From: a virus
IMG/VR virus record: IMGVR_UViG_640753022_000005
Coordinates: 874 to 64,873 of that record
Length of the DNA: 64,000 bases
Reading direction: 5' to 3' (one strand)
Part shown: positions 1-64,000 of the stretch, one piece after another
How the letters are laid out: each line of letters begins with the position of its first letter
How positions within the stretch are numbered: position 1 is the stretch's first letter
Made by a program: the position numbers and the translations under genes
The notes under the pieces: generated by a model
Told to the model about the DNA's origin: nothing
What the model saw: the letters and a program-made list of their open reading frames with translations, nothing else
The model's database searches: none

Positions 1-864
1 ATCTTTCAATGGTGCGCCCGCATCATCATAATCTTTGTTATTAAGTAACATATGAACAGATTTAAGTGCATCAAGTAGCTCTGTATTACGTGTCTCTGCA
101 AGCCTGTCAAACCATCTTTGGAAAGCTTGAGTTGGCTTCGCTTCCTCGTTCCCTCTGGCCCTTTTCCTAAAATTCTGAACCGATGATCCTAAATATTTAG
201 GTGTTAAATCAGGAAAAGGATAATCAGCTGATTTAAGAGTGGCATTACTTGCTGCTTTTCGTCCCCATTCTGCCCATTTTGGTAATGTTCTTGATAAAGA
301 TCGTAATGCCATAGAAGAAAAAAGGTCTGGTGCCATAGGAATAATAAAAGCATCACTTGTCATGAACAGATTCTGATTGATGGCTCCTAGGCTGGGACTC
401 ATGTCAACTAAAGCAAAATCAATATGGTTAGCTTCACCTGTTTTTTTTATTGCATGATGAAGCGCTCCAGGAATATTTTGTAAAGCTGACAGAGAATTGC
501 TTAATTCATGAGATACTGCAAGTTGGCTTTCATACTCGGCCAAACCAACATGCCCCGGTAATAAGTACAGTCCATTTTGGGCAGGAGATTCATAAAGTTC
601 AGTAGCTTCTATTATATAAGGTCGAGATTCAAAAGCAGGCCGTACAGCATCGCGTATATTTTTTGGCTTTTGAAGTGAAGCGCTCTCAAAAGGATAATCT
701 TCTGCATCTACCTCTCCCAAAAATACGCCGGTAAGATTACATTGAGGATCGCAATCAACTACCATAGTTCGCTTACCTAGAGAGGCTAACATCCAAGCCA
801 AGTGGAATGTCATTGTTGTTTTGGACACTCCTCCTTTATGATTGAAGATAGCAATTTGTTTCAT
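1..864 (-). CDS. ParA/Soj-family ATPase (AAA_31-like), 3' end runs off the window
   Basis: Not in ORF track. Manual translation from ATG at 864: MKQIAIFNHKGGVSKTT (deviant Walker A), VVDCDPQCNLT, LVDMSPSLG (Walker B region); no stop seen to position 1. Confidence 0.85.
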   Translation of the reverse strand, partial: MKQIAIFNHKGGVSKTTMTFHLAWMLASLGKRTMVVDCDPQCNLTGVFLGEVDAEDYPFESASLQKPKNIRDAVRPAFESRPYIIEATELYESPAQNGLYLLPGHVGLAEYESQLAVSHELSNSLSALQNIPGALHHAIKKTGEANHIDFALVDMSPSLGAINQNLFMTSDAFIIPMAPDLFSSMALRSLSRTLPKWAEWGRKAASNATLKSADYPFPDLTPKYLGSSVQNFRKRARGNEEAKPTQAFQRWFDRLAETRNTELLDALKSVHMLLNNKDYDDAGAPLKD

Positions 865-940
865 AATACATTCCTTTAAGATTGTGGAGGTCTAAATTTT
901 AAGATTAAATATATTTCTTATAAATAAGAAATTTTCATTT

Positions 941-996
941 AAATTATTAAATTATTAAATTATTAAATTATTAAATTATTAAATTATTAAATTATT
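941..996. repeat. Perfect tandem repeat, 7 x AAATTATT
   Basis: Read directly; ~80 bp upstream of the ParA-like start codon. Confidence 0.95.
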
Positions 997-1242
997 AAAT
1001 AATGCATTTTTTTTAAATTGGCTAAACGATAGAGCAATACAAATGTAAAAAATTAAATCTCAAATATGGAAAAGATATTCAATAATATATATTGTTGAAA
1101 ATTACGATTTAAAGATAAAAAACCGCTATGGTATGAATTTTACTGTTATATAAGAATTCAGTAGAACACAAACCTTTTATTAAAATCTCGGACAAACCTT
1201 ACATGAAAATACATTAAAGAGAGTAATTATTAAAACTACTAA

Positions 1243-1269
1243 GGTTAGTAGGGTTAGTAGGGTTAGTGG
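1243..1269. repeat. 3 x GGTTAGTAG direct repeat abutting the att core
   Basis: GGTTAGTAG at 1243 and 1252, GGTTAGTGG at 1261. Confidence 0.8.
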
Positions 1270-1283
1270 TGCGATAATAGGAG
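1267..1283 (-). other. Distal att core of the satellite (tRNA-Thr 3' end copy with 1-bp deletion)
   Basis: TGGTGC-GATAATAGGAG versus TGGTGCCGATAATAGGAG at 13259 and 62565. Confidence 0.75.
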
Positions 1284-1339
1284 CAAAAAACACATATAAG
1301 TCATTGATTAAAAAACATAAAAAACAAATGGCGGTGAAA

Positions 1340-1360
1340 GTGCCCCCATTCATGCCCCCA
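1340..1360. promoter_or_regulatory. Integrase arm-type repeats (left end)
   Basis: GTGCCCCCA (1340) and ATGCCCCCA (1352), 12 bp apart; same pair and spacing at 13125/13137. Confidence 0.6.
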
Positions 1361-1483
1361 CCTGACCATAGTTCCGACCTCATAGACATAACCCTACACC
1401 ATCAGGATCGCAGTGCGCTACTAAATCTAGGCCAAGCTAAATAAAATCCACTTGACCTGAATTATAATAGGATGTCGTCAAAT

Positions 1484-2707
1484 CTATGGCCAATCCCAGT
1501 TAGTATATTTTTCTAGCATCGCTTTTATTTCAGCTGGAGCCAGAGTATCTACGATATTCGCACGGTAAGAATGCTGTTTCAGTACTTTCGCTGATGTAAA
1601 ATTATGAGGGATATATGGATCAAACTTACCTAAAGGAGCAAGCAAATCTATATCTGTGTTAATAGTCTTGAGCCAGGAAGCCAAAATCACTTTTGCACCG
1701 GTTTGCTCAATATAAGCTCTACCCGATTCTAAACTATAACCTTTCGTAGTTATATCATCTATTAAAAGGACTGTTTTCCCCGGCCCCAAAGGACTTTTTA
1801 CATATCTTCTGGTAGCGCTTCGCATAGGCTTATAATTCAAACGAATTGTGTTTAGCTGATTTAAAAAATCAATCGCCATCTTATTATTTCGTGCGGTTTG
1901 AGATTTTATTGCATCAGTGTGTCTAATAATTAAATCAAAAAGATAATTCTTTCTAAAACACTTCCCGAATATAGATATAGCCTCGTTCATAACTGGGTTA
2001 CCATATCCAGCCTTGTGTCCAGGATAGACGCTAACGTAATCTATTTTTTTGTGAACCCCACTGAAATACAAACTAGAAACTATCGCACCAATCCAAAAAT
2101 CAGGATGCCCCGTACCATGTTTAGCTGCATTTCTAGCATGTTGAGAGTATAAAGTATTTTCTTCTTTCATTGTACTGAATGGTGCTAGTGCATAAAAATT
2201 GAAATCACCATCATGTATTTCGTGGCACCAAAGATGAGAGCGAAGACAAAAAGTATCAATGAATCTTGCGATATCTTTCGGTGATGCAAATTCAAAACCA
2301 TAATCCGTTTTATTTTCCCACCACGTAGCTCTTAAGAATAATAACTCTCCATTAACTGCGGTTCTCATGTCATCGTCAGTCGAACCAATATATATTGTTT
2401 CGGTAGAGCTCCATCCTTTTAAATTCAATATATATTCTATTGACTCAGCACGAGGTCTGGGTGGAATGCTCTTATCATCCGCATAACAGATATAACTGAA
2501 CTCCCCCCATTTCTCCTTGAGAAAATCTTCAAGTTTACTAGTTTCATTATAAGTCCATTGTCGATTAGTATGTATTACAAAGTCTAACCCCTTAGACTTG
2601 AAATAATTTATTAGTTTATTAACCTCTGAGAATATTGCACGATCTAATTTACCATTAGGACAGATAGTACCTTCAACACTTAGAATAACGCCCTTTATTC
2701 TAGTCAT
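1484..2707 (-). CDS. shosT: ShosT-like toxin: degenerate HAD-fold N-terminus plus phosphoribosyltransferase domain
   Basis: VILSVEGT and IYIGSTDDD (HAD-like motifs), VLLIDDITTKGYSL (PRPP-binding loop); directly downstream of a DprA-like gene. Confidence 0.8.
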   Translation of the reverse strand: MTRIKGVILSVEGTICPNGKLDRAIFSEVNKLINYFKSKGLDFVIHTNRQWTYNETSKLEDFLKEKWGEFSYICYADDKSIPPRPRAESIEYILNLKGWSSTETIYIGSTDDDMRTAVNGELLFLRATWWENKTDYGFEFASPKDIARFIDTFCLRSHLWCHEIHDGDFNFYALAPFSTMKEENTLYSQHARNAAKHGTGHPDFWIGAIVSSLYFSGVHKKIDYVSVYPGHKAGYGNPVMNEAISIFGKCFRKNYLFDLIIRHTDAIKSQTARNNKMAIDFLNQLNTIRLNYKPMRSATRRYVKSPLGPGKTVLLIDDITTKGYSLESGRAYIEQTGAKVILASWLKTINTDIDLLAPLGKFDPYIPHNFTSAKVLKQHSYRANIVDTLAPAEIKAMLEKYTNWDWP

Positions 2708-2716
2708 TTTCGTTTC

Positions 2717-3694
2717 CTATAAATCCAAACTCTGTTGTGTAGGCAGTAAATTAAGTGATTTATTTACAGAAGTTATATAATTTATTGCCTCATTCAATTT
2801 TAATGGCACTTCAAAATTCTCTGCACTCTTATTTTTTTCCGAAAACTCCAATTCAGTTCTAACATGATAAGTTAATGGCAAGTATAAATTTACTATTTTT
2901 CGCCCGTATGTATATGCATAATCAACAGTGTGAGCCGTACCGCTTTTTATTTTCCATTCAACGGGAATCAAAACTTGGCATAAAGCAGCTTGTAACCTAT
3001 TCCTTCGAACAAAATTTTCCGCACTATAACTTTGTCGTGGTAAGTATTCAGTAATTACTGTCCCCCCGTGCTTAACTATTTGCTCTCGTAATATATTTGA
3101 GCCTTTAGGGTACTCATTAAATATACCATTCCCAAGCACGGCTACTGTAGGAATGCCATATCTTAAAGATTCACTATGCGCGATTTGATCAATACCATAG
3201 GCTAAACCACTTACTGTAATAAAACCTCTATTTAAAAGAGATGCAACAATCAGCTTTGTAATAAAAATGCCATCATCACTAGGCTTTCTTGTTCCGACTA
3301 TCGCAACAGACTTACAATTTAAGTTCTCGAGTGAACCCTCAACAAAGATCCAATGAGGCGGATCTGGGATTTCTTTAAAACAGCGAGGAAAAGATTCATG
3401 ATCAAAGAATACTAATTTAATGCCTCGTTTACTGAGCTCTCGTGCTTTCTCAATACCTTCGTTCCAAAGGTTTTGTTGCATGGTTTCCCACTCGTCACCT
3501 TTAGGCAAATGCACCCTAAGAAAGCCAGCTAACCTAGCACAATCGGAAGATTTAAGTATTTCTTTGAAACCAATTTTTGATTCAGCTATTTTTCGTAACG
3601 TCCAATAGCTTACGCCCTTAATAGATGTCAATGCAAGGAAGGCTACTGTTTCATTTCTCCAGAAATCAAATTGAGCATCAGTAGATTTTTCCAT
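2717..3694 (-). CDS. shosA: ShosA-like DprA/Smf (SLOG) protein
   Basis: VAIVGTRKPS, TVSGLAYGIDQIAH, VAVLGNG, FVRRNRLQAAL, SGTAHTVDYA are DprA core motifs. Confidence 0.85.
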   Translation of the reverse strand: MEKSTDAQFDFWRNETVAFLALTSIKGVSYWTLRKIAESKIGFKEILKSSDCARLAGFLRVHLPKGDEWETMQQNLWNEGIEKARELSKRGIKLVFFDHESFPRCFKEIPDPPHWIFVEGSLENLNCKSVAIVGTRKPSDDGIFITKLIVASLLNRGFITVSGLAYGIDQIAHSESLRYGIPTVAVLGNGIFNEYPKGSNILREQIVKHGGTVITEYLPRQSYSAENFVRRNRLQAALCQVLIPVEWKIKSGTAHTVDYAYTYGRKIVNLYLPLTYHVRTELEFSEKNKSAENFEVPLKLNEAINYITSVNKSLNLLPTQQSLDL

Positions 3695-3960
3695 ATTGGC
3701 TTAGCCCTAAAAATTTCTTTCCAATAATTTAAGATTCCATTTGTCTATAAGGACTTTTTAGCATACGTAGGGCTCCTATTCTAGCCCTAACTTAACAAGG
3801 TTAAGAAGAGATGCTGAAATTTATCGAAAACTTCACCATAGCTCCTCACGAACACTTAAGTATAGAATCTTCCAATCAAAAAACCCATGTGGCTCAGCCG
3901 TAGCTTGCAACAATTTCGCCCTTATTCATTCGCGAAATAAAAGCGTTACAAACAAAAACG

Positions 3961-4110
3961 GCACTACACCGCACCCGCCTGCGGGTTCTGGATCACAAAA
4001 TTTTTTCAGTTTTGAGTTTTTACAGACGGTCCCGCCAGCCCGCGCCACTGCCGGGCAGGCGAGCCAGAAAGCAGACTGAAAAAGTTGAAAGAAATTTCAC
4101 TGTTTTTCAC
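3961..4110. other. Possible packaging (cos-like) region of the satellite
   Basis: GCACTACACCGCACCCGCC (3961-3979) loosely resembles the P2/186 19-nt cohesive end; non-coding, followed by A/T tracts; match is weak. Confidence 0.25.
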
Positions 4111-4319
4111 TTTCCATTCTTTACGAAGCTGTGCGGCAGAGAGTTAACCCCCTGATTTTACAGTTTAAATTTAACTTTTTGTGACCTGCCGACAGGGATT
4201 TCAGGCAGAGAAGATTTTACATGCGATTGATAATAAAAGGATTTTTTTATGATAAGACTGAAAAACACAGACATCGAAAACAGGGTGCCGGGCATGTTCG
4301 GAACGCCCGGCAGTTGTTG

Positions 4320-4592
4320 TTAATGCTTTTCTTCGGCCTCCTGTAACAACGCCAGCGCCTTTTTGCGGTCATGCTCTCCCAGTGAGTCAATCAGCTCCTT
4401 TACCCGCCCCTGCCCGCTCAGCGCACTGGGGCTGATGGTGTGTGAGAACGAGACATTCATTACAAAGGAGTGCCCGCATTCCATATTACTGCACTGGCAG
4501 TACACATCAGCCAGCTGGGGATGCTTCCGGTTGGTCTTGCGTATCTTTGCGTCTGCCAGACATACCGGGCAGGTCATTTTCATTATCCGCAT
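4320..4592 (-). CDS. ogr: Ogr/Delta-family zinc-finger late-gene activator
   Basis: CPVC...YCQCSNMECGHSFV...FSHTISPSAL signature. Confidence 0.9.
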   Translation of the reverse strand: MRIMKMTCPVCLADAKIRKTNRKHPQLADVYCQCSNMECGHSFVMNVSFSHTISPSALSGQGRVKELIDSLGEHDRKKALALLQEAEEKH

Positions 4593-4657
4593 GGTTATTC
4601 CTTTAAAACAGGCCCGCCAGAAATAAGGCTCCGGACATGGCGCTTTCTGTCAGAGAC

Positions 4658-4847
4658 GTGTAACAGTGGTAACACCGGTAACATCGTTGATATTAAAAGA
4701 AAAATCCCGTTACCACTGCGGTATTTACTGTGGTAACACGCGGTAACAGGCTGTTTTCTGTTACCAGTGTTACCACTCATGTTTTCTGACTGGTAACCGT
4801 CACAGGCCGCATAAACACAGGCTGTTACCTCTGTTACCAGTGTTACC
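4658..4847. repeat. Iteron cluster / probable replication origin of the satellite
   Basis: About 12 copies of TGTTACC/GGTAACA or close variants in both orientations, often 9 bp apart (4668, 4677, 4732, 4742, 4759, 4768, 4823, 4832, 4841), just downstream of the primase; analogous to P4 TGTTCACC iterons. Confidence 0.75.
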
Positions 4848-4871
4848 TCAGATAAATAAGGCTCGCGCGAT

Positions 4872-7559
4872 TTAAACCGGGTCCGCGCTCCCCAGTACCT
4901 GACTGTTAAACTGATACACCCGCTTGAGCCCTATCTCTGGCAGGCGGACGTTAGTCTGTGTACGCCCTTCGCTGCCCGCCTCCAGCCACCCGGCGGCTAC
5001 GCACAGCCGCGCCACCTTACGTGCATCAAAACCCCTGCAGATTTCCTTCCAGCCGGACGGCAGCACATAAAAGGTGGTTACCGGCTCGCTGTCATTACTG
5101 CCCTTCTCCACCTTACGGAACCCCATCATGGATACAGGCCGGTTGCGCTCGTCATGCCAGTCGGCAAAGCGGCTGAACTGGTTGCGGGTCATGAAGTCGC
5201 ACACCTGTTCCAGTGCGGCCTTATCCTCCTGATTAGCTGTATGGCCACGGTCAGCCATCCATGAGGCCAGACAACGCTCAGCGGCCCGGAAAGCCTCACC
5301 CTCCGGCCAGCCGGTGATACCGGCGCGGGTGGCCAGCTCCCCGGCCATTGCCACCAGAGCAAAGCGCGTGACTGCACGCCCGACCTGATTCCCCGCATCC
5401 TGCGGTGTCAGTCTGCGGGTGAACGCCTTCAGCATGGCTTTCGCCTCGCTGGTCACCTGCGGTAAATCCTGCGTCAGGTGATGCAGCCAGTCACGAAACG
5501 GCGCGCCGTGATGCAGCTTCACTGCCTGTTCAAGGTGCTCAGCCAGCGCCTTGCCGCCGCTGAAGCCGTGCAGCTCCTCAAACACGCCGTATCTGCCCGA
5601 ATCGCTGGGGATCTGGATCATCCTGACCTCAACACCGGCATAGGTGCGTTCTCCGGCATTTGCGGCGTGTTCAACCAGTGACAGCTCCCCGGTGGACAGA
5701 AACAGCAGGTTCCAGCGGCTGGTTTCCCGTACAGAACCGTCCGTTCTGGCGCGGGCCTTGCCCTGCCCGTTCGCCAGCATATAGGCGATGTTACCGGCCT
5801 CGCGCCCGTCCACCTCGCGGATTTCGTCAAGCATCAGCGTGGCGTCGTTGCGGCGGCTGGCCGTGCCTTCCAGCGCATTACCGGTGGCGCGCCACGTATG
5901 CCAGAAGTCGGTTCCCCCACAGACGGAAGCAGCCACCTTCATGGTGGTGGTTTTGCCGTCTGTGGATTCGCCCTTGAGGTGATAACCGCCCCCGCTCATG
6001 CCCACCAGTTGCAGCAGCGGTGCGGCAAAAGCCAGACTGACGGCAAAAGCCACCCGCGCATTCCCCACGCAGTAGCGACTTATCTGTTCGCGCCATTCGT
6101 CTGCCGTGCCGTTCACCCGGAAGTCACGGCCCTGCACGCTGCTGGTCTGTAGAATCACAGACTGCGCGTCACGACCTATCACTTCGTCCTGAAGCACATA
6201 GACGCCACCGTGCCAACCGGTTTTGTTCACGCAGGTCACTTTTCTGTCCGGTTTGCACAGCGAGATATATTCCATCAGATGCGCACGCGCCATCCCGTTG
6301 ATGTTGATATAGGAAAGCCCGTTAACCAGCAGCACGCGCCGCAGCTCTTCCCCGCTGCCGCCAAGCAGCTCCATCGGCATGGCCCATTTGCGGCTGTTGC
6401 CGTTGGTGTCCTCCCACTCCAGCAGGCGGCCATAATTACTGCCGTCAGCATCACAGGTAATGGCCGTCACACGCAGGGGGCTGCAAATTTTGATGTTGCG
6501 GATTTCCGTATCGCCGTCTGATTTGTTTACCTGCTTGTCATACCACAGATATTCCTTTGTCAGCCGGAACCCCTGCGGCAGACGGGTAAGCCCCCTGCCG
6601 TGCAGCGTCATTTCCTCCATAAACGCTTCACGGGCACGCCGCTCGCCCTGTTCACGACGAAAATCATCCCAGTCCGCTTTATGGCGGGTGGGCGGCAGGG
6701 TTACCCAGCCGTCAACGGCCTGTGCCGCCTTTTCCGCCTGAATGCGCCCGGTATTATCTTTACCATCCAGCAAGTCGTTATCCCCGGCCAGAACGATGCG
6801 CACGTCCGGCCAGCGCTGGCGCACCTGCTGCGCCACCTTCGGCAGATTACCGGCAGCCACCGCCGCCAGTATCAGCCCGTCAGCCAGCCCGCTGACGGTC
6901 AGGCCGGTGGCATAACCTTCGGTGATGATTACCTGCGCGGGCGGCTCTGCTGACGCGCCGGACACAGGAATAAATGCCCCGGACAGCTGGCTGCCCGGCA
7001 GCAGGCATTTTTCACCGTCAGGACTGATGAGCTGACCGCCGGTGATATTCCCGGCCATATCCGTGAGAGGAAGCAGTAAAGAACCCGGCGCAAACGTCAA
7101 CCCGGCCACGCTGACTGGCTGCTCCAGCAGGGAAAGCGTATGCCCGTGCAGCCCCCGCGCCGTCAGATAGGCACTTTCACCCTGTCGGGTCTGCTGCTGA
7201 AGCTGTGCAAAACGCCCCCGCCCCGTATTCCCGTCCATGGCCTTATTTCTGGCAGGCAATACGGGCTGGTTGCTTACGTCGGGTAATGACAGCGCTCCGG
7301 CCACCATGGCAGAAACGGCTTTAACATCCTGCCCGGTGGCAAGACGAACCAGATCCAGTCCGTCTCCGTTCCCGCACTGATTACAGAACCACGTTCCGCG
7401 TCCCTCCCTGTCGTCCAGACGAAAGCGATCCTTTCCGCCACAGACGGGGCAGGCTCCGTGCCTTTTTGCCGCCGGAACGCGGATACCCAGCGCGGAAAGA
7501 ATATGTGGCCAGCGGCCACGCGCGGCTGTTGCCACAGTACTGACTGATTGTGCTTTCAC
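4872..7559 (-). CDS. Primase-helicase (zinc ribbon + TOPRIM + DUF927 helicase), P4 alpha analogue
   Basis: HGACPVCGGKDRFR, ITEGYATG, AGDND, Walker A GESTDGKTT, LDE. Confidence 0.9.
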   Translation of the reverse strand: MKAQSVSTVATAARGRWPHILSALGIRVPAAKRHGACPVCGGKDRFRLDDREGRGTWFCNQCGNGDGLDLVRLATGQDVKAVSAMVAGALSLPDVSNQPVLPARNKAMDGNTGRGRFAQLQQQTRQGESAYLTARGLHGHTLSLLEQPVSVAGLTFAPGSLLLPLTDMAGNITGGQLISPDGEKCLLPGSQLSGAFIPVSGASAEPPAQVIITEGYATGLTVSGLADGLILAAVAAGNLPKVAQQVRQRWPDVRIVLAGDNDLLDGKDNTGRIQAEKAAQAVDGWVTLPPTRHKADWDDFRREQGERRAREAFMEEMTLHGRGLTRLPQGFRLTKEYLWYDKQVNKSDGDTEIRNIKICSPLRVTAITCDADGSNYGRLLEWEDTNGNSRKWAMPMELLGGSGEELRRVLLVNGLSYININGMARAHLMEYISLCKPDRKVTCVNKTGWHGGVYVLQDEVIGRDAQSVILQTSSVQGRDFRVNGTADEWREQISRYCVGNARVAFAVSLAFAAPLLQLVGMSGGGYHLKGESTDGKTTTMKVAASVCGGTDFWHTWRATGNALEGTASRRNDATLMLDEIREVDGREAGNIAYMLANGQGKARARTDGSVRETSRWNLLFLSTGELSLVEHAANAGERTYAGVEVRMIQIPSDSGRYGVFEELHGFSGGKALAEHLEQAVKLHHGAPFRDWLHHLTQDLPQVTSEAKAMLKAFTRRLTPQDAGNQVGRAVTRFALVAMAGELATRAGITGWPEGEAFRAAERCLASWMADRGHTANQEDKAALEQVCDFMTRNQFSRFADWHDERNRPVSMMGFRKVEKGSNDSEPVTTFYVLPSGWKEICRGFDARKVARLCVAAGWLEAGSEGRTQTNVRLPEIGLKRVYQFNSQVLGSADPV

Positions 7560-7966
7560 AGATAAGCCTCCCCGTCTTCCGCTGACACAAAGGCATATCC
7601 CGGCGGCAGCTTGCCATCCGGCGCGCCGAAAATAATATCCCGGTACACTTCCCGCAGCTCCGTCACGCCGTTAAGGGAAAGGCGCAGGCTTTCACCTGCA
7701 AAACCCGGTGCCAGCATCCGCTCAAGCGCTTCGGCAGCCAGCCAGCTGCCTTCTTCCGCGCCAAATTCTTCCCGCCAGGGCGTTTCGATATGGAAAAGGA
7801 TATTCAGCGCCACTTTTTCGGGGGTAAGCGGGATGCGCTCACCCTCTTCGGCATAGACAGCCTCGCCGTTAACACGGGTCATCAGGGCAATGAAAGCATC
7901 TGCAATATAGCGGCGCAGCAGCGCCGTACGGAATGCCGGGCTAAGGAGGGTGCTGTCATTTATCAT
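7556..7966 (-). CDS. DUF5375 / P4 orf106-like protein
   Basis: FRTALLRRYIADAFI and EEGSWLAAEALERM resemble P4 orf106; position before primase. Confidence 0.6.
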   Translation of the reverse strand: MINDSTLLSPAFRTALLRRYIADAFIALMTRVNGEAVYAEEGERIPLTPEKVALNILFHIETPWREEFGAEEGSWLAAEALERMLAPGFAGESLRLSLNGVTELREVYRDIIFGAPDGKLPPGYAFVSAEDGEAYL

Positions 7967-8189
7967 GGCGTTCTCCCTTCATCAGACTGCTTTCCCGGAT
8001 CACACCATCAAGCTGTTCGGCGATACAGGCGAACAGGGCCGCCGCCCCTTCCGCAGAAACCTCCCTGCTGCCTGCTGGTCCTGAACAGGACAGAACATCG
8101 GCAAGAAATTCGCTGGCCATGGCCGCACGCAACAGCCGGTTTTCGCCCTGTTCACTGAGAGTACAGACAGGTTGCTGATACGTTTTCAT
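7956..8189 (-). CDS. Hypothetical satellite protein
   Basis: Start MKTYQQ at 8189 forms an ATGA overlap with the ash stop. Confidence 0.6.
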   Translation of the reverse strand: MKTYQQPVCTLSEQGENRLLRAAMASEFLADVLSCSGPAGSREVSAEGAAALFACIAEQLDGVIRESSLMKGERHDK

Positions 8190-8758
8190 GCCCGTACCTC
8201 CCGGCGCTGGCAGACAGGAAGCCGTCCGGCAAAACACAACACATAATCCGAAATGAGTTGCGCACGTGCAGCACGTTCAGTACCGGCATTAACACGAACA
8301 GCTAATGGCTGCGCACCGCAGTCAGCGCGGCGAACGGCAAGAAAGAGAAAGGTAAATTCAGGATGTGATGAAGCGAGGACTGTAGCCATGGTGGCAACCT
8401 CCGTTAGATAGCGGGTAACGCTACCACCGGAGTTTCCACGCTCACTGGTGGTAGCCCAGACGGGGGTGGAAATACCGGCTCTAACGGATACCGGCCTGAC
8501 CGAAGTCAGCCCCGCCTGAGCCACCATTACACGATAGCCACAACGGCAAAGAAACCGCAGTGCAAGTAACAGATGCGCAAAGGCAATGACACAAAAAAAG
8601 ACGCAAGGCGCGTCTGGTGTCGCCGTTAGATTATTCAGGTTTCCACGCCCGGCTGCCGATTTTGCGGCAGCGGGAAAACTATAGCCCGCGCATTCGTTCA
8701 GGCGCAAGGGTTTTATAACCGAATTTTGTTGATTGATTATGCAGTTACGTCCTGCCAT
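8186..8758 (-). CDS. ash: Ash / Icd-like host cell-division inhibitor
   Basis: GYSFPAAAKSAAGRG, VMVAQAG, TPVWATT, FTFLFLAVRRAD..TERAARAQL motifs. Confidence 0.8.
   Translation of the reverse strand: MAGRNCIINQQNSVIKPLRLNECAGYSFPAAAKSAAGRGNLNNLTATPDAPCVFFCVIAFAHLLLALRFLCRCGYRVMVAQAGLTSVRPVSVRAGISTPVWATTSERGNSGGSVTRYLTEVATMATVLASSHPEFTFLFLAVRRADCGAQPLAVRVNAGTERAARAQLISDYVLCFAGRLPVCQRREVRA
8447..8527 (-). ncRNA. C4 / P4 CI-like immunity RNA
   Basis: GGTGGCTCAGGCGGGG...CCCCGTCTGGGCTACCACC closing stem with internal CTGAC-TTCG-GTCAG hairpin, inside ash as in P4/P1. Confidence 0.6.
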
Positions 8759-8854
8759 TCTGTCATTCCTCCGGCGTACCGCCAGACGTTACGGGGATTT
8801 CCTGAGTAAGTTTCCATCCGGCCCGCTGAATCCCAGCGGGCTTTTTTATGCCTG

Positions 8855-9856
8855 TTAAACCAGAGTAACGGCGCTTTCATCGACAGCGGCATAAAGCTCA
8901 GGATTACCCAGCGCGTAGCCTTCATTACGCAGGCATGAACGCACGTATTCAGCATTTTCCTCATCAAACTCAACCCGGAAATAGCGGGTATTTGCCTGCG
9001 TGTAGATATGCAGATTACTCAGGGTGGTGACGGCCAGACGCCTGCCGGGCATAAAAGGCGGGATAAAGGCAAAGCGCCCGGCCACTGAACTGCCCGCCAG
9101 CTGGGCTGCACTGATATCTGCCGCACGGTCTGCGGCGTTAAACAGTTTCAGGCGCTGCTGTGCGGCAAGCTCCGCGCCCACCAGGACAACCAGACGCGGG
9201 TCTTCCCGGAATGGCTCAGCAATGAAATTGGTAATAAGATGGTTGGCGAGCAGGTCGATATTTTTCCATTCACCCGTCTCACCCAGCGTAAGAGGTTCAG
9301 CCATAATCTGCTTACCGTTTTCATATTGCTTCGCCAGCGCATGCCAGCCGATATTGACGTCCTCGCCTTTTTTACAGGTTTCGGGATCGGTGGTGTCAGC
9401 TATTGCCATTCCGTTGAACCCCGTACGCAGCATATCCAGCGCAAGCGCCTCAGCAAAAAAAGCATCCATTGCTTTATCAAAATCGCCCGCCGCGCCAATA
9501 TTATAAATATCCGCCATTTCGCCATAGCTGATACTGGCGCACGTATCCGTTTCCGACAGCCAGAATTCACTGCCATTAATGGTAACTTTTTTGCGAAAAC
9601 GTCCACCCGCCGTTCTGCCGGTATGAAGCTCACTGGCTCCGATATTAATGGCATTACCTGACTGCGCATTTACATCCCGCAGCGTGATGTTATTCATCAT
9701 CCAGCCTGATTCGAGAATGGCAGCACGCAGCATATTTTCGGCAGGTGGCGCTAAAGCAAAGCGACGGTTTTCACCCTCCCTGTAAGCGGTGTCTTTAGTC
9801 AGTTTTTTATGGTAGCGGGCAGCCGCATCCGGCTTCTGGAATTTAAAAGCAAACAT
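8855..9856 (-). CDS. P2-family (HP1/K139-like) major capsid protein
   Basis: LDMLRTGFNG, EDVNIGW, EDPRLVVLVG, PPFMPGRRLAVTTLSNLHIYTQ, LRNEGYA match gpN-family motifs. Confidence 0.85.
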   Translation of the reverse strand: MFAFKFQKPDAAARYHKKLTKDTAYREGENRRFALAPPAENMLRAAILESGWMMNNITLRDVNAQSGNAINIGASELHTGRTAGGRFRKKVTINGSEFWLSETDTCASISYGEMADIYNIGAAGDFDKAMDAFFAEALALDMLRTGFNGMAIADTTDPETCKKGEDVNIGWHALAKQYENGKQIMAEPLTLGETGEWKNIDLLANHLITNFIAEPFREDPRLVVLVGAELAAQQRLKLFNAADRAADISAAQLAGSSVAGRFAFIPPFMPGRRLAVTTLSNLHIYTQANTRYFRVEFDEENAEYVRSCLRNEGYALGNPELYAAVDESAVTLV

Positions 9857-9874
9857 AGCTATTTACCTGATTAA

Positions 9875-10744
9875 TTAACGGGAGAAGAGTTTATTTTTGA
9901 GTTCGTCTGCTTTGCTGTAAGCCGCCATATAATCTGCATAATCCTGGTCACTGATAATCGCGCGTAAAAGTGTGTTCTCCGCCCGGTAATATTTACGGTA
10001 AGCCTCAGTACGAATTTTCCCGCCGTTATTCAGCAAATACCTGTCAGTGGGGTAAGAGCAAAGCCGGATAATTGCTCGCGTCGCAGCAGTCAGGGCATTC
10101 AGGCCGTCTGTAAACCCGGTAACGGCACTTTGCATAACGGTATCAGTAAAGAGCTCTGCCAACCCGGACGGAATACGCAGCGTGCGCGGGAAGGTATTCA
10201 GCAGGCGGGTATCAATACCTTTCCCGATATACTGTGCCTCAGCTGACAGCAGACCGGGTAATGACCTTGCCAGCTCCAGCCGTGACTGTTGCCGGGTCTG
10301 ATATGTCAGGGCCGCCTGATAACGGCGCCCGGCATCCTCGCGTGCCATGCTGCACCCCCGGCGGGTTCGCGCTTCAGACACCGTGTTACTTTTTCCGCTT
10401 GCCTGATTCATGACTGCCAGCGCCTCTGCGGCTTCGCGCTGGCGGAAAGAAAATTCATCTTCTTCCCGGCGGCAAATCTTCACGCAGCGGGCAACAAGCG
10501 CATTTATTTCTTCGGCCACCGCTTCAGTATCAGGAACCGTCAGCCCGGTGAGGGAAAAAAGCGTCTCGCCTTCTTCCCGCAGTTTATTGAGCGTGTGGAT
10601 TTCAATAATACGTGCCACACAGGCTGCATCGCTGCCATTTTCGGCAAAAGGAATAACTTTATATGCCTGAAGCGTTGCGACATTATTGTTTTTTAGTGAC
10701 GGAATGGCGAGAGAATGCCCTCCCGTGATAATGGGATTATTCAT
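9875..10744 (-). CDS. Hypothetical alpha-helical/coiled-coil protein (289 aa)
   Basis: Long ORF with RBS between alpA and capsid gene; no recognised family. Confidence 0.7.
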   Translation of the reverse strand: MNNPIITGGHSLAIPSLKNNNVATLQAYKVIPFAENGSDAACVARIIEIHTLNKLREEGETLFSLTGLTVPDTEAVAEEINALVARCVKICRREEDEFSFRQREAAEALAVMNQASGKSNTVSEARTRRGCSMAREDAGRRYQAALTYQTRQQSRLELARSLPGLLSAEAQYIGKGIDTRLLNTFPRTLRIPSGLAELFTDTVMQSAVTGFTDGLNALTAATRAIIRLCSYPTDRYLLNNGGKIRTEAYRKYYRAENTLLRAIISDQDYADYMAAYSKADELKNKLFSR

Positions 10745-10798
10745 GTGGTACTCCTTAATTGTGTAAGACTAGAATATGTACTTATTAAAACACCAGAA

Positions 10799-11029
10799 CT
10801 ATTCCCCAGAAACCGAATGGCTATCACGCCAAGCGTAATAATCCGCCGCACGCCAGCGAGACATTCTCCCCAGCTTTATTGGTTTCGGAAATTTACCTAA
10901 TGATATAAGTTTGTAAATCCACTTATCTGTAAACAAACAGTCTGAAGTAATAAACTTCATATCAATAAGTGAATCCGCAGCAGGTCGAGTGTCAGTAAAG
11001 GCCATTTGTAATTCCTCTCTATTCATCAA
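10799..11029 (-). CDS. alpA: AlpA-family regulator / excisionase
   Basis: WIYKLISLGKFPKPIKLGRMSRW motif. Confidence 0.9.
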   Translation of the reverse strand: MMNREELQMAFTDTRPAADSLIDMKFITSDCLFTDKWIYKLISLGKFPKPIKLGRMSRWRAADYYAWRDSHSVSGE

Positions 11030-11111
11030 TCTGTGTCAACGGAGAGGATTACAACACCGCATTAAACAGTAAAAAAGGCAAGTAAGAAAAAAAACTTACT
11101 TGCCACTTTTG

Positions 11112-11906
11112 TTAATTTTTTGTAAAAACTGGTTTGTTAAATATTGACGCCACTAATTTAGTCATGACAGGATGTGATAGTGGAGGCTGTTTTTCGTCTG
11201 GCCAGAACTCTTCCGCACGGTTAAACAATAGATCGACTAATGCCGTTGCATTCTCTTTTCTGAATGCTGAGTCTTCTTTATATAAATATATAATCGCACT
11301 AAGCACTTCATTTCTTTTAACTGCATGTCTTTGTTTCTGTGCTGCGGATAATGCTTCGTATTTATCATCAGACTGCTCAGATTCGTTCAAGACAAGATGA
11401 ATCTTTTTTATATACTCACGCTCTATATAACCTTCATTATCATAGCCAATACCCTCGTCATTTTGCCAGTCAACCTGTATAAACCTAACCATTTCTGAAT
11501 ATATCTTTCCTGAAGGTGTATACAGTGAAGGGTACTCAGGGAAATCCCCTTCATAATAAATAAAATCATGCCTGACTTTAGAAGGCATTGAAAAGAAACC
11601 TTTTGTACTGGCTAAAATTAAACTCTTCTCTTTCTTCACCTCATTTATTTTAATTAAACTGAATTCAGAAATATAACTAAAGCCTTCATGATCTTTATCT
11701 AAAGAATCAATATGTTTAATAAAGGCATCGACGTCTCTTACTTTGTGTTTTGAAAAAGTACACTGTCCGGACATTCTCATGACGAATGGAATATCCTTTT
11801 GTGTAGCAATATAAAAAATATCTCGCTCATCACATCCTAATAAATTCGCTGCTTCACTGATACTATAATGAATACGGTGTAGCTTGAGGGTGCTATTTTT
11901 CGCCAT
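11112..11906 (-). CDS. Hypothetical protein with N-terminal HTH-like segment, coupled to integrase
   Basis: YSISEAANLLGCDERDIFYIA; starts 6 bp after the int stop; AT-rich. Confidence 0.7.
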   Translation of the reverse strand: MAKNSTLKLHRIHYSISEAANLLGCDERDIFYIATQKDIPFVMRMSGQCTFSKHKVRDVDAFIKHIDSLDKDHEGFSYISEFSLIKINEVKKEKSLILASTKGFFSMPSKVRHDFIYYEGDFPEYPSLYTPSGKIYSEMVRFIQVDWQNDEGIGYDNEGYIEREYIKKIHLVLNESEQSDDKYEALSAAQKQRHAVKRNEVLSAIIYLYKEDSAFRKENATALVDLLFNRAEEFWPDEKQPPLSHPVMTKLVASIFNKPVFTKN

Positions 11907-11912
11907 TCTAAA

Positions 11913-13094
11913 TTAAGCCACTAGTCCATTAATAAAATCGCCGTACCATTGCATCATTTCTCTACGTCCATCAAGATACTGAGCATGGTTATAAATGCCA
12001 CGAATTGAATTTTTATCAAGATGAGCCAGTTGAGTTTCAATCCATGCACTGTTAAATCCCTTTTCGTGCAAAATTGTGCTCATCGTATGTCTAAACCCAT
12101 GACCGGTAACCCGCCCCCCATAACCTATGCGCTTAAAAACCTGATTGATACTGGCTTCACTCATGAACTTACTGGGATCGTTACGTCCGGGGAACATCAA
12201 CGGATAATTTCCTGTCAATTCTTTCAACCTTTTAAGGTAAACTAAGGCTTGTTTTGACAGCGGAACAATATGAGCACGACGCATTTTCATGCGTTCTTTA
12301 GGGATTTCCCATATAGCATTATCGAAGTCCACTTCACGCCATTCAGCTGCGCGTAACTCTCCAGTTCTCAACCCTGTCAGAATAAGCAAATGTGCTCCCA
12401 ATAAAACTATAGGGCTTCCAGTGTAGGCGTTCAAAACCGTGAAAAATTCAGGCAGTTCGCTGGCTTTAAGGAAAGGATAATGAACGGCCTCATGCCCTTG
12501 CATGGCGCTAGCGAGATCAGGCGCAGGATTATAGACAGCCCGCCCCGTTACGATGGCATAACGGAATACTTCTCCGCATCGCTGGCGAACTTTCTTCGCT
12601 TTTTCCATTGCGCCTCTGGCTTCTATCAGTCTCAGGACTTCCAGTAGCTCCAAAGGCTGAATATCAGCTATAGGACGGTGGCCAATGTGCGGGAAAATAT
12701 CTTTATCAAATGCCTCAAGAATGTCTGAAGCATATCCCTCGGACCATTTGGGCGACTTCATCTTGTGCCACTCTAACGCTACATCCCTGAACGGGTTGAC
12801 TATCTCAGTGGCGGCGATTAAAGCCAGCTTCTTTGCTTTCTTTACTTCACTGGGATCATCACCCGTTGCGAGTAGTTTCTTTGCCTCTTCGCGTTTTTGC
12901 CTAGCATCAGCAAGAGAGACAGTGGGATAAACACCAAAGGACAGGCGTTTCTCTTTACCGCCAAAACGGTATTTCATACGCCAGTATCGCGAACCATTAG
13001 GCTCTACCTGAAGATACAGGCCACCTCCATCAGAGAGCTTATAGCTCTTCTCTTTTCCTTTAGCGGCTTCAACCTTACGGGCATTCAGCATCAT
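11913..13094 (-). CDS. int: P4-type tyrosine integrase
   Basis: MMLNARKVEAAK..YKLSDGGGLYL; LTGLRTGELR, HGFRHTMST, QLAH, YNHAQY; start trimmed to MML. Confidence 0.95.
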   Translation of the reverse strand: MMLNARKVEAAKGKEKSYKLSDGGGLYLQVEPNGSRYWRMKYRFGGKEKRLSFGVYPTVSLADARQKREEAKKLLATGDDPSEVKKAKKLALIAATEIVNPFRDVALEWHKMKSPKWSEGYASDILEAFDKDIFPHIGHRPIADIQPLELLEVLRLIEARGAMEKAKKVRQRCGEVFRYAIVTGRAVYNPAPDLASAMQGHEAVHYPFLKASELPEFFTVLNAYTGSPIVLLGAHLLILTGLRTGELRAAEWREVDFDNAIWEIPKERMKMRRAHIVPLSKQALVYLKRLKELTGNYPLMFPGRNDPSKFMSEASINQVFKRIGYGGRVTGHGFRHTMSTILHEKGFNSAWIETQLAHLDKNSIRGIYNHAQYLDGRREMMQWYGDFINGLVA

Positions 13095-13145
13095 TGGGGG
13101 CACATTTCCTAGACCGAACAGGACATGCCCCCGATTGTGCCCCCA
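13095..13145. promoter_or_regulatory. Integrase arm-type repeats (right end)
   Basis: TGGGGGCAC (13095, inverted), ATGCCCCCG (13125), GTGCCCCCA (13137). Confidence 0.6.
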
Positions 13146-13258
13146 AGTACATGTTGATTTCAAGAGACAGGGGTTGACGTCAGATGACCAGAAATAGCGG
13201 GATAAGTATATTTTTAAAGGAATTTATTGATGTGAGTTGACTTGGAAATACTAACAGG

Positions 13259-13304
13259 TGGTGCCGATAATAGGAGTCGAACCTACGACCTTCGCATTAC
13301 GAAT
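13259..13304 (-). other. Prophage att repeat (46-bp copy of tRNA-Thr 3' half); also proximal att of the satellite
   Basis: Identical to 62565-62610. Confidence 0.95.
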
Positions 13305-13494
13305 TATAAGAACCACCTTGTAACACAGTAACTTACCGCGTCATACCTGCGCTCACACGTCCCATGACGCCAAAACATGCAAAGCTCTGCAAACCGGTGC
13401 AAAGCCTTGCGTGTCTCACATCTGTCCCACTACCCGTCGATCGATGCCGTGTCCGATGATAGACTCTTCCCCTTCAAATCTAACGGACTTAGAT

Positions 13495-13857
13495 ATGCTC
13501 AAGCTCTTCACGAAGTACGCCTCCGTGGGCGTGCTCAACACGCTAATCCATTGGGTAGTATTCGCAGCATGCTTCTATGCATTAGGAACCAGCCAGGCGC
13601 TGGCGAACTTAAGCGGATTCGTTGTTGCGGTAAGCTTTAGCTTCTTTGCAAACGCTCGCTTTACGTTCAACAGTTCAACTACTACGACGCGCTACATGCT
13701 TTACGTTTGCTTCATGGGCTCGCTTAGCGCAGCTGTTGGATGGGCCGCTGATAAATGCTCTCTCCCGCCAGTTGTGACACTGGTCGTGTTCTCAGTTATA
13801 AGCCTTGTGTGCGGGTTTATCTATTCGAAATACATCGTCTTCAGGGAAGCAAAATGA
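13495..13857 (+). CDS. gtrA: GtrA bactoprenol-glucose translocase
   Basis: [20 protein letters not shown]...[11 protein letters not shown]. Confidence 0.95.
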
Positions 13858-14783
13858 AGATTTCACTCGTAGTTCCGGTCTTTAATGAAGAAGACACAAT
13901 CCCTATTTTTTATAAAACCGTCAGAGAATATGAACCACTCAAATCGTTTGAGGTAGAAATAGTATTCATCAATGACGGCAGCAAAGACGCTACAGAGTCG
14001 ATTATCAATGCGCTGGCCGTTTCTGATCCGCTTGTTGTGCCCCTATCCTTCACCCGCAATTTCGGCAAAGAGCCGGCGCTTTTTGCAGGGCTGGACCATG
14101 CCACCGGCGACGCAGTGATTCCGATTGACGTCGATTTGCAGGACCCGATTGAAGTTATCCCGCAACTGATTGAACGCTGGCAGGCCGGGGCGGATGTCGT
14201 CTTGGCTAAACGTACAGACCGTTCTACAGATGGCCGCCTGAAGCGCAAAAGCGCTGAAATGTTCTATAAGCTGCATAACAAAATCAGTAACCCGAAGATC
14301 GAAGAGAACGTAGGTGATTTCAGACTCATGTCTCGGGATGTCGTGGAGAATATCAAGCTCCTGCCAGAGCGAAACCTGTTCATGAAAGGCGTTCTGTCAT
14401 GGGTTGGCGGCCGCACCGATATTGTGGAATACACCCGCGCTGAACGTATTGCAGGCAACACAAAATTCAATGGTTGGAAACTGTGGAACCTGGCGCTTGA
14501 GGGCATTACAAGCTTCTCCACCTTCCCACTTAGAATGTGGACATACATTGGCCTGGTGGTTGCTGGCTTTGCGTTTATGTATGGCGCATGGATGATTGTC
14601 GATACGCTGGCATTTGGAAACCCGGTAAGGGGTTACCCTTCTCTTCTGGTTTCGATTCTCTTCCTGGGAGGAATTCAGCTGATAGGGATTGGCGTTCTTG
14701 GTGAGTACATCGGAAGAATTTACATTGAGGTAAAAAACAGGCCTCGCTTTATAATTAAAAGAAAGGGGGAAAATAGCAAATGA
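13854..14783 (+). CDS. gtrB: GtrB bactoprenol glucosyltransferase
   Basis: [27 protein letters not shown], two C-terminal TMs; ATGA overlap with gtrA. Confidence 0.95.
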
Positions 14784-16258
14784 TGAATTTTTTGAGTGAA
14801 AAACTCAGCAAAAGGAACTCATTTTACATTTCTTTAATTATATCCACCCTTTTTGTTTATCCATTGATAAACGCGGGGGTGTATTACATTGATGACATAC
14901 CTCGCTCACAAACCGGATATGTGGGTTGGTTTCGACTTGGCAGACCACTTTCGGAATATATTTACACAATACTTTCACTTGGGCAGAACATAGCTATAGA
15001 TGTTTCTCCTTTGCCGCAAATGCTATCAATTTTAGTGATGGCCTGGTGCATTCAGGCACTTTCCAACGCTTTTTTCGCAGAAAGGACATTATCAACTATA
15101 GCAATATCTTCTCTGGCCTTCATTAGCCCGCTATTTTTACATAACATGGCGTACAAATATGATAGTCTGTCGATGGCACTATCTGTTGCGTCGTGCGTTA
15201 TTGCCTTTTCGATAGATTTAAGAAACAAACTCATTAATTATATTTTTAAGGGAGCATTGATATTTTCATCTCTCTGCCTTTATCAGGTGAGTGGAGTTAT
15301 ATATTTAATGCTTTGCATAGCAAAGTCAATAAAGAATATAGCCAACGGAGAGGCAGAGAACTTTAAAAGCATTTTTAAACCAGCAATTTTAACTCTTGCA
15401 TCGTATGCATCGTACATGGTCTGGCTTAAAGCCAACACCACAACCAGCAGATCCGGTACTGTTTTATCAGTTGAAAATGGAAAAGATATTTTCATTGGCA
15501 ACATAGAAAAGTTTGCCAACATGTATGGCAAAGCGTTTGATCCATTAACAACTAAGATTTTGTTTTTGGTGGCTACACTTTCAATTATATCTTATGCATA
15601 TAAAGCATTTTTAAATAAACAATCCCCTAAAAAATTAGCCGCCACTTTAGTTTCGTTATCGTTGTTACCCTTTCCTGCGATAATGATTATATTGGCTTCA
15701 TCAACAACTGTAATATTGTCAGAGTCATTGATAGTGCCTAGAATTGCTACGCCGTTTGGCGTTGTATTGATGTCAGTTCTGGCAGTTATATATTGCCAGT
15801 CCAAAAAGACGTCCGGGCTTATCGCTGGATATTTTCTGGCTGTAACGATTCTTGCATCATTTGCATTAGCCAATGCAATTAAGTCGCAATATGAGGTAGA
15901 CTTTGTAATAGTTTCTCAAATAAAGAAAGACATATCAGGAAGCCAAAAATTAAGCTCATCCAAAACAACGACTTTTGGTGTAATGAAGGAATCACCAGTA
16001 GTCGCTGTGAATTCACAGGTATTCCCTGTTATCAGGCTAATAAACAGCAAAATGTATGATGCATCTACCTCTACCATGCTGACCAGACTAGGAATCAGAA
16101 ACGTAAACTTTTCGTTTGAGAGGGCCAAATGGCAGGAAATAGCCAATGACGCATGCAGTGTCTCTTACCCAGATGTGTCTACTACGGATTATTCGATTTA
16201 CAATAAAGATGGTCAGAATTATGTATTTTTAGGTGGAAAACCAAAACTCTGTAAATAA
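14780..16258 (+). CDS. Serotype-specific membrane glucosyltransferase (GtrC-type, Glucos_trans_II-like)
   Basis: Polytopic, AT-rich, [15 protein letters not shown] motif, third gene of the gtr operon. Confidence 0.8.
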
Positions 16259-16261
16259 ACT

Positions 16262-16283
16262 GAGGGGCTTTCGCCCCTCTTTT
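16262..16283. terminator. Intrinsic terminator between gtr and tailspike
   Basis: GAGGGGC-TTTC-GCCCCTC-TTTT. Confidence 0.75.
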
Positions 16284-18273
16284 AGTTGTATAGAACAATC
16301 TCTACCGTAGCGGCAGTTACGGTCAACATGTTATATACAGCACCGGCTGCCGTGTATGTATTAACGGTTATTGATTTATTGCCATATGTTGCCACATTGC
16401 ACTGACCGCCGTTAGTCAGTCTTACCGTGCAGTTTTCTACGGCTTTCTGTGTAACATGGCTTGGGAACTGAATTGTAAAGCCGGTTGATAGCGGAGTTAC
16501 TGTTCCAGTAATTGTCTCAATGTCTGTTTTCGTAACAGATCCATTTGAAAAGTTTATTCGCGCTTTACGCGTAAAATCAACTGTTAAATCTGTAACTACG
16601 GCGAGCCGCAGAAACATTGGGGAGCGGGATGTAGTTATTCCTCTAACGGTAATGTTAGATACTGCACTGCCAGTGAATGCTATCAATGGAGCAGGGGTGC
16701 CACTACTACCACCACCAATATTATCGTGAATGTTAGCTATAGTGATGTTCTGGACGCTTTGCGTATCATGCCCAACAAGGATAGGCGTTGATTCACCTGG
16801 ACATGTGATCACAACATTGCTCAACATCCCGTTATTGCCCGATATATTGTAAGCGATAATATCTGTGCGCCCCACGGAGGAATCCTTAGGTACGCCATTG
16901 ATATTATGGTTAGTAATCAACCATCGGTTAGATTTGTAAGTTGGAGACTGGCCTTGACCGACTGCATAAACAGGAACTCCCGCGGCGTATTTAATGGTCT
17001 GGAAAACCATATTTGATGCGATATAGTCGGTGATGTTGTTATTTTCGTCATTGAAAATCATGCCACCGTTGCCGCCCTCCTGAATCGCGTTATTCAGGAT
17101 GAAACGTTGAGAAGCGCGGATTGCGAGCATCCACTGGTTGCGGTCATCACGCCCAATCCAGCGACCTATCATATTGTTGGCAATAACGTTTACGTTGCCG
17201 TTAGTATCGCCGCCGGAGCCAGTGGACATATACAGCAGGTGTCGGCCGTTCGGTGCAGCCTCTACCGTCTGCATCACGTTATTGATGATGGTTTCTTTGG
17301 CGTTGTCAGTAAGAACTGAATAACCAGCACGACCGCCGCCGACATCATCACCAGTATGGTAGACCTGCTTTTCGGTAATAACGTCATTAACAATCGCGTT
17401 CCTTGCCTGACTGACATAGACGCCACCTGCCAGTCCAGCGAAGGAGCGAACCCCACGCACAATCAGGTTTTTGGTGTAACGTGTTAATAACGCGAACGAG
17501 GAAATGGCCTCATTAGTATTATCTGTCGGAGAAGAAGTGCCGCCAGCCTGAATATCATTGATGGTTACATTGGTTGTAGGAGCTGCGTCAGTTCCAAGCA
17601 TCCCATACACCGCAGATTTACCAGAAGTGTCCGTGACCTTGCCGCCGCGCCCTTCCACGAACTGGTTATTTGTAAGACGATAAACCATGCGGGACTGCAT
17701 CTCAGGGAGATAGGTATTGGAGTTCGTTGATATATCTTTATCTATCTCAACATCGCGCCCGTTAGAGAAAACCCCGGCCACTCCAGTAGCATACCCATCA
17801 GGCCGTCGGTCAATGGCATTCAAGTCTGCAGCAATGGTTCCACGGTGATTGGTTCCAATCATCGCCGCCCCGGATATTGACGCCAACATGGACCTGAGGG
17901 CGGAGTCGCCAACGCTAATCCAGCCACCCACACCAGTTCCGCCTGTAGATTCAGGAGTAGATCCGGCCGGAACAACCTTCGGAAGAGAACCATCCCACCT
18001 GTAATACTCGTTGCTTGATGTGTCTTTCAGAATCTGGTTTGGTAGAGTAATCGTGGCCCCTGCCTGAAATGAATTAACTGGTATCCAGCCAAACGCAGCA
18101 ATAGCCTGGCGTGCCAGTTGGCTCAAGCCCTCTATTGTGTAATGTTCATTACCGAAACGGTCAACATATGTAGTGACAAGCGAAGTAACAAACTCGTCGA
18201 TTTTACCGGCGTTAAACTTCAGGTCGCGCGGAGATTCACTCGGTACTGGATTATTAGTAGGTTGCGTAGCCAT
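16282..18273 (-). CDS. Tailspike / receptor-binding protein with beta-helix depolymerase-like body
   Basis: N-terminal MATQPTNNPVPSESPRDLKFNAGKIDEFV anchor, YYRWDGSLPKVVPAGSTP tailspike N-domain, then N/G/I/V-rich repeats. Confidence 0.85.
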   Translation of the reverse strand: MATQPTNNPVPSESPRDLKFNAGKIDEFVTSLVTTYVDRFGNEHYTIEGLSQLARQAIAAFGWIPVNSFQAGATITLPNQILKDTSSNEYYRWDGSLPKVVPAGSTPESTGGTGVGGWISVGDSALRSMLASISGAAMIGTNHRGTIAADLNAIDRRPDGYATGVAGVFSNGRDVEIDKDISTNSNTYLPEMQSRMVYRLTNNQFVEGRGGKVTDTSGKSAVYGMLGTDAAPTTNVTINDIQAGGTSSPTDNTNEAISSFALLTRYTKNLIVRGVRSFAGLAGGVYVSQARNAIVNDVITEKQVYHTGDDVGGGRAGYSVLTDNAKETIINNVMQTVEAAPNGRHLLYMSTGSGGDTNGNVNVIANNMIGRWIGRDDRNQWMLAIRASQRFILNNAIQEGGNGGMIFNDENNNITDYIASNMVFQTIKYAAGVPVYAVGQGQSPTYKSNRWLITNHNINGVPKDSSVGRTDIIAYNISGNNGMLSNVVITCPGESTPILVGHDTQSVQNITIANIHDNIGGGSSGTPAPLIAFTGSAVSNITVRGITTSRSPMFLRLAVVTDLTVDFTRKARINFSNGSVTKTDIETITGTVTPLSTGFTIQFPSHVTQKAVENCTVRLTNGGQCNVATYGNKSITVNTYTAAGAVYNMLTVTAATVEIVLYN

Positions 18274-18284
18274 ATTTTTTCCAT

Positions 18285-18311
18285 AAAAAAACCCGGCGCT
18301 ATGGCCGGGTT
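18285..18311 (-). terminator. Intrinsic terminator before tailspike
   Basis: AACCCGGC-loop-GCCGGGTT followed by a T-run on the minus strand. Confidence 0.65.
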
Positions 18312-18329
18312 GGGATTGTCGGGAATGTC

Positions 18330-20807
18330 TTATTGGTAGATGGCGTCGCTGTATTCCGCGACAGTCAGTGATACCGTGTTATCCGTGTTTGGTTTGATGC
18401 TGTTGACAGTCCATAACTGGCTGTCCAGCTCTTCCACTGTCGCGATGAGATAACGCGACGGGAGCTGCACCGTGTCTCCGTTCCAGATGTTTAGCTGAAT
18501 ACTAGGTATTGCAGCGGTGAATCCGTACTTCGTGTCAGCTCGGGCGGTGGCCGGATAACGCAGTGTCGGGTTACCAAGGCTATCGGTAATCAGCACATAC
18601 ATATCCCCGGAAAAGTTGATCGGCTCGCTGGTATCGAAGTTATTCCCGGAGCGCCCGGTGATATAACCCTGCTGCTGATTGCTGTCGTAGATGTCCGGCA
18701 TCTGAATGACGCTACCCACCTGGATAATGCCATCTTCGAAAACTTTGGCATTCATCTTAACTCGGGAATAGATCAGACGCTTAACTTCCCTAATAGCTCT
18801 CTCACGTGCCTGGTACTCGTTACGGAATCCGACTATCTCCAGCTTGTTAGGGTTCTCAGCTTCCTGCTCGACAATAGCGCCGTTCAGCACGCGGTAGTTG
18901 ATGTACGTCTTGTTGTTGGTAGTCGGATGAACGTAGGACACCTGCACGCCGTCGTAGCCGCCAGGAAGAGTGGCCTCGTACGTCATTTTGTACTCGTCCG
19001 TCTTCATGTTGGCGCGGTTGAATACGGCCGCCGGATAATCAACTTTCTGGTCGCGGGTGAACGTCAGCACACCGTCATCCCAATAAGCAACCACCGATGC
19101 CGCATTACAGATTGCTTGCACGCGGTCACCGAGCGAGTCGTTTTCATCGTCAAAGGTGTAGTCGAAGTAGCCCAAGCGCTCATCTGGCAGGTTTTCAGCA
19201 ATAGAGTACAGCCCGTAAAGGTCGATGCTGCTGACCGACTGCTCACCCATGATGAGCCAGGTATGCGCCACCGCATCAGCGAACGAGCGAGACGGTCGCA
19301 GCGTGTAATCTACAGTCTGCGTGTTCAGGTTGTAAGTGATGGTATGGCGCGTTACGAGAGCGTTATATTTGCGCTCCCGACTTCCCAGCGCGTTTTCTGT
19401 CGCCCGAACTTTTACACGTACCAGCGTGTCAGTCGGATGAACGATGTTCTTTCTGATATTAATGGCGTGGATTTCTTCAACTTTTAGCACCGAGGCATCG
19501 CTGGAGTTATCAGTGCGCTGAAAGCTGATCGCATATTTACCGAAGCCACCTGACGGGGTTATCTTATCTGTGCGATAAAAAACTTCGCTCGTATGGTCGT
19601 GAGGAGTCCCCTGGTAATACGTGAAAGTTTGGGTCGTGCCGGGTATCTGGTTGTAATTATCGTCGATTTTCCAGATAACAACTTTCCAGTTCGTCTGTTT
19701 TTTACCGCCCAGGCTCGACTGCGTGTGTAGCCAGAGCTGAGAAGATTCAACTGGCGAGAAGAATGGCCCCACAACAAGCGCTTCGTTATCGTTGAGAATG
19801 AATTTCGTAGTGTTGATGGTGGCATTTGCCGGGATGTCCTGAGGGCCCTGCAGGTCGCTCATCGTGAAAGTGTACCAGCGAACAGGATTAGTAACCGCCC
19901 CATTGTTAGTTTCCACCGCAGAGATGAGGGTGCCAGAGAAAGTAGCGTCAGTAGTGACACTGCCAGAAGCCGTGCTATACGTAACGTTAATGGTGAATGT
20001 TACGGCATGCGGCAGCACTAACCCCATGAAATAATCGAAGTCGGATTGCTTCACGATTTTCATGGCTATCTGGCCGCCGGAATATGTCCCGCTGACGACG
20101 GTATTTGCCGTCGCCGTTTCTATCGGGAAATCTCCCGCTTCGTTCTGCCCGGGAACCTCCTGTCCATCTACGTCATCAAAGCCATACCCTTCAACAATCT
20201 GCGGAATGACCTCTCCAGGCTGATAGAATTGAAACTCGGCACCGGCCAGCGAGCCCAGACTCGATTCAGAGTAGCGCACAGACTCATAATCGTACTTACC
20301 GATTCCGACGCACATCCATTCTGTCACGTACTTCAGTCCGCCATCTTTATCATTCTGACGCACATATTCGAAAACAGATTCCTGAATAAGGTCAGGAAAT
20401 GACCTCACCTGACCATAAATATCCGGCTTGGCTTTATAGACGCGCGCGGTGTTAGTCTGTCCAGTAAGGCTATTATTTGGAGAATCTACTGTATTGCCGC
20501 CAGTGTTTGCGATAGCTGGCTTTGGCGCAAGAAAGGAAAAAACCTGCCCAACGACTTTAAATATCGGGCTCAGAACATCTTCTACAATCCCTTTTGGCTG
20601 GTCGTGAATCTGGATGTGGTCTAGTTCGCTCAGCTCAAACGCCAGCTCATCGTCGTCACTCAGCTTCACGCCGTTGCGGATGATCAGCAGGTCACGGTGA
20701 AAGGTGGCGTCATTGGCCGCCAGCCAGTCATAAAAAAGGGTGCCGTTTGGCACCCTGCAACGCAGCTTAGGCGTTCCTGGAAAATTTGATATCTCAACCA
20801 GCGCCAT
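18330..20807 (-). CDS. Host-specificity / central tail protein (J-like)
   Basis: 825 aa, last gene of the tail-tip block, PDIYGQVRSFPDL motif. Confidence 0.75.
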   Translation of the reverse strand: MALVEISNFPGTPKLRCRVPNGTLFYDWLAANDATFHRDLLIIRNGVKLSDDDELAFELSELDHIQIHDQPKGIVEDVLSPIFKVVGQVFSFLAPKPAIANTGGNTVDSPNNSLTGQTNTARVYKAKPDIYGQVRSFPDLIQESVFEYVRQNDKDGGLKYVTEWMCVGIGKYDYESVRYSESSLGSLAGAEFQFYQPGEVIPQIVEGYGFDDVDGQEVPGQNEAGDFPIETATANTVVSGTYSGGQIAMKIVKQSDFDYFMGLVLPHAVTFTINVTYSTASGSVTTDATFSGTLISAVETNNGAVTNPVRWYTFTMSDLQGPQDIPANATINTTKFILNDNEALVVGPFFSPVESSQLWLHTQSSLGGKKQTNWKVVIWKIDDNYNQIPGTTQTFTYYQGTPHDHTSEVFYRTDKITPSGGFGKYAISFQRTDNSSDASVLKVEEIHAINIRKNIVHPTDTLVRVKVRATENALGSRERKYNALVTRHTITYNLNTQTVDYTLRPSRSFADAVAHTWLIMGEQSVSSIDLYGLYSIAENLPDERLGYFDYTFDDENDSLGDRVQAICNAASVVAYWDDGVLTFTRDQKVDYPAAVFNRANMKTDEYKMTYEATLPGGYDGVQVSYVHPTTNNKTYINYRVLNGAIVEQEAENPNKLEIVGFRNEYQARERAIREVKRLIYSRVKMNAKVFEDGIIQVGSVIQMPDIYDSNQQQGYITGRSGNNFDTSEPINFSGDMYVLITDSLGNPTLRYPATARADTKYGFTAAIPSIQLNIWNGDTVQLPSRYLIATVEELDSQLWTVNSIKPNTDNTVSLTVAEYSDAIYQ

Positions 20808-21210
20808 AACAAAAATACTCCACTTTGGTGAATGCCCGCTGAATGAAAAGCAACGAGTCCATGCGCACGCTTCCGTTTTCGCCGCGCGAGTGCAGGGCTT
20901 GTCGGTTAAGCACCAGACCTACATGCGCCGGTTGTGCGCCGCGGTACCCCACGAATATCCCGCCCTCTACCGGATTATCGACCTTGTGCCAGAAAACTAC
21001 GTCACCCTGATAACAGGTGAAGAAGTCACAGCCGGCTTCGTAGTCCGGCGTCTGGTGTAGCTCAATACCGAGCACGTGGCGGTAATAGAGAACAACCAAA
21101 CCCCAACAGTCTACCTTCTCGAACGAGCAGGCGCGGTTCGCCCAAGGAACGCCAATGACGCGCCTGACGAAATCAGAGGTACTGAAGCCCTGTGTATTCC
21201 TGTGGATCAT
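20794..21210 (-). CDS. NlpC/P60 tail-tip protein (K-like)
   Basis: GVPW..DCWGLV..HVG catalytic motifs. Confidence 0.85.
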   Translation of the reverse strand: MIHRNTQGFSTSDFVRRVIGVPWANRACSFEKVDCWGLVVLYYRHVLGIELHQTPDYEAGCDFFTCYQGDVVFWHKVDNPVEGGIFVGYRGAQPAHVGLVLNRQALHSRGENGSVRMDSLLFIQRAFTKVEYFCYGAG

Positions 21211-21643
21211 AAAGGCGGCCTATGTTGTTGTTTAGGGGGTTAGTTACTGAGAGGGTCACTGATGCAGCATCTGCGTCGATGTCTACAGTCTTGACGTACA
21301 GTTGCCACGACTTAATCGGTGCAGACACGTCTCCACTGTCGAATATCTGCCGTGTGGCTGTGATGGCCGTCAGCCTGGCTGCCCCCTTCCACTTCTTCAT
21401 CAGCGCTTTGATGTCCGATGAAAGGCGGCCAAGTTTCACAGTCGCATCTATCACAGGCGTACCGCTCTGCTGGCTCTCTTCAATTTCGAAACGCGCAGGC
21501 TTGTACACCTGGCCGCCAAGCGTTTTGTCGAAAAATTGCTTGTCTACCAGGCGGACGTATCCGAATGACGGGTGATAGAAAGTGATGGTATCGAACAGTC
21601 CGCGCGTCGGTCGCTGTTGCTTGTATTCACGAAAGGACGGCAT
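21173..21643 (-). CDS. Minor tail protein (DUF1833 / L-like)
   Basis: Position after the distal tail gene; size 156 aa. Confidence 0.65.
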   Translation of the reverse strand: MPSFREYKQQRPTRGLFDTITFYHPSFGYVRLVDKQFFDKTLGGQVYKPARFEIEESQQSGTPVIDATVKLGRLSSDIKALMKKWKGAARLTAITATRQIFDSGDVSAPIKSWQLYVKTVDIDADAASVTLSVTNPLNNNIGRLYDPQEYTGLQYL

Positions 21644-22140
21644 TACGGCACCCTCGGTAGTGATTCTGGGTCTCTGTTGTCAGGATAACCCGTTACAACG
21701 ATATCCAGCCACGAATCCCACGGCGGCGGCAGCTCAACAATGATGTCGTCGAACTCTTCGTCAGGGTTATAGAGGTGGTTGGCTATAACGGTACCAGTCC
21801 AGGTCACCACGCCGCCGTCGATACTGGTTTGCACCGGCATCTGCGTGAAGTGAAGCTCCTGCAACTGGAGGCCACTGCCGCCAATGTTGATGGGCATCCG
21901 AAACCAGTTAACTCCGCGATTCAGGTAGTTCGGGCTGCGCAGCCACTGCTGGAAAGCCCGCTCCTGGTCCAGCGTGAACATCCACGTCAGCGACCATGTG
22001 GTTTTCAGGTCGTCAGTAAGGTTCTGGAAAATAGCCGGGCCGACTGCTGGCTGGTCAGTCTGAAACCCGGTGTCGAAGGTCATATTTTTGCTGGCTTTCT
22101 GCGCCAGCGGCAGCCAGTCAGGATAGTCGATAATAGCCAT
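21643..22140 (-). CDS. Minor / distal tail protein (M-like)
   Basis: Immediately after the tape measure gene; YPDWLPL...WFRMPI. Confidence 0.65.
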   Translation of the reverse strand: MAIIDYPDWLPLAQKASKNMTFDTGFQTDQPAVGPAIFQNLTDDLKTTWSLTWMFTLDQERAFQQWLRSPNYLNRGVNWFRMPINIGGSGLQLQELHFTQMPVQTSIDGGVVTWTGTVIANHLYNPDEEFDDIIVELPPPWDSWLDIVVTGYPDNRDPESLPRVP

Positions 22141-25100
22141 CAGCCCTGCCCTCTTGGCGTGCGTTTAACGTTCATGTTGCTGGTTATGGCGTTGCTGATT
22201 GGACCGCCATTGTTCAGGTCGGCGACTATTACATCCACTGTCACGCCGCCATTGCCATCAGTTCCGGCCTGAGCATCTACAGATGACGATGTGTAGTTCT
22301 GGATATTGATTACCACCCCGCCACCTGCCCCCGCTGTCATTTCCTTATTGCTGATCACCCTGCCGTTGTCGCCCGGTATCATGTACTGCTTACCGGTGCT
22401 GGCCTGGTAGATTTCAGGCATCCCGCCCTCGCCTACCTGATACATCCCACCCGCTGATACCGGGCCGCCGTTTTTGCGCTTGCCAAGCAGATTCGCACCA
22501 ATTACGCCCGCGACCGCACCGAGCCCGATCGCCGCAGCGGTGCCCATAGAAGCGATAGAAGACAGGATTGCCGCAGGCGTCCAGGCCGCCGCCGTGGTGG
22601 CAGCGGCTGCGGTGCTGGTGGCCGTTTGAGTAGCAACAGCAGCAGTCTGAACCGCCGTTACCGTGCCGATGGCCGCTGTCTGTGCCGCCTGGCCCATGAT
22701 TGCTGACTTAACCCACTCAACACCCATTTGGACGAAGCTATTGATGAGGCTGTTCAGGACGGTGTTGCCGACAGAGCGGAGGGCATCGGAAGCGGTCATA
22801 CTGCCCGTTATGATCCCGGTCAAAGCGTTAGAGGCATTTCCTGCCAGTGCATCAAAGGACGCCGCCAGCGCTTCATTGCCTGCACTCTGGTTACGGAAGA
22901 TCTCCCACTGTGCAGCGATGCGAGCCTGCTCGTACTCTCTGTCAGCAGTAGCGCGCAGCATAAGTGCGTTCTGGTGAGTAATAATCCCCTGCTGCTCGTA
23001 TGCCTGAATAAGCGCGAGTTTACGGGCATTTTCATTCGCCAGTTGCTGCACTGGGTCCACGCCGCCAGCAGCTTCCTGTTGCGGGCTGACGGCCTGATCG
23101 GCACGGATTTTCGCAAGGTTGGCCTGGTGGGTCGCTTCCAGTCGTTCAGATGTCTGATTGAACTGCTCCTGGCTTATTTTCTTCGCAGCCAGTGCGGTTT
23201 TCAGATCCTCAACATCCTGCTTATAGCTGGCGTTTTCACGCGCTTCTGGCAGGAGTTTCTCGGCTGCGGCCTGCGCTTTGAGTGCTGCCGCAGTGTCATA
23301 TGCCTGAGCTGCATACTCGCCAGCTAAATCTATCTGGGCTTGCGTTGCCGCTTTACCAAGTGATTGCTGAGCGTTAAGAATGGATTGCTCTCTGCTTAGC
23401 TCCTGAGTTGTCGCCCCAGCCAGCATTGCTTTCTGACGCAAGTTTTCAAGCTTCTGGGCTACTGATTCTGCGGCTGATGCTGAACGCTTGTCTTGCTGCT
23501 CTCCCTTTCTCTGAGCCTCCTGGCGGGCTTCTTCTGCTTTCTGAAGGTCGTAGTTTTCTCCGGCCAGATCGCCAGCCCTTGATATCTGGTTTGGGTTATC
23601 AGTAACCTTCGCTGCCTGCATTCTGGCTTTTGTCACTGCTCTTTGGCGTTCATCCTGAATTTTCAGTAACTCGTTCTGCTCTTCGAGGTTAAGAATTACT
23701 TTGTCGCCATCAGCGGTAGGAGGAGAAACCTGCAGCGCTTTGGGGTTGAAGTTTTGTCCAGCCTGATTCGCCCGTGTTATTTCATCGGCTGTTAATCCGA
23801 ATGCTTTCGCAACCGCCCCCTGCACCCTCTCAAGAGTCGAGCCTTTCTCAATCAGTCCATCATGCACCCCCATAGATGTGAGCATGTTGTTTGTTAGGGT
23901 TCTGTTTGCTTCCGCTGCCATGTCCTGAGTTTTTGCCAGTTTTTCCTGAGCGTCAGCTAAATCTCTACGCTTTTGGGCCAACTGGTTTGCGGCATCTTTT
24001 GCCTTAATCACGAAACCATTATTTTGATCTTCGGTAACCCCGTATTGCCTTGCAAGCGTTGTATATTTCTCATAATCTGATTGCAGTCCCGAAATGGTAT
24101 CTTTCAGATCGCTAATAGCTTCCTCTTGCGCCCTAATTGAAATATTGGCGTCAGCTATCACCCCCCTGAGTTTGGTATTGTTCATCTCCTTCATTGAGGC
24201 TTTAACTTTATCCAAGCTATCGGCAAAGCGGATTGCTTCTTCTCTGGCTTGCTGTGCTTTCTGCCAGAAATAGAATATCGCTCCTGCTGCGAGCATCGCC
24301 GCGCCAGCAGGGCCACCTATAAGAGCAAGCGCACCACGAGCCATTCCAATACCAACTGATGCTGCGCGAGCAGTTGTCGCTGCCCGGGCTGATGCCGCAG
24401 CCTGGGCGTTTTCAGCCTCAGCAAGGGCAATAGATGCGGTAGTCGCCCGTGTTTTTGCGGCAATAAGAGCATCCATTGCCAACATCTCTGCAGCGCTACC
24501 TTTTGCCACGTTATATTCAGCTTGGGCCAGCGCAAGAGAAGAAAGAGCAGCCTCTTTATCAGCAAGAGCTTTACGCTGAACAGAATTAGCGGCTACCAAA
24601 GCAGCCTGTGCCGTCTGATTGTCTGCTACAACCTGCTGACGTGATGCTGCGATATCAGCAATTTTCGCTGAGGTAGCCATGGTCAGCGCGCCGACATACC
24701 GCGCGCCCATTACGCCGGCAACAATCGTGAGCGTAGTGCTGAGAACGTCCAGGTTTTCACTCAGGGAAATGACTGAGTCACTGAATATTTTGACGCCAGT
24801 TTTTACAGTGGCATTCTCACCAAAGAACTTCGTTATGTTGTTGTTGGCAATTTCAAGAGACTGGCTGATCGTTGCAGTAGTTTTAGCGAACTCCTGTCCA
24901 ATTTTATCGCCCTGGGAGAGCAATCCATTCACGATCACATCAGTGGTTAACTTACCCTCTGCAGCCATGTTTCTGAGAGCACCAATGCTGACATTCAAAG
25001 AGTCAGCAAGAGCAATCATGAGCCGGTTACCCTGCTCGTTCACAGAGTTAAATTCATCACCTCTTAAAGCGCCGGACGCCAGCCCCTGAGCAAGCTGAAT

Positions 25101-25622
25101 GATTGCGTTGCTCGCCTCCTCGGCTGTTGCCCCTGACACCACAAAACCCTGGTTAATAATGGTTGTCAGCCTGGTGATGTCCTCTACACTTACGCCGTAG
25201 CTCCTCGTTGAGCGCTCCAGTCGTGCATATAGCGTGGCGGTGGCATCAAGACCAGAGCGGGTCTTTTGCGAGATGTCGAAAACACGCTCTGTGACATCAG
25301 CCAGTGTTTCAAACGGCGGTACGGAATCCCTGACTGCGTTTGCCAGTTTATTACTCAGGTCCTGCCATGCCTGGGCATATGCGCCAACCTGCTGGACAGA
25401 AAGAGCTGCTATGAGCGCTTTCGCGACGCCAGTTAAGCTGGACATAGTGCCTTCAATCGAAGACAGGGATCGCTCAGTGCGGTTTAATCCCGCCTCAAGA
25501 CGACCCATGCTACCGTTAAGCCCATTCAACGCGGCATCAATATCCCGGCGTCCCTGAAGGATCCCGGCGGTGTCCATGTCAACTTCATAAACAATCGTTC
25601 CAGCGCTGACAGTACCAGCCAT
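22140..25622 (-). CDS. Tail tape measure protein
   Basis: 1160 aa, Ala/Gln-rich; tape-measure domain ALASGALRGDEFNSVNEQ. Confidence 0.95.
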   Translation of the reverse strand: MAGTVSAGTIVYEVDMDTAGILQGRRDIDAALNGLNGSMGRLEAGLNRTERSLSSIEGTMSSLTGVAKALIAALSVQQVGAYAQAWQDLSNKLANAVRDSVPPFETLADVTERVFDISQKTRSGLDATATLYARLERSTRSYGVSVEDITRLTTIINQGFVVSGATAEEASNAIIQLAQGLASGALRGDEFNSVNEQGNRLMIALADSLNVSIGALRNMAAEGKLTTDVIVNGLLSQGDKIGQEFAKTTATISQSLEIANNNITKFFGENATVKTGVKIFSDSVISLSENLDVLSTTLTIVAGVMGARYVGALTMATSAKIADIAASRQQVVADNQTAQAALVAANSVQRKALADKEAALSSLALAQAEYNVAKGSAAEMLAMDALIAAKTRATTASIALAEAENAQAAASARAATTARAASVGIGMARGALALIGGPAGAAMLAAGAIFYFWQKAQQAREEAIRFADSLDKVKASMKEMNNTKLRGVIADANISIRAQEEAISDLKDTISGLQSDYEKYTTLARQYGVTEDQNNGFVIKAKDAANQLAQKRRDLADAQEKLAKTQDMAAEANRTLTNNMLTSMGVHDGLIEKGSTLERVQGAVAKAFGLTADEITRANQAGQNFNPKALQVSPPTADGDKVILNLEEQNELLKIQDERQRAVTKARMQAAKVTDNPNQISRAGDLAGENYDLQKAEEARQEAQRKGEQQDKRSASAAESVAQKLENLRQKAMLAGATTQELSREQSILNAQQSLGKAATQAQIDLAGEYAAQAYDTAAALKAQAAAEKLLPEARENASYKQDVEDLKTALAAKKISQEQFNQTSERLEATHQANLAKIRADQAVSPQQEAAGGVDPVQQLANENARKLALIQAYEQQGIITHQNALMLRATADREYEQARIAAQWEIFRNQSAGNEALAASFDALAGNASNALTGIITGSMTASDALRSVGNTVLNSLINSFVQMGVEWVKSAIMGQAAQTAAIGTVTAVQTAAVATQTATSTAAAATTAAAWTPAAILSSIASMGTAAAIGLGAVAGVIGANLLGKRKNGGPVSAGGMYQVGEGGMPEIYQASTGKQYMIPGDNGRVISNKEMTAGAGGGVVINIQNYTSSSVDAQAGTDGNGGVTVDVIVADLNNGGPISNAITSNMNVKRTPRGQG

Positions 25623-25641
25623 AATCTAATCTCCGGGCAAT

Positions 25642-25665
25642 AAAAAACCCCGCCGGAGCGAGGTT
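25642..25665 (-). terminator. Moron terminator
   Basis: AACCTCGC-TCCG-GCGGGGTT-TTTT on the minus strand. Confidence 0.7.
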
Positions 25666-25691
25666 ATGGTTTAATGGTTCTCTTAATCAAT

Positions 25692-26288
25692 TTAATTGCA
25701 GAGTTTACCCCATAGGGATTCAAACTCTTGGCTTCCATCATCTATTGATGATTGACCGCTAATTGATATATATCTTGTTTTACCTGCATAAGCACCGAAG
25801 CTGTTTTTTGCGTTTACGTACCCGCAAATAGCCCCGTCCTTACCATCTCGCTCATCAGAGAACTCTGCAGAAGATGCGTCCTTAAGCGAGGACTTAACTG
25901 ACTCTTTTGCGTCATAAGTCCGGCTAAACTTCTCTTCTTCCTGTGCAATTACTTGTTTTTTTAAACCATCCCTTATCTCTTCATATTGTTGTCTTTCTAC
26001 ATAAGCGTCCCCAAAAATAGGAGTTTTAGAGTTCACCCAAAAAAGAAAACACACATTCGCAGCTAATGAGGCAACTAGAAAGCCAACGGCACAAAAACGC
26101 AAAGTGCCTTTTCTCTCTGAACTTGACAGTCGATTATTAAACTCAGCTTTTTGACCAACCTTGGCAAATACATAACCAATGAGCAGGAATGATCCGATTA
26201 TGAATACCAGCGATATAGGTTCTCTTATAGCGAAAGTACAAGTAACAACCAAAAAAATAAAAGCCAAAATTACAAAGAATTTGTTCAC
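25692..26288 (-). CDS. Membrane moron (3 TM segments + soluble C-terminal domain), candidate superinfection exclusion
   Basis: GTG start at 26288 with RBS; AT-rich; own promoter and terminator; C-terminal CGYVNAKNSFGAYAG motif. Confidence 0.7.
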   Translation of the reverse strand: MNKFFVILAFIFLVVTCTFAIREPISLVFIIGSFLLIGYVFAKVGQKAEFNNRLSSSERKGTLRFCAVGFLVASLAANVCFLFWVNSKTPIFGDAYVERQQYEEIRDGLKKQVIAQEEEKFSRTYDAKESVKSSLKDASSAEFSDERDGKDGAICGYVNAKNSFGAYAGKTRYISISGQSSIDDGSQEFESLWGKLCN

Positions 26289-26320
26289 TTCCCTATCCCC
26301 ATCAGTAATTGATGAGACCA

Positions 26321-26349
26321 ATCCTAGAGAAATATCACCGTAATGGAAA
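26321..26349 (-). promoter_or_regulatory. Putative sigma70 promoter of the moron
   Basis: TTTCCA-17bp-TAGGAT. Confidence 0.45.
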
Positions 26350-26361
26350 GCAACTAAGCAT

Positions 26362-27051
26362 TTACGCATTCACAGTTTTTGAAGCAGCAAGCCTTTTCTT
26401 CTTGCGGGCAAGGTAGTCATCAGCAACGGAATCATATTCTTCCCGGGTGAACCCTTTCTGCTCTGGGTATTTGGCTGCTATCAGAAGCTGAAATTCTGTC
26501 ATGGTAAGCTGCTCGGCTTCCGCCCGGCTCATGCTGAAGTGATTACGCGCGGCGCTGATGTACTCGAAGGCGTTAAACTCAGAGGTCGCCTGGGTGCTTT
26601 CATGGCGCTGCAACTTTCTAACCTTCGCTTTGCCAATAATGCCGTGTGTGATTAGTGACTGCGCAATAACAATCATGTCGAATTCATCCATGGCACCGCG
26701 GCGCATCTTGAATGCCTTCCCTGAGGCTTTGGCGATCCGGAGTTCACCGATTAGGGGAGTCACATCGTCGTTACAGCAGGCGCTAATAACAGTCATCGCA
26801 GCAATCAGGGCTTTACGTCCGTAACTTGTCGTCCTGATATGCTGAACAAGCCATCCAGGCACGGCACCATAAGCATCTATTGCCGACCGTATTAAGTCAG
26901 ATACCTCATCGTGGTGCAGGTCGTAGAACGCCTGCACAATCTCCTTAGGTTCGCCGATACGCGTCATGTTAATGAACGATGGCCGGAAGAAATAATCCTC
27001 ACCATCAACGCTGATGAGGCACTCACCAATCTCTTTAAGCGGGGTATTCAC
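26362..27051 (-). CDS. Tail assembly chaperone (DUF6246-like)
   Basis: PLKEIGE..YFFRPSF..MTMTEFQLL; lies between tail tube and tape measure; GTG start overlaps the upstream TGA. Confidence 0.7.
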   Translation of the reverse strand: MNTPLKEIGECLISVDGEDYFFRPSFINMTRIGEPKEIVQAFYDLHHDEVSDLIRSAIDAYGAVPGWLVQHIRTTSYGRKALIAAMTVISACCNDDVTPLIGELRIAKASGKAFKMRRGAMDEFDMIVIAQSLITHGIIGKAKVRKLQRHESTQATSEFNAFEYISAARNHFSMSRAEAEQLTMTEFQLLIAAKYPEQKGFTREEYDSVADDYLARKKKRLAASKTVNA

Positions 27052-27641
27052 CGGTAAAGCCTCCACGCTTTTCTTCTCTCGGTTCTCGGCAGGCCATCAA
27101 AAGCCTTTTCCACTGGCATCTCGTCGGCATGGTCGACGAGGGAGTAGCAAGGGTAAATAACATCCCTTCCCCATGCGTCTCCGAGCGCATAGTCCGCCGG
27201 TTTACGCTGGCTCCAGTTCATCAGGATGCGGTTAATTCCGCTGGCTGGCAGCGCATAGCAGACGCCGTGAATCAGTCGGTTCAGGGTGATGTAATCCGCA
27301 CGGCACCTGTCAGCAGCAATAAGACGTTCAGCAATCTGCTGCTGATACTGCGGAGGGCGACCAGTGCCGAGGTAAAAACTGATTAGCTCATCAGGGAATC
27401 TGGCGCACCATTCAGCCGCAAGCTCTGCAAAGGCATCTACCGGCTGGGCATCATCTTCCAGTACGACCACTCGCGCTGACTGGCCGGAAGCCCACTTAAC
27501 GGCCCTAAGGTGATTCCAGTTGGCTCCGTGGTCGGCGTCATCGATAAAAAGTTGCGCATTAAGGCTCTCAGCAAGCCTGTGAGCTTTTTCACTGCGTCGG
27601 TGATGGCCTACCACTGCGAATGTCACTTGTGCTGCCACCAT
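27048..27641 (-). CDS. GT-A glycosyltransferase (GT25-like LEDD motif), soluble
   Basis: GANWNHLRA..VVVLEDDAQP..HGVCY..SLVDH; no TM or signal peptide. Confidence 0.7.
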   Translation of the reverse strand: MVAAQVTFAVVGHHRRSEKAHRLAESLNAQLFIDDADHGANWNHLRAVKWASGQSARVVVLEDDAQPVDAFAELAAEWCARFPDELISFYLGTGRPPQYQQQIAERLIAADRCRADYITLNRLIHGVCYALPASGINRILMNWSQRKPADYALGDAWGRDVIYPCYSLVDHADEMPVEKAFDGLPRTERRKAWRLYR

Positions 27642-29080
27642 GCTGTTTCCTTGCCGATGCCGTTGGTCTTAAACACCGTGTGCACTTTCGGGCCGGTAAT
27701 AACTCGGTCACCGAAAGACTTCGCCACGATGCCGAATGCGATCATGTCGCCAACCGCCCTGGCTGCCCCCTCTTTCTTCCAGAAGCGCTCCGACTCAATG
27801 CGGTAGTAAAGCCGCACGATGCGGTGAGCAAACTCCATGACATCTTCGCGTAATCCGCCAAGTAATCCGGCATTCAGCATGGTGTCGCTGGCGTACTGCT
27901 TCAGGAATGACTGGTATACGCGCTCAGGATGATTTTTGATGGCCCATTCATCGGAATATGTCTTTGGCTCAGAGCCGACATAAATCACGCCAGGCTGCAT
28001 TTCTTCCCATGGTGAGCGAAGCATCTCGACATCAGTCCCGTCGGTACACCAGACGAAACGATATTCCGGATGCTCGCGCAGGTGCTGCCAGATATGCAGC
28101 CAGCGCCGGAAGTAAACGTTCATATCCACAACAGGCACGCGAACCGTCGTCTGGCCTGGCGGTGAGTATTCAAACTCGTCAGCGAGAATGACTGCATCGG
28201 CCCCTTTAATCGATTCTGACCATCTGGCGATAAGCGACTGATCCGGTTTCATTCTGGCTCCTCGCTGCGGGTCAGGATGACTGGTCAGCAAGGTTGTGAT
28301 GACGGCATTACATTGTCTGCGGTATGGTGCCCACCCGGTATAACCGGAGTCGCGGCGCTCATTGTGTATTTTTACGTTGTTGCTGACCTGCCGCTCGCGC
28401 TCTGGCTTGGGTACTGAGCGCTCTACCGACTCATGCTCATCCAGCGAGTAAATCAGCTTCTCAGAGCCAATAACGTCGGCATATGCCCATGAGGTAAGCC
28501 CGGCGTTATGAATTCGCAGTGCGAGGTCTGAATGCTCGTACATACCACGGCCGTAAACCGGGTCGAACCCGCCGACCCTTTCAATCGCACTGCGGTGGTA
28601 GTAGAGCATCACGCCGCGCTGGCCGGTGTAGGCGATGTGTTTTTCATCGCGGTACAGGACTGAAAGGTCATTCAGCTTGCGTGGGCCAGCCAGGTCGAGA
28701 AACTGATATGCCAGATGAGGCTCAGGAGACTCGATATACGGAATATGCCAGCCATCTGCAATCGGCCATGCGTCATCGTCCCACAGAAACAGATGCTCAC
28801 AACCGGCATCAATCAGGGCTTCAATGCTGGCGTTTTTGGATGCCACGATGCCCTGAGATTGTTCGTGACGGATAAGCCTTGCGTATTCTGGTGCTGCGGC
28901 GGCCGGCACCGAGCCATCATCGACAATCACAACCACTGCGCCGGGCGGCAGATGTTTCTGGTGCTGCTCAAGAGCGCGTGCCAGAACGTCTGGCCGGTTG
29001 TGGGTGGTGATGGCAATACCAATGCCAGATGAGCGCGCCGACGCTGGCTCGTAGGGAATTCCGTTTATCAGAACCTGCAT
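27623..29080 (-). CDS. Two-domain glycosyltransferase: GT2 plus a second GT-A domain
   Basis: N-term ITTHNR, VDDGS, WDDDAW, EHSDLALR (GT2); C-term CTDGTDV, LNAGLLGG, GDMIAF, terminal HK. Confidence 0.85.
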   Translation of the reverse strand: MQVLINGIPYEPASARSSGIGIAITTHNRPDVLARALEQHQKHLPPGAVVVIVDDGSVPAAAAPEYARLIRHEQSQGIVASKNASIEALIDAGCEHLFLWDDDAWPIADGWHIPYIESPEPHLAYQFLDLAGPRKLNDLSVLYRDEKHIAYTGQRGVMLYYHRSAIERVGGFDPVYGRGMYEHSDLALRIHNAGLTSWAYADVIGSEKLIYSLDEHESVERSVPKPERERQVSNNVKIHNERRDSGYTGWAPYRRQCNAVITTLLTSHPDPQRGARMKPDQSLIARWSESIKGADAVILADEFEYSPPGQTTVRVPVVDMNVYFRRWLHIWQHLREHPEYRFVWCTDGTDVEMLRSPWEEMQPGVIYVGSEPKTYSDEWAIKNHPERVYQSFLKQYASDTMLNAGLLGGLREDVMEFAHRIVRLYYRIESERFWKKEGAARAVGDMIAFGIVAKSFGDRVITGPKVHTVFKTNGIGKETAWWQHK

Positions 29081-29093
29081 ATCTCTGTCTCAG

Positions 29094-29111
29094 AAAGGGG
29101 GCTTGCGCCCC
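29094..29111 (-). terminator. Weak terminator-like hairpin after the tail-tube gene
   Basis: GGGGC-GCAA-GCCCC followed by only CTTT. Confidence 0.45.
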
Positions 29112-29119
29112 GCTGTGTT

Positions 29120-29614
29120 TTAGCTGGAAGGTTCGGAGGTATCAGTAACCTGCACGGTGCTGGAGTCACCCACTTTGAACTCAGTGGAGAAGGTCACGAT
29201 GTCGTTAGTGCCGCCGTCAGAGCTGAGGGCAGTGATAACCATGTAACCCTGAAAGGTCACCGGGCCGTATTCCATGCGAACCCAGATACCAGGCTGACGC
29301 TTGGCCTTAAGCTCGCTAGCGAAGTACTTGATGAAACGACCGATGCCGTACTGGTCGAGCTTGTCGTTTTTACGCACCTCACCTTCAAAGCTGATGGTGA
29401 AGTCGGAGTTTGTGGTGATGCTCTCGACAAAGCCGCCGCCATCGTCAGCATCACTGGTCACGGTGTTCGGGCTGAAGTCGAACCCTTTTGACGTACCGGC
29501 GGCCAGCGCTTTCCATTCCGATTCAAGCGGCACCGTATCCGGGCAGCCGTCGGCAACTTCAAGCACAATAGCGCCACCGAACAAGCGTTCGTTGCTGGTT
29601 GGGCAATTAGCCAT
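29120..29614 (-). CDS. Major tail (tube) protein
   Basis: MANCPTSNERLFGGAIVLEVADG..AGTSKGFDFSP; start trimmed to 29614; ends VTDTSEPSS. Confidence 0.85.
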   Translation of the reverse strand: MANCPTSNERLFGGAIVLEVADGCPDTVPLESEWKALAAGTSKGFDFSPNTVTSDADDGGGFVESITTNSDFTISFEGEVRKNDKLDQYGIGRFIKYFASELKAKRQPGIWVRMEYGPVTFQGYMVITALSSDGGTNDIVTFSTEFKVGDSSTVQVTDTSEPSS

Positions 29615-29637
29615 GTTACTTCCTCTTTGACGTTTAA

Positions 29638-30021
29638 TTAATCGCCGTAGGTGGCGACGAATTGAAGCCGATAGACAAGGCGTCCATCGGTTGTAAGAAC
29701 TGGTGCGGGCATAGCGCCCATATTCTGGAGATAACCGACGCAATCATCGGTCATGGGGTTTTGCTGGACGTAATCGACTATCTGCTGCACGCGCTCATCG
29801 ACAAAAGCATTGCCACCTTTTGCGCCGATAACGTCGACCAGGATGTACTGCTCGTTGCCGAGGCCATTGCGAATATTGCTGCCGCCATTTGGACGAAACA
29901 CCATGAACCGATCAGATTCAGTGCCTGAGTCTGTCCACATCAGCAGTTGAACCTTAAAGCCATCCGTCAGGCCAGCATTCATGAAGTAGTTACGCACGCG
30001 CGTATGCATTGGCGGATTCAT
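29638..30021 (-). CDS. Tail terminator-like protein
   Basis: Size and position just upstream of the tail-tube gene. Confidence 0.55.
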   Translation of the reverse strand: MNPPMHTRVRNYFMNAGLTDGFKVQLLMWTDSGTESDRFMVFRPNGGSNIRNGLGNEQYILVDVIGAKGGNAFVDERVQQIVDYVQQNPMTDDCVGYLQNMGAMPAPVLTTDGRLVYRLQFVATYGD

Positions 30022-30386
30022 AGAGACAGCTCCTGCTTCATAACCCGGTCGATTTGCTCTCGGGTGTCCTCAAAGCCCTTGGTAAGGAACTCTTTGCGGG
30101 CAGTGGCGCGGCGGAAGGTTTGCGGAACATTCGGATCGTGAACGTAAACCGCATAGTTGGCCGAGTAGCCCACCCTTCCAGTTACCTTTGTGCCGTTGGC
30201 GTCAATCTCCCGGAACTGGCTGTTCAGAAGCGTTGATGTGTCGATTGGGGTGTATAACGCTGCCTGAGCGCCACCGATTAACAGCGCTGACTGCACGGCC
30301 CTGACGACCTTGCGCCCCTGCACGTCATTAATCAGCGCGTCCAGATTGGCTTTCGCCTGGGCAATGCCGCGAACTTTACCGGCCAT
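30018..30386 (-). CDS. HK97 gp10-like tail completion protein
   Basis: TPIDTSTLLNS..YAVYVH..KEFL motif. Confidence 0.7.
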   Translation of the reverse strand: MAGKVRGIAQAKANLDALINDVQGRKVVRAVQSALLIGGAQAALYTPIDTSTLLNSQFREIDANGTKVTGRVGYSANYAVYVHDPNVPQTFRRATARKEFLTKGFEDTREQIDRVMKQELSL

Positions 30387-30387
30387 A

Positions 30388-30738
30388 TCAGACTCCCGTT
30401 ATGATGGCGTAGTCGTCGGCAATCCGCTCGAAGGTGTCTTCATAGCGAAGCACCTGCTGAACCTCATCAGCTCCGGCTTCTTTCGGGTCAGCCAGGTCGG
30501 AAATGCCAATCAGCACATAGTCGCCAGTCTTAGCCAGTGCGTACTCAGTCCAGACTGTGTTTTTCGCAACGATTTCTGAACCAATACCGCCGATGCGCTT
30601 GCTCAGGCCGCCTTCATAGCCGCAGAGAATTTGCTCAGGCGCTGCATATCCCAGCGGGTCGCCGTAATAGTCCTGACCATCCAGCCTTCGCCATATTGTC
30701 GCTGTTGCGGTGTATGACCAGTTAGCTACTGAGCTCAT
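30388..30738 (-). CDS. Head closure / head-tail joining protein
   Basis: Size and position in the neck gene block. Confidence 0.55.
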   Translation of the reverse strand: MSSVANWSYTATATIWRRLDGQDYYGDPLGYAAPEQILCGYEGGLSKRIGGIGSEIVAKNTVWTEYALAKTGDYVLIGISDLADPKEAGADEVQQVLRYEDTFERIADDYAIITGV

Positions 30739-30806
30739 AGGTGGTAATCCTCATACTCCCACGGCTCCTCGTCAGGATTTTTAGGCTTCTGCTCTTTCTC
30801 ACACAT
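30735..30806 (-). CDS. 23-aa micro-ORF MCEKEQKPKNPDEEPWEYEDYHL
   Basis: GGAGG RBS; TGATG overlap with the upstream gene and ATGA overlap with the downstream gene. Confidence 0.55.
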   Translation of the reverse strand: MCEKEQKPKNPDEEPWEYEDYHL

Positions 30807-31186
30807 CAGCAACCTCCAACGACATCAAAGAAGCCAACACGACTACCCACGTCAATCGGCAGCGACGCCGTACATCCGCTCTTATCCAGTGACAGAAGAG
30901 CGTCACGCATCGAAAGCACATCGCCGGTATAGTCGAACGACCGCGACGCCCCTGAAGGCGCTGACTGCGATTTAATGCGCTGACTGTATGCCGTTAAGGC
31001 CATGAGAGAGACGGCATAGACCTGAATCAGCACGACGTCACATTCGTCGTAGCCAGACGCCTCCAGGCACTGCTCAATGCTGCTGAGCTTGCAGAGATAT
31101 GCGTCGATGATGAAATCAGGGATGGAGTAACCTAGGGATGACAGCTGCTGTTTAACCTGCGCTGCTGTGATTGGCGTGATAGCCAT
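30806..31186 (-). CDS. Head-tail connector / adaptor
   Basis: Position after capsid; RIKSQSAPSGASRSF motif. Confidence 0.6.
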   Translation of the reverse strand: MAITPITAAQVKQQLSSLGYSIPDFIIDAYLCKLSSIEQCLEASGYDECDVVLIQVYAVSLMALTAYSQRIKSQSAPSGASRSFDYTGDVLSMRDALLSLDKSGCTASLPIDVGSRVGFFDVVGGC

Positions 31187-31188
31187 GG

Positions 31189-31386
31189 TCACTCCTTATC
31201 TTTGGGTTTCCGTCCGCGCTTGGGCGTAGCGACTTCCAGCTGGCGCTCTTCCAGGTACTCAGCCAGCCCGGCATTAACCCAGCGTTCGGCGATTGAATCG
31301 GCAACCTCTACCTCAGAGCCAATCTCCAGCTTCTGGAAATTGGCACCGGCAAAAAGGTTTGATGAAATTACTTTTACCAGTGCCAT
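31189..31386 (-). CDS. Small head-associated hypothetical protein
   Basis: 65 aa, RBS, follows capsid gene. Confidence 0.6.
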   Translation of the reverse strand: MALVKVISSNLFAGANFQKLEIGSEVEVADSIAERWVNAGLAEYLEERQLEVATPKRGRKPKDKE

Positions 31387-31395
31387 ATCGCTTCC

Positions 31396-32481
31396 TTAGC
31401 TGGTCGCTTCGCCGGTGGCGTGAACCACGGAGTAGTGACCGTTGATGTCGGTTTTGACCATCAGGCCCATTGCGCCCCAGGTGCGCCAGATGTAGTCGCT
31501 GTTGTAGAACGGGCGCGGGTCGGCAACGGTGCCGATGGCCTGGCCTACAATCGGAGCAACTACGCCTGCCTGCAGCGGAACAATCAGGATTTCGTTACCC
31601 TGCAGCTTCGCGTCTTCTTTAATGGCCGCGATACCTGTCAGGGTCAGGAGCTCCTGCAGCACGGTGCGGGACTGGAAGTTGTCGCTGTAATACTGCTCCC
31701 AGTTGGAGACGATTTCAGAGGAAACGTACCAGGTCTGCTGGCCGTACTGGTAGTTTCCAAGCTTCAGCACATCGCGCAGACGGATTGCTTCGGCGCGCAT
31801 GGCTTTTGGATCGGTGCTGATCGCCATGTTTACGTTCAGTGTCACCTGAGCGACACGCTCATCGGCGCGGAAACCCTTCCAGGTCAGGCCGTCGAACTGC
31901 ACATAGTTGCCTGCAGCATCGCGGAAGCCATCCCACATGTAATCAACGTACTTACGCTGAACATCCTCTACAGAACCGCGCTGTGCATCAGCCTGAGACT
32001 GAAGCGCTGACGGGCTGTTGAAGATGGGATCGCGCCAGGTGAATTTAAAGCCGGAATCGTGGATCGGAACCATCGTGCCGTCGAATGTGTAGGTGCGCGC
32101 ATCGAGAGCGGCACCAATCTGACCCGACATGGAGGTGTGAGCCCAGCCACGGCCACCGGTGCGAGCGTAGTCGTAACGTGATTGCTCGATACGTACAGAG
32201 CGGGACAGCGGCATCAGGTCGTTCAGCAGAGTAAATTGCGTGTTCGGCTCGAACTGCTGCAGCACAGTAGTATCGAAAGCGCGATACAGGCGGCGGATAT
32301 CGTCTACTGCGTTAACAGCATCAAGACGACCGCTGTCTTCACGGATACCCTGAGCTCGCCCCAGAAAATCGGCGGCTGCCTGTGCAGTAGCATTACGTTC
32401 AGCCTGCAGCGCGCGGAATTGGGCCTGGTTTACTTCCAGGTTGCCTGTCTTCTCGCCAAGAGATGTGGAATATACAAACAT
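31396..32481 (-). CDS. Major capsid protein
   Basis: 361 aa after protease/scaffold and decoration genes; ends HATGEATS. Confidence 0.85.
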   Translation of the reverse strand: MFVYSTSLGEKTGNLEVNQAQFRALQAERNATAQAAADFLGRAQGIREDSGRLDAVNAVDDIRRLYRAFDTTVLQQFEPNTQFTLLNDLMPLSRSVRIEQSRYDYARTGGRGWAHTSMSGQIGAALDARTYTFDGTMVPIHDSGFKFTWRDPIFNSPSALQSQADAQRGSVEDVQRKYVDYMWDGFRDAAGNYVQFDGLTWKGFRADERVAQVTLNVNMAISTDPKAMRAEAIRLRDVLKLGNYQYGQQTWYVSSEIVSNWEQYYSDNFQSRTVLQELLTLTGIAAIKEDAKLQGNEILIVPLQAGVVAPIVGQAIGTVADPRPFYNSDYIWRTWGAMGLMVKTDINGHYSVVHATGEATS

Positions 32482-32493
32482 TAATCGGTCTCC

Positions 32494-32922
32494 TTACTTG
32501 ACCACTACGCGCAGCAGGTCGCCTGCAGCAACGGTTGTCGGTGTGTCTTCTTCCACGAACAGGACTGCGGATGCAGTGCCGCCGGAAGTGACGCGACCGT
32601 TAGAGATAGCCAGTGCCTGGCCTTTGTTATAGGTGCCGGCAGCAGCGCGGACGTTCAGGAACATGCCTGGCAGTAACTGGATGCCGACGACCAGCTCGTT
32701 AGCGGGGATGACATCATCGACGCCCATGCAGCGCAGATAGTCATAGTTCGCCACATACAGCACAGCGCTTTCGCCGCCGTTGGTGGATGCGGTGAATTTG
32801 CCGTTGGTGAATACGCCGATGGTGCCCGGCTGAGTCGCTGCGGCTGCACCGCCTTCGCGGTTCAGAAGCGGATTCGGAAATACGCCGCCCGCGTGAATTA
32901 CGTGTTTACCGTCTTTAGCCAT
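32494..32922 (-). CDS. Head decoration protein
   Basis: 142 aa Gly/Ala/Val-rich, between scaffold and capsid genes. Confidence 0.7.
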   Translation of the reverse strand: MAKDGKHVIHAGGVFPNPLLNREGGAAAATQPGTIGVFTNGKFTASTNGGESAVLYVANYDYLRCMGVDDVIPANELVVGIQLLPGMFLNVRAAAGTYNKGQALAISNGRVTSGGTASAVLFVEEDTPTTVAAGDLLRVVVK

Positions 32923-32927
32923 TTTTA

Positions 32928-34328
32928 TTACTCCGGCATCTCAGAGAAGGGTTTATCGGTGGAATGGTTGAATGCGCCGGACAGGCTGCGAGTGGTGGCG
33001 CACTGTGCGTACAGGCCATCCAGAGCCGCGCCATCGAGAGCGTTAACTGCCATGTCGTCGAGCTTGAACTTGGCTTTCACCGCTTCGCGCTTGGTCGCTT
33101 TTTCCTGGTCGGCGTTAGCGGTCAGGCCGGATTCGATAGAGCTCAGCTTGTCGGCAAACGGCTTAAACCATGCCGGTGCTTCTTCGCTATTGGTTGCTTT
33201 GTCTTTGGCCGCCTTTTCTTCAGCCTCTTTCTTCTCGCGAGCGGCCTTTTCTTCCGGCGTCTCACCTTTAGAAGCTGCTTTCTCAACAGCCATCTGGTTG
33301 AACGCATCCAGCAGCTCAGCTTCTGATTTGCCTTCTGTCGGCTTACCAGCGGCTTTCAGCGCATTGATAATCATGTCTTTCATCGGATCTCTTTCTCCGT
33401 TGGTTTTAATTTCGTACTCAGGTGGTTTGCGCACGACTTCTACAGGTTCGCCGACGAATTGAGCCTTGCCGTCATCGTCGATGAGGTACTTCTGTTTGAA
33501 ATATTTATCTGCATCCCGATAAACGAAGGAGTCCGGCCATACGCTTTCCGGCCATACCCAGTCATCGTCGTCACGCCCCTCACGGAGCTTGTCGCTAATC
33601 GCCCGCTGGATATCGTCGAATGAGAAATTGGATGCATTGGTAAAGAAGAATTTGGTCTTGTTAAGCAGCCCTTCCCTGGTGCAGTTCGATGCCTGCGCAA
33701 GGTCTGCGTTTTCTACGCTTACTTCCTGTTGGGAGTTATCTGCGTTAACGAAGATTCCCACACCTTCTTCAGGGGTTGCGGCTCCCGGCTCATCGAGAAG
33801 AATGGCTACGTGGTCGAACTGCATGTTGCGGGCGACCCATGAGTAGCTCTTACCCTTCGACTTGCCGCTGTTCTGCTCGCGGCGCAACAGGAGCCCGGTA
33901 GATACGTGAATCGGCGCGGCGTTTGAGTTGGTCTGCAACTCATCAAGCCGCTCGATAAGACGCTTGCCCTTCTCGCTCGACTGCGCGATGCGCTTGTTGA
34001 CCTTCATGTCCATAACGACGCGGTCGCCGTCTTTGCGGACGTTCTCAGCCCATGCGCCGACGTGAAACTGGTTAACTGCTCGCGGGTTGGTAGCGCTGAC
34101 GTGCTCGTTGCCAATCTTCGGATGCCCGAAAGGCATCGGGTTGCCTTCGAGCGTTTTAAAGCTCTTGTTAATCTCCTCGGCCGGATACAACCCGCCATTC
34201 ATGACAACGTCATCCACGACAGGCACGACGCCACGAATGACGATATGCTCGTCACCGTCGATGGTTTCAGTTGAGATGTTTGAAGAGTTGATGGCGAGGG
34301 ATTTCACGTGGATGCTGGATAGCTTCAC
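32928..34328 (-). CDS. DUF2213 prohead protease / scaffold
   Basis: VMNGGLYP, IHVSTGLL, FDHVAILLDEPGAA; charged C-terminal scaffold; GTG start with RBS at 34328. Confidence 0.85.
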   Translation of the reverse strand: MKLSSIHVKSLAINSSNISTETIDGDEHIVIRGVVPVVDDVVMNGGLYPAEEINKSFKTLEGNPMPFGHPKIGNEHVSATNPRAVNQFHVGAWAENVRKDGDRVVMDMKVNKRIAQSSEKGKRLIERLDELQTNSNAAPIHVSTGLLLRREQNSGKSKGKSYSWVARNMQFDHVAILLDEPGAATPEEGVGIFVNADNSQQEVSVENADLAQASNCTREGLLNKTKFFFTNASNFSFDDIQRAISDKLREGRDDDDWVWPESVWPDSFVYRDADKYFKQKYLIDDDGKAQFVGEPVEVVRKPPEYEIKTNGERDPMKDMIINALKAAGKPTEGKSEAELLDAFNQMAVEKAASKGETPEEKAAREKKEAEEKAAKDKATNSEEAPAWFKPFADKLSSIESGLTANADQEKATKREAVKAKFKLDDMAVNALDGAALDGLYAQCATTRSLSGAFNHSTDKPFSEMPE

Positions 34329-34379
34329 GGGGAGTCCTCTAAGTGATAACTTCAATGAAAACTAAAAAGGAGATTCAAA

Positions 34380-34727
34380 ATGATAAGGTTCACCGCAATG
34401 GCGATTACGGCACTAATATCCTTTGGAGCCCATGCTGACTATTACGGGGGTGAAGATTTAGCGAAATGGAGTGATGCGCTGATGCGCGCCAAGGCTAACA
34501 CAGCAGTAGAAACTGATTACGCTGACATTGGTAAGCTCAGAGGCCTGGCAATTGGAGTTCATGATATTTTTGAGGGCACTTTAGTTTGCTCACCTGACAA
34601 CGCAACTAACGGACAAATTGTCGATACCGTAGTTGTGTATGTCAGAAATCACCCAGAAAAAAGGACTGAGAACGCCTCCAGGTTGGCATATGAAGCTCTT
34701 TCTACCGCATATCCATGTAAAAAATAA
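34380..34727 (+). CDS. Rap1a/Tai-like exported immunity protein (antisense moron)
   Basis: Signal peptide (..GAHA/D); VCSPDNATNGQIVDTVVVYVRNHPE..LAYEALSTAYPC matches the Rap1a pattern. Confidence 0.7.
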   Translation: MIRFTAMAITALISFGAHADYYGGEDLAKWSDALMRAKANTAVETDYADIGKLRGLAIGVHDIFEGTLVCSPDNATNGQIVDTVVVYVRNHPEKRTENASRLAYEALSTAYPCKK

Positions 34728-34730
34728 TCG

Positions 34731-35717
34731 CTAAACCTGATTCCATTTATTGCGCTCTTTCGCCAACTTGTCAGCCAGACCTTCGTTAAATAGGGATCCG
34801 TCATCATTAAGTAATACGGGGATCTGGCTGCAATAGCAGTTGTACCGGTTTCCATTCTGAGCATAGAAAGCCTCCACTTCTTCCGTTGTGAAGGTCTTCC
34901 CGTGGCGCGCAGCGTGCCATGGCCTCGTCGTCGATTTCAGGGCTGATATCCACAACAGCGCAGTATTAAGCCCTAGCCTTTCTTTCGACCATTCTGCTTC
35001 TGACCACTGAGCCTGCCGTAAAGCTCCTACTTGTTCCGTCTGCGCTATCGTCTTTGCTCGGCTCATCGAAACATCGAGGCGCTTGCTAATCAGGCTCGCC
35101 GTCTCTCTTGGGTTAACGCCACGACCTATCGCGTCAGCTACGATGTTCGACAGGTCAGCACGAACGGCATCAGTAATTCCCCGCCATTCGCTGTAAGTGG
35201 AGATATAGGCCGCTGCCACCTGATTTTGATATGCCGGGCTGCTTAGCAACTGCTGAAGCGTTGTTGACTGCTCATAGACAGCCGATTGCGCTGACAGATT
35301 CGTGAAAGCCTGCAACGTGCCGCGCTGATACTCATCAGTAACGTACTGAAGCGCCCAAAGGTTGTTACTGCCACCTTCGAGAAGATAGTCGTCCAGAATC
35401 GTTTCTATGCGCACTAGCAGGTCAGACAGTTGCTGTGGCGACATATCGTAGATGAAGGTGCCAGCATTCACCTGGTAGAGCGTGTCCGGCTTACTGCCGT
35501 CTCTCGCCAGAATGTAACCGTAGAGAGAATTGCCACTACGCTCCCTGCCGACCAGATAAGCATCGAGCAACTGCTTCAGCGCCAGTTTTATCTGGTAATA
35601 GCGATTCTCGATATCCCGGAACATCCGGTTAACTTGTCGATAGGACTGCGTGGGGTCGGCTTTATTGCGCGGAATTATCGGGCTGCCCGGTCGTTGTCGG
35701 TTGTTCAATTGGGTCAC
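34731..35717 (-). CDS. Head morphogenesis protein (SPP1 gp7 / Mu F-like)
   Basis: RAKTIAQTE, TTRPWHAARHG, NCYCSQIPV. Confidence 0.85.
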   Translation of the reverse strand: MTQLNNRQRPGSPIIPRNKADPTQSYRQVNRMFRDIENRYYQIKLALKQLLDAYLVGRERSGNSLYGYILARDGSKPDTLYQVNAGTFIYDMSPQQLSDLLVRIETILDDYLLEGGSNNLWALQYVTDEYQRGTLQAFTNLSAQSAVYEQSTTLQQLLSSPAYQNQVAAAYISTYSEWRGITDAVRADLSNIVADAIGRGVNPRETASLISKRLDVSMSRAKTIAQTEQVGALRQAQWSEAEWSKERLGLNTALLWISALKSTTRPWHAARHGKTFTTEEVEAFYAQNGNRYNCYCSQIPVLLNDDGSLFNEGLADKLAKERNKWNQV

Positions 35718-37119
35718 CTGTCAGCGGGTCTGTCGTTGCGGCTCCGGCAGGCTCTTCTGGCTCACTGATTGGCTCAAGCTCGCCCACAGCACGGATTTCA
35801 TTCTCAGTAATCGCTGGAGTGCCGTATGCCTGCTGGGTGTCTTTGGCCACGGCTGCCATCGCCTGCATATTTGCGATCTTCTCTTTCTCACTCGGCGCGA
35901 GTAGGTCAGACCATGCGAGGGTAACCTCGCCAGATTTCGGCGGGTCGATGACGCCAATCTGCCAGAAGCGCTCAATGACGCGGGTGATGAAGTCAGACAT
36001 GAAACCCCATCGGCGACCATTGCAGCGCTTAGCCCAATCAGTTTTGTCCTCATCTGAAGCAAGACGCCCGGTCTGCTGGCCAAAGAGAATGGTGAACGGA
36101 CACTGAATCGTTGCGGAGAACTCGTTAGCTGCGACCGTCCATGTAGGTGTCGGGTCGGCCGCTGCGACTGACAGCACTGACGGCGCGCCAGCCTGCATGA
36201 CCAGTGCCGAATCGGTGCCCTGGTTCATCCTCGCAATCTTGTCATTCAACGCTTCGCCGAGGTCTTTAAATCCAGCTTCGACAGCGGCCTGCTTCAGCGA
36301 CGCCATGTCCGTTTCTTTGTCGAACGCGATGCCAAGCTGGCGACTGGCGTTCTTCAGGAATCCCTCAGCGCTACCACCGGACGTTTTCTCGATGTCGAGA
36401 AGCTTGTTGTAACCGGCGCGCAACAGCGGGATGCCGGAGAGCATATTCTCGTCTTCTGCGCCTTCGCACAGGATGATGACGCGGCTCGGGTGAACCTGAA
36501 CACTGCGCACAGGCCCATAAGTTCCGTCATCGCCGACTGGTTGCTCATTGAAGTTGTACATCACGGGCTGGCCGTAGTTTTCCGACATCATGTCGGTTTC
36601 GAAATTGCCTGGTTTAATCTGCGCTTCCCATGCAGGGATAAGCTTAACAATTGCCTTCAGGCGTTCGGTGCCGAGAGACCTGATGTAGTCGGCGTTGATC
36701 GGGTCTTTCCATTCGCGGCCATCCTTAACCTGAATTAACAGAGCCGAGTAGCGCCCCACGAGGTTGCGGCGGTCGGCATCTTTCAGCTTCGACCAGTGGC
36801 GCTTGAGAAGCTTCTGAACCGTGCGCTCCCATTCCGTGGTCTCGCCAGATTCATCCTTCTCTTCGCCGTCGATGATGGTCGGATTATCGACCCAGCAGGA
36901 TTCCAGAAGCTTATGCACCGCCGCATGAGCAACGGCATTACGCTCATAAGCGCGATAGTACTGGTCAAAACCTACCTCGCTCGGGTATCCGAACTCATCC
37001 CACAGCTTGGTGCGCTTGGTGTTGCCGTTCTGTCCATTGGCGTACAGCATTCGTTGCCGCCCTATCGCATCAGCAAGGGCGTTCACGAGGAATGAAACCT
37101 CGCCTTGTTGTTCACTCAC
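35662..37119 (-). CDS. Portal protein (DUF1073-type)
   Basis: Directly after terL; 485 aa; followed by the gp7-like gene. Confidence 0.8.
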   Translation of the reverse strand: MSEQQGEVSFLVNALADAIGRQRMLYANGQNGNTKRTKLWDEFGYPSEVGFDQYYRAYERNAVAHAAVHKLLESCWVDNPTIIDGEEKDESGETTEWERTVQKLLKRHWSKLKDADRRNLVGRYSALLIQVKDGREWKDPINADYIRSLGTERLKAIVKLIPAWEAQIKPGNFETDMMSENYGQPVMYNFNEQPVGDDGTYGPVRSVQVHPSRVIILCEGAEDENMLSGIPLLRAGYNKLLDIEKTSGGSAEGFLKNASRQLGIAFDKETDMASLKQAAVEAGFKDLGEALNDKIARMNQGTDSALVMQAGAPSVLSVAAADPTPTWTVAANEFSATIQCPFTILFGQQTGRLASDEDKTDWAKRCNGRRWGFMSDFITRVIERFWQIGVIDPPKSGEVTLAWSDLLAPSEKEKIANMQAMAAVAKDTQQAYGTPAITENEIRAVGELEPISEPEEPAGAATTDPLTGDPIEQPTTTGQPDNSAQ

Positions 37120-37130
37120 TGATGAACTCC

Positions 37131-38594
37131 TTAGAAGAAGATTGCGCCTTTAGACTGGCCGCTTAGTTCGGTCATCGCCCATACCAGCGCATCAAGGCGG
37201 TCGGGTGACTTTTTGGAGGTGGTTGGCACGTACTCCATCTGCTGGTTTTCCAGTTGATAGAGATTGCCGCGATGGGCTACGCGCCCCTGTGCATACAGCG
37301 CTGATATTGGCTCAGCTCGCGCAAACTTACCCTTGCTCGCATGGACGCGGATAATGAGGTCTTTGAACCCGGCATTGCGGAGCGTGTCCTCTGCCATGTC
37401 GCCGCCCTGGTTGGTTTCAATCACAATCGCGTCGGCGTCATGCTGTTTGTAAGCGTCCATTGCACGCGTTGCCCAACCGTTAGGGGAATATTTGCCGCTG
37501 TAGTCGCCGTCGGCTGAATACTGTCGCTTATCTCCTGCACCGTATGAGCTGGCGGCCACAATCCCCGTTTCATCGCTCTCTTCGCTGTTTGTCGCTTGCG
37601 GGTCGATAGCGATAACCGTTCTGGATAGCTGCTCGGTGATGTTCAGGGCGCGCGCTGCTGCAATCATCTGCTCTGTCCACAGCGCGCCCTCTGCGTTAAA
37701 CCTGCGAGGGTTCTGCATGTACTGCGCTTCGGCCGTGCGACGATGAGAGAACAGCGCTGTGCGGTGGCTCTCGTTGTGCTTGAACGGCCAGAGCCAGCCA
37801 TCTGGCAAACCGTGCTCAATCGGTATGGCGTGACTGTTGTCCGGGTACTGCTCCTGATAAGAGCGGCTGTTGTCGATGATTACCGGAAGGTTCAGATGGT
37901 GCCACACCTCACCGCTACCACCTCGCAGCAGATAGCCGCTCAGGTCGTGATAGTGGATGCGCTGCATGATGACTATCATCGGCGTGGTCTCGATAGCCAG
38001 GCGTGATTTAATCGTCTCGTTGAAGCGGCTGTTTACGCCGTCACGGACAGTCTCTGAATAAGCGTCGTCGGGCTTAACGGGGTCATCGATAATCAGCGCG
38101 CCCTGCCAGCCTGGCTCCATATGCCCGGCACGGAAACCCGTTACCTGCCCTGCTGACGATGAGGCATACACGCCGCCGCCATACTCAGTCCACCACATCG
38201 CTTTACTGTCGGCATCGTCGCGCAGCTCCATAGGCCACATCGCCTGGTAGGCTTGCGACTTAATCATGCTGCGGGCAGTGGATGAGTTCAGAAGTGCGAG
38301 GTTGTGCGAGTAGGACAGGTGCATAAAACGGGCGCGCTTATTCAGCGCCAGACCACGACCCATCATGTTGATGGTAGCCAGTTCTGTTTTCGTGTAGCCA
38401 GGTGGAACGTTGATGATCAGCCTGTTAATCTCACCATCTATCACTCTGTCCAGCGTTTGCTGAATCACCTTGTGATGAGGTGCCACTATCATCTTGCCGC
38501 CAGTGCGCTGCTTGAAGAAGTAGCGGGCAAAGTAGAGACCGTCCTCTTCGCACTCTATCCGGCGCGCATAGTTCTTTTGCTCAGCAGTCGTCAT
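37131..38594 (-). CDS. terL: Terminase large subunit
   Basis: INVPPGYTKT (Walker A), IIDDP (Walker B), IDPQ, PDRLDAL. Confidence 0.95.
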   Translation of the reverse strand: MTTAEQKNYARRIECEEDGLYFARYFFKQRTGGKMIVAPHHKVIQQTLDRVIDGEINRLIINVPPGYTKTELATINMMGRGLALNKRARFMHLSYSHNLALLNSSTARSMIKSQAYQAMWPMELRDDADSKAMWWTEYGGGVYASSSAGQVTGFRAGHMEPGWQGALIIDDPVKPDDAYSETVRDGVNSRFNETIKSRLAIETTPMIVIMQRIHYHDLSGYLLRGGSGEVWHHLNLPVIIDNSRSYQEQYPDNSHAIPIEHGLPDGWLWPFKHNESHRTALFSHRRTAEAQYMQNPRRFNAEGALWTEQMIAAARALNITEQLSRTVIAIDPQATNSEESDETGIVAASSYGAGDKRQYSADGDYSGKYSPNGWATRAMDAYKQHDADAIVIETNQGGDMAEDTLRNAGFKDLIIRVHASKGKFARAEPISALYAQGRVAHRGNLYQLENQQMEYVPTTSKKSPDRLDALVWAMTELSGQSKGAIFF

Positions 38595-39138
38595 CCTCCA
38601 ACATCTCCCGCCGGGCAGCTTTGTATTCATCTTTCGTTAGCGCGGCCACTTCAATCGGGCCGCCGTTCTTACCGGTATGCTCGTGAGCGGCCTGCTCTTT
38701 GAAAGCCATCACGCTAATGTGTTTGCCGAGAAGCTCAAGATTCTTAACTTTGTCAGGCCACTTAATCTTCTTCAGTAAGGCAGCACTATCGGCGGCAGCC
38801 ATCTCTATGACGTCAATTCCCGATAGTGTTGTGCGCCAGACCTTAGGCCAGTCCTTAATCGGCTTGATTTCCCCGTTAGCCAGTAGGATGTCAGCGACGT
38901 CCATCTGGTCGATATCAAACAAGCGTTTCAGCACATAATCAGCATCAACCTCGACCCGATCATTGCGCTCTGCTTTAAGTTCGGAGATTCTGGACTGGAT
39001 GTTAAGTTTCGCTAAGTTTTGCGAGCCTTGTTCATTGGCGGTCTTTTCGCTGTACCCCGCCCGAATAGCCGCTTGCGTAGCGTTCAAATCGATGAGGTAC
39101 TCGCGACAGAACATTTCTTGCTTGTCGGTGAGTGCCAT
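38581..39138 (-). CDS. terS: Terminase small subunit (Terminase_2 family)
   Basis: LTDKQEMFCREYLIDLNATQAAIRAGYS; KVKNLELLGKH. Confidence 0.95.
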   Translation of the reverse strand: MALTDKQEMFCREYLIDLNATQAAIRAGYSEKTANEQGSQNLAKLNIQSRISELKAERNDRVEVDADYVLKRLFDIDQMDVADILLANGEIKPIKDWPKVWRTTLSGIDVIEMAAADSAALLKKIKWPDKVKNLELLGKHISVMAFKEQAAHEHTGKNGGPIEVAALTKDEYKAARREMLEDDDC

Positions 39139-39165
39139 GATTCTTCCTAGTTAAAAGGAGTTTTC

Positions 39166-39501
39166 ATGTCTACAGAATCACTTCTTGATGCGATGCTGCA
39201 ACATGATCGTTTTCATAATCAAAATACGATGGTTACCGGCATAGCCCAGAGAGCGGTTGATCATGGTTACGACAGCCTATCTGCAAAGCAAAAGGCCGTT
39301 TTGGAACCGTTTTTAACCGAGAAGTGTGATGGGGTTACTAACCCCGGCGGACATCATAATGATTGTCAGGCACTTCTTGAGGGCGATGAGTTAGAAAGCG
39401 CTGTTGAAAATGAAATGTATTATGGAGGACTTTTGTGTCCTTCCTGCGTTGACGAAAAAGAACGGTACAGGGCTGAATGGGAAAAGATTCAGCGTGAGTA
39501 A
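39166..39501 (+). CDS. Hypothetical antisense moron with Cys/His cluster
   Basis: AGGAG RBS; C..HH.C..CPSC. Confidence 0.65.
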   Translation: MSTESLLDAMLQHDRFHNQNTMVTGIAQRAVDHGYDSLSAKQKAVLEPFLTEKCDGVTNPGGHHNDCQALLEGDELESAVENEMYYGGLLCPSCVDEKERYRAEWEKIQRE

Positions 39502-39556
39502 TATATAGCTATGCTATTTGGCGGCCAGTTTTTGATTCGGTCGCCATAGTCATTCC

Positions 39557-39757
39557 TTACGATGTTTGTTCTTCGGCTTCAGGCTCAGGAACATATTCCA
39601 TCTCCTGCACGTTATCAGGTGCCAGGTATACCCATGAGCCGTCTTCGCGAGCGATGCCGATGAAGCCGTTAATAATCTCCGGCTGAGATCGCCTCATCAG
39701 ACCTTCATGGGTCTCGCCTGTTTTGGTTTTTACTGTGATGCGGTAGGTTTCCGCCAT
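39557..39757 (-). CDS. Hypothetical protein
   Basis: 66 aa with RBS. Confidence 0.6.
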   Translation of the reverse strand: MAETYRITVKTKTGETHEGLMRRSQPEIINGFIGIAREDGSWVYLAPDNVQEMEYVPEPEAEEQTS

Positions 39758-39808
39758 GTTTGCTCCAAAAATAAACCGCCCGGAGGCGGTTTGGTTACCA
39801 ACTTGAAA

Positions 39809-40024
39809 TTACTTCAGTGCATTTTGAATGGCATCAGCCAAGGGGGATACCAATTCGGCTACGTATTTAAGCTCTGCGTCAGTTCTTGCGCCAGTAGAAG
39901 CATCCGCGCCACCTACAGACGCCTTGGCTATTTCAAGTGCCGCCTGAACTGCAAGAAGTCTTTGCTTTTGCTCTTGCGTAACTCCGACTGGAGCTGACTG
40001 ACTGAAATAATCTTCCAACATCAC
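39809..40024 (-). CDS. Hypothetical protein
   Basis: GGAGG RBS; hairpin terminator at 39773-39792. Confidence 0.6.
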   Translation of the reverse strand: MMLEDYFSQSAPVGVTQEQKQRLLAVQAALEIAKASVGGADASTGARTDAELKYVAELVSPLADAIQNALK

Positions 40025-40130
40025 AACCTCCTTTCATATGTGGAGGCTACAGATTAGCGCCAAGAATGCTTTCAGTGAACAGGAATTCACCATTATCAAG
40101 CCCACCCGTAGATGAGCTTTGTAATGACTG

Positions 40131-40658
40131 TCAAAAGATATTCATATCAGTTACCACTGTACGGAGCTTGGTTAGTAATCCTGCTTTATACCCACCCCTA
40201 ACTGAGTAACCCCAAAATTCCTTCTGAAAATCATTCCATGCCGCGATTATCTTAGAGTCTTTTAATAGTGGCTCGCACATCATCCAGCGACGCTCAGCTA
40301 ATCTGTTTGCATCCACCATGTCTTGCTTAAGATAGAAAATTTCCACCTCTCGCTTTTCTGTTGCTGTGTTTATATTGCCTCTATCTATGACTGCGCGGGC
40401 TAAATTGACTTGTACGTGAGACCACTTATCCGGCATGGCATCCAGTGCATAAAGAAGCTCCACTGCGGCACTTTTGAAATCTATCATAATTTTAAGTGCC
40501 TCTTGCTGCTTCCATGTGTTTAAGGCCTTTCTTGCATAATACAGTGTGACCAAAGTTGCGACGGCGCTTGTTATAGCAGCAAGCATAGATCCGAAAGCCC
40601 AATACATATTAAGTTGTGTCGCAACCATCGTTTTATAGCTGATTAAGGTATCGCCCAT
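40131..40658 (-). CDS. Hypothetical protein with N-terminal TM
   Basis: GGAGG RBS before MGDTL; hydrophobic WAFGSMLAAITSAVATLVTLYY; AT-rich. Confidence 0.65.
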   Translation of the reverse strand: MGDTLISYKTMVATQLNMYWAFGSMLAAITSAVATLVTLYYARKALNTWKQQEALKIMIDFKSAAVELLYALDAMPDKWSHVQVNLARAVIDRGNINTATEKREVEIFYLKQDMVDANRLAERRWMMCEPLLKDSKIIAAWNDFQKEFWGYSVRGGYKAGLLTKLRTVVTDMNIF

Positions 40659-40756
40659 ATATCCTCCGGGAATGTAATGGGCGCATTTTAATACATTACC
40701 TGTGATGAGCTGCAATTTGTGATGAAAGCCGTTGTGAAAGAGGCTATCACCTCTTC

Positions 40757-41461
40757 TTAGGCTGCCTGGTCATCAAGCTTGTGGCCTGCCAGTAATGAGG
40801 CGATCCACTGGATACCACGCGGAGTGAACTTGGCCTGGGTGAATGCATGGCCGTTATTCTGGTTCTCTCCGGTTTTCATGGTGAAGCGACCGGCATCGAG
40901 ATGCTGAGCATAGGGTGTCAGTTTTCCGGCCAGGCGATACATGATGCCTTGCTCAATCAGGAACAACCGGAAGTCCGTTTCTTTCACCTTCAGCAGTTTT
41001 GCTGCTTCACGGAAGCCCATCGCGCCGGTTGCCTCGACGTAGTGATCAACGAATTCGACTTTAGGCGCGGCAATAGCGAGCTTGTTTTCCAGTTGGGCAT
41101 TCTGCTCTGCGAGGTCTGCTGCGAGGCGTAGCGCCTCTGGAAGCGTCTGCGGAATCTGCGGACCGTGCATCACTTTCAGCTTTGCCAGCACTGAGCGCCT
41201 TACAGCCTTTGACTCTCTCATGCCTACCAGCATCATCTGGTCAAAGTCGAGATCGTAATAAGCCGTTTGAGTGTGGTTATTGTTTAACCGGAATTTTTTT
41301 CCGGTTCCGTCCAGCTCCAGCTCATCCTCAATTTTTGCCAGAAACTTACGTGGCTCATGAGGGGTTTCGCCGGCTTCGACGCGGGCCGGGTTAATAATGC
41401 TATTCAGGAAGTCCAGGCTGCTCATGGACACTTCGCGTTCTACGGAGATCATATCTTTCAT
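40757..41461 (-). CDS. Antirepressor with KilAC (ANT) C-terminal domain
   Basis: PQTLPEALRLAADL..APKVEF..FREAAKLL..FTPRGIQWI. Confidence 0.9.
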   Translation of the reverse strand: MKDMISVEREVSMSSLDFLNSIINPARVEAGETPHEPRKFLAKIEDELELDGTGKKFRLNNNHTQTAYYDLDFDQMMLVGMRESKAVRRSVLAKLKVMHGPQIPQTLPEALRLAADLAEQNAQLENKLAIAAPKVEFVDHYVEATGAMGFREAAKLLKVKETDFRLFLIEQGIMYRLAGKLTPYAQHLDAGRFTMKTGENQNNGHAFTQAKFTPRGIQWIASLLAGHKLDDQAA

Positions 41462-41869
41462 GGCGATTACCTTTTAGAAAGTTGAGCCTGTTCGCACAGA
41501 AAAGCCGCCCCGAGATGGTCGCCACCATATACGGCAGTTCTCAGGCTCAGCTTTCTGAAAGACTCGGGAATGTTATGCGCTGCGACGCGCGTTTTACTGC
41601 GGACATAAAAAAGCCCCGCTATTGCGAGGCCGATATTGCTTTGTTGCTGATTGTGAATCTTCTTGGGGGTTGTCATGGTCGCAGGTTTCGCGATTCCTCA
41701 CGGAATGGCTAACCAACTTACGGCTTACCCGTCAGCACCTAGAATCTCTTGGCCGAGTAGGCACAGCCCATGATCAAGCCCACCGATGACAGGCTTTGTA
41801 ATAGGGGCAAAAGACACGCTTCCGGCAAGCTAGGCTATTTGTTACTCTATGCGCTAAGAGGAGATAGGT

Positions 41870-42166
41870 ATGCGTACTTATACAGTAATGGCTTTGATGC
41901 TTGTTTTTTTGATGGCTATATTTTCCGTTTTTGTGCCAGTGATAATATTTTTCAAAACAGCGCTTCTCGCGATCCTTGAGTGCTGGTTAAACCATTACAA
42001 ATACTCTTTAGTACCCGAAGTTTTGAAAGATTATTTCACACTGAATAAGATCCTGCGTCTCGTTGCTGCGGGCGCGTGGTGTGGATTTCTTATTTCCATA
42101 CCTATTTGCTGGAAATTATGGCGCTCAACTCCTAAATATGACCCGCTCGATAAATACTTCAAATAG
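41870..42166 (+). CDS. Two-TM membrane moron (antisense)
   Basis: GAGGAG RBS; two hydrophobic stretches; AT-rich. Confidence 0.6.
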   Translation: MRTYTVMALMLVFLMAIFSVFVPVIIFFKTALLAILECWLNHYKYSLVPEVLKDYFTLNKILRLVAAGAWCGFLISIPICWKLWRSTPKYDPLDKYFK

Positions 42167-42209
42167 TTACCTCTGGCACTGCGTTTTAATGTATTCCTGC
42201 AGATATCGA

Positions 42210-42449
42210 TCATTTAACCGCGTTATACCAAGCCTGCCAGCGGTACTTATCAAGCCTAAGCTGGCGCAGGCATTCAGTTGTCTCGACGTCCGCCTGCAAA
42301 TCAGCGTCACTGTTGGCTCCCGCATCACTTGCCTTGCATGGGGGCTGCATCAAATCCGCTGATGGAGTTGGCAGCGTCGATTGCACGCTGACGCAGCCGG
42401 ACAGACTCGTCATCAAAATCACAGCGGGTACGATTCGGATCTTGAACAT
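42210..42449 (-). CDS. rz1: o-spanin (Rz1-like lipoprotein)
   Basis: Lipobox LSGC, Pro-rich, overlaps Rz. Confidence 0.85.
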   Translation of the reverse strand: MFKIRIVPAVILMTSLSGCVSVQSTLPTPSADLMQPPCKASDAGANSDADLQADVETTECLRQLRLDKYRWQAWYNAVK

Positions 42450-42690
42450 ATCTCACCACGTCTCGCGTTATGGTTCGGTAGATAACCTTTCCCTCAATGG
42501 CAGCCTGCGCGCCTTTCTGCTCTTCAGCCTGAACGGCTTTAGCTGCCCTGTCTTTCTTCTTCGCAGCCAGTGAGTTGATGTGGTCAGCATGTGCGTACCA
42601 TCCGTTGCGGTATCTGATTTCGCCGTAACCAACGGCCAGCAGGGTCATAGATAAGATGACAATCAGGATTGTTCGCAGGCTAAAGGTCAT
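42325..42690 (-). CDS. rz: i-spanin (Rz-like)
   Basis: N-terminal TM plus coiled coil, after lysozyme. Confidence 0.85.
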   Translation of the reverse strand: MTFSLRTILIVILSMTLLAVGYGEIRYRNGWYAHADHINSLAAKKKDRAAKAVQAEEQKGAQAAIEGKVIYRTITRDVVRYVQDPNRTRCDFDDESVRLRQRAIDAANSISGFDAAPMQGK

Positions 42691-43174
42691 TTTCGCTTTC
42701 CGCCAGGCACATGGAGCGCTCTATCTCCCTTCGAGTTTGCAATCCTTTCCACTGCTTGCCGCCCGCCCATGTCCATTTTCGCAGCTCGTCGCAGGCTCCT
42801 TTTCTGTCGCCATTGTTGAGCTTTTTAAGCAACGTCGATGAGCGGAAGGCGCTTACCCCTACGTTGTAGGTGAATGAGTAGAGCGCGGCACGCTGGTATG
42901 CAGAAATGGGAACCTTAACTGAGGCATCCACGGCTTTGATAACCGGTTGCATGTGCTTGTTAAGGAGGTCATCGCATTCCTGCTTCGTGTAGACCTTGCC
43001 CATCTTCACGTCGGGGCCGGTGATGCCTGCACACACAGTAGGAATGCCGACAGGGTCGAGGTAAGGCTTGTACTTAACGCCTTCCTGGTCCTGTATCAGG
43101 ACGCCAGCGATAAATGACGCCCCGCCCGCCGCAGCTGCAACCAGTGCAGTTCGTAGTTTCGCTGGTATCTGCAT
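42680..43174 (-). CDS. Endolysin (GH24 lysozyme, SAR-type)
   Basis: Ala/Gly-rich N-terminus; EG..Y.D..GIPTVCAG catalytic triad. Confidence 0.95.
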   Translation of the reverse strand: MQIPAKLRTALVAAAAGGASFIAGVLIQDQEGVKYKPYLDPVGIPTVCAGITGPDVKMGKVYTKQECDDLLNKHMQPVIKAVDASVKVPISAYQRAALYSFTYNVGVSAFRSSTLLKKLNNGDRKGACDELRKWTWAGGKQWKGLQTRREIERSMCLAESENDL

Positions 43175-43182
43175 GGTTTCAC

Positions 43183-43473
43183 CTATTCAGCAAGCTCGGT
43201 GTCAATGTCTTTGACGATTTTGGCACCCTCGGAAATGTTCGTTACATCACCACGGGCATATGCAGCTTTGAGGATTTCAGTTCGCTTACGGTCTTCCTCA
43301 ATCGCTGCTTTGTTCTTTCGGTCGTTTGAACGATATGTCAGCCAGGTGAATGTCGCCGTTATGACAAATCCCAGGGCAAACAAAACATCCTGAAGTGTCA
43401 ACATGGCGAAGAATCCCGTTAGACCTGACCAGAAATACGACCAGAATCCGTTGTTGGTATTCATACGTAGCAT
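43183..43473 (-). CDS. Class II holin with dual-start motif MLRM
   Basis: Two TM segments, charged tail, upstream of the endolysin. Confidence 0.8.
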   Translation of the reverse strand: MLRMNTNNGFWSYFWSGLTGFFAMLTLQDVLFALGFVITATFTWLTYRSNDRKNKAAIEEDRKRTEILKAAYARGDVTNISEGAKIVKDIDTELAE

Positions 43474-43639
43474 TTCTCACACCTCCGATAATGGAAGTGC
43501 TGTGGTGTAGTTAGGAAAGGCCAGCGAGGCATCGGATGCGAGGGTTCATCTGTGATTGATTGCCTGTGGCCTAATACGAAAAAGGCCCGCCGAAGCGAGC
43601 CTTAAAATTTGTGTGAACTCATGATTCAATTCACGTTTT

Positions 43640-43658
43640 ATAAACCAAAATGGTTTAT
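43640..43658 (+). promoter_or_regulatory. Aca-type operator (perfect inverted repeat)
   Basis: ATAAACCA-AAA-TGGTTTAT overlapping a candidate -10 TATCAT, ~30 bp upstream of the acr start. Confidence 0.7.
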
Positions 43659-43688
43659 CATCTCTTCATCTTAACAAGAGGGAACATC

Positions 43689-43880
43689 ATGACTACTATC
43701 ACCATTAACACCTACTCACCGGATTCACGTTTCGACATGAGCAAAGAAGAAGCGAAAGAGTTTTTCGCTTTCGTTCAACGCAAGGCCGAGTCTCTCGGAT
43801 ATGACGTGGCGTTTGATGAAGCAATCTCAGTTGACGAAGAAAGCGAACGCTTCGTCGAAAAATGTTTCGCTGAGTTTTGA
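43689..43880 (+). CDS. acrIE8: AcrIE8-like anti-CRISPR protein (63 aa, acidic)
   Basis: MTTITINTY.P..RF.MS.EEAKEFFAFV...VDEESERFVEKCF matches AcrIE8 as I recall it; 15 D/E versus 7 K/R. Confidence 0.8.
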   Translation: MTTITINTYSPDSRFDMSKEEAKEFFAFVQRKAESLGYDVAFDEAISVDEESERFVEKCFAEF

Positions 43881-43889
43881 TCTGCGACT

Positions 43890-44045
43890 ATGCCGATCAA
43901 AGAGTACATTGAGAAGAACTTCCCGAGCCAGGCTGATTTCGCTTTAGCGTGTGGAGTGCTGCCTCAGCAGGTTACCAAGTGGATTAGCATGGGGTGCATA
44001 GTGCTCAACGGGAAGATGTACAGTCCGCGAAGAGATGTCCCCTAA
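43890..44045 (+). CDS. aca5: Aca5-like HTH repressor (51 aa, not in ORF track)
   Basis: MPIKEYIEKNFPSQADFALACGVLPQQVTKWISMGCIVLNGKMYSPRRDVP; directly after the acr gene. Confidence 0.7.
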   Translation: MPIKEYIEKNFPSQADFALACGVLPQQVTKWISMGCIVLNGKMYSPRRDVP

Positions 44046-44059
44046 CCCACCAAGTTAAG

Positions 44060-44090
44060 ATGTTCCCCGCTTCGGCGGGGATTTTGTTTT
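44060..44090 (+). terminator. Intrinsic terminator that also resembles a type I-E CRISPR repeat
   Basis: ATGTTCCCCGC-TTCG-GCGGGGAT-TTTGTTTT. Confidence 0.75.
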
Positions 44091-44104
44091 CTGCCGTCTG
44101 AATA

Positions 44105-44318
44105 TGTGTGGTGGCCGGTGCTGATCTCCGGCTTTGGCTTACCAACGTGGGCCGCATCGAATAATCGAATTGTCTTGCCGTAAGCCCAGAGATTACTCCC
44201 TTTCGCGCGCATCAGCCTGCGCATTCACCACAACAGGAAAGAGCACTGCATGACGTTTGCACGGACTTACGCCTTAGCGGGGCAGTCTCGGCGGTTCTCA
44301 ATGCTCTTACCTGTTGTG
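44105..44318 (-). ncRNA. Highly structured late-leader RNA region
   Basis: 20-bp stem 44229-44248 / 44299-44318 (18/20 complementary) plus further stems; non-coding. Confidence 0.4.
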
Positions 44319-44564
44319 CGCCCATTATTAATCACACCGGGCCAGTGCGCCGAATTTTTTAGCGGGGAATCGGAAGACCCCGTGATTTAAGGCTGTTAAG
44401 CCGCCATCAACATCAGATCATCGTTTGCATTTATCTTTGTGGTCAGTTTCTAAAAAGTCCGCAAAGTCGCTAACGTGACGAAAACTGGAAAGAGCACTGA
44501 CCCCATTGACCAGCCGGAACTATCCTGGATTACCAAGTCAATACCCTTACCGGATTTCGCCAAT

Positions 44565-44597
44565 AAAAAAGCCCCGAGCTATTAACTCAGGGCTTTT
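44565..44597 (-). terminator. tR'-like terminator
   Basis: Hairpin AAAGCCC(C/T)GAG inverted repeat with a T-run on the minus strand, ~100 bp after pR'. Confidence 0.7.
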
Positions 44598-44699
44598 GCC
44601 ATGCCAAGCCAGCATGCAGACTCTAAATATTATCTGCGGCCGGGTGGCGTGGACTTCAATTTGGGCTGCTCAGTTCGCTTTTGCTCCGAGCATACACAA

Positions 44700-44728
44700 A
44701 ATGTACTACTTCGATTTCGCGATTGCAA
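44700..44728 (-). promoter_or_regulatory. Late promoter pR'
   Basis: TTGCAA-17bp-TACATT just downstream of Q. Confidence 0.65.
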
Positions 44729-44751
44729 TGCTTTCGGAAAATATTTATTAC

Positions 44752-45369
44752 TTAAGCCGCCAATTGAGGAAATTCATTCTCAATTTCACGCCTCATTGCG
44801 AAAAATATTTCCGAATCGAGCACGTTCTCGCACCAGACAACACGACGCCGACATGACTGCACATCCATTCCGGTGACATGGCTCATCAGCTTAGCGATAT
44901 CTTGCGTGCAATTGCGGTGGCAATATCGCTTAATAGCTACATCGCGGACGGGGCTTTCACGGTGAAAGGTTTTAACCATTACGCGCTCAACAAACGCAGC
45001 ATCATCTGATTCTTTGGCGAGAGCGATGATGTTGCTGAATGAAGATTGCGGGATGACCAATTCGCGAGCTTTCTGATACAGAGCATCGCCCCGCAAGCCT
45101 TCTTCCTCGTATAGCCGCATGACAACGCTTTCTATCTGCTTAGCCTTATCATCGCTCCACTGGCTGCGGATCATCAGACGTCCGATAACGTTGATAGCCC
45201 CGGCGGGCGAATCGTCACCTGCATTAACTTTACCCCAGACCTGCAGCATGTAATGTACCCATGCTTTCTGGCGGGAGTTGATGGTTTTCTTCGGATGCTT
45301 CCATACGCGGCGGAAGTGCGCATCGTCGATGAAGTTAACCATGCCAAATACTGGTGTGAGTCTCTTCAT
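44752..45369 (-). CDS. Q: Late antiterminator Q-like protein
   Basis: Position after the nin region and before pR'/lysis; C-terminal HTH-like segment. Confidence 0.65.
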   Translation of the reverse strand: MKRLTPVFGMVNFIDDAHFRRVWKHPKKTINSRQKAWVHYMLQVWGKVNAGDDSPAGAINVIGRLMIRSQWSDDKAKQIESVVMRLYEEEGLRGDALYQKARELVIPQSSFSNIIALAKESDDAAFVERVMVKTFHRESPVRDVAIKRYCHRNCTQDIAKLMSHVTGMDVQSCRRRVVWCENVLDSEIFFAMRREIENEFPQLAA

Positions 45370-45545
45370 GCTGCATCGCCTCCCTCTGGTTTGTTGATGC
45401 CGAGCCTGTTTTCCAACTCCCGCCGCATTTCCTTTAAGCGCCGCTCGGTCTCGTGAACGTTGTTAAGCTGCCACTCGATAGCCTCAAGCATCTCTTTGTC
45501 CTTCTGGCGCTGCTGAGCTAATGCGATACTGGTTACTGTGCTCAT
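45366..45545 (-). CDS. Hypothetical 59-aa coiled-coil protein
   Basis: Manual translation [18 protein letters not shown]..; ATGA overlaps at both ends. Confidence 0.6.
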   Translation of the reverse strand: MSTVTSIALAQQRQKDKEMLEAIEWQLNNVHETERRLKEMRRELENRLGINKPEGGDAA

Positions 45546-45799
45546 ACTGGCTCCCCTACCATTGAATCGAGTTGTCGCCTTAGCATCTTGAGCGCGCCAT
45601 CAGGGAATGGCTGACGCGCCAAGCCGGTGAATATTCCCCTGACTTTCCGGTCGCTAAGCCGTGGCATTAAGGCGCTCACCGTTGCGCGGATAGCACCGTT
45701 AACCTTGCGTCCGTCTTTCTGCGCCAGCTTTGCGGCCAACTCGACGGTCACCAGGGCATCGAGATATTCCTCGCAAACCTCTCTGCTTATTTCGCTCAT
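45542..45799 (-). CDS. Hypothetical protein
   Basis: ATGA-coupled to ninG. Confidence 0.65.
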
Positions 45800-46407
45800 G
45801 CGGCCTCCTCGCGCGAATTGCGCAGGTCTTTAAGCTTCTGCTGATACTCCGCCTTAATCGCTTTGCACTCTTCGATAGTCCAGCGGTGGCGATAGTGGTT
45901 AGATTCGACAGCCTCGACTGCTGACAGCCCGATACGCCGGATAAGCTCTGCCCGGTACGGCACGAGATTGCCGCTCTTGTGCTGATTGCACACGACGCAT
46001 TGCTTATGGATATTGCGTTCATCAAAGCGAAGCTGAGGTGCCGCAGCAGTTGTCCGGTAGTGACCGGCATCCCACTGAGCGGACGTGAAAGTTCCGCACG
46101 AGATGCATGGCAGGTCGCGGTCTCTTTCTCTGATGAAGGCGTTTACGGCTTGTTGGGCTTGTTTAATCCAGTAACTGCGGGGCTTTAAGGCGAGCTTTCG
46201 AATCTTGAGTCTGTCTTTCTGCTGCTGTTCTTCTCTTCGTCGTTTCTTCTCTGCTGCTTTGAGTGCTTTGTCTCGCTCCCTGTTTCGTCGCTCAAGCGCT
46301 ATCTTTGCGCCACACTCGGGCCCACACCACCACTGGTTAGCGAATGCCGGGTGGAACCACTCTCTGCACTCTTCGTTTTTACAGCGCCTGCGAGGTGATT
46401 TAGCCAT
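45796..46407 (-). CDS. ninG: NinG/Rap recombination endonuclease
   Basis: [28 protein letters not shown]. Confidence 0.9.
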
Positions 46408-46700
46408 TATGGTTCGCTCCAGTAATTCTCGATTGCAGCACCCATTCTTTGCATCCACTCAGCAAGCTTAAGAGCCGCTTCTCGCTCAGAACTACAGCGA
46501 GGGAAGTCCTTCATTTCCATTGACGCTTCAAAGTACGGGTAGCGAAGGTCTCCTTTAATGACCAATTCTTGGTTGAGAATTGAACCTCGCCGGCCATTGA
46601 ACCTTGTGCTTTTTGAGTAATGCTGCGTGAAATATCGAGTCTCTGTTGTCTGTGCATCACGGTCTTTTGTGAATGAGACCAATTCAGAAAAGTCACTCAT
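46407..46700 (-). CDS. Hypothetical nin-region protein
   Basis: TAATG coupling to ninG. Confidence 0.6.
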
Positions 46701-46869
46701 CTTCATCCTCCGCCATAAAATGATTCGGATCACGATAGTAGATAGCCTGCGCTACGCACTCTTCGCAGCAGTGCGTCTCATCCGGCTCCAGTTGCTTGCT
46801 GCATCCTGCGCAGAGAGCTCTGGCTATGCTCTGATGCTCGTATGCTTGGGTTTGGATGGGGTTAAGCAT
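46693..46869 (-). CDS. ninF: NinF-like protein (58 aa)
   Basis: Manual translation YEHQSIARALCAGCSKQL..HCCEEC..DPN..EDEDE resembles lambda NinF. Confidence 0.75.
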   Translation of the reverse strand: MLNPIQTQAYEHQSIARALCAGCSKQLEPDETHCCEECVAQAIYYRDPNHFMAEDEDE

Positions 46870-47182
46870 GGTGGGCTGCCCGCGTTAAAAGGAAGACAAT
46901 CATTGCGGCGCGCAGAGGATTTTTGTCTTTATAGAGGTTGTCTATACCAACATCATTGGCAGTCCATCGCTCTGCTCCGCCATTTGAGATTGATATCTTA
47001 TTTTCGACAATAATCGGCCATGCGTCGGCGGGGTTGTTGCAGTAGTTCTTACGGCCTTTCAGTCTCCCCCTGTCATCGCGAAAAACCACGCTCCCATCTC
47101 CATTGATGAAGTAGGGGCTCCACCCTAACGTTTCGCCGACTCTTATTGTGATTTCTGTATCTTCTAACTGTGAATAGTCCAT
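46862..47182 (-). CDS. ninX: NinX (DUF2591) family protein
   Basis: MDYSQL..YCNNPADAWPII..NPLRAAMIVFL. Confidence 0.8.
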   Translation of the reverse strand: MDYSQLEDTEITIRVGETLGWSPYFINGDGSVVFRDDRGRLKGRKNYCNNPADAWPIIVENKISISNGGAERWTANDVGIDNLYKDKNPLRAAMIVFLLTRAAHHA

Positions 47183-47272
47183 CTTTCGCCTCTCGCTTTA
47201 ACTTGTAATAAGCCTTTTCCGCCCCGAGTATTGAGCTGAAATATCGATACCTTTGCCACGCGGTATGCAGTA

Positions 47273-47494
47273 TCAATGCAGCCTCGCTGTGTTTGTCTCT
47301 GCCGGCTCAATGGTGATAACCAGCTCTTTGTCTTCCAGTTGCCAGATAAGCCCTTTGTCCTCGTCACCTTCTGTCGCCTGCTCGACGAAGCCCATCAGGT
47401 AATTCATCAGGATATTCATGGCGTCCACGCCATCGCCCTGCATGTCTTCCATGAGGTCGGCAAAGCGCTCTGCGTACTCGTATTCATTGGTCAT
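47273..47494 (-). CDS. Hypothetical acidic protein
   Basis: 73 aa in the nin operon. Confidence 0.6.
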
Positions 47495-47666
47495 GCTTCC
47501 TCCTGGCGCGCAGGCGTTCCCACATCACATCGTGAAGGTGAGAGGTATACGCGAAGGTTTTTATGTCGGACGGGGATACTTCTGGCTTTCGTTTCTTTCG
47601 GTGGGTAACGCGGTAGATGCAGTTTTCGCAGACTATGTCGGTGATACTTCGTCGCTGTCGCCTCAC
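47484..47666 (-). CDS. ninE: NinE-like protein
   Basis: [24 protein letters not shown] matches lambda NinE. Confidence 0.85.
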
Positions 47667-48073
47667 ATATACCTCCTGTCAGTGAATCTGACGCCCTGAC
47701 CGGTCGCCCAGGCCACGGTGTACTCTATGAGGCTGGACATGCGCTTTACGCTCATCTCAGCGCTGCTCTCGCGGATATTTACGTATTCACCCTCAAGACC
47801 CGGCACAACCTCAGCCTCTTGCTTTGTCGCCACCGCGTGGCCGCTAATCAACAACACTTTCCACTGCTCCGGTCGAAGCCATTTACCACACCACTGAACC
47901 TGCGCAGCAATATCTGCCAGGAGCGCGTGAAATTTCGCGTTCTGGTCAAGGTTGCGCTTGTAGTCGGTGATTCTGATAGTGACCGGTCGGTCGGTGTTGA
48001 TGGGAGAGGAAAGGATGGTGTTTATTGCTGACTGCTGATGCTGCTTACTTCGAAGGAATATTGTCTGCTTCAT
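47663..48073 (-). CDS. ninB: NinB/Orf recombination protein
   Basis: [24 protein letters not shown]. Confidence 0.85.
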
Positions 48074-48305
48074 TGGCGACTCTCATGCTCAAAAGGACGT
48101 AGCCCGGCAGATATGAACCGACATCTGCCACATGAACCACCTCACGCTCGCAAGCTTCCCCGGTGTATTCGCCATTCCATTCACAGAGAACCAGAATGTC
48201 GCCGACCTGATAGTTGCGGTCGTTCTTGCGCAGCTCTGCTAACTTCACCCCCTCAAGCACAGGGATGAAATGCTCAGGCAGAATTTTCAGATGATGAAAC
48301 ATCAC
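48045..48305 (-). CDS. ASCH/PUA-like (DUF3850) protein
   Basis: HLKILPEHF..K.AELRKNDRNYQVGD. Confidence 0.8.
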   Translation of the reverse strand: MMFHHLKILPEHFIPVLEGVKLAELRKNDRNYQVGDILVLCEWNGEYTGEACEREVVHVADVGSYLPGYVLLSMRVANEADNIPSK

Positions 48306-48559
48306 TCCCCCTTAACCTTGATGCCGGCGGCGAGCACATGGTTTTCAACAGCTTCTAAAACAGCACCAATGCAGTCACTGCACGCGAATTTTTTAAGGGA
48401 TAACTCGCTTGGCAACTCAATCTCTACCGCTGCTCGGGATGCCTGCCATGATGACCAAGCGATCATTTTCATAACTTTTGCAGCTAATTCATTGCTGTTT
48501 TCTACTTCTTCTTGTTCACGGGAAAACCATTCCAAAAACTGCTCTCTACTCTTATCCAC
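48302..48559 (-). CDS. Hypothetical protein
   Basis: MDKSREQF.EW phage-type start; coupled genes. Confidence 0.6.
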   Translation of the reverse strand: MDKSREQFLEWFSREQEEVENSNELAAKVMKMIAWSSWQASRAAVEIELPSELSLKKFACSDCIGAVLEAVENHVLAAGIKVKGE

Positions 48560-48695
48560 GGCGCTTCTCCTCTTTAGCCAATACGAATGCGCTGCACAGA
48601 AGAATCAGCGCGTCAGTGAACATAAGTCCGTCCTGCTTAACGACGGCCGCGAACATGAAACACAGACCGATGAAGACCAGCATTATGATGCTCAT
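48552..48695 (-). CDS. 47-aa two-TM membrane peptide
   Basis: Manual translation MSIIMLVFIGLCFMFAAVVKQDGLMFTDALILLCSAFVLAKEEKRRG. Confidence 0.5.
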   Translation of the reverse strand: MSIIMLVFIGLCFMFAAVVKQDGLMFTDALILLCSAFVLAKEEKRRG

Positions 48696-48696
48696 A

Positions 48697-49167
48697 TCAG
48701 GCTCCGATTCGTGAGGTGATGAGTTTCGCAAACGGGCTTATCGGCGCAGTCTGGTTGATTGGCTTGCGCTCAGGTGCCGGATAATACTCGTAGCACCGCG
48801 TCTTGCGGCCATCTGATAACAATGCGCGAACCGATTTCCGTGTTAGTTCACCGTTCATCTCCAGCACCCGCATGGTGTTGATGCAGTACACAGGAGATAG
48901 CCCGGTGATTTCGCTGGCCTGAATCGCCGTAACGGCTCCATGTTCTTTTACGCAGGCGATAAGCTCGGCTCTGTGGTTAACAGAGTCGACCAGACGCCAG
49001 CGCTTGGGGTTCTGACTTGTTCCGGTAAGCTCTCCGTCGCGCTTCATGCGATTAAGTACGCTGCGCACAGCCTCAATCGTATTTCCTGTCCGGTCAGCTA
49101 TTTCTGTCGTGGTCATGACCTTCCCTGCCTGCATGATGGCGAGAATTTTGGCTCGTATCGTTTTCAT
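48697..49167 (-). CDS. Tandem winged-HTH protein (DUF977-like)
   Basis: MTTTEIADRTGNTIEAVRSVL and a second HTH. Confidence 0.65.
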   Translation of the reverse strand: MKTIRAKILAIMQAGKVMTTTEIADRTGNTIEAVRSVLNRMKRDGELTGTSQNPKRWRLVDSVNHRAELIACVKEHGAVTAIQASEITGLSPVYCINTMRVLEMNGELTRKSVRALLSDGRKTRCYEYYPAPERKPINQTAPISPFAKLITSRIGA

Positions 49168-49180
49168 GGGATTGCTCCGC

Positions 49181-49324
49181 TCAATACCTCGCGCGACTAA
49201 TGGCCTCAAGGGCTATTAGAAGGCTGGAATTGAGATATTGTTTAGTGAGTGTTTCGATGTCGATGAAGCGAGGAGTGCCGATGTAGGCTGATATTACCTG
49301 GATGTCGTCGAGGGTTATTTGCAT
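49181..49324 (-). CDS. Hypothetical 47-aa protein
   Basis: MQITLDDIQVISAYIGTPRF.. coupled to the upstream gene. Confidence 0.5.
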   Translation of the reverse strand: MQITLDDIQVISAYIGTPRFIDIETLTKQYLNSSLLIALEAISRARY

Positions 49325-50151
49325 GGCGGCTCGGGGAGCGGTTGCCAGTGCGACGGGGTCCACGACGCGCCCGGGATAAGCCACCCATTTTTTGCGTCTG
49401 GATGCCCGGGGACTCGCGTACCCCACTTCATTCTCCAGTCTCCTGGGCCATCAAACTCTGTGGCAACAAGTACGCCAGTATTTTCTGGCGGCATCCGCTC
49501 GCTGCATGGAATCCATCCATCCACATTTGAGCCCGGCATGTCTGGGCCTTTACGAATCGCCTTCGCCAGCTCCAGCGGGTCATCGTAAAGCCAGTCGCTC
49601 GTCTGTGGGTGATTGGCTTCTGCCAGTCGTGCAGCCCACTCCAGGCCGTCTTTATGACCCTGTAGGTAGCTAATCGGTACAACCGCCTTACCTGCCAGTG
49701 ATTCGAACTGCTGCGCGGTGGTGTCGGCTTGTGCCTGCTCGGCTTCCATCATTTGCTCATACTCAGCAATCTGTGGGTCATACGGCAGAGAGTCGTCATC
49801 AGTACCAGGCGCGGGCGGTGCGGTGCAGTCACAATCAATGAGAATCGGCTCTCCCCATGGATGCACCCCGCCGCTATCTGCTGAACCAGTGTTGCCACAT
49901 TTCGGGCATACAACCGGCTCCACAACTTTATTGCTTGATGGTTGCTTGACGGGTGCTTGATTGAGCATGGCGGCGCGGGCAATGGCTTCGCGGCAACGCC
50001 GGACGCAGGCCATCGTTTCAGCCTTGGATGCGTCACCGTATTTGTCGATAGCATACTGGACGTTGTATGCGATGATGTCTTCCAGCGCCGCCAGCAGCTC
50101 GTCACGCTGCAATGACAGCTTTTCTAAACGCTCATTGGTAATAGTGCTCAT
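49315..50151 (-). CDS. Mosaic Eaa/DUF551-type protein
   Basis: CPKC..C.C, GHKDGLEWAARLAEANHP, C-terminal WIPCSERMP..HWQPLPEPP. Confidence 0.7.
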   Translation of the reverse strand: MSTITNERLEKLSLQRDELLAALEDIIAYNVQYAIDKYGDASKAETMACVRRCREAIARAAMLNQAPVKQPSSNKVVEPVVCPKCGNTGSADSGGVHPWGEPILIDCDCTAPPAPGTDDDSLPYDPQIAEYEQMMEAEQAQADTTAQQFESLAGKAVVPISYLQGHKDGLEWAARLAEANHPQTSDWLYDDPLELAKAIRKGPDMPGSNVDGWIPCSERMPPENTGVLVATEFDGPGDWRMKWGTRVPGHPDAKNGWLIPGASWTPSHWQPLPEPPCK

Positions 50152-50153
50152 GG

Positions 50154-50378
50154 TTAATCCTCCGCACGCATGGCGTGGCCCGGTGCGTAACATTTAAGGT
50201 TGTCATTAGTGAAACGCCAGCCGCCTTTCTTTGCTTCCCTCAGGCAATCTCTGAACGTCTCTCCGCCGTACTCATCGAAGCCTATTCGCGTCGATGCCGC
50301 TTCAGGTTGCGATCGGTACTCTTCACAGGATTGGCAATCGCAATAAAGCTCCATTGAATATCCACTGACGACCATCAA
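50154..50378 (-). CDS. Small Cys-rich hypothetical protein
   Basis: LYCDCQSC..CY. Confidence 0.6.
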   Translation of the reverse strand: MMVVSGYSMELYCDCQSCEEYRSQPEAASTRIGFDEYGGETFRDCLREAKKGGWRFTNDNLKCYAPGHAMRAED

Positions 50379-51775
50379 AATCCCCCTTTCTTATTCGGTT
50401 TGCGTGCGCGCTCTTCCCTGCGGAAAAGCGCCTCTTGCTGGTCGATGTCGTAAAGAATGCCGTTGCGCTGCTCAACGTAAACGGTGCCTGTGCTGCCGTG
50501 GCGGTTGAGTCGCAAAAGCAGCTCCGTTTCTGCCGGATTAACCGTGTCGTCATCCTCATTCTCACGATAGATACCGAGCCAGTAATCACAGTCCTGCTCA
50601 ATCTGGCCGGTAGAGCGTGAGTCGCTCGGCTGCGGTCGCTTATTGGCGCGAGCCTCGGAACCACGGTTAAGCTGCGTCAGAAGCACGACAACGCAGTTAA
50701 GCTCTTTAGCCAGTATCTTGAGGCCTTTGGTGATGATGCCGTACGCCTGAGACTCGGTATCCGCCTTCTCGGCAGCCATGAGCGTCAGGTAGTCGACAAG
50801 TACCATTCCCACCTCGCCGCGCTCGCGCTTAATGCGGCGCGACTCGGAGACGATGTGAGCCAGAGACAGGCCCGGCGTGTCGTCAATGTAGAGGTTGTTG
50901 CTGTCGGCAATCTGCGTACCCATAGCGAGTGCCTGGGCGAACTGGTTTTCGTTGTATCCGTTCTGGTAAAACACATCCGACTTTACGCGGGAGTGTTGCG
51001 AGATGATTCTCTCAACCAGTTGCTCGGTCGGCATTTCGAGGCTGAATGCGAGGGTTGGCAGGTTTTCTACCAGTGCGCAGTGGATAGCCATTTTCTGGTA
51101 GACGGTGGTCTTGCCCATCTTCGGGCGCGCGCCGACAACGAAAAGAGATCCGCGTACGATTCGCTTGGGCTCCAGCATTTCGTCCAGCGCTTCAATCCCC
51201 GATGTCAGACCTACCGATGACGGGTTGCCTTCCAGTCGTTCACCGACCTGATAAGTCCATTTGTTGAATGCATCCCTGAACGTCATCAGGCCACGATGAT
51301 TTCCGGTCTTTGCTTTGTCATCGACCTTCATCGCCAGCGCCTGCACCGCTTCCAGCTTCTGCGCGGTCGTCATTCCTGAGCGCGAGTAGAGCACCTCAAG
51401 CATCTGCGTAGCCTGCTCGATTGCCATGCGCTCTGTCGATTTATCCTTCACGACATTGGCGTAGTGCATGACGTTAGCGGCGCTTGGCGTGTTGCGGGAA
51501 ATGTCTGCCAGATAAGCAAAGCCTCCTACCTGTTCAAGCTCTCCCTGCATTTCCAGAGCGTCTGAAAGCGTCAGCATATCCAGCGCTTTGCCTTTGGCGT
51601 TCAGCCCCTGCAACGCTGCGAAGATTCTGCCGTGCTGCCTGCTGTAGAACATGTCCGCATTCAGGAAGCCGAGCACCTTCTGGACGTTGTCGCTGTCCGG
51701 GGCGACCATCACTGAGCCGAGAACGGCCTGTTCAGCCTCGTAGTTGCTCGGCGGGGTTTTGTAATCAGAGGTCAT
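50375..51775 (-). CDS. Phage DnaB-like replicative helicase
   Basis: GARPKMGKTT, FSLEM, VDYLTL, LTQLNR, IEQDCD. Confidence 0.95.
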   Translation of the reverse strand: MTSDYKTPPSNYEAEQAVLGSVMVAPDSDNVQKVLGFLNADMFYSRQHGRIFAALQGLNAKGKALDMLTLSDALEMQGELEQVGGFAYLADISRNTPSAANVMHYANVVKDKSTERMAIEQATQMLEVLYSRSGMTTAQKLEAVQALAMKVDDKAKTGNHRGLMTFRDAFNKWTYQVGERLEGNPSSVGLTSGIEALDEMLEPKRIVRGSLFVVGARPKMGKTTVYQKMAIHCALVENLPTLAFSLEMPTEQLVERIISQHSRVKSDVFYQNGYNENQFAQALAMGTQIADSNNLYIDDTPGLSLAHIVSESRRIKRERGEVGMVLVDYLTLMAAEKADTESQAYGIITKGLKILAKELNCVVVLLTQLNRGSEARANKRPQPSDSRSTGQIEQDCDYWLGIYRENEDDDTVNPAETELLLRLNRHGSTGTVYVEQRNGILYDIDQQEALFRREERARKPNKKGGF

Positions 51776-52661
51776 CGCAGGCCCCCTCTCGCGTCTTTGC
51801 GTACACATCGACGTTCAGGAAGAACTCAATCGACTTTTTCCTCCAGGTCTTGCCGGTGCGGTGGTCTGGTCTGTTTTCCAGCATCCAGCGGCAGTTGGTG
51901 GCGATGTAGTTCAGATAGACTTCCCAGTCATTCAGGGTGAACGGATGTCCGTCCAGCTGCCGGGTAACTTTGCTGGCTTTCTGCCAGAAGGTGCGGATCA
52001 GGTTTCTTCGCTTGTCAGTCAGGATGTTTATCCCCTGAGCTTCAGGTAGAACCCGGCGATAAACATCGACCACCTGCTCGCAGCTGAGAGTCGGTTTTTT
52101 CTGTTCTGGATTTTCTGAGGAAGATGCACTCTCTCTTACGTTAGTAAGAGAGTTATTATTTATATTATTGTTTATGGACAAACGTTGGACATCTCTTGGA
52201 CAAACATCGCTGAGAGCCGCATTTTTACTGGTGTTTGCGTTGGATAAGTCTTGGACATTCGTTGGACAATTTTGAGCCTGAAAATCGTCATATTTTACGA
52301 TGGTGATGAGGCTGAATTTCTTCTGCATCGACGTGACGGTAATCATCCCTTTAGCCTCAAAACTGCGCAGGAGGCTTTTCACTTTGTTGTCGGGAATGAA
52401 CGTTTCGCTGACCAGTGTCGGGCGACCTGTAATCATCTGCCCGCGCTCAACGGTAACCGGTCCAATATCGGTGTTTACGACGGCATCCTCGTGATTTGCC
52501 TTGAGGATGAGATGCACCCAAAGATGCACGGCCTGAGAGTCCTTGTAGAGTCGGCTATCCATAAACTGGCGGTGTATAGAGACAAACCCCATACCGGCTG
52601 CCTCCTGCTGGTTTACGCGGCGTTCTTGCTGCCGGTAGTCTGCTAATTTAACGACGCCCAT
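51765..52661 (-). CDS. Replication initiator (O-like)
   Basis: GFVSIHRQFMD N-terminus; internal iterons; upstream of the helicase. Confidence 0.85.
   Translation of the reverse strand: MGVVKLADYRQQERRVNQQEAAGMGFVSIHRQFMDSRLYKDSQAVHLWVHLILKANHEDAVVNTDIGPVTVERGQMITGRPTLVSETFIPDNKVKSLLRSFEAKGMITVTSMQKKFSLITIVKYDDFQAQNCPTNVQDLSNANTSKNAALSDVCPRDVQRLSINNNINNNSLTNVRESASSSENPEQKKPTLSCEQVVDVYRRVLPEAQGINILTDKRRNLIRTFWQKASKVTRQLDGHPFTLNDWEVYLNYIATNCRWMLENRPDHRTGKTWRKKSIEFFLNVDVYAKTREGACDDL
52141..52268. repeat. Prophage origin: 6 TGGA(C/T)A iterons plus AT-rich tract
   Basis: Copies at 52175, 52186, 52197, 52241, 52252, 52263 (11-bp phase) beside AT-rich 52141-52174. Confidence 0.8.
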
Positions 52662-52806
52662 TCTTCACTCCTGCCTTAGCCAGTCGATAAACACCAATGA
52701 ACCGTTCAGCGAACGATCTGTTATTGGCTGCCGCTACAACCAACCCGTCAGGTGATTCAGGGTGCCGAATCTCTTCTTTTTCCTGGTACTTCCTGCGTTT
52801 TCGCAT
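52648..52806 (-). CDS. Hypothetical 52-aa protein between cII and O
   Basis: Manual translation MRKRRKYQEKEEIRHPESPDG..; GGAG RBS. Confidence 0.6.
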   Translation of the reverse strand: MRKRRKYQEKEEIRHPESPDGLVVAAANNRSFAERFIGVYRLAKAGVKNGRR

Positions 52807-52847
52807 TAAAATGTCTCCTGTTGATTGTGTTGGCGTAACACAGTTGC

Positions 52848-53126
52848 TCAGGCCCTAAACGAGTTACCGCTCGTTTGGGGCTTTTCATTTTTGAGTATCT
52901 TCGCTACCTGCTCAGCAAGGCGGGCCATCTCGTCATCCACGACTCCCCATTCCAGCACTGCAAGTAACATCGAAAACTTCGGTATCCAGTCGCGTTTCCA
53001 CCGACTGATTTGCGCTTTATCGACACCGACAGCTGCTGCTGTTTTCTCTGTGCCAATCATTGCGATCTTGTTAAGCAAGGCGCTCTCAATGCGTAACGCC
53101 TCGTTGCGTTTATTTGCGTGTTCCAT
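52848..53126 (-). CDS. cII: CII activator
   Basis: Nearly identical to lambda CII (ANKRNEALRIESALLNKIAM..ISRWKRDWIPKFSMLLAVLEWGV). Confidence 0.95.
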   Translation of the reverse strand: MEHANKRNEALRIESALLNKIAMIGTEKTAAAVGVDKAQISRWKRDWIPKFSMLLAVLEWGVVDDEMARLAEQVAKILKNEKPQTSGNSFRA

Positions 53127-53136
53127 TCGGTATTCT
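53104..53136 (+). promoter_or_regulatory. pRE (CII-dependent promoter)
   Basis: TTGC-GTTTAT-TTGC, then 13 bp and TATTCT. Confidence 0.8.
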
Positions 53137-53195
53137 TCCTTTGTTGTTTAGATAGATACGTGCGCAGACCGTGGGGTCTGCCACTTAAATGAGTT

Positions 53196-53231
53196 ACCGC
53201 GTTGTCGGCGGTTCAGATTTGTTAAAGAGCG
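53196..53231 (-). promoter_or_regulatory. nutR (boxA + P22-type boxB)
   Basis: CGCTCTTTAAC then ACCGCCGACAACGCGGT on the minus strand. Confidence 0.85.
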
Positions 53232-53239
53232 GGTACTGC

Positions 53240-53455
53240 TTAGGCGGCGTTCAATTCAGGAGGAAATACATCGTCCAGTTGAACTTTCGCCCCAAAACTA
53301 TTGAGTGCTTCAACGAGCGAACGGCACATTTTTAAATCCGGATGTCGCCGCCCTGATTCGTAATGTCCAATCGCTCCCTGAGTGCACCCAACCTTTTCAG
53401 CCAGTGCGGCTTGGGAGACCTTCATGGTTTCCCGGATTTTCCGAAGATTGCTCAT
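53240..53455 (-). CDS. cro: Cro-like repressor
   Basis: SQAALAEKVGCTQGAIGHYESGRR HTH; divergent from cI. Confidence 0.9.
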   Translation of the reverse strand: MSNLRKIRETMKVSQAALAEKVGCTQGAIGHYESGRRHPDLKMCRSLVEALNSFGAKVQLDDVFPPELNAA

Positions 53456-53488
53456 CGGTTATCTCCTCAGGATGGTACATGCATCAAT

Positions 53489-53563
53489 AATACATTCCGT
53501 ACTGATGGAACGCAAGAGGATTAATACATTTTGTGCGTTGTCACTGTCAATACAAGTCGTAAT
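53489..53563. promoter_or_regulatory. OR operator region (3 sites, consensus AATACA-N3-TGTATT) with pR/pRM
   Basis: Sites at 53489, 53523, 53549; AATAAT at 53561 lies 6 bp before the cI ATG (leaderless mRNA likely). Confidence 0.7.
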
Positions 53564-53572
53564 AATCGGCGT

Positions 53573-54235
53573 ATGAAAACACCGTGGAATGAACTGGCAA
53601 AAGCCAGGATGAAACAGATTGGCCTCACGCAGGACAAACTTGCTGAAGCTCTGGGTAAAACTCAGGGTGCGATAGGTCATTGGCTGAATGGCCGCCGCGA
53701 GCCAAGCATTGAAGATATAGCGGCAATCATGAAGCAGCTCGGACTGAAGGAGCTGGTTCTGAGCTCTGACGGTATGGTTGATTACCCGAGTGACGATCTG
53801 GCCAACGTTTCCAATCCACGCCCTCATACGGAAGTAAGGAGATTCCCGCTGATTAGTTGGGTGAGCGCAGGAAATTGGTGCGAGGCTGTGGAGCCATATC
53901 AGCTTCAGGAAGTAGAGGTATGGCCGGAAACAACATCTCATGCCAGCGAGCGATCGTTCTGGTTGACGGTAAGAGGCGACTCGATGACAGCGCCGTCAGG
54001 ACTCAGCATTCCAGAAGGAATGCAGATACTGGTAGACCCGGCCATTGAGGCAACGAGCGGTCGACTGGTGGTGGCAAAGCTGGACTCTGAGAACGAGGCG
54101 ACATTTAAGAAGTACATCGTCGACGCCGGACAAAAGTACCTGAAACCACTTAACCCCAGCTATCACATGATCCCCATCGACGGTAACTGCCGAATAATTG
54201 GCGTCGTCATCGAAGCCAAATGGCAAGGCCTCTAA
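53573..54235 (+). CDS. cI: CI repressor (HTH + S24 autopeptidase)
   Basis: TQDKLAEALGKTQGAIGHWL; VSAG cleavage site, GDSM, ATFKK. Confidence 0.95.
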   Translation: MKTPWNELAKARMKQIGLTQDKLAEALGKTQGAIGHWLNGRREPSIEDIAAIMKQLGLKELVLSSDGMVDYPSDDLANVSNPRPHTEVRRFPLISWVSAGNWCEAVEPYQLQEVEVWPETTSHASERSFWLTVRGDSMTAPSGLSIPEGMQILVDPAIEATSGRLVVAKLDSENEATFKKYIVDAGQKYLKPLNPSYHMIPIDGNCRIIGVVIEAKWQGL

Positions 54236-54243
54236 AATTCCCC

Positions 54244-54265
54244 AACCCGCTACGGCGGGTTTTTT
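54244..54265 (+). terminator. cI terminator
   Basis: AACCCGC-TACG-GCGGGTT-TTTT. Confidence 0.8.
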
Positions 54266-54297
54266 AATACCCGCAAAAACTATTTTCCAATATAAAA

Positions 54298-54369
54298 CAT
54301 ACACTTCGTGTTTTTAAGCCATTTTTAAGTACATTTTGTATTGACGATATTCAGTACGTTTTGTATTGT
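54298..54369 (+). promoter_or_regulatory. OL operators and pL
   Basis: Operator sites at 54298, 54328, 54353; TTGACG-17bp-TATTGT. Confidence 0.8.
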
Positions 54370-54415
54370 TAGGCCATCAGCAGGACGCTGGTAGCCAAAC
54401 GGAACAGATTGGCAT

Positions 54416-54450
54416 CGCTCTTTAACTTCGACGGTGCGCTGACAAAGCGC
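54416..54450 (+). promoter_or_regulatory. nutL (boxA + P22-type boxB)
   Basis: CGCTCTTTAAC then GCGCTGACAAAGCGC. Confidence 0.85.
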
Positions 54451-54645
54451 GAACAGATACCAACTGAAATGGGTTTGGGGTGTGGCAGGTTGCGCGATAT
54501 GAGATGCGAGCAATACCACCTTAGGCAGTATGAGTCTGCATGCCGATTTGGCAAACGGATGCAAGCCAGCCTCACCAAGCCGCTGGAGTACGGAATAGCA
54601 ACAGACCTGCACACCACCAAAGCCATTTCACACGAGGAATGCATC

Positions 54646-54834
54646 ATGACAAAAAGCCAATTCCAATCTTGCCGAAGCATGTACCGGTCAATGATGAAAG
54701 TACTTGAATCAAGCTGGGATGCTCAGCAGCAATTGAGGGCCATGCAGCCGTTGATGTGCCAATGCGAGCCAGCAGGAGATTTGCCAGTATCCGTTAAAGT
54801 CTGGTGCCACAAAATTATCGCTGATCACAAATAG
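54646..54834 (+). CDS. Hypothetical 62-aa protein preceding N
   Basis: GAGG RBS before MTKSQF. Confidence 0.55.
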   Translation: MTKSQFQSCRSMYRSMMKVLESSWDAQQQLRAMQPLMCQCEPAGDLPVSVKVWCHKIIADHK

Positions 54835-54846
54835 AAGGATTGTTTC

Positions 54847-55179
54847 ATGACGGTTATCCAATACGGTTCTTCAGTATCAGCTGGTAACGCTAAAACTCGC
54901 CGTCATGAGCGGCGCAGAAAGCTCGCTATCGAGCGTGACGCTATCGGCAATATCATCGACTCCATTTTAGGTTGCGAGGCTCCTGACGCTTCTCATGAAG
55001 AATCACGCAAGCATGCAAGCCGCGTTGACCGAGCCACTTCGCTCGTAGCTCTCCGCGACAAGAAGCCGGAAGTAACCGAACGCAAGCGTAACCCGGCCAA
55101 TCGCAAGCCGGTTAACCACCCTACCCACTTGATTAACGCGCACCAGAAAATGCGCGGCAAATCGATTCCATTAATTTGA
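54847..55179 (+). CDS. N: N antitermination protein (P22-type)
   Basis: Arginine-rich motif NAKTRRHERRRKLAIER. Confidence 0.9.
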   Translation: MTVIQYGSSVSAGNAKTRRHERRRKLAIERDAIGNIIDSILGCEAPDASHEESRKHASRVDRATSLVALRDKKPEVTERKRNPANRKPVNHPTHLINAHQKMRGKSIPLI

Positions 55180-55187
55180 GGTGAGAT

Positions 55188-55433
55188 ATGGCTAAGCAAG
55201 TCCAGTTATCAGGTAAGTGCACGTTAAAGATTGACACTATTGTTGGAAGTTCAACGATTAACATTCCTAAGGAAAATCTTGCTGGTGAAAACAATGCTGA
55301 TGCATTAATCAGAAACGTCATTCACTTCGGTGTTATGCGTCACGGTAAGGCTGCGTTAAGGAAATTGATTGAAGAGAAGCTCGCTGATTATGGCGACGAA
55401 TATGAAAGCAAAGGGCTTAGTTACGATGAATAA
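55188..55433 (+). CDS. Hypothetical protein
   Basis: Strong RBS, own terminator. Confidence 0.65.
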   Translation: MAKQVQLSGKCTLKIDTIVGSSTINIPKENLAGENNADALIRNVIHFGVMRHGKAALRKLIEEKLADYGDEYESKGLSYDE

Positions 55434-55482
55434 GGCCGCATAGTCGGCCTTTCTTTTTGGCAGCAAGCCACAGAGGTGAGAT

Positions 55483-55737
55483 ATGAGCATTGAACAAATG
55501 AGGGTTGTTTGTGAGGGGGCTAAGGCTCTTGGAATGAAGCTGGTTGGAGATAACTTCATTGGCTACAAGTTCTGCGACGGACAGGAGAATTTGCGTGATG
55601 CGGCTAATGAATTGCTTCAGTCATTTTTTCCCAGGGAATTGCTTCAGGACGATGAGCACGAATACACGCAGCGCGTTTTTTTCTTAGGAACTATCCGTGA
55701 CGAAGATTACAGCCATGCGAGATGGGAAAAGGCTTAA
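55483..55737 (+). CDS. Hypothetical protein
   Basis: Strong RBS. Confidence 0.65.
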   Translation: MSIEQMRVVCEGAKALGMKLVGDNFIGYKFCDGQENLRDAANELLQSFFPRELLQDDEHEYTQRVFFLGTIRDEDYSHARWEKA

Positions 55738-55780
55738 AAACGCACTTGCCAGGCAGCAAGCCACTTATTTGAGGTGAGAT

Positions 55781-56122
55781 ATGAAATTCAAAGGTACGCC
55801 GGGGCCGTGGGAAGTAATGAACGCAACGGATGTGTTCACACAGCAAGGGTCTGCAAACGGAAGTGGTGTTGTCTGTGATAACGACGATGGATGGCAGGTT
55901 GCTGGATGCTTCAATGGGGAAACCTTTGTCCAGGGTGAGTTGGTAACACTCTCCCTTTCTGAAAAGGAAGCTAACGCCCGTCTGATAGCTGCGGCACCTG
56001 AACTTCTCGATGTCCTCCAGTTGATCCTCCTCTATCACGAAGACGGCAATTGTCAGCTTCACAAAGAAGACGTTGCGCTGGCCCGCGCAGCAATAGCTAA
56101 AGCCATCGGCGAGGAGGAGTGA
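55781..56122 (+). CDS. Conserved phage protein (TPGPW..NARLIAAAPELL family)
   Basis: Recognisable motif pair. Confidence 0.7.
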   Translation: MKFKGTPGPWEVMNATDVFTQQGSANGSGVVCDNDDGWQVAGCFNGETFVQGELVTLSLSEKEANARLIAAAPELLDVLQLILLYHEDGNCQLHKEDVALARAAIAKAIGEEE

Positions 56123-56365
56123 ATGGATAAATACAGCGATTTGGACGCATTGATTTTGAACTCAATCGGAGCAGCACCGAAGACCTTTTCTGATATTTAC
56201 TACGGCGTTGATAGAGATCAGAAGGATGTGCGTAAAGCCTGCATCGAGTTGGCTGGAAAAGATGGCGCCCCTACCCGCGTTTTAGACCGGCGTCTACAGG
56301 CTCTCAGGAAGAAAGGGTTAATCGTGTTCATGAAGGGATGGCGCAAAGTGCCGGTGGATGAATAG
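56123..56365 (+). CDS. Hypothetical winged-helix-like protein
   Basis: VLDRRLQALRKKGLI motif. Confidence 0.6.
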   Translation: MDKYSDLDALILNSIGAAPKTFSDIYYGVDRDQKDVRKACIELAGKDGAPTRVLDRRLQALRKKGLIVFMKGWRKVPVDE

Positions 56366-56426
56366 CAGCCGATAGCCGATTCATGGAGTCGGTTATCTGA
56401 TGCAATCAGCATAACAGGAGATATCA

Positions 56427-56552
56427 ATGGAAATAAGCAAAGAGCAAGCGACAGAGATAATCAAGCTTATCGAACAGGCTTTTCTCGACGGGTTTGATGA
56501 TGAAACTCTGGTTGAGCTGCATGAGCAGTTAACTGAATTCGTCAGCGAATAA
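56427..56552 (+). CDS. 41-aa very acidic peptide
   Basis: Manual translation MEISKEQATEIIKLIEQAFLDGFDDETLVELHEQLTEFVSE; AGGAG RBS. Confidence 0.6.
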   Translation: MEISKEQATEIIKLIEQAFLDGFDDETLVELHEQLTEFVSE

Positions 56553-56759
56553 GCCCTATAGCTGATTTACGAGTCAGCTATGTGAGCAATATCGCTCATA
56601 ACCAAGACAGGAGACGAAGACCTGTCCTGGTTAAATGGAGAAATAACCCTTGTTGTCTGTTCGCCCTCTCCGGAGGGCTTTTTTTCGCCTGCATATCAAC
56701 AAGGCTGCTTATTAGCGCGGCCTTTTCGCTATGCCCACTTAACCGTAAGGAATCCCACC

Positions 56760-56891
56760 ATGATGCAATTATCGCTATCGGGTGGCGGCATCATGTCCGC
56801 CTATTACCCGACCGAATCCGAATTATCCAAACGCTTTCGCCGCCTTATCCGTGCGGCTCGCAAACAACTGGAGGCGTTATGCCAGATGTAA
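56760..56891 (+). CDS. cIII: CIII (HK022-type)
   Basis: MMQLSLSGGGIMSAYYPTESELSKRFRRLIRAARKQLEALCQM. Confidence 0.75.
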   Translation: MMQLSLSGGGIMSAYYPTESELSKRFRRLIRAARKQLEALCQM

Positions 56892-57025
56892 ATCACAGCG
56901 CTTTGCGGGCAGCTCAGAGCAAAGCGGTTATCGCGCGCTTCCTCGGTGACGCCGGGATGTGGTTACAGGCCAATCAGCAGATGAAGCAGGCAGTGAGCAT
57001 GCCCTGGTACCGGAGGCCGCAATGA
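56879..57025 (+). CDS. kil: Kil cell-division inhibitor peptide
   Basis: LRAAQSKAVIARFLGD..PWYRR; overlaps the cIII end. Confidence 0.7.
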   Translation: MPDVNHSALRAAQSKAVIARFLGDAGMWLQANQQMKQAVSMPWYRRPQ

Positions 57026-57112
57026 AATTTAACTTTCGCGATATGACCGACGAGCAATTCGCCCGCCTTTGCCGCGATATCTTCCCTTCACCTGATAAGC
57101 AGGAGTCCGAAC

Positions 57113-57298
57113 ATGACAACCAATCCTCCCCGTCTCGCGTCGACGATTGCGATCAGCAAGATATGGCGTGAAGCATATATCAAGATGGCGCTCGAATACC
57201 GCAGAGCTGGCGACCGCAGGGAGAAAAAACTAGCTCTGCTAGCGGCTCAACTTGAGCGCATGAACGTTCGTGAATTACTCGGCCCTGCGCCGTTCTGA
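57113..57298 (+). CDS. Hypothetical protein
   Basis: 61 aa upstream of erf. Confidence 0.55.
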   Translation: MTTNPPRLASTIAISKIWREAYIKMALEYRRAGDRREKKLALLAAQLERMNVRELLGPAPF

Positions 57299-57305
57299 GG
57301 TTTAT

Positions 57306-57917
57306 ATGAGCAAAGAGTTTTATGCGCGCCTGGCAAAAATACAGGCCCACCTTAACGCGCCGAAAAACCAGTACAACTCATTCGGCAAATACAAATACCG
57401 CAGTTGCGAGGACATTCTGGAAGGTGTTAAGCCGCTTCTGGATGGGCTGTTTCTCTCAATAAGCGATGAAATCGTGCTTATTGGTGATCGCCATTACGTG
57501 AAGGCCGTGGCAACCATTACTGATGGCGAGAGCAGCCACACCGCCACTGCAATGGCCCGCGAGGAGGAAAGCAAAAAAGGAATGGATGCAGCGCAGGTTA
57601 CCGGTGCGACAAGTTCATATGCTCGCAAGTACTGTCTGAATGGACTCTTTGGCATTGATGACGCAAAGGATGCGGATACTGACGAGCATAAACAGCAGCA
57701 AAGCAGTCAGGCAAGCAGCTTCCCTGCCAAAAAGCCTGCTTCTCCTGAGCAAATCTTAAAGGCATTTACTGAGGCTGCGTCTACAAAAAATAGCGTCGCA
57801 GAGCTTAAGGGCGCTTTCGCTAAGGCGTGGAAGATGCTGGAAGGTACGCCTGAGCAGCAAAAGGCTCAGGACATTTACAACATTCGCAAAGATGAACTTG
57901 AAGGGATAGAAGCGTAA
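57306..57917 (+). CDS. erf: ERF-family ssDNA annealing protein
   Basis: APKNQYNSFGKYKYRSCEDIL, QVTGATSSYARKY, DDAKDAD. Confidence 0.9.
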   Translation: MSKEFYARLAKIQAHLNAPKNQYNSFGKYKYRSCEDILEGVKPLLDGLFLSISDEIVLIGDRHYVKAVATITDGESSHTATAMAREEESKKGMDAAQVTGATSSYARKYCLNGLFGIDDAKDADTDEHKQQQSSQASSFPAKKPASPEQILKAFTEAASTKNSVAELKGAFAKAWKMLEGTPEQQKAQDIYNIRKDELEGIEA

Positions 57918-58294
57918 TGGCGCACTCAATAACAGTAAAACTCAACAAGCCAGCCAGGGAGTTTCAGGCAGGCGAAAGCATCGGATTCAATGTCCGCGCA
58001 GGCGTTCAGTATTACGACAGGCAGTCCAAGAAAAAGGAGTGGACGAACTATAGCGCCGCTGTGTTTGCCAGGCCGGGTCCGCAAGCTGATTACTACCGCA
58101 GCGTGTTGGTTGAAGGCTCTATCGTAGAGTTAACTGGCGACAGCATTAAGGTGGATGTTTACCAGGGAAACAACGGGCAAACCAACACTCTTGAGCTGCA
58201 GAATGCAAAGATTGGCTTTGTTTCGTCAGGCCAGCAGCAGTCATCGCAAGCAACCTCCGGCGCAGAACAGTTCGACGATTCAATCCCCTTCTGA
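57917..58294 (+). CDS. ssb: Single-stranded DNA-binding protein
   Basis: OB-fold-like; C-terminal FDDSIPF. Confidence 0.8.
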   Translation: MAHSITVKLNKPAREFQAGESIGFNVRAGVQYYDRQSKKKEWTNYSAAVFARPGPQADYYRSVLVEGSIVELTGDSIKVDVYQGNNGQTNTLELQNAKIGFVSSGQQQSSQATSGAEQFDDSIPF

Positions 58295-58317
58295 TTTAAC
58301 CCAATAAGGCCATCAAT

Positions 58318-58623
58318 ATGTCATCACCTCTTCCCGGGGCGGGATACGCACGCCCGCCAAAACGATCCGGCACCAAAGAAGAGGTGCTGGCGCGCATTAA
58401 AGCACACCTGCAAGAGACGCTGGGAAAGCAGTACGAAACCGAGAGCAAGGAAGCTCGCATGACACGCCATGCTGACGCGCTGGCTGACCGGCAGCTGTGG
58501 GACGACAACCTTGCGGCATCGTTCATGCCCGGATTCGTCACTACAGGCCCGCGCCGCCCTGAAGAAACAGATAACCGTATGCGCCGCTTCCTCGGTCGCT
58601 ACGGTCACGTTCGTATCGATTAA
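58318..58623 (+). CDS. Abc2-like anti-RecBCD protein
   Basis: MSSPLPGA..EVL..QET..RMRRFLGRYG resembles P22 Abc2; position after erf/ssb. Confidence 0.55.
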   Translation: MSSPLPGAGYARPPKRSGTKEEVLARIKAHLQETLGKQYETESKEARMTRHADALADRQLWDDNLAASFMPGFVTTGPRRPEETDNRMRRFLGRYGHVRID

Positions 58624-58633
58624 GGAGTTAACC

Positions 58634-58795
58634 ATGTCCAGAGACCAGGCAAATTATTTAACCGTCACGGTCGGCGGTAAGTCTGACCGCAAGCACACTC
58701 CGATGCCGAGCCGCGAAGAACTCATGAAGCGCAATAGCTTCGGCTCTGTGAATAACAACAAATACCTCAACCGCTGGCTGGGAGCGAAGAAATGA
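58634..58795 (+). CDS. DUF2737-like protein
   Basis: PSREELMKRNSFGSVNNN. Confidence 0.6.
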   Translation: MSRDQANYLTVTVGGKSDRKHTPMPSREELMKRNSFGSVNNNKYLNRWLGAKK

Positions 58796-59304
58796 ACAAC
58801 GACGAATTAATCGCAGCCGGCCACGGGCTGGCGAAGTGCCTCGACAGTGAGCCGCTGCTGGATATCGCGAAGATGATTGTCCGCCTGGCTGATAAGCTCG
58901 ACGTTACCACAGCGGCGCTGCGGGAGCGGGCGGAGCCTGTTGAGCCGATCTGGAGAGCAGCAAAATATCCGGTCTCTCGCCCAGTGCCCGGTGCAAAACT
59001 CATTGTATGGGATGAAGCGGGTAAGTTTATCGGTTACGGCTCCGCGGTGGATACGCGGGAATCAGGTGTAGCAATACAGATGTGTGATGGTCGTCGTCTT
59101 GATTCAAACCACGATCTTCGTTGGCAGTACGCGCTTCAACCCGCGCCGCCCGCGCCGGTTGTGCCTGTTGAAACCTTTGAAGAATGGTCGCGTCGATGCG
59201 AAATCCAACTCACGTTGTGCCGCCCTGAATTCCGTGAAGTTGCCGAGATAACCTGGAACGCCTGCCGCGCCGCCATGCTCGCAGCGCCGGGCAAGGATGG
59301 GTGA
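58792..59304 (+). CDS. Mosaic Ea-region hypothetical protein
   Basis: IAKMIVRLADKLD; WNACRAAML motif. Confidence 0.6.
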   Translation: MNNDELIAAGHGLAKCLDSEPLLDIAKMIVRLADKLDVTTAALRERAEPVEPIWRAAKYPVSRPVPGAKLIVWDEAGKFIGYGSAVDTRESGVAIQMCDGRRLDSNHDLRWQYALQPAPPAPVVPVETFEEWSRRCEIQLTLCRPEFREVAEITWNACRAAMLAAPGKDG

Positions 59305-59492
59305 TGATGGGTGAGTGGCTTTTAATTTTAACTCTCATTGGCCCTACGGGGGTTTCTATTCAGAAGGCAAACTTTGCAACTGAGGAGGCGTGTTTAAAGG
59401 CTGCCAAGGCATGGAATGATGATGTCAAAAAAATAACTCGTGACACCTATCAAACTTGCGTTAAGACTTCAGGAGTTGGAAGTAATGGCTAA
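59301..59492 (+). CDS. Hypothetical protein
   Basis: 63 aa, hydrophobic N-terminus. Confidence 0.55.
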   Translation: MMMGEWLLILTLIGPTGVSIQKANFATEEACLKAAKAWNDDVKKITRDTYQTCVKTSGVGSNG

Positions 59493-59603
59493 ATCCGCAG
59501 CAGAGCGCAAAGCAGCTCTTACACAACATTTTCAATTCTCTGCTGCATAAATGACCTTCCCACTGTTTATCATACCCTCTCAAACAGCGAGGAGTTCATT
59601 AAT

Positions 59604-59777
59604 ATGATTTGTCCAAAATGTGGTTCTACTGCAATTTCCAAAGAGACAACAATGCGTGGCTGGTCTGGAGATTATGTTTGCGTTCCGTGTGGTTACAACG
59701 ATGCAAAATCTGCTTTCGAGAAGGGGCAGGAAAAGACCAGCAAGCCTGTTAAATGGACACTTAAAGAAAAGCGGTAA
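59604..59777 (+). CDS. 57-aa zinc-ribbon protein (not in ORF track)
   Basis: MICPKCGST..YVCVPCGY; GAGGAG RBS. Confidence 0.7.
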   Translation: MICPKCGSTAISKETTMRGWSGDYVCVPCGYNDAKSAFEKGQEKTSKPVKWTLKEKR

Positions 59778-59786
59778 GGCCACGAA

Positions 59787-59827
59787 TTGACAGCCCGCCA
59801 ACCTCAATTTACTGTATATAAATACAG
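59787..59827 (+). promoter_or_regulatory. LexA-controlled sigma70 promoter
   Basis: TTGACA-17bp-TACTGT with SOS box CTGTATATAAATACAG (59812-59827) over the -10. Confidence 0.85.
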
Positions 59828-59844
59828 TTATTTTGGGGTGCGTC

Positions 59845-60099
59845 ATGAGCAAAGACTCGGACTATCTGATTATTTACAGGGGCGAGATACATCACAGAAT
59901 TACGCCCGGTCGCTGGGTGCTCATTCAGCGCGCAAAGGAGTACGGCGGCGGGTGGTGGCTGGGGAAGGCCTACGACGATGTGTTTATGCTGGAGTTCGAG
60001 AAGCCATGCTCTATGGCTGCGGCATCAGAGTACATCATGTCGCACAGGCGGATGAGCACATTCCCGCCGTGGGATGACGATTTTGAGTTAACACCATGA
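59845..60099 (+). CDS. SOS-inducible hypothetical protein
   Basis: Between the LexA promoter and its own terminator (ACCCGC-TTCG-GCGGGT-TTTT at ~60100-60120). Confidence 0.7.
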   Translation: MSKDSDYLIIYRGEIHHRITPGRWVLIQRAKEYGGGWWLGKAYDDVFMLEFEKPCSMAAASEYIMSHRRMSTFPPWDDDFELTP

Positions 60100-60133
60100 C
60101 CCGCTTCGGCGGGTTTTTTATTGGAGCAAAGAT

Positions 60134-60766
60134 ATGAAGCTGATTGATTTACTGGTGCAGGAATTGCCGAAGCATGGCGGGTGGCCTCTTGATAAAAAGC
60201 ACCATGCTTTTATTTCACAGGACAGCGATGGAGAGGTGTGGGCATTTCCTTCAAAGCCAAACCTGAATATTATGAAAGAGGAGTGGAACATTTCTCACGG
60301 TGATGGTTGCTATGTGGGGCTTTTAACAACCATTGCAGATGATTTCACGACCTCCACTGTCACACGCGAACAGTACGAAGCTGAGCTCGCCGCTGAGCAG
60401 CAGCCGGTATTGGATGATGATGGATTGCCACCGGTGGGCTGTGAGTGTGAGGCAAAGTACCGTGACGCAGCGAATGCCGAATGGTTTTTCTTCCGTTGCG
60501 TCGGGGTAGATTGCGGAGTTGCTTTCGGATGGGCTGGTAAAGAAGCAGTGACGCTGGGCAAAGGCAGCTACGAATTCCGCCCCATCCGCTCAGAAGCTGA
60601 CAGGAAGAGAGAAATTGGTGTAATTGCGCTCGCAACAGCCTGTGGGGATGTAGTGCCATTTAAATACGGCGACAGATACCAAGGTGGTGAGCTTGTTGGC
60701 GCAGCATGGTATGAGCTGTACGACAAAATAGCAGCTGGTGAAGTCGCTGGCATCCGCATCGAATGA
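60134..60766 (+). CDS. Hypothetical phage protein
   Basis: 210 aa, RBS; terminator hairpin after the stop. Confidence 0.65.
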   Translation: MKLIDLLVQELPKHGGWPLDKKHHAFISQDSDGEVWAFPSKPNLNIMKEEWNISHGDGCYVGLLTTIADDFTTSTVTREQYEAELAAEQQPVLDDDGLPPVGCECEAKYRDAANAEWFFFRCVGVDCGVAFGWAGKEAVTLGKGSYEFRPIRSEADRKREIGVIALATACGDVVPFKYGDRYQGGELVGAAWYELYDKIAAGEVAGIRIE

Positions 60767-60806
60767 GCCGCCTGATGGCGGCTTTTTTACGCCTGGAGAT
60801 AATCGA

Positions 60807-61160
60807 ATGAGCTATTGCCGATTTAGTTCAGACAACTGGCGCAGCGATGTCTACTGTTATGAATCTGCTCAGGGTTATATAACTCATGTGGCTTCATCAA
60901 GAATTATCGGTGACGTTCCAGCAATTCCATTCTTCTTTGATGTACCTCCTGCAGATTTCTTTGAAGCGGTTCGTAAGCAAAACGAGTTCATAGAATCAGC
61001 AGAGCGCGAGCCTATCGGTCTGGATCATGATGGGGATATGTTCATTGATAAAACTCCCGATGAAATGATTGACAGACTTATCTATTTGTCTGGTAAGGGG
61101 TACTTCGTTCCTGTCAGCGCAATTGAATCTCTATCAGAAGAGATAAAGGAAGGTGCATGA
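60807..61160 (+). CDS. Hypothetical protein
   Basis: GGAG RBS before MSYCRFSS; ATGA overlap with xis. Confidence 0.65.
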   Translation: MSYCRFSSDNWRSDVYCYESAQGYITHVASSRIIGDVPAIPFFFDVPPADFFEAVRKQNEFIESAEREPIGLDHDGDMFIDKTPDEMIDRLIYLSGKGYFVPVSAIESLSEEIKEGA

Positions 61161-61510
61161 TGGAACAATACAGCCTCACGCTAGATGAGGCCTGCGCCAT
61201 GCTCGGCATATCCAGACCCACGGCCACAAACTGGATAAAGTCAGGAAGACTACAGGCCACCCGCAAAGACCCATCAAAACCAAAATCCCCCTACCTCACC
61301 ACTCGCCAGGCGTGCATTGCAGCCCTCAAATCTCCGCTGCATACTGTCGCCGTGAGCGCGGGTGATGGCATACGAGAGGAATTGATATGTCACTCTTCCG
61401 CAGAGGTGAGACCTGGTACGCCAGTTTCACATTGCCGGACGGCAAAAGATTTAAGCAGTCTCTTGGGACAAAGGACAAAAGGCAGGCCACGGAACTCCAT
61501 GACAAGCTGA
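61157..61510 (+). CDS. xis: Excisionase (P22 Xis-like)
   Basis: [29 protein letters not shown]; overlaps the int start. Confidence 0.85.
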
Positions 61511-62550
61511 AAGCCGAAGCCTGGCGAGTAAGCAAGCTGGGCGAGACTCCGGACATGACATTCGAGGAAGCGTGTGTCAGGTGGCTTGAGGAGAAGGCGC
61601 ATAAGAAGTCACTGGATGATGACAAAAGTCGGATCGGATTCTGGCTACAACACTTTGCAGGGATGCAGATGAAGGACATCACTGAGACGCGAATCTATAA
61701 CGCGATTCAGAAGATGACCAACCGGCGGCACGAGGAAAACTGGAAGCTCAGGGAAGAGGCGCTGAGGAAGAAAGGTAAGCCAGTTCCGCCATATGTGCCA
61801 CGACCGGCAGCGACAGCCACAAAGGCCACTCACCTTTCATTCATCAAAGCGTTGTTACGCGCCGCTGAGCGTGAATGGAAGATGCTGGACAAAGCGCCGA
61901 TTGTGAAAGTACCGCAGCCGAAGAACAAACGCATTCGATGGCTGGAGCCTCATGAGGCGAAAAGGCTGATTGATGAATGCCCGGATCCGCTTAAGTCCGT
62001 TGTCGAGTTTGCGCTGGCGACGGGACTACGGCGGTCGAACATCATCAATCTGGAATGGCAGCAGATAGACATGCAGCGCCGGGTGGCGTGGATACACCCA
62101 GAGCAGAGCAAATCAAATCAGGCCATTGGCGTGGCGCTGAATGATACTGCATGTCGCGTGCTGAAAAGGCAAATAGGCAATCACCACAAGTGGGTGTTCG
62201 TCTACAAGGAAAGCTGCACCCGGCCTGATGGGACTAAAGCGCCGACAGTGAGGAAGATGCGGTATGACGCAAACACAGCCTGGAGGGCTGCGCTTAAACG
62301 TGCTGGCATTGAGGATTTCCGCTTCCATGACCTGAGACATACCTGGGCGAGCTGGTTAGTTCAGGCGGGCGTCCCGATTTCGGTTCTTCAGGAGATGGGA
62401 GGCTGGGAGTCAATAGAAATGGTTCGCCGGTATGCACACCTGGCACCTAATCACCTGACCGAGCATGCGAAGCAAATCGACTCGATTTTTGGTGATTGCG
62501 TCCCAAATCTGTCCCACACGGAAAAAAAGGAGGTGATGAACGGTAGATAA
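61387..62550 (+). CDS. int: Tyrosine integrase (P22 Int-like)
   Basis: [28 protein letters not shown]; reads toward att. Confidence 0.95.
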
Positions 62551-62564
62551 GTGATTGATTTAAC

Positions 62565-62640
62565 TGGTGCCGATAATAGGAGTCGAACCTACGACCTTCG
62601 CATTACGAATGCGCTGCTCTACCAACTGAGCTATATCGGC
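62565..62640 (-). tRNA. thrW: tRNA-Thr (CGT)
   Basis: GCCGATATAGCTCAGTTGGTAGAGCAGCGCATTCGTAATGCGAAGGTCGTAGGTTCGACTCCTATTATCGGCACCA, 76 nt. Confidence 0.98.
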
Positions 62641-62748
62641 CCTGAGGAAGGGTGTGCGTGAGCACGGGGTAAGAGGTTATGAAAAAGTGGGTGATGCGTC
62701 AATGCCCTTGCGATTCAAGCGGCGATTTTTGCATCACCCGGCCCTCCG

Positions 62749-64000
62749 TTAAGCACGAATCGTATCGTCGCCGTAGCCGATCCACTTGTAGGTGGTCAGC
62801 GCTTCGAGGCCCATCGGGCCGCGGGCGTGAAGTTTCTGCGTGCTGACAGCCACTTCGGCACCCAGGCCAAACTGCCCGCCGTCGGTAAAGCGCGTCGAGG
62901 CGTTCACGTACACCGCGGACGAATCCACTTCATTCACGAAACGGTCGGCGTGGCGCAGCGTGCGGGTGAGAATGGCGTCCGAATGCTGGGTGCCGTGCTC
63001 GCGAATATGCGCGATGGCCTCGTCGATACCCGCCACCAGCTTCACGTTAAGATCGAGCGACAGCCATTCGTCGTCGAATGCTTCCGGCTTCACTGCCACA
63101 GCGGTCGCCGGGCCGCCGGAAAGCAGCGCCAGCGCGCGCGCATCGGCGTGCAGCGTCACGCCGCGTTCATGCATCGCGCGGCTCAGTTCCGGCAGGAAAC
63201 GTTCTGCAATAGCCTCATGCACCAGCAGCGTCTCCACCGTGTTACAGGTGCTCGGGCGCTGAGTTTTGGCATTGGTGATGATGTTGAGCGCAGGCGCGAA
63301 CTCCGCCGTTTCATCAACGAAAATATGGCACACGCCGATGCCGCCGGTGATAACCGGAATGGTCGACTGCTCGCGGCAGAGCTTGTGCAGCCCTGCCCCG
63401 CCACGCGGGATGAGCATGTCGATGTATTTGTCCATGCGCAGCATTTCACTGACCAGCGCACGGTCCGGGCTTTCGATGGCCTGAACGGCAGCGGCGGGCA
63501 GGCCGCACTCTTCCAGCGCTTTCTGGATAACTTTGACGGTCGCCGCATTGGTGCGCCAGGTCTCTTTGCCGCCTCTGAGAATCGCCGCGTTGCCGGTTTT
63601 CAGGCACAGCGAGGCGACATCCACCGTCACGTTCGGGCGCGCTTCATAAATCACGCCGACCACGCCGAGCGGCACGCGGCGACGCTCGATGCGCAGGCCG
63701 CTCTCCAGCAGACCGCCGTCAATCACCTGCCCTACCGGATCGGCCAGCTGACACACCTGGCGCACGTCGTTCGCAATGGCGTGTAAACGTTGCGGGTTGA
63801 GCGCCAGGCGGTCTAACAGCGCCTCGCTCAGCCCGCTGCGGCGCGCCTCCAGCAGATCCTGCTCGTTGGCGAGTAAAATCTCTTCGGCGTTCGCTTCTAA
63901 ATAGTCGGCGATTTTCTCCAGCACGCGGTTTTTCTCGCGCGAGGAGAGCAGCGCCATCTGATATGAGGCGGCTTTGGCCGCCTGGCCCATCTGCTCCAGC
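62749..64000 (-). CDS. proA: Gamma-glutamyl phosphate reductase (start codon just outside the window)
   Basis: [44 protein letters not shown]. Confidence 0.97.

Follow-up and report, generated by a model that had tools for sequence, protein, structure and literature searches.

For capsid piracy, P4 is the textbook example, and the cataloguing of its relatives relies on finding sid and psu. The locus described here raises the question of how a P4-like element that carries neither gene might come by heads of its own size, and why it encodes a major capsid protein of the P2 family. The window, i.e. the whole stretch of DNA analysed, comprises 64,000 nucleotides (positions 874 to 64,873 of IMG/VR virus record IMGVR_UViG_640753022_000005). 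The capsid gene provides the single PF05125 match in the whole 64.9-kb record, and the hallmarks of a Peduoviridae prophage (portal, terminase, gpO scaffold and tail genes) are absent beside it. On balance, the gene content is best explained by a satellite of P2-related phages of the ESSI-2 type (Peduoviridae), 12.0 kb long, integrated and seemingly intact, in which a private capsid protein and its partner probably make or resize small heads on an ESSI-2-type helper.

The satellite spans positions 1267-13276 (12.0 kb) and is bounded, at a fragment of tRNA-Thr, by att repeats of 17/18 nt. The attR core repeat TGGTGCGATAATAGGAG, at the far end of the satellite (1267-1283), matches 13259-13276 at 17/18 nt with one base missing, and the attL core (13259-13276) belongs to a 3' fragment of tRNA-Thr(CGU) on the minus strand (13259-13304), which was read from the sequence. 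ARAGORN reports no whole tRNA at 13259-13304. Reads from element-free strains diverge before 13259-13261, with the tRNA continuing beyond 13304, and E. coli relatives are inserted at tRNA-Thr. Between the att repeats there are no further remains of a prophage. The minus strand carries every gene, in the order int, orf264, alpA, orf289, capsid, 'Ash' ORF, orf93, orf136, primase and ogr; the gene order and single orientation of the original prediction are thus borne out by the ORF and Pfam/PHROG family assignments. Family scans and six-frame tblastn with P4 proteins detected no Sid, Psu, epsilon, portal, terminase or scaffold in the element, which upholds the predicted absence of sid, psu, portal and terminase. 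The interval first proposed (4320-13094) falls inside the element but is partial, omitting the cos region (3935-4110), the ShosTA pair (1484-3694) and both att repeats. The element shows the general attributes of a phage satellite, namely an integrase with att repeats, its own replication, a packaging site of helper type and no virion set of its own.

The P4-type integration, immunity and primase parts and the Ogr/Delta activator that had been expected of such a satellite are supported. The tyrosine integrase (11913-13163, minus strand; PF00589, PF13356 and PF22022) aligns with P4 Int over 410 aa at 43% identity. It is adjoined by orf264 (11112-11906, minus strand), a gene of low G+C content that has variable homologues in related satellites (29-78% identity) and no family match in Pfam, PHROG, PADLOC or NCBIfam scans. 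Identity of orf264 with P4 cII was rejected, there being no similarity despite equal length and position. An AlpA/Vis-type regulator follows (10799-11029, minus strand, with a probable ATG at 11005; PF05930 E 4.6e-4, phrog_66 and phrog_2790), which has 27% identity to P4 ORF88/Vis (E 4e-5). Beyond orf289 and the capsid gene lies an 'Ash'/cI-type ORF (8186-8758, minus strand; PF10554 E 6.6e-33) with a C-terminal Icd-like domain (NF033153, residues 135-182) and 57% identity to the P4 'cI' ORF. It overlaps an antisense-RNA immunity locus of P4/P1 type (8444-8684, minus strand), consisting of a C4 RNA (8444-8531), a1/b1 targets (8632-8684) and an isrK-like RNA (8594-8671), where the Rfam models RF01695 (79.8 bits), RF03163 (54.6) and RF01394 (77.3) each exceed the gathering score.

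Next come two small genes that are kept in related satellites, orf93 (7956-8237; phrog_38507) and orf136 (7556-7966; phrog_5991, a 106-position profile), both on the minus strand. The primase-helicase (4872-7559, minus strand) combines Zn-ribbon, Toprim and DUF927 domains by Pfam (phrog_1139 E 4e-174); its N-terminal 320 aa have 40% identity to P4 alpha, so that homology is confined to the N-terminal third, and the C-terminal part is unrelated. A cluster of GTTACC/GGTAAC iterons (4640-4850, direct repeat family D1) is the probable replication origin. In the same area, orf61 (4595-4780, minus strand) has no family match and is 39-82% identical in related satellites. No epsilon homologue was found with P4 epsilon at E <= 0.01, and a functional analogue may be present among orf93, orf136 and orf61. 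The Ogr/Delta-type zinc-finger late activator (4320-4592, minus strand; PF04606 E 2.3e-17) has 45-60% identity to the ogr adjoining the portal gene in ESSI-2-like prophages, compared with only 25% to P4 Delta (E 0.009). At the other end of the element there is a defence pair, ShosT, a PRTase/HAD-like toxin (1484-2707, minus strand; PADLOC ShosT E 1.6e-92, Pfam HAD_2 and Pribosyltran weak), and ShosA, a DprA-like antitoxin (2717-3694, minus strand; PADLOC ShosA E 2.1e-92, PF02481 E 2.8e-59), which is also carried by the E. coli relative L002.

Aligned with the junction formed when the ends of ESSI-2 are circularised, the cos region (3935-4110) is ~78% identical, and its 15-nt core (3964-3978), read as the reverse complement, is the sequence with which the record of Cronobacter phage ESSI-2 both opens and closes, the cohesive end of that phage. 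A 22-nt cos core (3961-3982) is invariant, being identical at 18 related satellite loci. In genomes with both elements, a cos 16-mer occurs at the satellite and ~15-16 kb from the ESSI-2-like capsid gene; a whole-genome search with it gave one further exact match in genome G002, and 0 matches with a control pattern. The P2 cos 19-mer is absent at up to 3 mismatches. Because of the identical cos cores and the capsid and Ogr similarity, the best reading of these sequences is that the helper is ESSI-2-like (Seongnamvirus/Quadragintavirus) and not P2 or HP1. The expectation of a P2/HP1-like peduovirus helper therefore stands as to Peduoviridae but gives way to the ESSI-2 type on cos, capsid and Ogr. 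With a shared cos and no terminase of its own, the satellite must use the terminase of the helper for packaging. Co-occurrence with helper prophages is weak, a point against this reading: an ESSI-2-like prophage is resident in only 2 of 13 satellite carriers (401 genomes sampled, from the family of G001). The satellite (12.0 kb) amounts to 0.39-0.42 of the helper genome (28.8-30.9 kb); the P4/P2 size ratio is 0.35, and the volume ratio expected arithmetically for T=4/T=7 is (4/7)^1.5 = 0.43. The 15.4-kb 'Salmonella phage S.Kent 1-2-1' was considered as a further satellite and rejected, being an ESSI-2-like phage fragment with terminase and portal.

The capsid gene itself (8855-9856, minus strand) encodes a P2-family major capsid protein of 333 aa (PF05125 E 7e-64; phrog_70 E 8e-79). 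It scores 216 bits against PF05125 (cut-off 27), covering profile positions 5-325 of 327, and 197 bits against the NCBIfam equivalog TIGR01551, under the stricter cut-off of 219.65; sequence matches in the PDB are 7OZ4 and 7JW1 (gpN). Among the matches listed, the closest phage capsids are those of ESSI-2-like Peduoviridae (46-51% identity) and HP1 and K139 do not appear; the HP1/K139 affinity first suggested gains no support from that list. Such identity to helper coats, after a long stem branch, is neutral on co-assembly. In the capsid tree, the satellite capsids form one clade with 100/100 support beside the ESSI-2-like phage capsids, with a stem branch of 1.31 substitutions per site followed by co-diversification with host families. 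Comparison with relative L005 gave dN/dS 0.075 at dS 0.47, i.e. purifying selection, which together with the full-length PF05125 match supports an intact gpN-family gene. Given this selection and conservation over 27 loci, degeneration across relatives, which would have told against the original prediction, is not the general case. The N-terminal ~30 residues are unlike the phage type and retain an F-(S/A/T) motif at the position of the P2 gpN cleavage site. The AF2 model of the capsid protein is poor (pLDDT 52) and unusable for curvature or interfaces.

Directly upstream, the capsid gene is adjoined by orf289 (9875-10744, minus strand), an all-helical orphan and a candidate scaffold or size determinant. 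Its family comprises 51 representatives, of which the full-length members have 276-308 aa, and is always found immediately upstream of a PF05125 gene, even in the most distant relatives. The pairing persists in satellites with a different integrase and primase type, and orf289 has a dN/dS of 0.12. The capsid gene is consequently not the 'lone' one originally described, being always paired with orf289. The AF2 model of orf289 (pLDDT 85) is helical with a long coiled-coil hairpin. No match was obtained in Pfam, PHROG, NCBIfam or PADLOC, by tblastn against 50,697 phage records, or, in usable form, by a language-model Atlas look-up. Fold searches (PDB Foldseek, VIA-align wide, BFVD and Atlas) returned generic helical hairpins only and no known scaffold fold, and among the AFDB clusters there was one unnamed 273-aa cluster (E 3e-7, TM 0.54). 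Three candidate identities were rejected: Sid and Psu by profile comparison (hhalign, probability 0.9% for Sid; 0.5% for Psu), and gpO by negative results both for its profile against ESSI-2-type gpO and for BLASTP against the ESSI2_ev129 scaffold. A plain Sid homologue, one half of an outcome that would have told against the original proposal, is thus not what profile comparison finds.

The same gene order is present at 27 loci in at least 15 genera of Enterobacterales, and across 5426 complete E. coli genomes a match to the orf289-capsid pair turned up in 483. In the 27 related loci, no gene for a portal, a protease, a head-tail connector or for TerS or TerL was detected within 10 kb. In a sister clade there is a gpO peptidase domain of 173 aa that has no scaffold part and retains the residues aligning with P2 D19, H48 and S107, and this protease-only gpO shows that the lineage invests in head assembly and not in interference alone. 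In the clade of the window, there is no protease or gpO scaffold of its own in the loci compared. No published description of the satellite family was found. As for expression, the ESSI-2-type late-promoter dyad TTCGG-N13-CCGAA, which occurs between terL and the scaffold gene in ESSI-2-like prophages, was found neither in the window nor in eight relatives upstream of alpA/orf289, a point against Ogr control of the capsid genes, and P2-type dyads (TGT-N12-ACA) are not enriched (7 found vs 12.7 expected). Contigs from RNA runs have their lowest depth over orf289/alpA, which is compatible with repression and is no proof of it. The raw RNA reads (X22 and X23) are from strains without the element, and hence provide no expression profile of the satellite.

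A diverged coat gene of its own and a conserved partner, in the absence of the P4 capsid-shrinking proteins, point to an undescribed route to satellite-sized heads. Following induction of, or infection by, a helper, the satellite would replicate, the satellite and helper Ogr proteins would cross-activate late genes and the alpA-orf289-capsid operon would then be expressed. The satellite coat protein, guided by orf289 as a dedicated scaffold or size determinant, would build small heads, probably T=4, able to hold 12 kb and to exclude the 29-31-kb helper genome. Portal, terminase and tail, as well as head completion and lysis, would come from the helper, which in the clade of the window would provide the gpO protease too. 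Helper coat mutations that evade size redirection would then not affect a satellite with its own coat protein.

A tentative but credible possibility is that capsid and orf289 form a private coat-scaffold pair that assembles complete T=4 shells on the helper portal without helper coat protein, orf289 being a new size-determining scaffold unrelated to Sid, gpO and CpmB. If true, this would constitute a third strategy between that of P4, which reshapes the helper coat, and that of the cfPICI, which bring a whole head; the satellite would not suffer from mutations by which the helper coat evades redirection, and the protease-only gpO of the sister clade would complete a minimal three-gene head kit. 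Somewhat more doubtful is a mixed shell, in which the satellite coat protein occupies particular positions, e.g. the pentamers, of a mostly-helper shell and forces a smaller T number, with orf289 as a helper or chaperone. There is a precedent in Ccm of SaPIbov5, a capsid homologue that is placed at the pentamers in T=4 procapsids (PMC8569155). A weak Shine-Dalgarno sequence precedes the capsid gene, which is easier to reconcile with a minor part in the shell than with that of sole component, and the window's clade, having no protease or scaffold of its own, needs helper head proteins anyway. Nevertheless, the sister-clade protease and the ever-present dedicated partner are more equipment than a Ccm-like protein needs.

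Interference alone, whereby orf289 and the diverged coat protein would act together against phages or the helper by poisoning the assembly of helper heads or leading it astray and the satellite would ride in normal heads, as multimers, or hardly at all, is unlikely. Satellites commonly lower helper yield, this element already bears a defence pair, and most carriers are without a resident helper, so that host protection could be the selected trait. However, the invariant, helper-identical cos core and the complete excision and replication apparatus show selection for packaging, a genome of ~0.4 of helper size suits a small head, and the protease-only gpO of the sister clade is hard to explain by poisoning alone. 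That the capsid gene has no present function, having been left behind when a decayed P2-like prophage recombined with a P4-like island, is highly improbable, since an in-frame TAG in the capsid gene of one relative, L007 (Siccibacter), and the score below the NCBIfam equivalog cut-off are set against a gene order shared by 27 loci in at least 15 genera, a monophyletic capsid clade under purifying selection, the pair in 483 of 5426 E. coli genomes and the lack of other prophage debris between the att repeats.

The preferred explanation, a private capsid and partner making or resizing small heads, would have consequences beyond this locus. The lineage is common, its targets are another group of P2-related phages that has received little study, and its genes give the appearance that small heads are obtained by means of a coat-protein paralogue together with an orphan partner. 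Should this be confirmed, it would represent a new mechanism of capsid size control in a tractable two- or three-gene system, would widen satellite detection models and would explain many annotations of 'P2 family major capsid protein' outside prophages.

Among known systems, the satellite is most readily set beside P4. Both have a tRNA att site, an integrase (43% identical), a Vis/AlpA regulator, CI/C4-type RNA immunity ('cI' ORF 57% identical; Rfam C4), an alpha-like N-terminal primase (40% identical), an activator of the Ogr/Delta family, a cos that copies the helper's, a genome of ~12 kb (~0.4 of the helper) and defence cargo by cos. Unlike P4, the satellite has no Sid, Psu or epsilon, possesses a DUF927 helicase part, has all genes in one direction and carries an ESSI-2-type cos, the P2 19-mer being absent; P4, for its part, is without both the PF05125 capsid gene and orf289. 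Redirection of capsid size by P4 Sid is the published precedent (PMC6893505). The SatelliteFinder core of P4-like satellites consists of int, psu, delta, sid, alpA, epsilon and alpha (PMC8628076, PMC10085698), and the satellite falls outside the P4-like Type A-C classes (PMC10085698), with 3 of the 7 core genes missing as judged by BLASTP/tblastn with P4 proteins and by Pfam. The lineage does not fit the sid/psu-based definition of P4 relatives.

SaPIbov5 of Staphylococcus aureus, with its helper phi12 (PMC8569155, PMC5052747), is likewise a cos-type satellite without terminase or portal of its own that encodes a diverged paralogue of the helper HK97-fold coat protein; Ccm redirects assembly to T=4, and the analogy with the satellite described here is a genetic one. 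The two differ in lineage and host, which are unrelated, and in the helper, an isometric P2-type phage and not a prolate siphophage. Ccm and the coat protein of its helper share 23% identity (PMC6893505), in contrast to 46-51% here, and the obligatory partner gene and the protease domain of the sister clade set the present satellites apart from SaPIbov5. The cfPICI (PMC10085698) are also chromosomal islands with int, alpA, primase and a major capsid protein of their own, but carry a full module for head formation and packaging (capsid, protease, portal, head-tail connectors, TerS, TerL and HNH), whereas only a coat gene and orf289 are found here. Finally, orf289 occupies the place of gpO in helper phages, directly upstream of the coat gene, and like Sid and scaffold domains is built wholly of helices, including a long coiled coil, but differs from gpO, Sid and Psu in having neither profile similarity nor a fold match to them.

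The P4-related satellite extends beyond 4320-13094, the interval originally predicted for it. A 46-nt 3' fragment of tRNA-Thr(CGU) (13259-13304) adjoins int, where ARAGORN detects no complete tRNA; its first 18 nt, TGGTGCCGATAATAGGAG (13259-13276), recur at 1267-1283 with one base missing, so that the element occupies 1267-13276, or about 12.0 kb. Reads from element-free strains diverge exactly before 13259-13261 and run on as tRNA after 13304, and E. coli relatives are integrated at the tRNA-Thr beside proA. The predicted gene string was borne out by ORF listing and family scans, and runs on the minus strand through int (13163..11913), orf264 (11906..11112), alpA (11029..10799), orf289 (10744..9875), a 333-aa P2-family major capsid protein (9856..8855; PF05125, E 7e-64; phrog_70, E 8e-79), the 'Ash' ORF (8758..8186; PF10554), two small ORFs, a Zn-ribbon/Toprim/DUF927 primase (7559..4872), GTTACC iterons and ogr (4592..4320; PF04606, E 2e-17). 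As also predicted, sid, psu, portal and terminase had zero family matches among the element's ORFs, scaffold families included, and PF05125 is matched once in the whole IMG/VR provirus record (64,875 bp). In six-frame tblastn with all P4 proteins, Int (43%), the 'cI' ORF (57%) and the alpha N-terminus (40%) were matched, Vis and Delta weakly, and the others not at all. Between ogr and attR lies a ShosTA pair (PADLOC E ~1e-92, both genes); its contigs in RNA library X17 (window 1484-3694) have a word depth 8-25x that of the rest of the satellite, which suggests strong, constitutive expression of this defence pair. Beside int, orf264 belongs to no family, has a G+C content of ~35-39% and 29-78% identity among relatives, and stands at the place of P4 cII (also 264 aa); it could represent another slot for accessory or defence genes.

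The capsid protein, aligned over profile positions 5-325 of 327 of PF05125, is of the gpN (P2 coat) family as first proposed, with HP1 and K139 absent from the best-scoring matches: its best phage relatives are coat proteins like that of the Cronobacter phage ESSI-2 (46-51% identity), whereas Aeromonas and Vibrio phage coats are near 40%. Species-representative genomes were scanned and returned 80 loci, 27 of them with the predicted satellite architecture, in which portal, terL, terS and sheath genes are all absent within 10 kb; the others are ESSI-2-like prophages, with the order ogr-portal-terL / scaffold-capsid-terS ... sheath. A maximum likelihood tree groups the 22 full-length satellite coats in a single clade with 100/100 support; its stem measures 1.31 substitutions per site, and its internal branching tracks host families. 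This single, long-stemmed clade, together with a dN/dS of 0.075 (dS 0.47) against the closest relative, argues for an old, functional and specialised gene and not debris. The N-terminal ~30 residues diverge systematically from the phage type, and an F-(S/A/T) motif is kept, aligned with F31/T32 of P2 gpN, which we take to be the gpO cleavage site. One satellite capsid gene, in Siccibacter colletis (L007, G002:C26:28591-29589), has one in-frame TAG.

The partner gene, orf289, has no match in Pfam, PHROG, NCBIfam or PADLOC. Its family comprises 17 clusters by word-based search and 51 representatives by exhaustive profile search, with full-length members of 276-308 aa. AlphaFold models the protein with confidence (pLDDT 85) as all-helical, residues 77-161 forming a long antiparallel coiled-coil hairpin, and fold searches returned generic hairpin matches only. 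Compared by profile, orf289 showed no similarity to ESSI-2-type gpO, to Sid or to Psu. The informative part of the evidence is genomic behaviour. The gene is directly upstream of the coat gene in every satellite locus, and even its most distant members (profile E 1e-16 to 8e-4) immediately precede a PF05125 gene, in satellites whose integrase, repressor and primase are of other kinds. Measured against its closest relative, orf289 has a dN/dS of 0.12. Three such loci (L090, L091, L093) combine the pair with a P2-type integrase, an HTH repressor, a PF25738 derepression protein and an 887-891-aa Toprim primase, so this two-gene module travels from one satellite chassis to another. The pair was matched in 483 of 5426 complete E. 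coli genomes. Satellites from Intestinirhabdus, Buttiauxella and Ca. Erwinia dacicola (L012-L014) make up a sub-clade in which the longest ATG-started orf289 frame is longer, at 340 aa, and the ~400 bp between the capsid gene and immunity region may hold another small gene.

In a sister clade from Brenneria, Pectobacterium, Yersinia, Rahnella, Xenorhabdus and Proteus, the coat gene is directly followed by a 173-176-aa gene that corresponds to the peptidase half of gpO, the P2 protease-scaffold protein (PF05929, E 3e-42, profile positions 3-140 of 268). This copy, carried in Pectobacteriaceae, Yersiniaceae and Morganellaceae (L016-L025, ~10995-11526 per locus), keeps the residues aligned with P2 D19, H48 and S107, presumably the catalytic triad, and is missing the scaffold half. 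Some members of the lineage thus carry partner, coat and protease, which argues that the orf289-coat module serves head construction; orf289 takes the position of the absent scaffold part and probably its function.

All related satellites share a conserved non-coding block, at 3935-4110 here, which within the phage collection matches ESSI-2-like phages only, at the extreme ends of their linear records. When the ESSI-2 record is circularised, the window can be aligned straight through its end junction with 78-91% identity. An identical 15-nt sequence, GCGGGTGCGGTGTAG, opens and closes the ESSI-2 record; 3964-3978 is its reverse complement, within a 22-nt core that does not vary among 18 satellite loci, found from Franconibacter to Proteus. 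Across five whole genomes, exact matches to the cos 16-mer fell in the satellite and ~15-16 kb from the capsid gene of any ESSI-2-like prophage, with the exception of one additional match; a control pattern gave zero matches. The exception lies in the Siccibacter colletis genome, which holds satellite L007, an ESSI-2-like prophage and, on another contig, this third copy. The satellite lacks the P2 cos 19-mer, and its Ogr shares 45-60% identity with the ogr adjoining the portal gene in ESSI-2-like prophages. Cos likeness, Ogr identity and absence of the P2 19-mer point to a helper of ESSI-2 type (Peduoviridae; Seongnamvirus/Quadragintavirus) and not P2 itself, in place of the P2/HP1-like helper first envisaged. 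Records labelled Vagococcus sp. WN89Y and two Bacillota MAGs (L015, L044, L054) contain DNA of enterobacterial satellites or ESSI-2-like phages, with protein identity reaching 99-100%, probably through contamination or mislabelling. Past 13304, gtrA, gtrB and gtrC (13411-16258) and a tailspike (16282-18273) are evidently the end of a second prophage, followed further on by a 1160-aa tape measure and an integrase (62749-63990); we read it as sharing the tRNA-Thr site with the satellite in tandem. It has no P2-type capsid gene (13304-64000) and so is not the helper.

Just downstream of the coat gene, the 'Ash' ORF (8186-8758) overlaps an RNA immunity locus, in which Rfam identifies a C4 antisense RNA together with its a1/b1 targets and an isrK-like RNA. 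Only the Icd-like C-terminal 48 aa of this ORF resemble a protein domain and, given the overlap, much of the PF10554 family model may be translated RNA immunity locus. Judged by the P4 layout, alpA-orf289-capsid has a PLL-like position on one side and the immunity region on the other, making late expression plausible; neither P2-type nor ESSI-2-type activator dyads were found there. Contigs from RNA libraries have their greatest depth over ShosTA and their lowest over orf289/alpA, which is compatible with, though no proof of, repression in uninduced cells.

The best-supported reading is of a helper-dependent satellite whose own coat protein and dedicated partner would make or resize heads, all other functions being drawn from an ESSI-2-type helper. 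The satellite/helper genome ratio of 0.39-0.42 fits a T=4 against a T=7 head (expected 0.43). A rival is a mixed shell of the kind for which Ccm, the SaPIbov5 capsid paralogue, is the precedent (PMC8569155); another is pure interference. Decay is contradicted by the conservation of the genes.

Full-text literature searches turned up no account of a satellite related to P4 that carries a P2-family coat gene. The present analysis adds the exact identity of the cohesive ends, specific on a genome-wide scale, the att sites, the proposed tandem tRNA-Thr occupancy, the finding that satellite coats are monophyletic on a long stem, the clade with a protease-only gpO, and the occurrence of the orf289-coat pair on further satellite backbones, to which it has spread. 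The element is not a capsid-forming PICI. It has its backbone in common with P4, but falls short on three of the seven core genes by which P4-like satellites are defined (PMC10085698).

Follow-up and report, generated by a model that had tools for sequence, protein, structure and literature searches.

Two glycosyltransferase genes in the tail operon of a prophage

The window analyzed here is the whole stretch of 64,000 nucleotides taken from the virus record IMGVR_UViG_640753022_000005 of IMG/VR (positions 874 to 64,873). It contains a Cronobacter-type prophage in which two genes encoding soluble glycosyltransferases, GT-A and GT-B (the pair), are located in the tail operon on the (-) strand, between the tail-tube gene and a gene of the DUF6246 family. 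The features of this region are the following:

26362-27066, (-) strand: DUF6246 gene, at the tail-chaperone position (Pfam DUF6246, E 1.5e-82)
27046-29145, (-) strand: pair-specific segment (tag codons, hairpin, GT-A and GT-B), from blastn against relatives without the pair
27048-27641, (-) strand: GT-B, 197 aa, soluble enzyme of GT-A fold carrying an EDD motif, homologue of Che8 gp110
27623-29080, (-) strand: GT-A, 485 aa, soluble, two GT-A domains
29098-29111, (-) strand: GC hairpin (weak T-tract) in the gap from the tail-tube stop to the GT-A start, GGGGCGCAAGCCCC
29120-29614 (from ATG), (-) strand: tail tube (major tail gene), 164 aa (phrog_853, E 1e-73; weak match to Pfam Phage_tail_2)
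29123-29146, (-) strand: final eight codons of the tail-tube gene, encoding TDTSEPSS as seen in the sequence itself; proposed O-glycosylation tag
31396-32481, (-) strand: major capsid protein of the DUF6260 family, 361 aa (match to the major capsid protein of PDB 5wk1, E 2e-22)

The first-pass annotation had placed the two genes between the tail tube and a tail chaperone, and its coordinates agreed with ours to the base. The tight packing that it described was recovered as well: GT-A and GT-B overlap by 19 nt, and the TGA stop of GT-B overlaps the GTG start of the DUF6246 gene (GTGA), whose longest ORF begins 15 nt upstream of this coupled GTG, at 27066. It had seen no obvious promoter, and no sigma-70-like site was found in 25500-32600 against 5.3 expected. 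The hairpin at 29098-29111 was confirmed as the sole element between the tail-tube stop and the ATG of GT-A; comparable terminators are annotated after the major tail genes in the HK97 and HK542 records. In agreement with the earlier reading, no transmembrane segment or signal peptide was apparent in either enzyme (maximal 19-residue Kyte-Doolittle means of 1.22 for GT-A and 1.13 for GT-B). Gtr-type O-antigen glucosylation, which involves the membrane proteins GtrA, GtrB and GtrC, was rejected since GT-A and GT-B have no hydrophobic segment and lie in a late structural operon.

A late transcription unit houses the pair in every context seen. Long contigs from four RNA-seq runs carried the GT genes and ran on into the tail and head genes at equal depth, and an antisense gene (34380-34727) formed a separate RNA contig at 3-27 times the depth of the GT/tail/head contigs, such depths being flat averages and a poor measure of expression, from RNA libraries that can contain DNA. 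For this reason, the contig pattern was used only as a weak argument against lysogen-specific expression.

Sequence families, folds and mycobacteriophage relatives of the enzymes

GT-A belongs to phrog_1579 (E 1e-237). Its motifs TDGTDV, LNAGLLGG and GDMIAF were all found as first described, and the assignment of its N-domain to canonical GT2 held (Pfam PF00535, residues 22-107, 27.3 bits for a cut-off of 23.3). D101 and D103, in the DXD motif of the N-domain, are invariant and D102 nearly so; in a set of 42 diverse homologues, D347, D350, N403, G405 and M446 do not vary, and D445 is kept in 90% or more. D347 and D350 are the candidate metal/nucleotide-binding acidic residues of the C-domain. 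The presence of two GT-A domains in one chain was recovered at the fold level: the AF2 model had a mean pLDDT of 93.8 and its top PDB matches were two-domain enzymes. Residues ~14-250 are GT2/ppGalNAc-T-like (ppGalNAc-T match, Z 18) and residues ~251-485 are GT6-like, with Z scores of 16.4-16.9 in VIA-align (residues 251-485) to the retaining GT6 enzymes alpha-1,3-GalT, ABO GTA/GTB and BoGT6a, a likeness of fold only, as this C-domain had no family match at the sequence level. The LH3/PLOD affinity suggested earlier for the second domain was not retained: GT6 enzymes lead over residues 251-485, and only the ColGalT1 chain of an LH3/ColGalT1 complex appeared, at Foldseek rank 46, no LH3 chain being listed. 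In Foldseek, the whole chain was best matched (E values of about 1e-12 to 1e-8) by the Pasteurella heparosan synthase PmHS2 (8vh7), the E. coli K4 chondroitin polymerase (2z86) and human COLGALT1 (9evj), which have tandem GT-A domains like GT-A, but share just 10-13% identity with it and differ in domain orientation (rmsd 13-15 Å).

GT-B could be assigned to phrog_854 (E 5e-69), which PHROGs names 'glucosyltransferase'. The LEDD motif noted previously is present, E62-D63-D64 being invariant between enteric and mycobacteriophage members, and 40 columns, including EDD and DHAD, are invariant across two phyla of hosts. The AF2 model (pLDDT 82.7) had mimivirus R655, POMGnT1 and COLGALT1 as top fold matches. 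The description of GT-B as GT25-like was thus supported by fold (COLGALT1, E 1e-5, TM 0.55, behind R655 and POMGnT1) but not by sequence, as no family was matched in Pfam or NCBIfam and the best hit of the PDB profile search, again mimivirus R655, had an E value of 0.41. The fold neighbors of the pair include the protein O-glycosylating GT-A enzymes ppGalNAc-T, POMGnT1 and COLGALT1. The name given to phrog_854 would also suit the glycosylation of phage DNA against restriction, in the manner of T-even glucosyltransferases; we consider this extremely improbable, given that none of the listed fold neighbors of the two models is described as a DNA glucosyltransferase. It would also require a hydroxymethyl-pyrimidine pathway, on which the attachment of sugars to DNA depends.

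The closest characterized system is the virion glycosylation of mycobacteriophages. GT-B aligned in BLASTP with gp110 of Che8 (36% identity, E 3e-29), a protein that PMC12363180, with reference to Freeman et al. (2023, Cell Host Microbe 31:1216), names as essential to the glycosylation of mycobacteriophage capsids; the virion glycosylation genes of cluster F, Che8 gp108-110, are likewise attributed to Freeman et al. (2023) in PMC12363180 and PMC11256854. Along its full length, GT-A shares 41-46% identity with the partner enzyme (478 aa) of cluster F mycobacteriophages, and 43-46%, again over the full length, with the glycosyltransferase of roughly 380 mycobacteriophage records. A GT-A plus gp110-like pair was found in 74 of the 80 cluster F loci and the Che8 gp108/109 type in 4 only. 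Che8 itself carries, in the place of GT-A, gp108 and gp109, which were rejected as relatives of GT-A (BLASTP, E > 0.05). In cluster F phages such as PMC (gp100 and gp103), Wee, Kimberlium and others, the two genes and their order are the same as here, late in the genome; they are located at the right genome end, whereas those of the prophage are within the tail operon, and their hosts are mycobacteria instead of a Gram-negative enterobacterium. The acceptors in Che8 are reportedly the C-termini of the subunits of its capsid and tail tube, and the founding study reportedly saw little sign of virion glycosylation among phages at large. Capsid and tail tube are both Ser-terminal in Che8 and in the prophage, although the Che8 proteins end in TGS (capsid) and DGS (tail tube) and the prophage tags, EPSS and EATS, are not Gly-Ser. 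Our literature search found glycosylation of virions by phage-encoded enzymes shown for mycobacteriophages only, with none reported in Gram-negative phages, and no glycan is known from any enterobacterial phage.

These relationships bear on the possibility that the pair remodels glycans of the host envelope (LPS core or O-antigen, ECA, capsule), acting peripherally on lipid-linked intermediates and leading to superinfection exclusion or blocking the re-adsorption of progeny to lysed cells. The N-domain of GT-A exceeds the Pfam threshold of GT2, a family with many polysaccharide enzymes, the best whole-chain folds include the capsule polymerases PmHS2 and K4CP, and PHROGs classifies both families as 'moron, auxiliary metabolic gene and host takeover'. 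We nevertheless regard such remodeling as improbable. The enzymes have no transmembrane segment and no GtrA/GtrC-like partner, lysogenic conversion would be mistimed with promoterless genes within a late structural operon, and the pair is 36-46% identical in phages of mycobacteria, whose envelope differs entirely. Remodeling of the envelope would also leave unexplained the co-variation of the pair with the virion C-terminal tags presented below.

The occurrence of the pair in a tail operon could alternatively reflect the hitch-hiking of functionless or decaying cargo, and HNH endonuclease genes indeed adjoin the pair in HK97-like phages. This is very unlikely in view of the state of the genes: both ORFs are intact, their translational coupling to the neighboring genes is kept and the catalytic motifs are invariant in enteric and actinophage members. 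In addition, the relatives of GT-A form 266 clusters (50% identity) at E <= 1e-30 and, among the 150 that were listed, most align over nearly all of its 485 aa.

Tail-tube tags and Ig-like domains in related loci

The C-termini reported earlier for the tail tube (VQVTDTSEPSS) and the capsid (HATGEATS) were both confirmed by reading the sequence, and these are the only proteins that end in Ser among the ~40 (-) strand ORFs listed across the prophage. A natural experiment that is new here was provided by 78 related tail-tube loci, 20 with the pair and 58 without. Wherever the pair occurs (20 of 20 loci), the tail tube has 164 aa and ends in ...TDTSEPSS, whereas in all 58 others it has 245-247 aa and the TDTSEPSS tag is never found (0/58). 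The association between tail-tube type and pair was very strong (Fisher p = 5e-19, uncorrected for shared ancestry), the 20-versus-58 split probably corresponding to one evolutionary event. A C-terminal Big_2 Ig-like domain (Pfam) was detected in both tail tubes without the pair that were scanned (loci L036 and L038).

When the window was compared by blastn with four relatives lacking the pair (L029, L036, L037 and L038), DNA homology stopped at about 29142-29156, and the bounds of the indel enclose the tag, the hairpin and both GT genes. Instead of this segment, these relatives have about 335 nt, corresponding to the remainder of the 245-247-aa tail-tube gene, and the DUF6246 gene follows directly. 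An Ig-like domain of ~80-85 residues in the relatives is thus set against an 8-residue tag and two enzymes in the prophage. Ig-like decorations (C-domains of lambda gpV and HK97 gp12, Big_2) are borne by the C-terminus of the tail tube, on the tube exterior, as would be the proposed glycan tag. Ig-like tail-tube domains are dispensable for assembly. The first-pass annotation had asked whether related prophages with the pair have longer S/T-rich C-termini; with the pair, the tail tube is shorter (164 versus 245-247 aa) but tagged, and the capsid is longer by only ~4 residues.

Among the 20 loci with the pair, 19 have a capsid ending in HATGEATS and one has a capsid ending in GANLA. The Ser-terminal capsid noted earlier was recovered but rejected in this lineage as an independent marker, being weak evidence: capsids from loci without the pair end in HASS, YAHS or FASS and so in Ser too. 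The capsid of HK97, a phage lacking the pair, likewise ends in SSGS. The capsid is a possible second acceptor.

The pair was also found in HK97-like phages (HK542, mEp390, ECP1, Fraca and ENT39118), whose tags are Gly-Ser, unlike those of the prophage. The GT-A of ECP1 is 70% identical to that of the window at the protein level, and GT-B copies of the HK542 lineage in viral contigs are 57-64% identical to its GT-B. In the HK97-like phages, HK542, ECP1 and ENT39118 among them, the pair is flanked by the lysis genes on one side and HNH/terminase on the other, some 8 kb away from the tail-tube gene. Among HK97-like loci, an Ig-less tail tube of 156 aa ending in ASGS almost always co-occurred with the pair, and the Ig-bearing HK97-type tail tube of 234 aa was present in 53 loci without the pair and 5 with it. 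Three different capsid types were found in HK97-like loci with the pair, all of them Gly-Ser-terminal, and ORFs ending in GS were far more frequent with the pair (141/910) than without it (7/819). The Cronobacter phage ENT47670 is closer to the prophage, with DNA 88.6% identical to the window and the same gene order and tags. In the HK97-like phages and ENT47670, the pair is annotated merely as glycosyltransferase, glucosyltransferase or hypothetical. It is also present in prophages whose names refer to Cronobacter, Enterobacter, Citrobacter, Klebsiella, Salmonella, Serratia and others.

The pair could still act on another protein or a small molecule of the infected cell, for instance a host factor or a defense sensor, since its protein-glycosylating fold neighbors have no stated target and any cytoplasmic substrate would be within reach of a late-expressed enzyme. 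This seems unlikely to us: the closest characterized relative modifies virion proteins, the pair and the tail-tube tag have been exchanged physically as one cassette and, in the second lineage, the capsid and tail-tube tags vary together with the pair despite the distance of 8 kb.

Probable virion O-glycosylation and a possible switch in tail decoration

Gene structure, homology, fold, tag co-variation and module boundaries together point to late cytoplasmic O-glycosylation of virion C-termini as the probable function of the pair. The late, cytoplasmic, Che8-like virion glycosylation already put forward in the first-pass annotation is supported by the homology with gp110, the cluster F pair and the co-variation with the tail-tube tag; we infer the glycan itself, the timing of its synthesis and its role. 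Since close relatives of the mycobacteriophage enzymes are placed where related phages encode their Ig-like decoration, the tail, and perhaps the head, is probably decorated with sugars.

For the acceptor sites, enzyme order, sugars and timing of expression, we infer the following scheme. GT-A and GT-B would be made in the cytoplasm from a late, Q-dependent structural transcript, on which the hairpin after the tail-tube gene, probably an attenuator lowering downstream expression, would hold them below the level of the tail tube. Drawing presumably on host nucleotide sugars, GT-B would most likely add the first sugar to Ser in the exposed C-terminus of the tail tube (...TDTSEPSS), and probably also modify the capsid subunit (...ATGEATS). 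The catalytic domains of GT-A, the ppGalNAc-T/GT2-like one probably inverting and the GT6-like one probably retaining, would then lengthen the glycan to an oligosaccharide, possibly a repeating chain. This glycan would jut from the tail tube where relatives display the Big_2 Ig-like domain, and sugar decoration would therefore replace protein decoration.

More tentatively, tailed phages may switch between a fused Ig-like domain and a tag-borne glycan on the tail tube, and partly on the capsid, the tag and the glycosyltransferases forming one mobile cassette. The Ig-like domain could then have been displaced independently in at least two enterobacterial lineages (a Big_2 domain in the ENT47670-like lineage, an Ig domain of the I-set type in the HK97-like one).

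The enzyme pair is found in enterobacterial prophages together with acceptor tags that match it and a clear-cut pattern of gain and loss, and the question can be tested in easy systems, the E. coli phages HK542, mEp390 and ECP1 and the Cronobacter phage ENT47670. If virion glycosylation is confirmed, the pair and its 8-residue tag would constitute a compact tool for cytoplasmic protein O-glycosylation in E. coli. For many temperate enterobacterial phages, sequence alone would then mispredict the mass and the surface chemistry of the virion, and glycans may alter the antibody recognition, stability and adhesion of gut phages. If the decoration switch is real, glycan-coated virions would be common among Enterobacteriaceae prophages, and the glycan would inherit the roles of the Ig-like domain, for instance in shielding or in adhering weakly to surfaces or mucus.

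The glycosyltransferase pair in the late operon

The two glycosyltransferase genes, encoding the soluble enzymes GT-A and GT-B, are located inside the minus-strand late structural operon of the IMG/VR provirus record (64,875 nt).

Genes of the late structural operon around the glycosyltransferase pair
31396-32481, minus strand: major capsid protein (DUF6260; PDB 5wk1 capsid, E 2e-22)
between the capsid and tail terminator genes, minus strand: connector genes
29638-30021, minus strand: tail terminator
29120-29614, minus strand: tail tube (164 aa, phrog_853)
27623-29080, minus strand: GT-A (485 aa)
27048-27641, minus strand: GT-B (197 aa)
26362-27066, minus strand: DUF6246 gene
25692-26369, minus strand: ORF of 225 aa in a low-GC patch
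22140-25622, minus strand: tape measure

We recovered the compact arrangement described in the first-pass annotation, with GT-A and GT-B overlapping by 19 nt and the GT-B stop codon overlapping a GTG of the DUF6246 gene (GTGA). The only element separating the stop codon of the tail tube from the ATG of GT-A is the hairpin noted there (GGGGCGCAAGCCCC), which has a weak T-tract after it. The claimed absence of a promoter agrees with our search of 7 kb, in which no sigma-70-like site was found against 5.3 expected, and that of transmembrane segments with the lack of a hydrophobic segment in either enzyme. The C-terminal ends reported for the tail tube (VTDTSEPSS) and the capsid (HATGEATS) were also confirmed, and of the roughly 40 minus-strand ORFs listed throughout the prophage, theirs were the only ones with a Ser-terminal product.

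The 225-aa ORF between the DUF6246 and tape-measure genes (phrog_16400, function unknown) has a GC content of 0.40-0.44, compared with about 0.55 in its surroundings, and may be a moron.

The prophage was present in four RNA-seq runs from four studies. In three of the four, the tape measure, the GT genes, the tail tube and the head genes were assembled on one contig with a single depth (73, 66, and 40), contig depth being a crude measure of expression that may include DNA carry-over. In run X10, a contig covering 25690-27198 had about three times the depth of the adjoining GT/tail-tube contig. From these depths the GT genes do not look like a lysogen-expressed moron, although this is no proof of late timing. 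An antisense gene within the head operon (34380-34727, plus strand), described as Rap1a-like in another first-pass note, formed its own RNA contig, 3-27 times deeper than the late genes around it in three of the four runs, which is consistent with expression in lysogens.

Exchange of the pair with an Ig-like domain

We compared 80 IMG/VR loci whose tail tube was at least 84% identical to that of the window. In 20 loci, the tail tube had 164 aa, ended in ...DTSEPSS or ...DNDEPSS and was followed by GT-A, GT-B, and the DUF6246 gene. In 58 loci lacking the pair, it had 245-247 aa and the DUF6246 gene was immediately downstream. The last two, with a 164-aa tail tube, were truncated contigs whose downstream genes were not determinable. 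In the four pair-less tail tubes inspected, the shared N-terminal domain was extended beyond ...D(T/S)(D/E)EP by a longer C-terminal portion, which Pfam assigned to Big_2 (Ig-like) in both of those that were scanned (E 2e-19 and 1e-9). Nucleotide homology between the window and its pair-less relatives ends at about 29145 and restarts at 27045. The last eight tail-tube codons (TDTSEPSS, hereafter the tag) thus lie together with the hairpin and both enzyme genes in a single cassette, exactly at the spot where pair-less relatives have about 335 nt encoding the remainder of their longer tail tube. That tag and enzymes are physically linked is the strongest argument from the window for the tail tube as substrate. 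The capsid evidence in this lineage is weaker, the ends being ...HATGEATS with the pair and ...HASS, YAHS or FASS without it. One locus (L015, 3243-4340 and 7001-9567) has the pair and a tail tube with the same tag, but its head module differs and its capsid ends in ...GANLA; only the tail is likely modified there.

Among isolates, Cronobacter phage ENT47670 is nearest (88.6% DNA identity); its genes follow the same order and its tags are identical. Homologues 63-97% identical were named from genomes of Cronobacter, Enterobacter, Citrobacter, Klebsiella, Salmonella, Kosakonia, Serratia, Pantoea, and Sodalis. The pair was also found in the HK97-like phages HK542, ECP1, ENT39118, mEp390, and Fraca; in the three maps examined (HK542, ECP1, and ENT39118), it is located between the lysis genes and HNH/terminase, also in the late transcript.

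Among HK97-like phages, a 156-aa tail tube ending in ...ASGS has no Ig domain, and the pair is present wherever the contig extends far enough. An Ig domain (I-set/Ig_3) is present in the 234-aa tail tube of HK97 type, which occurs in 53 loci without the pair and 5 with it. On the tail, the Ig domain is thus often, though not necessarily, exchanged for a putative glycan. Of these five Ig-bearing loci, L183 and L199 have both GT genes, and only GT-B is within reach in L216, L231, and L233; their capsid-position ORFs are still Gly-Ser-terminal (SSGS, AAGS, GAGAGS).

The pair-bearing loci have three capsid types, all Gly-Ser-terminal (SSGS; STGAGS or TGSGS; NQGS or GAGS in protease-capsid fusions), whereas capsids end in GGGA, PAGA, GAGA or FSAD without the pair. 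Overall, 141 of 910 ORFs were GS-terminal in loci with the pair, versus 7 of 819 in those without. There were two exceptions. HK97 itself (L170, 4028-5185; also L169) lacks the pair, yet its capsid ends in SSGS as in its pair-bearing siblings; this may reflect co-option of an ancestral tail or recent loss of the pair. The adaptor protein is GS-terminal both with and without the pair. Some pair-bearing HK97-like prophages contain large head-region ORFs of 455 aa, or of 640-650 aa with an N-terminal extension (L216, 4504-5871; L125, 3764-5698), ending in ...GAGAGS or ...NQGS, which we read as protease-capsid fusions.

Predicted folds and mycobacteriophage relatives

The Pfam GT2 match in GT-A is limited to residues 22-107, but the two GT-A-fold domains announced by the first-pass annotation were borne out in an AF2 model built from 42 diverse homologues (mean pLDDT 93.8). 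Whole-chain Foldseek matches of this model were the bifunctional two-domain enzymes PmHS2, K4CP, and COLGALT1. Residues 14-250 aligned best with polypeptide GalNAc-transferase catalytic domains (Z about 18) and residues 251-485 with the retaining GT6 enzymes alpha-1,3-GalT, ABO GTA/GTB, and BoGT6a (Z about 16.8). In the homologue alignment, D55, D101, D103, and H183 of the first domain were invariant and D102 nearly so; in the second, D347, D350, N403, and G405 were invariant and D445 was present in at least 90% of rows. Alignment to GT-A was near full length in most of the best 150 of 266 clusters (E <= 1e-30), and the arrangement in two domains is thus a widely conserved one. GT-B had no match in Pfam or NCBIfam; its predicted fold is a small GT-A fold (pLDDT 82.7), and the structures nearest to the model were mimivirus R655, POMGnT1, COLGALT1, GnT-I, and ppGalNAc-Ts. 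Given the conserved two-domain arrangement and motif residues, each of the three catalytic domains in the pair looks active.

GT-B is homologous to gp110 of the cluster F mycobacteriophage Che8 (36% identity, E 3e-29). One article (PMC12363180, citing Freeman et al., 2023) counts gp110 among the glycosyltransferases that are indispensable for glycosylation of the capsid. Che8 gp108 and gp109 were rejected as relatives of GT-A, being unrelated in sequence. When GT-A was compared with the phage collection by tblastn, 607 records gave a match, of which 567 were Mycobacterium phages. Coverage reached at least 80% of the length in about 380 of all matching records, and identity was 43-46% among the matches listed. 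GT-A together with a gp110-like gene was present in 74 of the 80 cluster F loci retrieved by gp110, and the Che8-type trio in only 4. The pair in the window thus corresponds, on the enterobacterial side, to the pair most common in cluster F. The capsid of Che8 ends in ...NKTGS and its tail tube in ...YSDGS. In mycobacteriophage PMC (L003, 4431-5156), a small ORF and an annotated kinase separate the GT-A homologue gp100 from the gp110-like gp103, whereas the two genes overlap directly in enterobacterial phages.

A candidate virion-glycosylation system

GT-B, whose relative gp110 is reported to be essential, would initiate O-glycosylation on a serine of the exposed C-terminal tail, and both GT-A domains would attach further sugars with host UDP-sugars as donors. 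The hairpin may lower the enzyme-to-substrate ratio. The glycan would project at the position of the Ig-like domain; shielding, stability, and adhesion are candidate roles. The enzymes could instead remodel envelope glycans, act on other cytoplasmic targets or glycosylate DNA, or the pair could be dead cargo. All four readings are disfavoured jointly by the absence of membrane segments, the late-operon position, the conserved active sites, the covariation of the tags with the enzymes, and the sharing of the pair with mycobacteriophages.

Our literature search found virion glycosylation by phage enzymes for actinobacteriophages only. To the virion-glycosylation reading, the window adds the location of the pair in a tail operon, the exact boundaries of the cassette, Ser-terminal tags other than Gly-Ser, and the exchange of an Ig domain for a putative glycan in two lineages. 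That these virions would be glycosylated is a testable and fairly surprising prediction.

What the first reader, a model, noticed from the sequence alone, without database searches (positions are those of the whole stretch)
44020..44090. acr-aca terminator doubles as a type I-E CRISPR repeat mimic (possible RNA anti-CRISPR)
Seen: ATGTTCCCCGC-TTCG-GCGGGGAT matches the I-E repeat GTGTTCCCCGC-GCCA-GCGGGGAT at 19 of 22 nt over repeat positions 2-23, with the mismatches in the loop. It lies 15 nt after the aca5 stop, on the transcript of a I-E-specific Acr. Exactly 32 nt (I-E spacer length) upstream is ACAGTCCG, 5/8 identical to the crRNA 5' handle ATAAACCG. Established: Cas6e binds and cuts at the base of this stem, and solitary repeat units can act as RNA anti-CRISPRs (Racrs). 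Inference: the mRNA 3' end could sequester Cas6e/Cascade, giving combined protein and RNA inhibition of one system. Caveats: the native 3' handle is replaced by a U-tract, C(UUCG)G is a generic terminator loop, and the handle-like octamer encodes the conserved YSPR of Aca5, so coincidence is plausible.
Basis: partly seen in the sequence, partly recalled or inferred. Interest (0 to 1): 0.65.

Follow-up and report, generated by a model that had tools for sequence, protein, structure and literature searches.

The report
Orphaned CRISPR-repeat terminator after anti-CRISPR genes
The stop signal at the end of this Cronobacter prophage's anti-CRISPR operon is not a chance look-alike of a CRISPR repeat: it is the leftover last repeat of a phage-borne imitation CRISPR array that sister prophages carry in the same slot, but here it most likely works only as a terminator.

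Summary
In detail: 19/22 match to the I-E repeat, behind acrIE8-aca5 of a Cronobacter prophage. The likeness is inherited, not chance. Sister prophages fill the same holin-Q slot with a DUF1456-like gene plus a 2-3-repeat I-E mini-array; one internal repeat matches the host repeat 26/26. The last unit of that array is this same hairpin and U-tract (76 nt at 96%, 23 of 23 Cronobacter loci). The arrangement recurs in 5 of 6 distant lineages, and one guide copies its host's CreR guide, so the arrays look Cracr-like. The acr cassette most likely replaced the gene and guides and kept the last unit as its terminator. The proposed 61-nt crRNA mimic is not supported: no upstream repeat could make the 5' handle, and the octamer varies at synonymous sites. 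An RNA anti-CRISPR role stays possible (about 20%). Against it: the hairpin is lost or altered in many acrIE8 loci and fails SRUFinder criteria, and the host system has a CreR-like feedback element that should buffer sequestration. No Cas6e test exists.

The parts
44060..44088 (+). Orphan terminal pseudo-repeat of a type I-E mini-array, fused with an intrinsic terminator (stem 44064-44070 / 44075-44081, UUCG loop; a Cas6e cut, if any, would fall between 44080 and 44081)
   Evidence: 19/22 to repeat; identical to last array unit in sister prophages; fold and terminator call
44082..44090 (+). U-tract that replaces the repeat's 8-nt handle
   Evidence: Sequence; same replacement in terminal units of arrays from other genera
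44046..44059 (+). 14-nt 3' untranslated stretch; 44048-44056 is probably a remnant of the 3' end of the array's last guide
   Evidence: Local match to the end of the 42-nt guide, shuffle p 0.009-0.04 for five related guides, p 0.99 for an unrelated guide; noticed after the fact, weak
44062..44132 (+). Segment shared with the DUF1456-array allele (hairpin plus downstream flank)
   Evidence: 71 nt at 97% with L085; 44057-44132 at 96% with L170; read junction at 44062
43602..44061 (+). Exchangeable cassette: acrIE8-aca5 with promoter here (460 nt), DUF1456-like gene plus array guides in sister prophages (455 nt in the common allele)
   Evidence: Joint 43601 to 44062 in contigs of public runs; blastn boundaries
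43689..43880 (+). acrIE8 homologue, 63 aa
   Evidence: PDB 9vx9 E 8e-22; AcrIE8 list of PMC7648647
43890..44045 (+). aca5, 51 aa
   Evidence: Identical to ABU78294.1 in the Aca5 list of PMC7648647
44020..44027 (+). Handle-like octamer; rejected as a handle, it is the Tyr-Ser-Pro codons of Aca5
   Evidence: Four variants among 32 loci, all synonymous; no upstream repeat
43640..43658 (+). 8-bp inverted repeat upstream of acrIE8, probable Aca5 operator
   Evidence: Sequence; inverted repeats are typical of aca promoters (PMC9410906); binding not tested

Best explanation
The hairpin is the intrinsic terminator of the acrIE8-aca5 transcript, and it is repeat-like by descent. Cronobacter lambdoid prophages keep an exchangeable counter-defence slot between the holin and Q. 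One allele is a DUF1456-like gene followed by a Cracr-like I-E mini-array whose last repeat has traded its handle for a U-tract and so ends the transcript. A recombination event replaced the gene and guides with acrIE8-aca5, crossing over just after the aca5 stop, and left the last unit behind. Shown: homology, shared junctions, array anatomy, patchy retention. Inferred: direction of the swap, termination in vivo, and that any Cas6e binding is now incidental and adds little to immunity suppression.
For: 23 of 23 Cronobacter DUF1456-like loci found by protein end in this hairpin; L168's middle repeat is 26/26 to the host repeat, bit score 52; 76 nt at 96% between window and L170; both alleles share junctions 43601/44062. 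Arrays with a repeat-plus-U-tract end follow the gene in 5 of 6 distant lineages, while acrIE8 loci at 60-68% identity and seven at 93-95% lack the hairpin, which gives the direction. In acr loci 9 of 32 have a changed stem or flank (three distinct variants), against 0 of 23 in arrays. Variable sites are 5/21 in the hairpin, 4/14 upstream and 10/27 downstream. Four other terminator-like hairpins of the window use the same core.
Against: 23 of 32 acr loci keep stem and flanks intact and the commonest change (C-G to U-G) keeps pairing, so mild constraint remains; that fits a terminator but also a Cas6e site. The loci are clonal and few, so the 9/32 versus 0/23 contrast rests on three events. Termination itself was not observed for this allele: the only raw-read run came from a strain without the acr cassette.
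Confidence: 0.68

Rival explanations
1. The orphan unit is kept as a working RNA anti-CRISPR. Cas6e binds the hairpin at the mRNA 3' end, Cas7 polymerises upstream without Cas5 or Cas8, and the dead-end complex drains Cascade parts while AcrIE8 blocks Cas11.
For: True repeat ancestry. Across 26 units the stem shows compensatory changes at 3 pairs and 96% pairing while the loop varies freely, so a UUCG loop need not exclude Cas6e. RacrIF1 works through the product upstream of the cut, with no 5' handle, and RacrIC1 lies 11 nt after acrIC5 on one transcript (PMC10651486). AcrIE8.1 binds Cas11, a different subunit (PMC12883894). The host genus has I-E systems with this repeat.
Against: Lost in 7 close and all distant acrIE8 loci; stem broken in L023. 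Fails SRUFinder thresholds. Only 14 untranslated nt lie upstream, so a Cas7 filament would overlap translated aca5 (inference). All three Cronobacter cas loci read carry a CreR-like element, and Liu et al. argue sequestration alone is compensated in such systems; their I-E array lost protection when the guide was mutated, and its last repeat was cut inefficiently.
Confidence: 0.2
2. Pure coincidence: a generic GC-rich C-UUCG-G phage terminator that happens to resemble the repeat and belongs to the slot's backbone.
For: The exact 20-mer occurs in 18 viral contigs (14 contexts) with no acr or array gene, mostly just after a gene; a looser pattern adds more. The same core is used at 60100, 54246, 43586 and 25649.
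Against: It sits in exact array register after near-perfect repeats in sister prophages and in other genera at other positions. The G before the stem is present in only 1 of the 14 unrelated contexts. A relaxed repeat pattern hit no ordinary terminator in five host-related chromosomes.
Confidence: 0.09
3. One reading: a 61-nt crRNA-like RNA (44020-44080) with its own 5' handle loads into Cascade.
For: Geometry is exact: 8 + 32 + 21 nt.
Against: No upstream repeat to be cut; octamer lacks the invariant handle T, varies synonymously in 15 of 32 loci and encodes the Aca5 YSP motif; the array's own last guide is 42 nt, so the 32-nt register is not inherited; no PAM-flanked 11-nt seed target in 1.08 Mb of loci held.
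Confidence: 0.03

Closest known systems
Cracr arrays, especially the Salmonella prophage type I-E array (Liu et al., bioRxiv 10.1101/2024.10.29.618823)
   Same: The sister allele is a prophage array of 2-3 degenerate I-E repeats with guide-like spacers; L118's guide is 17 nt identical to its own host's CreR guide and matches the casA upstream region behind an AAG PAM. An irregular last repeat is also reported there.
   Different: The window keeps only the last unit, with no guide. Cronobacter guides (30-47 nt) have no target found. The paper's text does not mention Cronobacter, DUF1456 or AcrIE proteins; its Table S2 could not be read.
Racrs / solitary repeat units: RacrIC1, RacrIE1, RacrIE2, RacrIF1 (Camara-Wilpert et al. 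2023, PMC10651486)
   Same: Single repeat-derived hairpin in a prophage, just downstream of an acr operon against the same subtype, on the same transcript.
   Different: Only 19/29 identity, handle replaced by a U-tract, far below SRUFinder thresholds; no activity shown; not a constant partner of the acr.
acrIE8-aca5 operons (Pinilla-Redondo et al. 2020, PMC7648647; structure PMC12883894)
   Same: Same genes, same host genus; the Aca5 is one of their listed sequences.
   Different: The repeat-derived 3' end is confined to part of the Cronobacter lineage.
Rho-independent terminators with a C-UUCG-G loop
   Same: 7-bp GC stem, UUCG loop, U-tract, 14 nt after a stop codon.
   Different: Descends from a CRISPR repeat and keeps the repeat's flanking bases.
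Host CreR mini-arrays between cas3 and cas8e (Shmakov et al., bioRxiv 10.1101/2023.03.03.530964)
   Same: Degenerate distal repeat; likely source of the phage arrays.
   Different: Host distal repeats seen here keep an A-rich handle remnant and a separate downstream hairpin; the phage unit fuses repeat and terminator.

Membership tests
Racr (solitary repeat unit) | At least 90% identity over at least 90% of a known repeat, bit score 41.1 or more (SRUFinder) | tested here: not met
   Best blastn-short hit 10 nt, 20.3 bits, against the two host repeat variants only, not the full 17,823-repeat set
Racr (solitary repeat unit) | Solitary, intergenic, no cas genes or other repeats nearby | tested here: met
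   No second repeat-like unit near it; next best match in the window 15/22; no cas gene among ORFs at 38-50 kb by inspection
Racr (solitary repeat unit) | Repeat matches the subtype of the host's CRISPR system | tested here: met
   Nearest host genomes carry I-E arrays; 3 of 7 genus genomes have cse1
Racr (solitary repeat unit) | Bound and cut by the cognate Cas6 | not testable with these tools
   Stem identical to the host repeat; loop and handle differ
Racr (solitary repeat unit) | RNA alone inhibits interference | not testable with these tools
   No assay available
Cracr (window allele) | Upstream pseudo-repeat that yields an 8-nt 5' handle | tested here: not met
   No stem before 44020; octamer lacks invariant T
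Cracr (window allele) | Guide with 9 or more PAM-proximal matches to a host CreR/CreA guide or target | tested here: not met
   No PAM-flanked match in cas loci or held loci
Cracr (sister array allele) | Two or more I-E pseudo-repeats with conserved stem and handles, without cas genes | tested here: met
Cracr (sister array allele) | Guide matches host CreR guide or cas promoter | tested here: inconclusive
   Met for L118 against its own host; not found for Cronobacter guides in three cas loci or seven genomes
Intrinsic terminator | GC-rich stem-loop followed at once by a U-tract after a stop codon | tested here: met
   (z -2.3 for the 51-nt stretch)
Intrinsic terminator | Transcript 3' ends map to the U-tract | tested here: inconclusive
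   Only raw-read run lacked the acr cassette; low, poorly stranded depth

The most novel reading that the evidence does not exclude
Phages have fused a Cas6e site with an intrinsic terminator into one portable 30-nt 3' end. It turns any transcript in this slot, a guide array or an acr mRNA, into a Cascade decoy, so that acrIE8 mRNA inhibits the same system by protein and by RNA. Such terminator-disguised Racrs would be invisible to repeat-identity searches.
Probability: 0.17. Interest if true: 0.68.

Novelty: new variant of a known kind. Interest (0 to 1): 0.43.

Why it matters
It shows a protein anti-CRISPR cassette and an RNA-based (Cracr-like) cassette being swapped in one prophage slot, with a repeat-derived terminator as the shared right-hand end. 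That explains the resemblance. It also points to a better target than the hairpin itself: a common, apparently undescribed DUF1456-like gene tied to I-E mini-arrays across several enterobacterial genera, usable as a search marker the way acrIF24 marks I-F Cracrs. If the orphan hairpin does bind Cas6e, current Racr counts miss a class of terminator-like decoys.

Tried and rejected
Starting view that this was pure coincidence (about 90%): dropped. Rfam: nothing at this place. Pfam does not name either gene. Targets for Cronobacter guides: seed searches in three cas loci, seven genus genomes and all held loci gave only chance-level hits, mostly in coding sequence; one 13/14 match behind AAC in G405 lies in no cas locus and was not pursued. 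Array not found in annotated phages, plasmids or E. coli genomes. Racr paper supplements held as text do not contain these sequences, but may be cut short; Cracr supplements are not held. RNA runs: three are contigs, which show presence only; the raw-read run lacks acrIE8-aca5, and its fall in presumed plus-strand depth past the hairpin (12.7 to 4.8 to 1.5) is too thin and poorly stranded to count. A first count of flank variation (29 of 43) was inflated by recombination and replaced. Fold of the DUF1456-like protein was confident (pLDDT 89) but had no match at E 0.001 or better; weak rows were XRE-type helix-turn-helix proteins.

Full report
Observation. The hairpin is at 44060-44088 on the plus strand. 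It matches the I-E repeat at 19 of 22 over positions 2-23 and is the best match in the window, the next being 15. It folds as a 7-bp stem with a UUCG loop, followed by a U-tract, and is called as a terminator. The octamer at 44020-44027 is 32 nt upstream and 5/8 to the handle. The upstream genes are acrIE8 (PDB 9vx9, E 8e-22) and aca5 (identical to the C. sakazakii ATCC BAA-894 entry in PMC7648647). The cassette lies antisense between a holin and a Q-like gene. The host is Cronobacter: protein names, closest phage ENT47670, and the flanking host gene at 97% to two genomes that carry I-E arrays with this repeat.

The case for coincidence looked strong at first. Four other terminator-like hairpins in the window share the 14-nt core. 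The exact 20-mer occurs in 36 viral contigs: 11 acr-aca loci, 18 unrelated contigs in 14 contexts, and 7 loci of a third kind. Sequence alone is therefore not diagnostic.

The third kind changed the reading. These are sister prophages with the same holin-Q slot, but filled by a 93-aa DUF1456-like gene and then two or three I-E pseudo-repeats separated by 30-47-nt spacers. Internal repeats keep handle-like ends, and the middle repeat of L168 is 26/26 identical to the host repeat, 52 bits. The last unit is the window's hairpin. All 23 Cronobacter loci fetched by protein, without regard to the hairpin, end this way. L170 matches window 44057-44132 at 96% and L085 matches 44062-44132 at 97%. Contigs of public runs hold both alleles with shared junctions at 43601 and 44062, 460 against 455 nt. 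Nine bases of the 14-nt untranslated stretch resemble the end of the array's last guide, weakly.

The array module is older than this lineage. Homologues at 47-63% identity are followed by arrays ending in a repeat with a U-tract in 5 of 6 lineages, including Pectobacterium and Enterobacter. Two of them lie near aca5-like genes. Of four such genomes tested, the three with arrays have cse1 and the one without does not. In L118 the guide is 17 nt identical to the CreR-like guide of its own host and matches the casA upstream region behind an AAG PAM, which meets the Cracr criterion of Liu et al.. Over 26 aligned units the stem pairs in 96% of cells with compensatory changes at three pairs, above all shuffles and slid controls for pairing and covariation, while the loop varies; the units are related, so this is support, not a probability. 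I found no target for the Cronobacter guides.

By contrast the hairpin is not native to acrIE8. It is absent from seven loci with Acr identity of 93-95%, from the Phytobacter locus, from the loci at 60-68% (15 read, one cut short), and from aca5 loci with other neighbours. So the acr cassette most likely moved in and kept the array's last unit. Among 32 acr loci that have it, 9 carry a changed flank or stem in three variants, one with two broken pairs, against none of 23 arrays. Its share of variable sites, 5/21, is not clearly below the flanks at 4/14 and 10/27. These loci are clonal, so this suggests relaxed constraint without proving it.

The 5' handle idea fails. A handle is made by Cas6e cutting an upstream repeat (PMC5965380), and none precedes 44020. 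The octamer has C where all 26 real units have T, takes four synonymous forms among 32 loci, and encodes Tyr-Ser-Pro of Aca5. The inherited last guide is 42 nt, not 32. A 5/8 match has chance 0.03-0.13.

A handle-free decoy role remains open. RacrIF1 inhibits through the RNA upstream of the cut, and RacrIC1 lies 11 nt after acrIC5 on one transcript (PMC10651486). Cas6e reads the stem's major groove and bases on both sides, and here the stem and the two bases after it equal the host repeat. Against this: the unit fails SRUFinder thresholds; only 14 untranslated bases lie upstream (inference on Cas7 loading); the three Cronobacter cas loci read carry a CreR-like element, which Liu et al. say compensates for simple sequestration; and in their I-E array the guide-mutated version gave no protection and the last repeat was cut poorly. 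RNA data could not settle termination or processing.

Verdict. Real feature, real repeat ancestry, most likely a working terminator and a relic repeat (0.68); a working Racr at about 0.2. It is not a member of the Racr or Cracr families by the tests run, though the sister allele works like a Cracr array. The fused repeat-terminator and the cassette swap are a variant of known kinds. The DUF1456-like gene with its array is the better lead; no paper held links DUF1456 with anti-CRISPR, and its fold has no clear solved relative.

Noticed in passing
L087:2001-2282 and array L087:2289-2388; L170, L166-L169, L117-L119, L171-L174: DUF1456-like 91-95-aa gene tightly linked to I-E mini-arrays; the exact protein is listed in 709 blocks of the collection and named in C. 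sakazakii ATCC BAA-894. Candidate Acr, autorepressor or marker gene for I-E Cracr arrays. Weak likeness to XRE helix-turn-helix proteins only.
   Followed up: partly
L118:1822-1852 versus L127:3364-3387: Prophage guide 17 nt identical to the CreR-like guide of its own host, with an AAG-flanked target upstream of casA: a clear Cracr candidate.
   Followed up: partly
L121:7864-7950; L144; L145: Host CreR-like element between cas3 and casA in three Cronobacter genomes, with a 25-nt guide matching the casA upstream region behind AAG in L121.
   Followed up: partly
L087, L086, L092, L166, L170 spacers: Three guide families recur and reshuffle among Cronobacter arrays with conserved 5' seeds and drifting 3' ends; targets unknown.
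   Followed up: partly
window 43640-43658: 8-bp inverted repeat before acrIE8, probable Aca5 operator; its half-site is 7/8 identical to the I-E handle, presumably by chance.
   Followed up: no
window 44108-44132: In raw reads of another strain, 72 first mates begin at 44108 on the plus strand, next to a conserved hairpin; may mark the end of a minus-strand small RNA. Several relatives carry an Ibs-type toxin gene further along this slot (L110, L113, L170).
   Followed up: no
window 44207-44480: Non-coding late-leader segment with 70-85% matches in about 500 phage records, including lytic phages; no Rfam match.
   Followed up: no
L119 (reverse) 661-1761; L117 (reverse) 421-1767 and 2698-3089: Small uncharacterised genes stacked with aca5-like genes and the DUF1456-array module; further Acr candidates.
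   Followed up: no
L061:7971-7999, L071, L073: Unrelated environmental phage with the same hairpin followed by a handle-like tail instead of a U-tract (21/29 to the repeat).
   Followed up: no
window 8444-8684: Rfam C4 antisense RNA, isrK and C4 target sites, part of a P4-like element.
   Followed up: no
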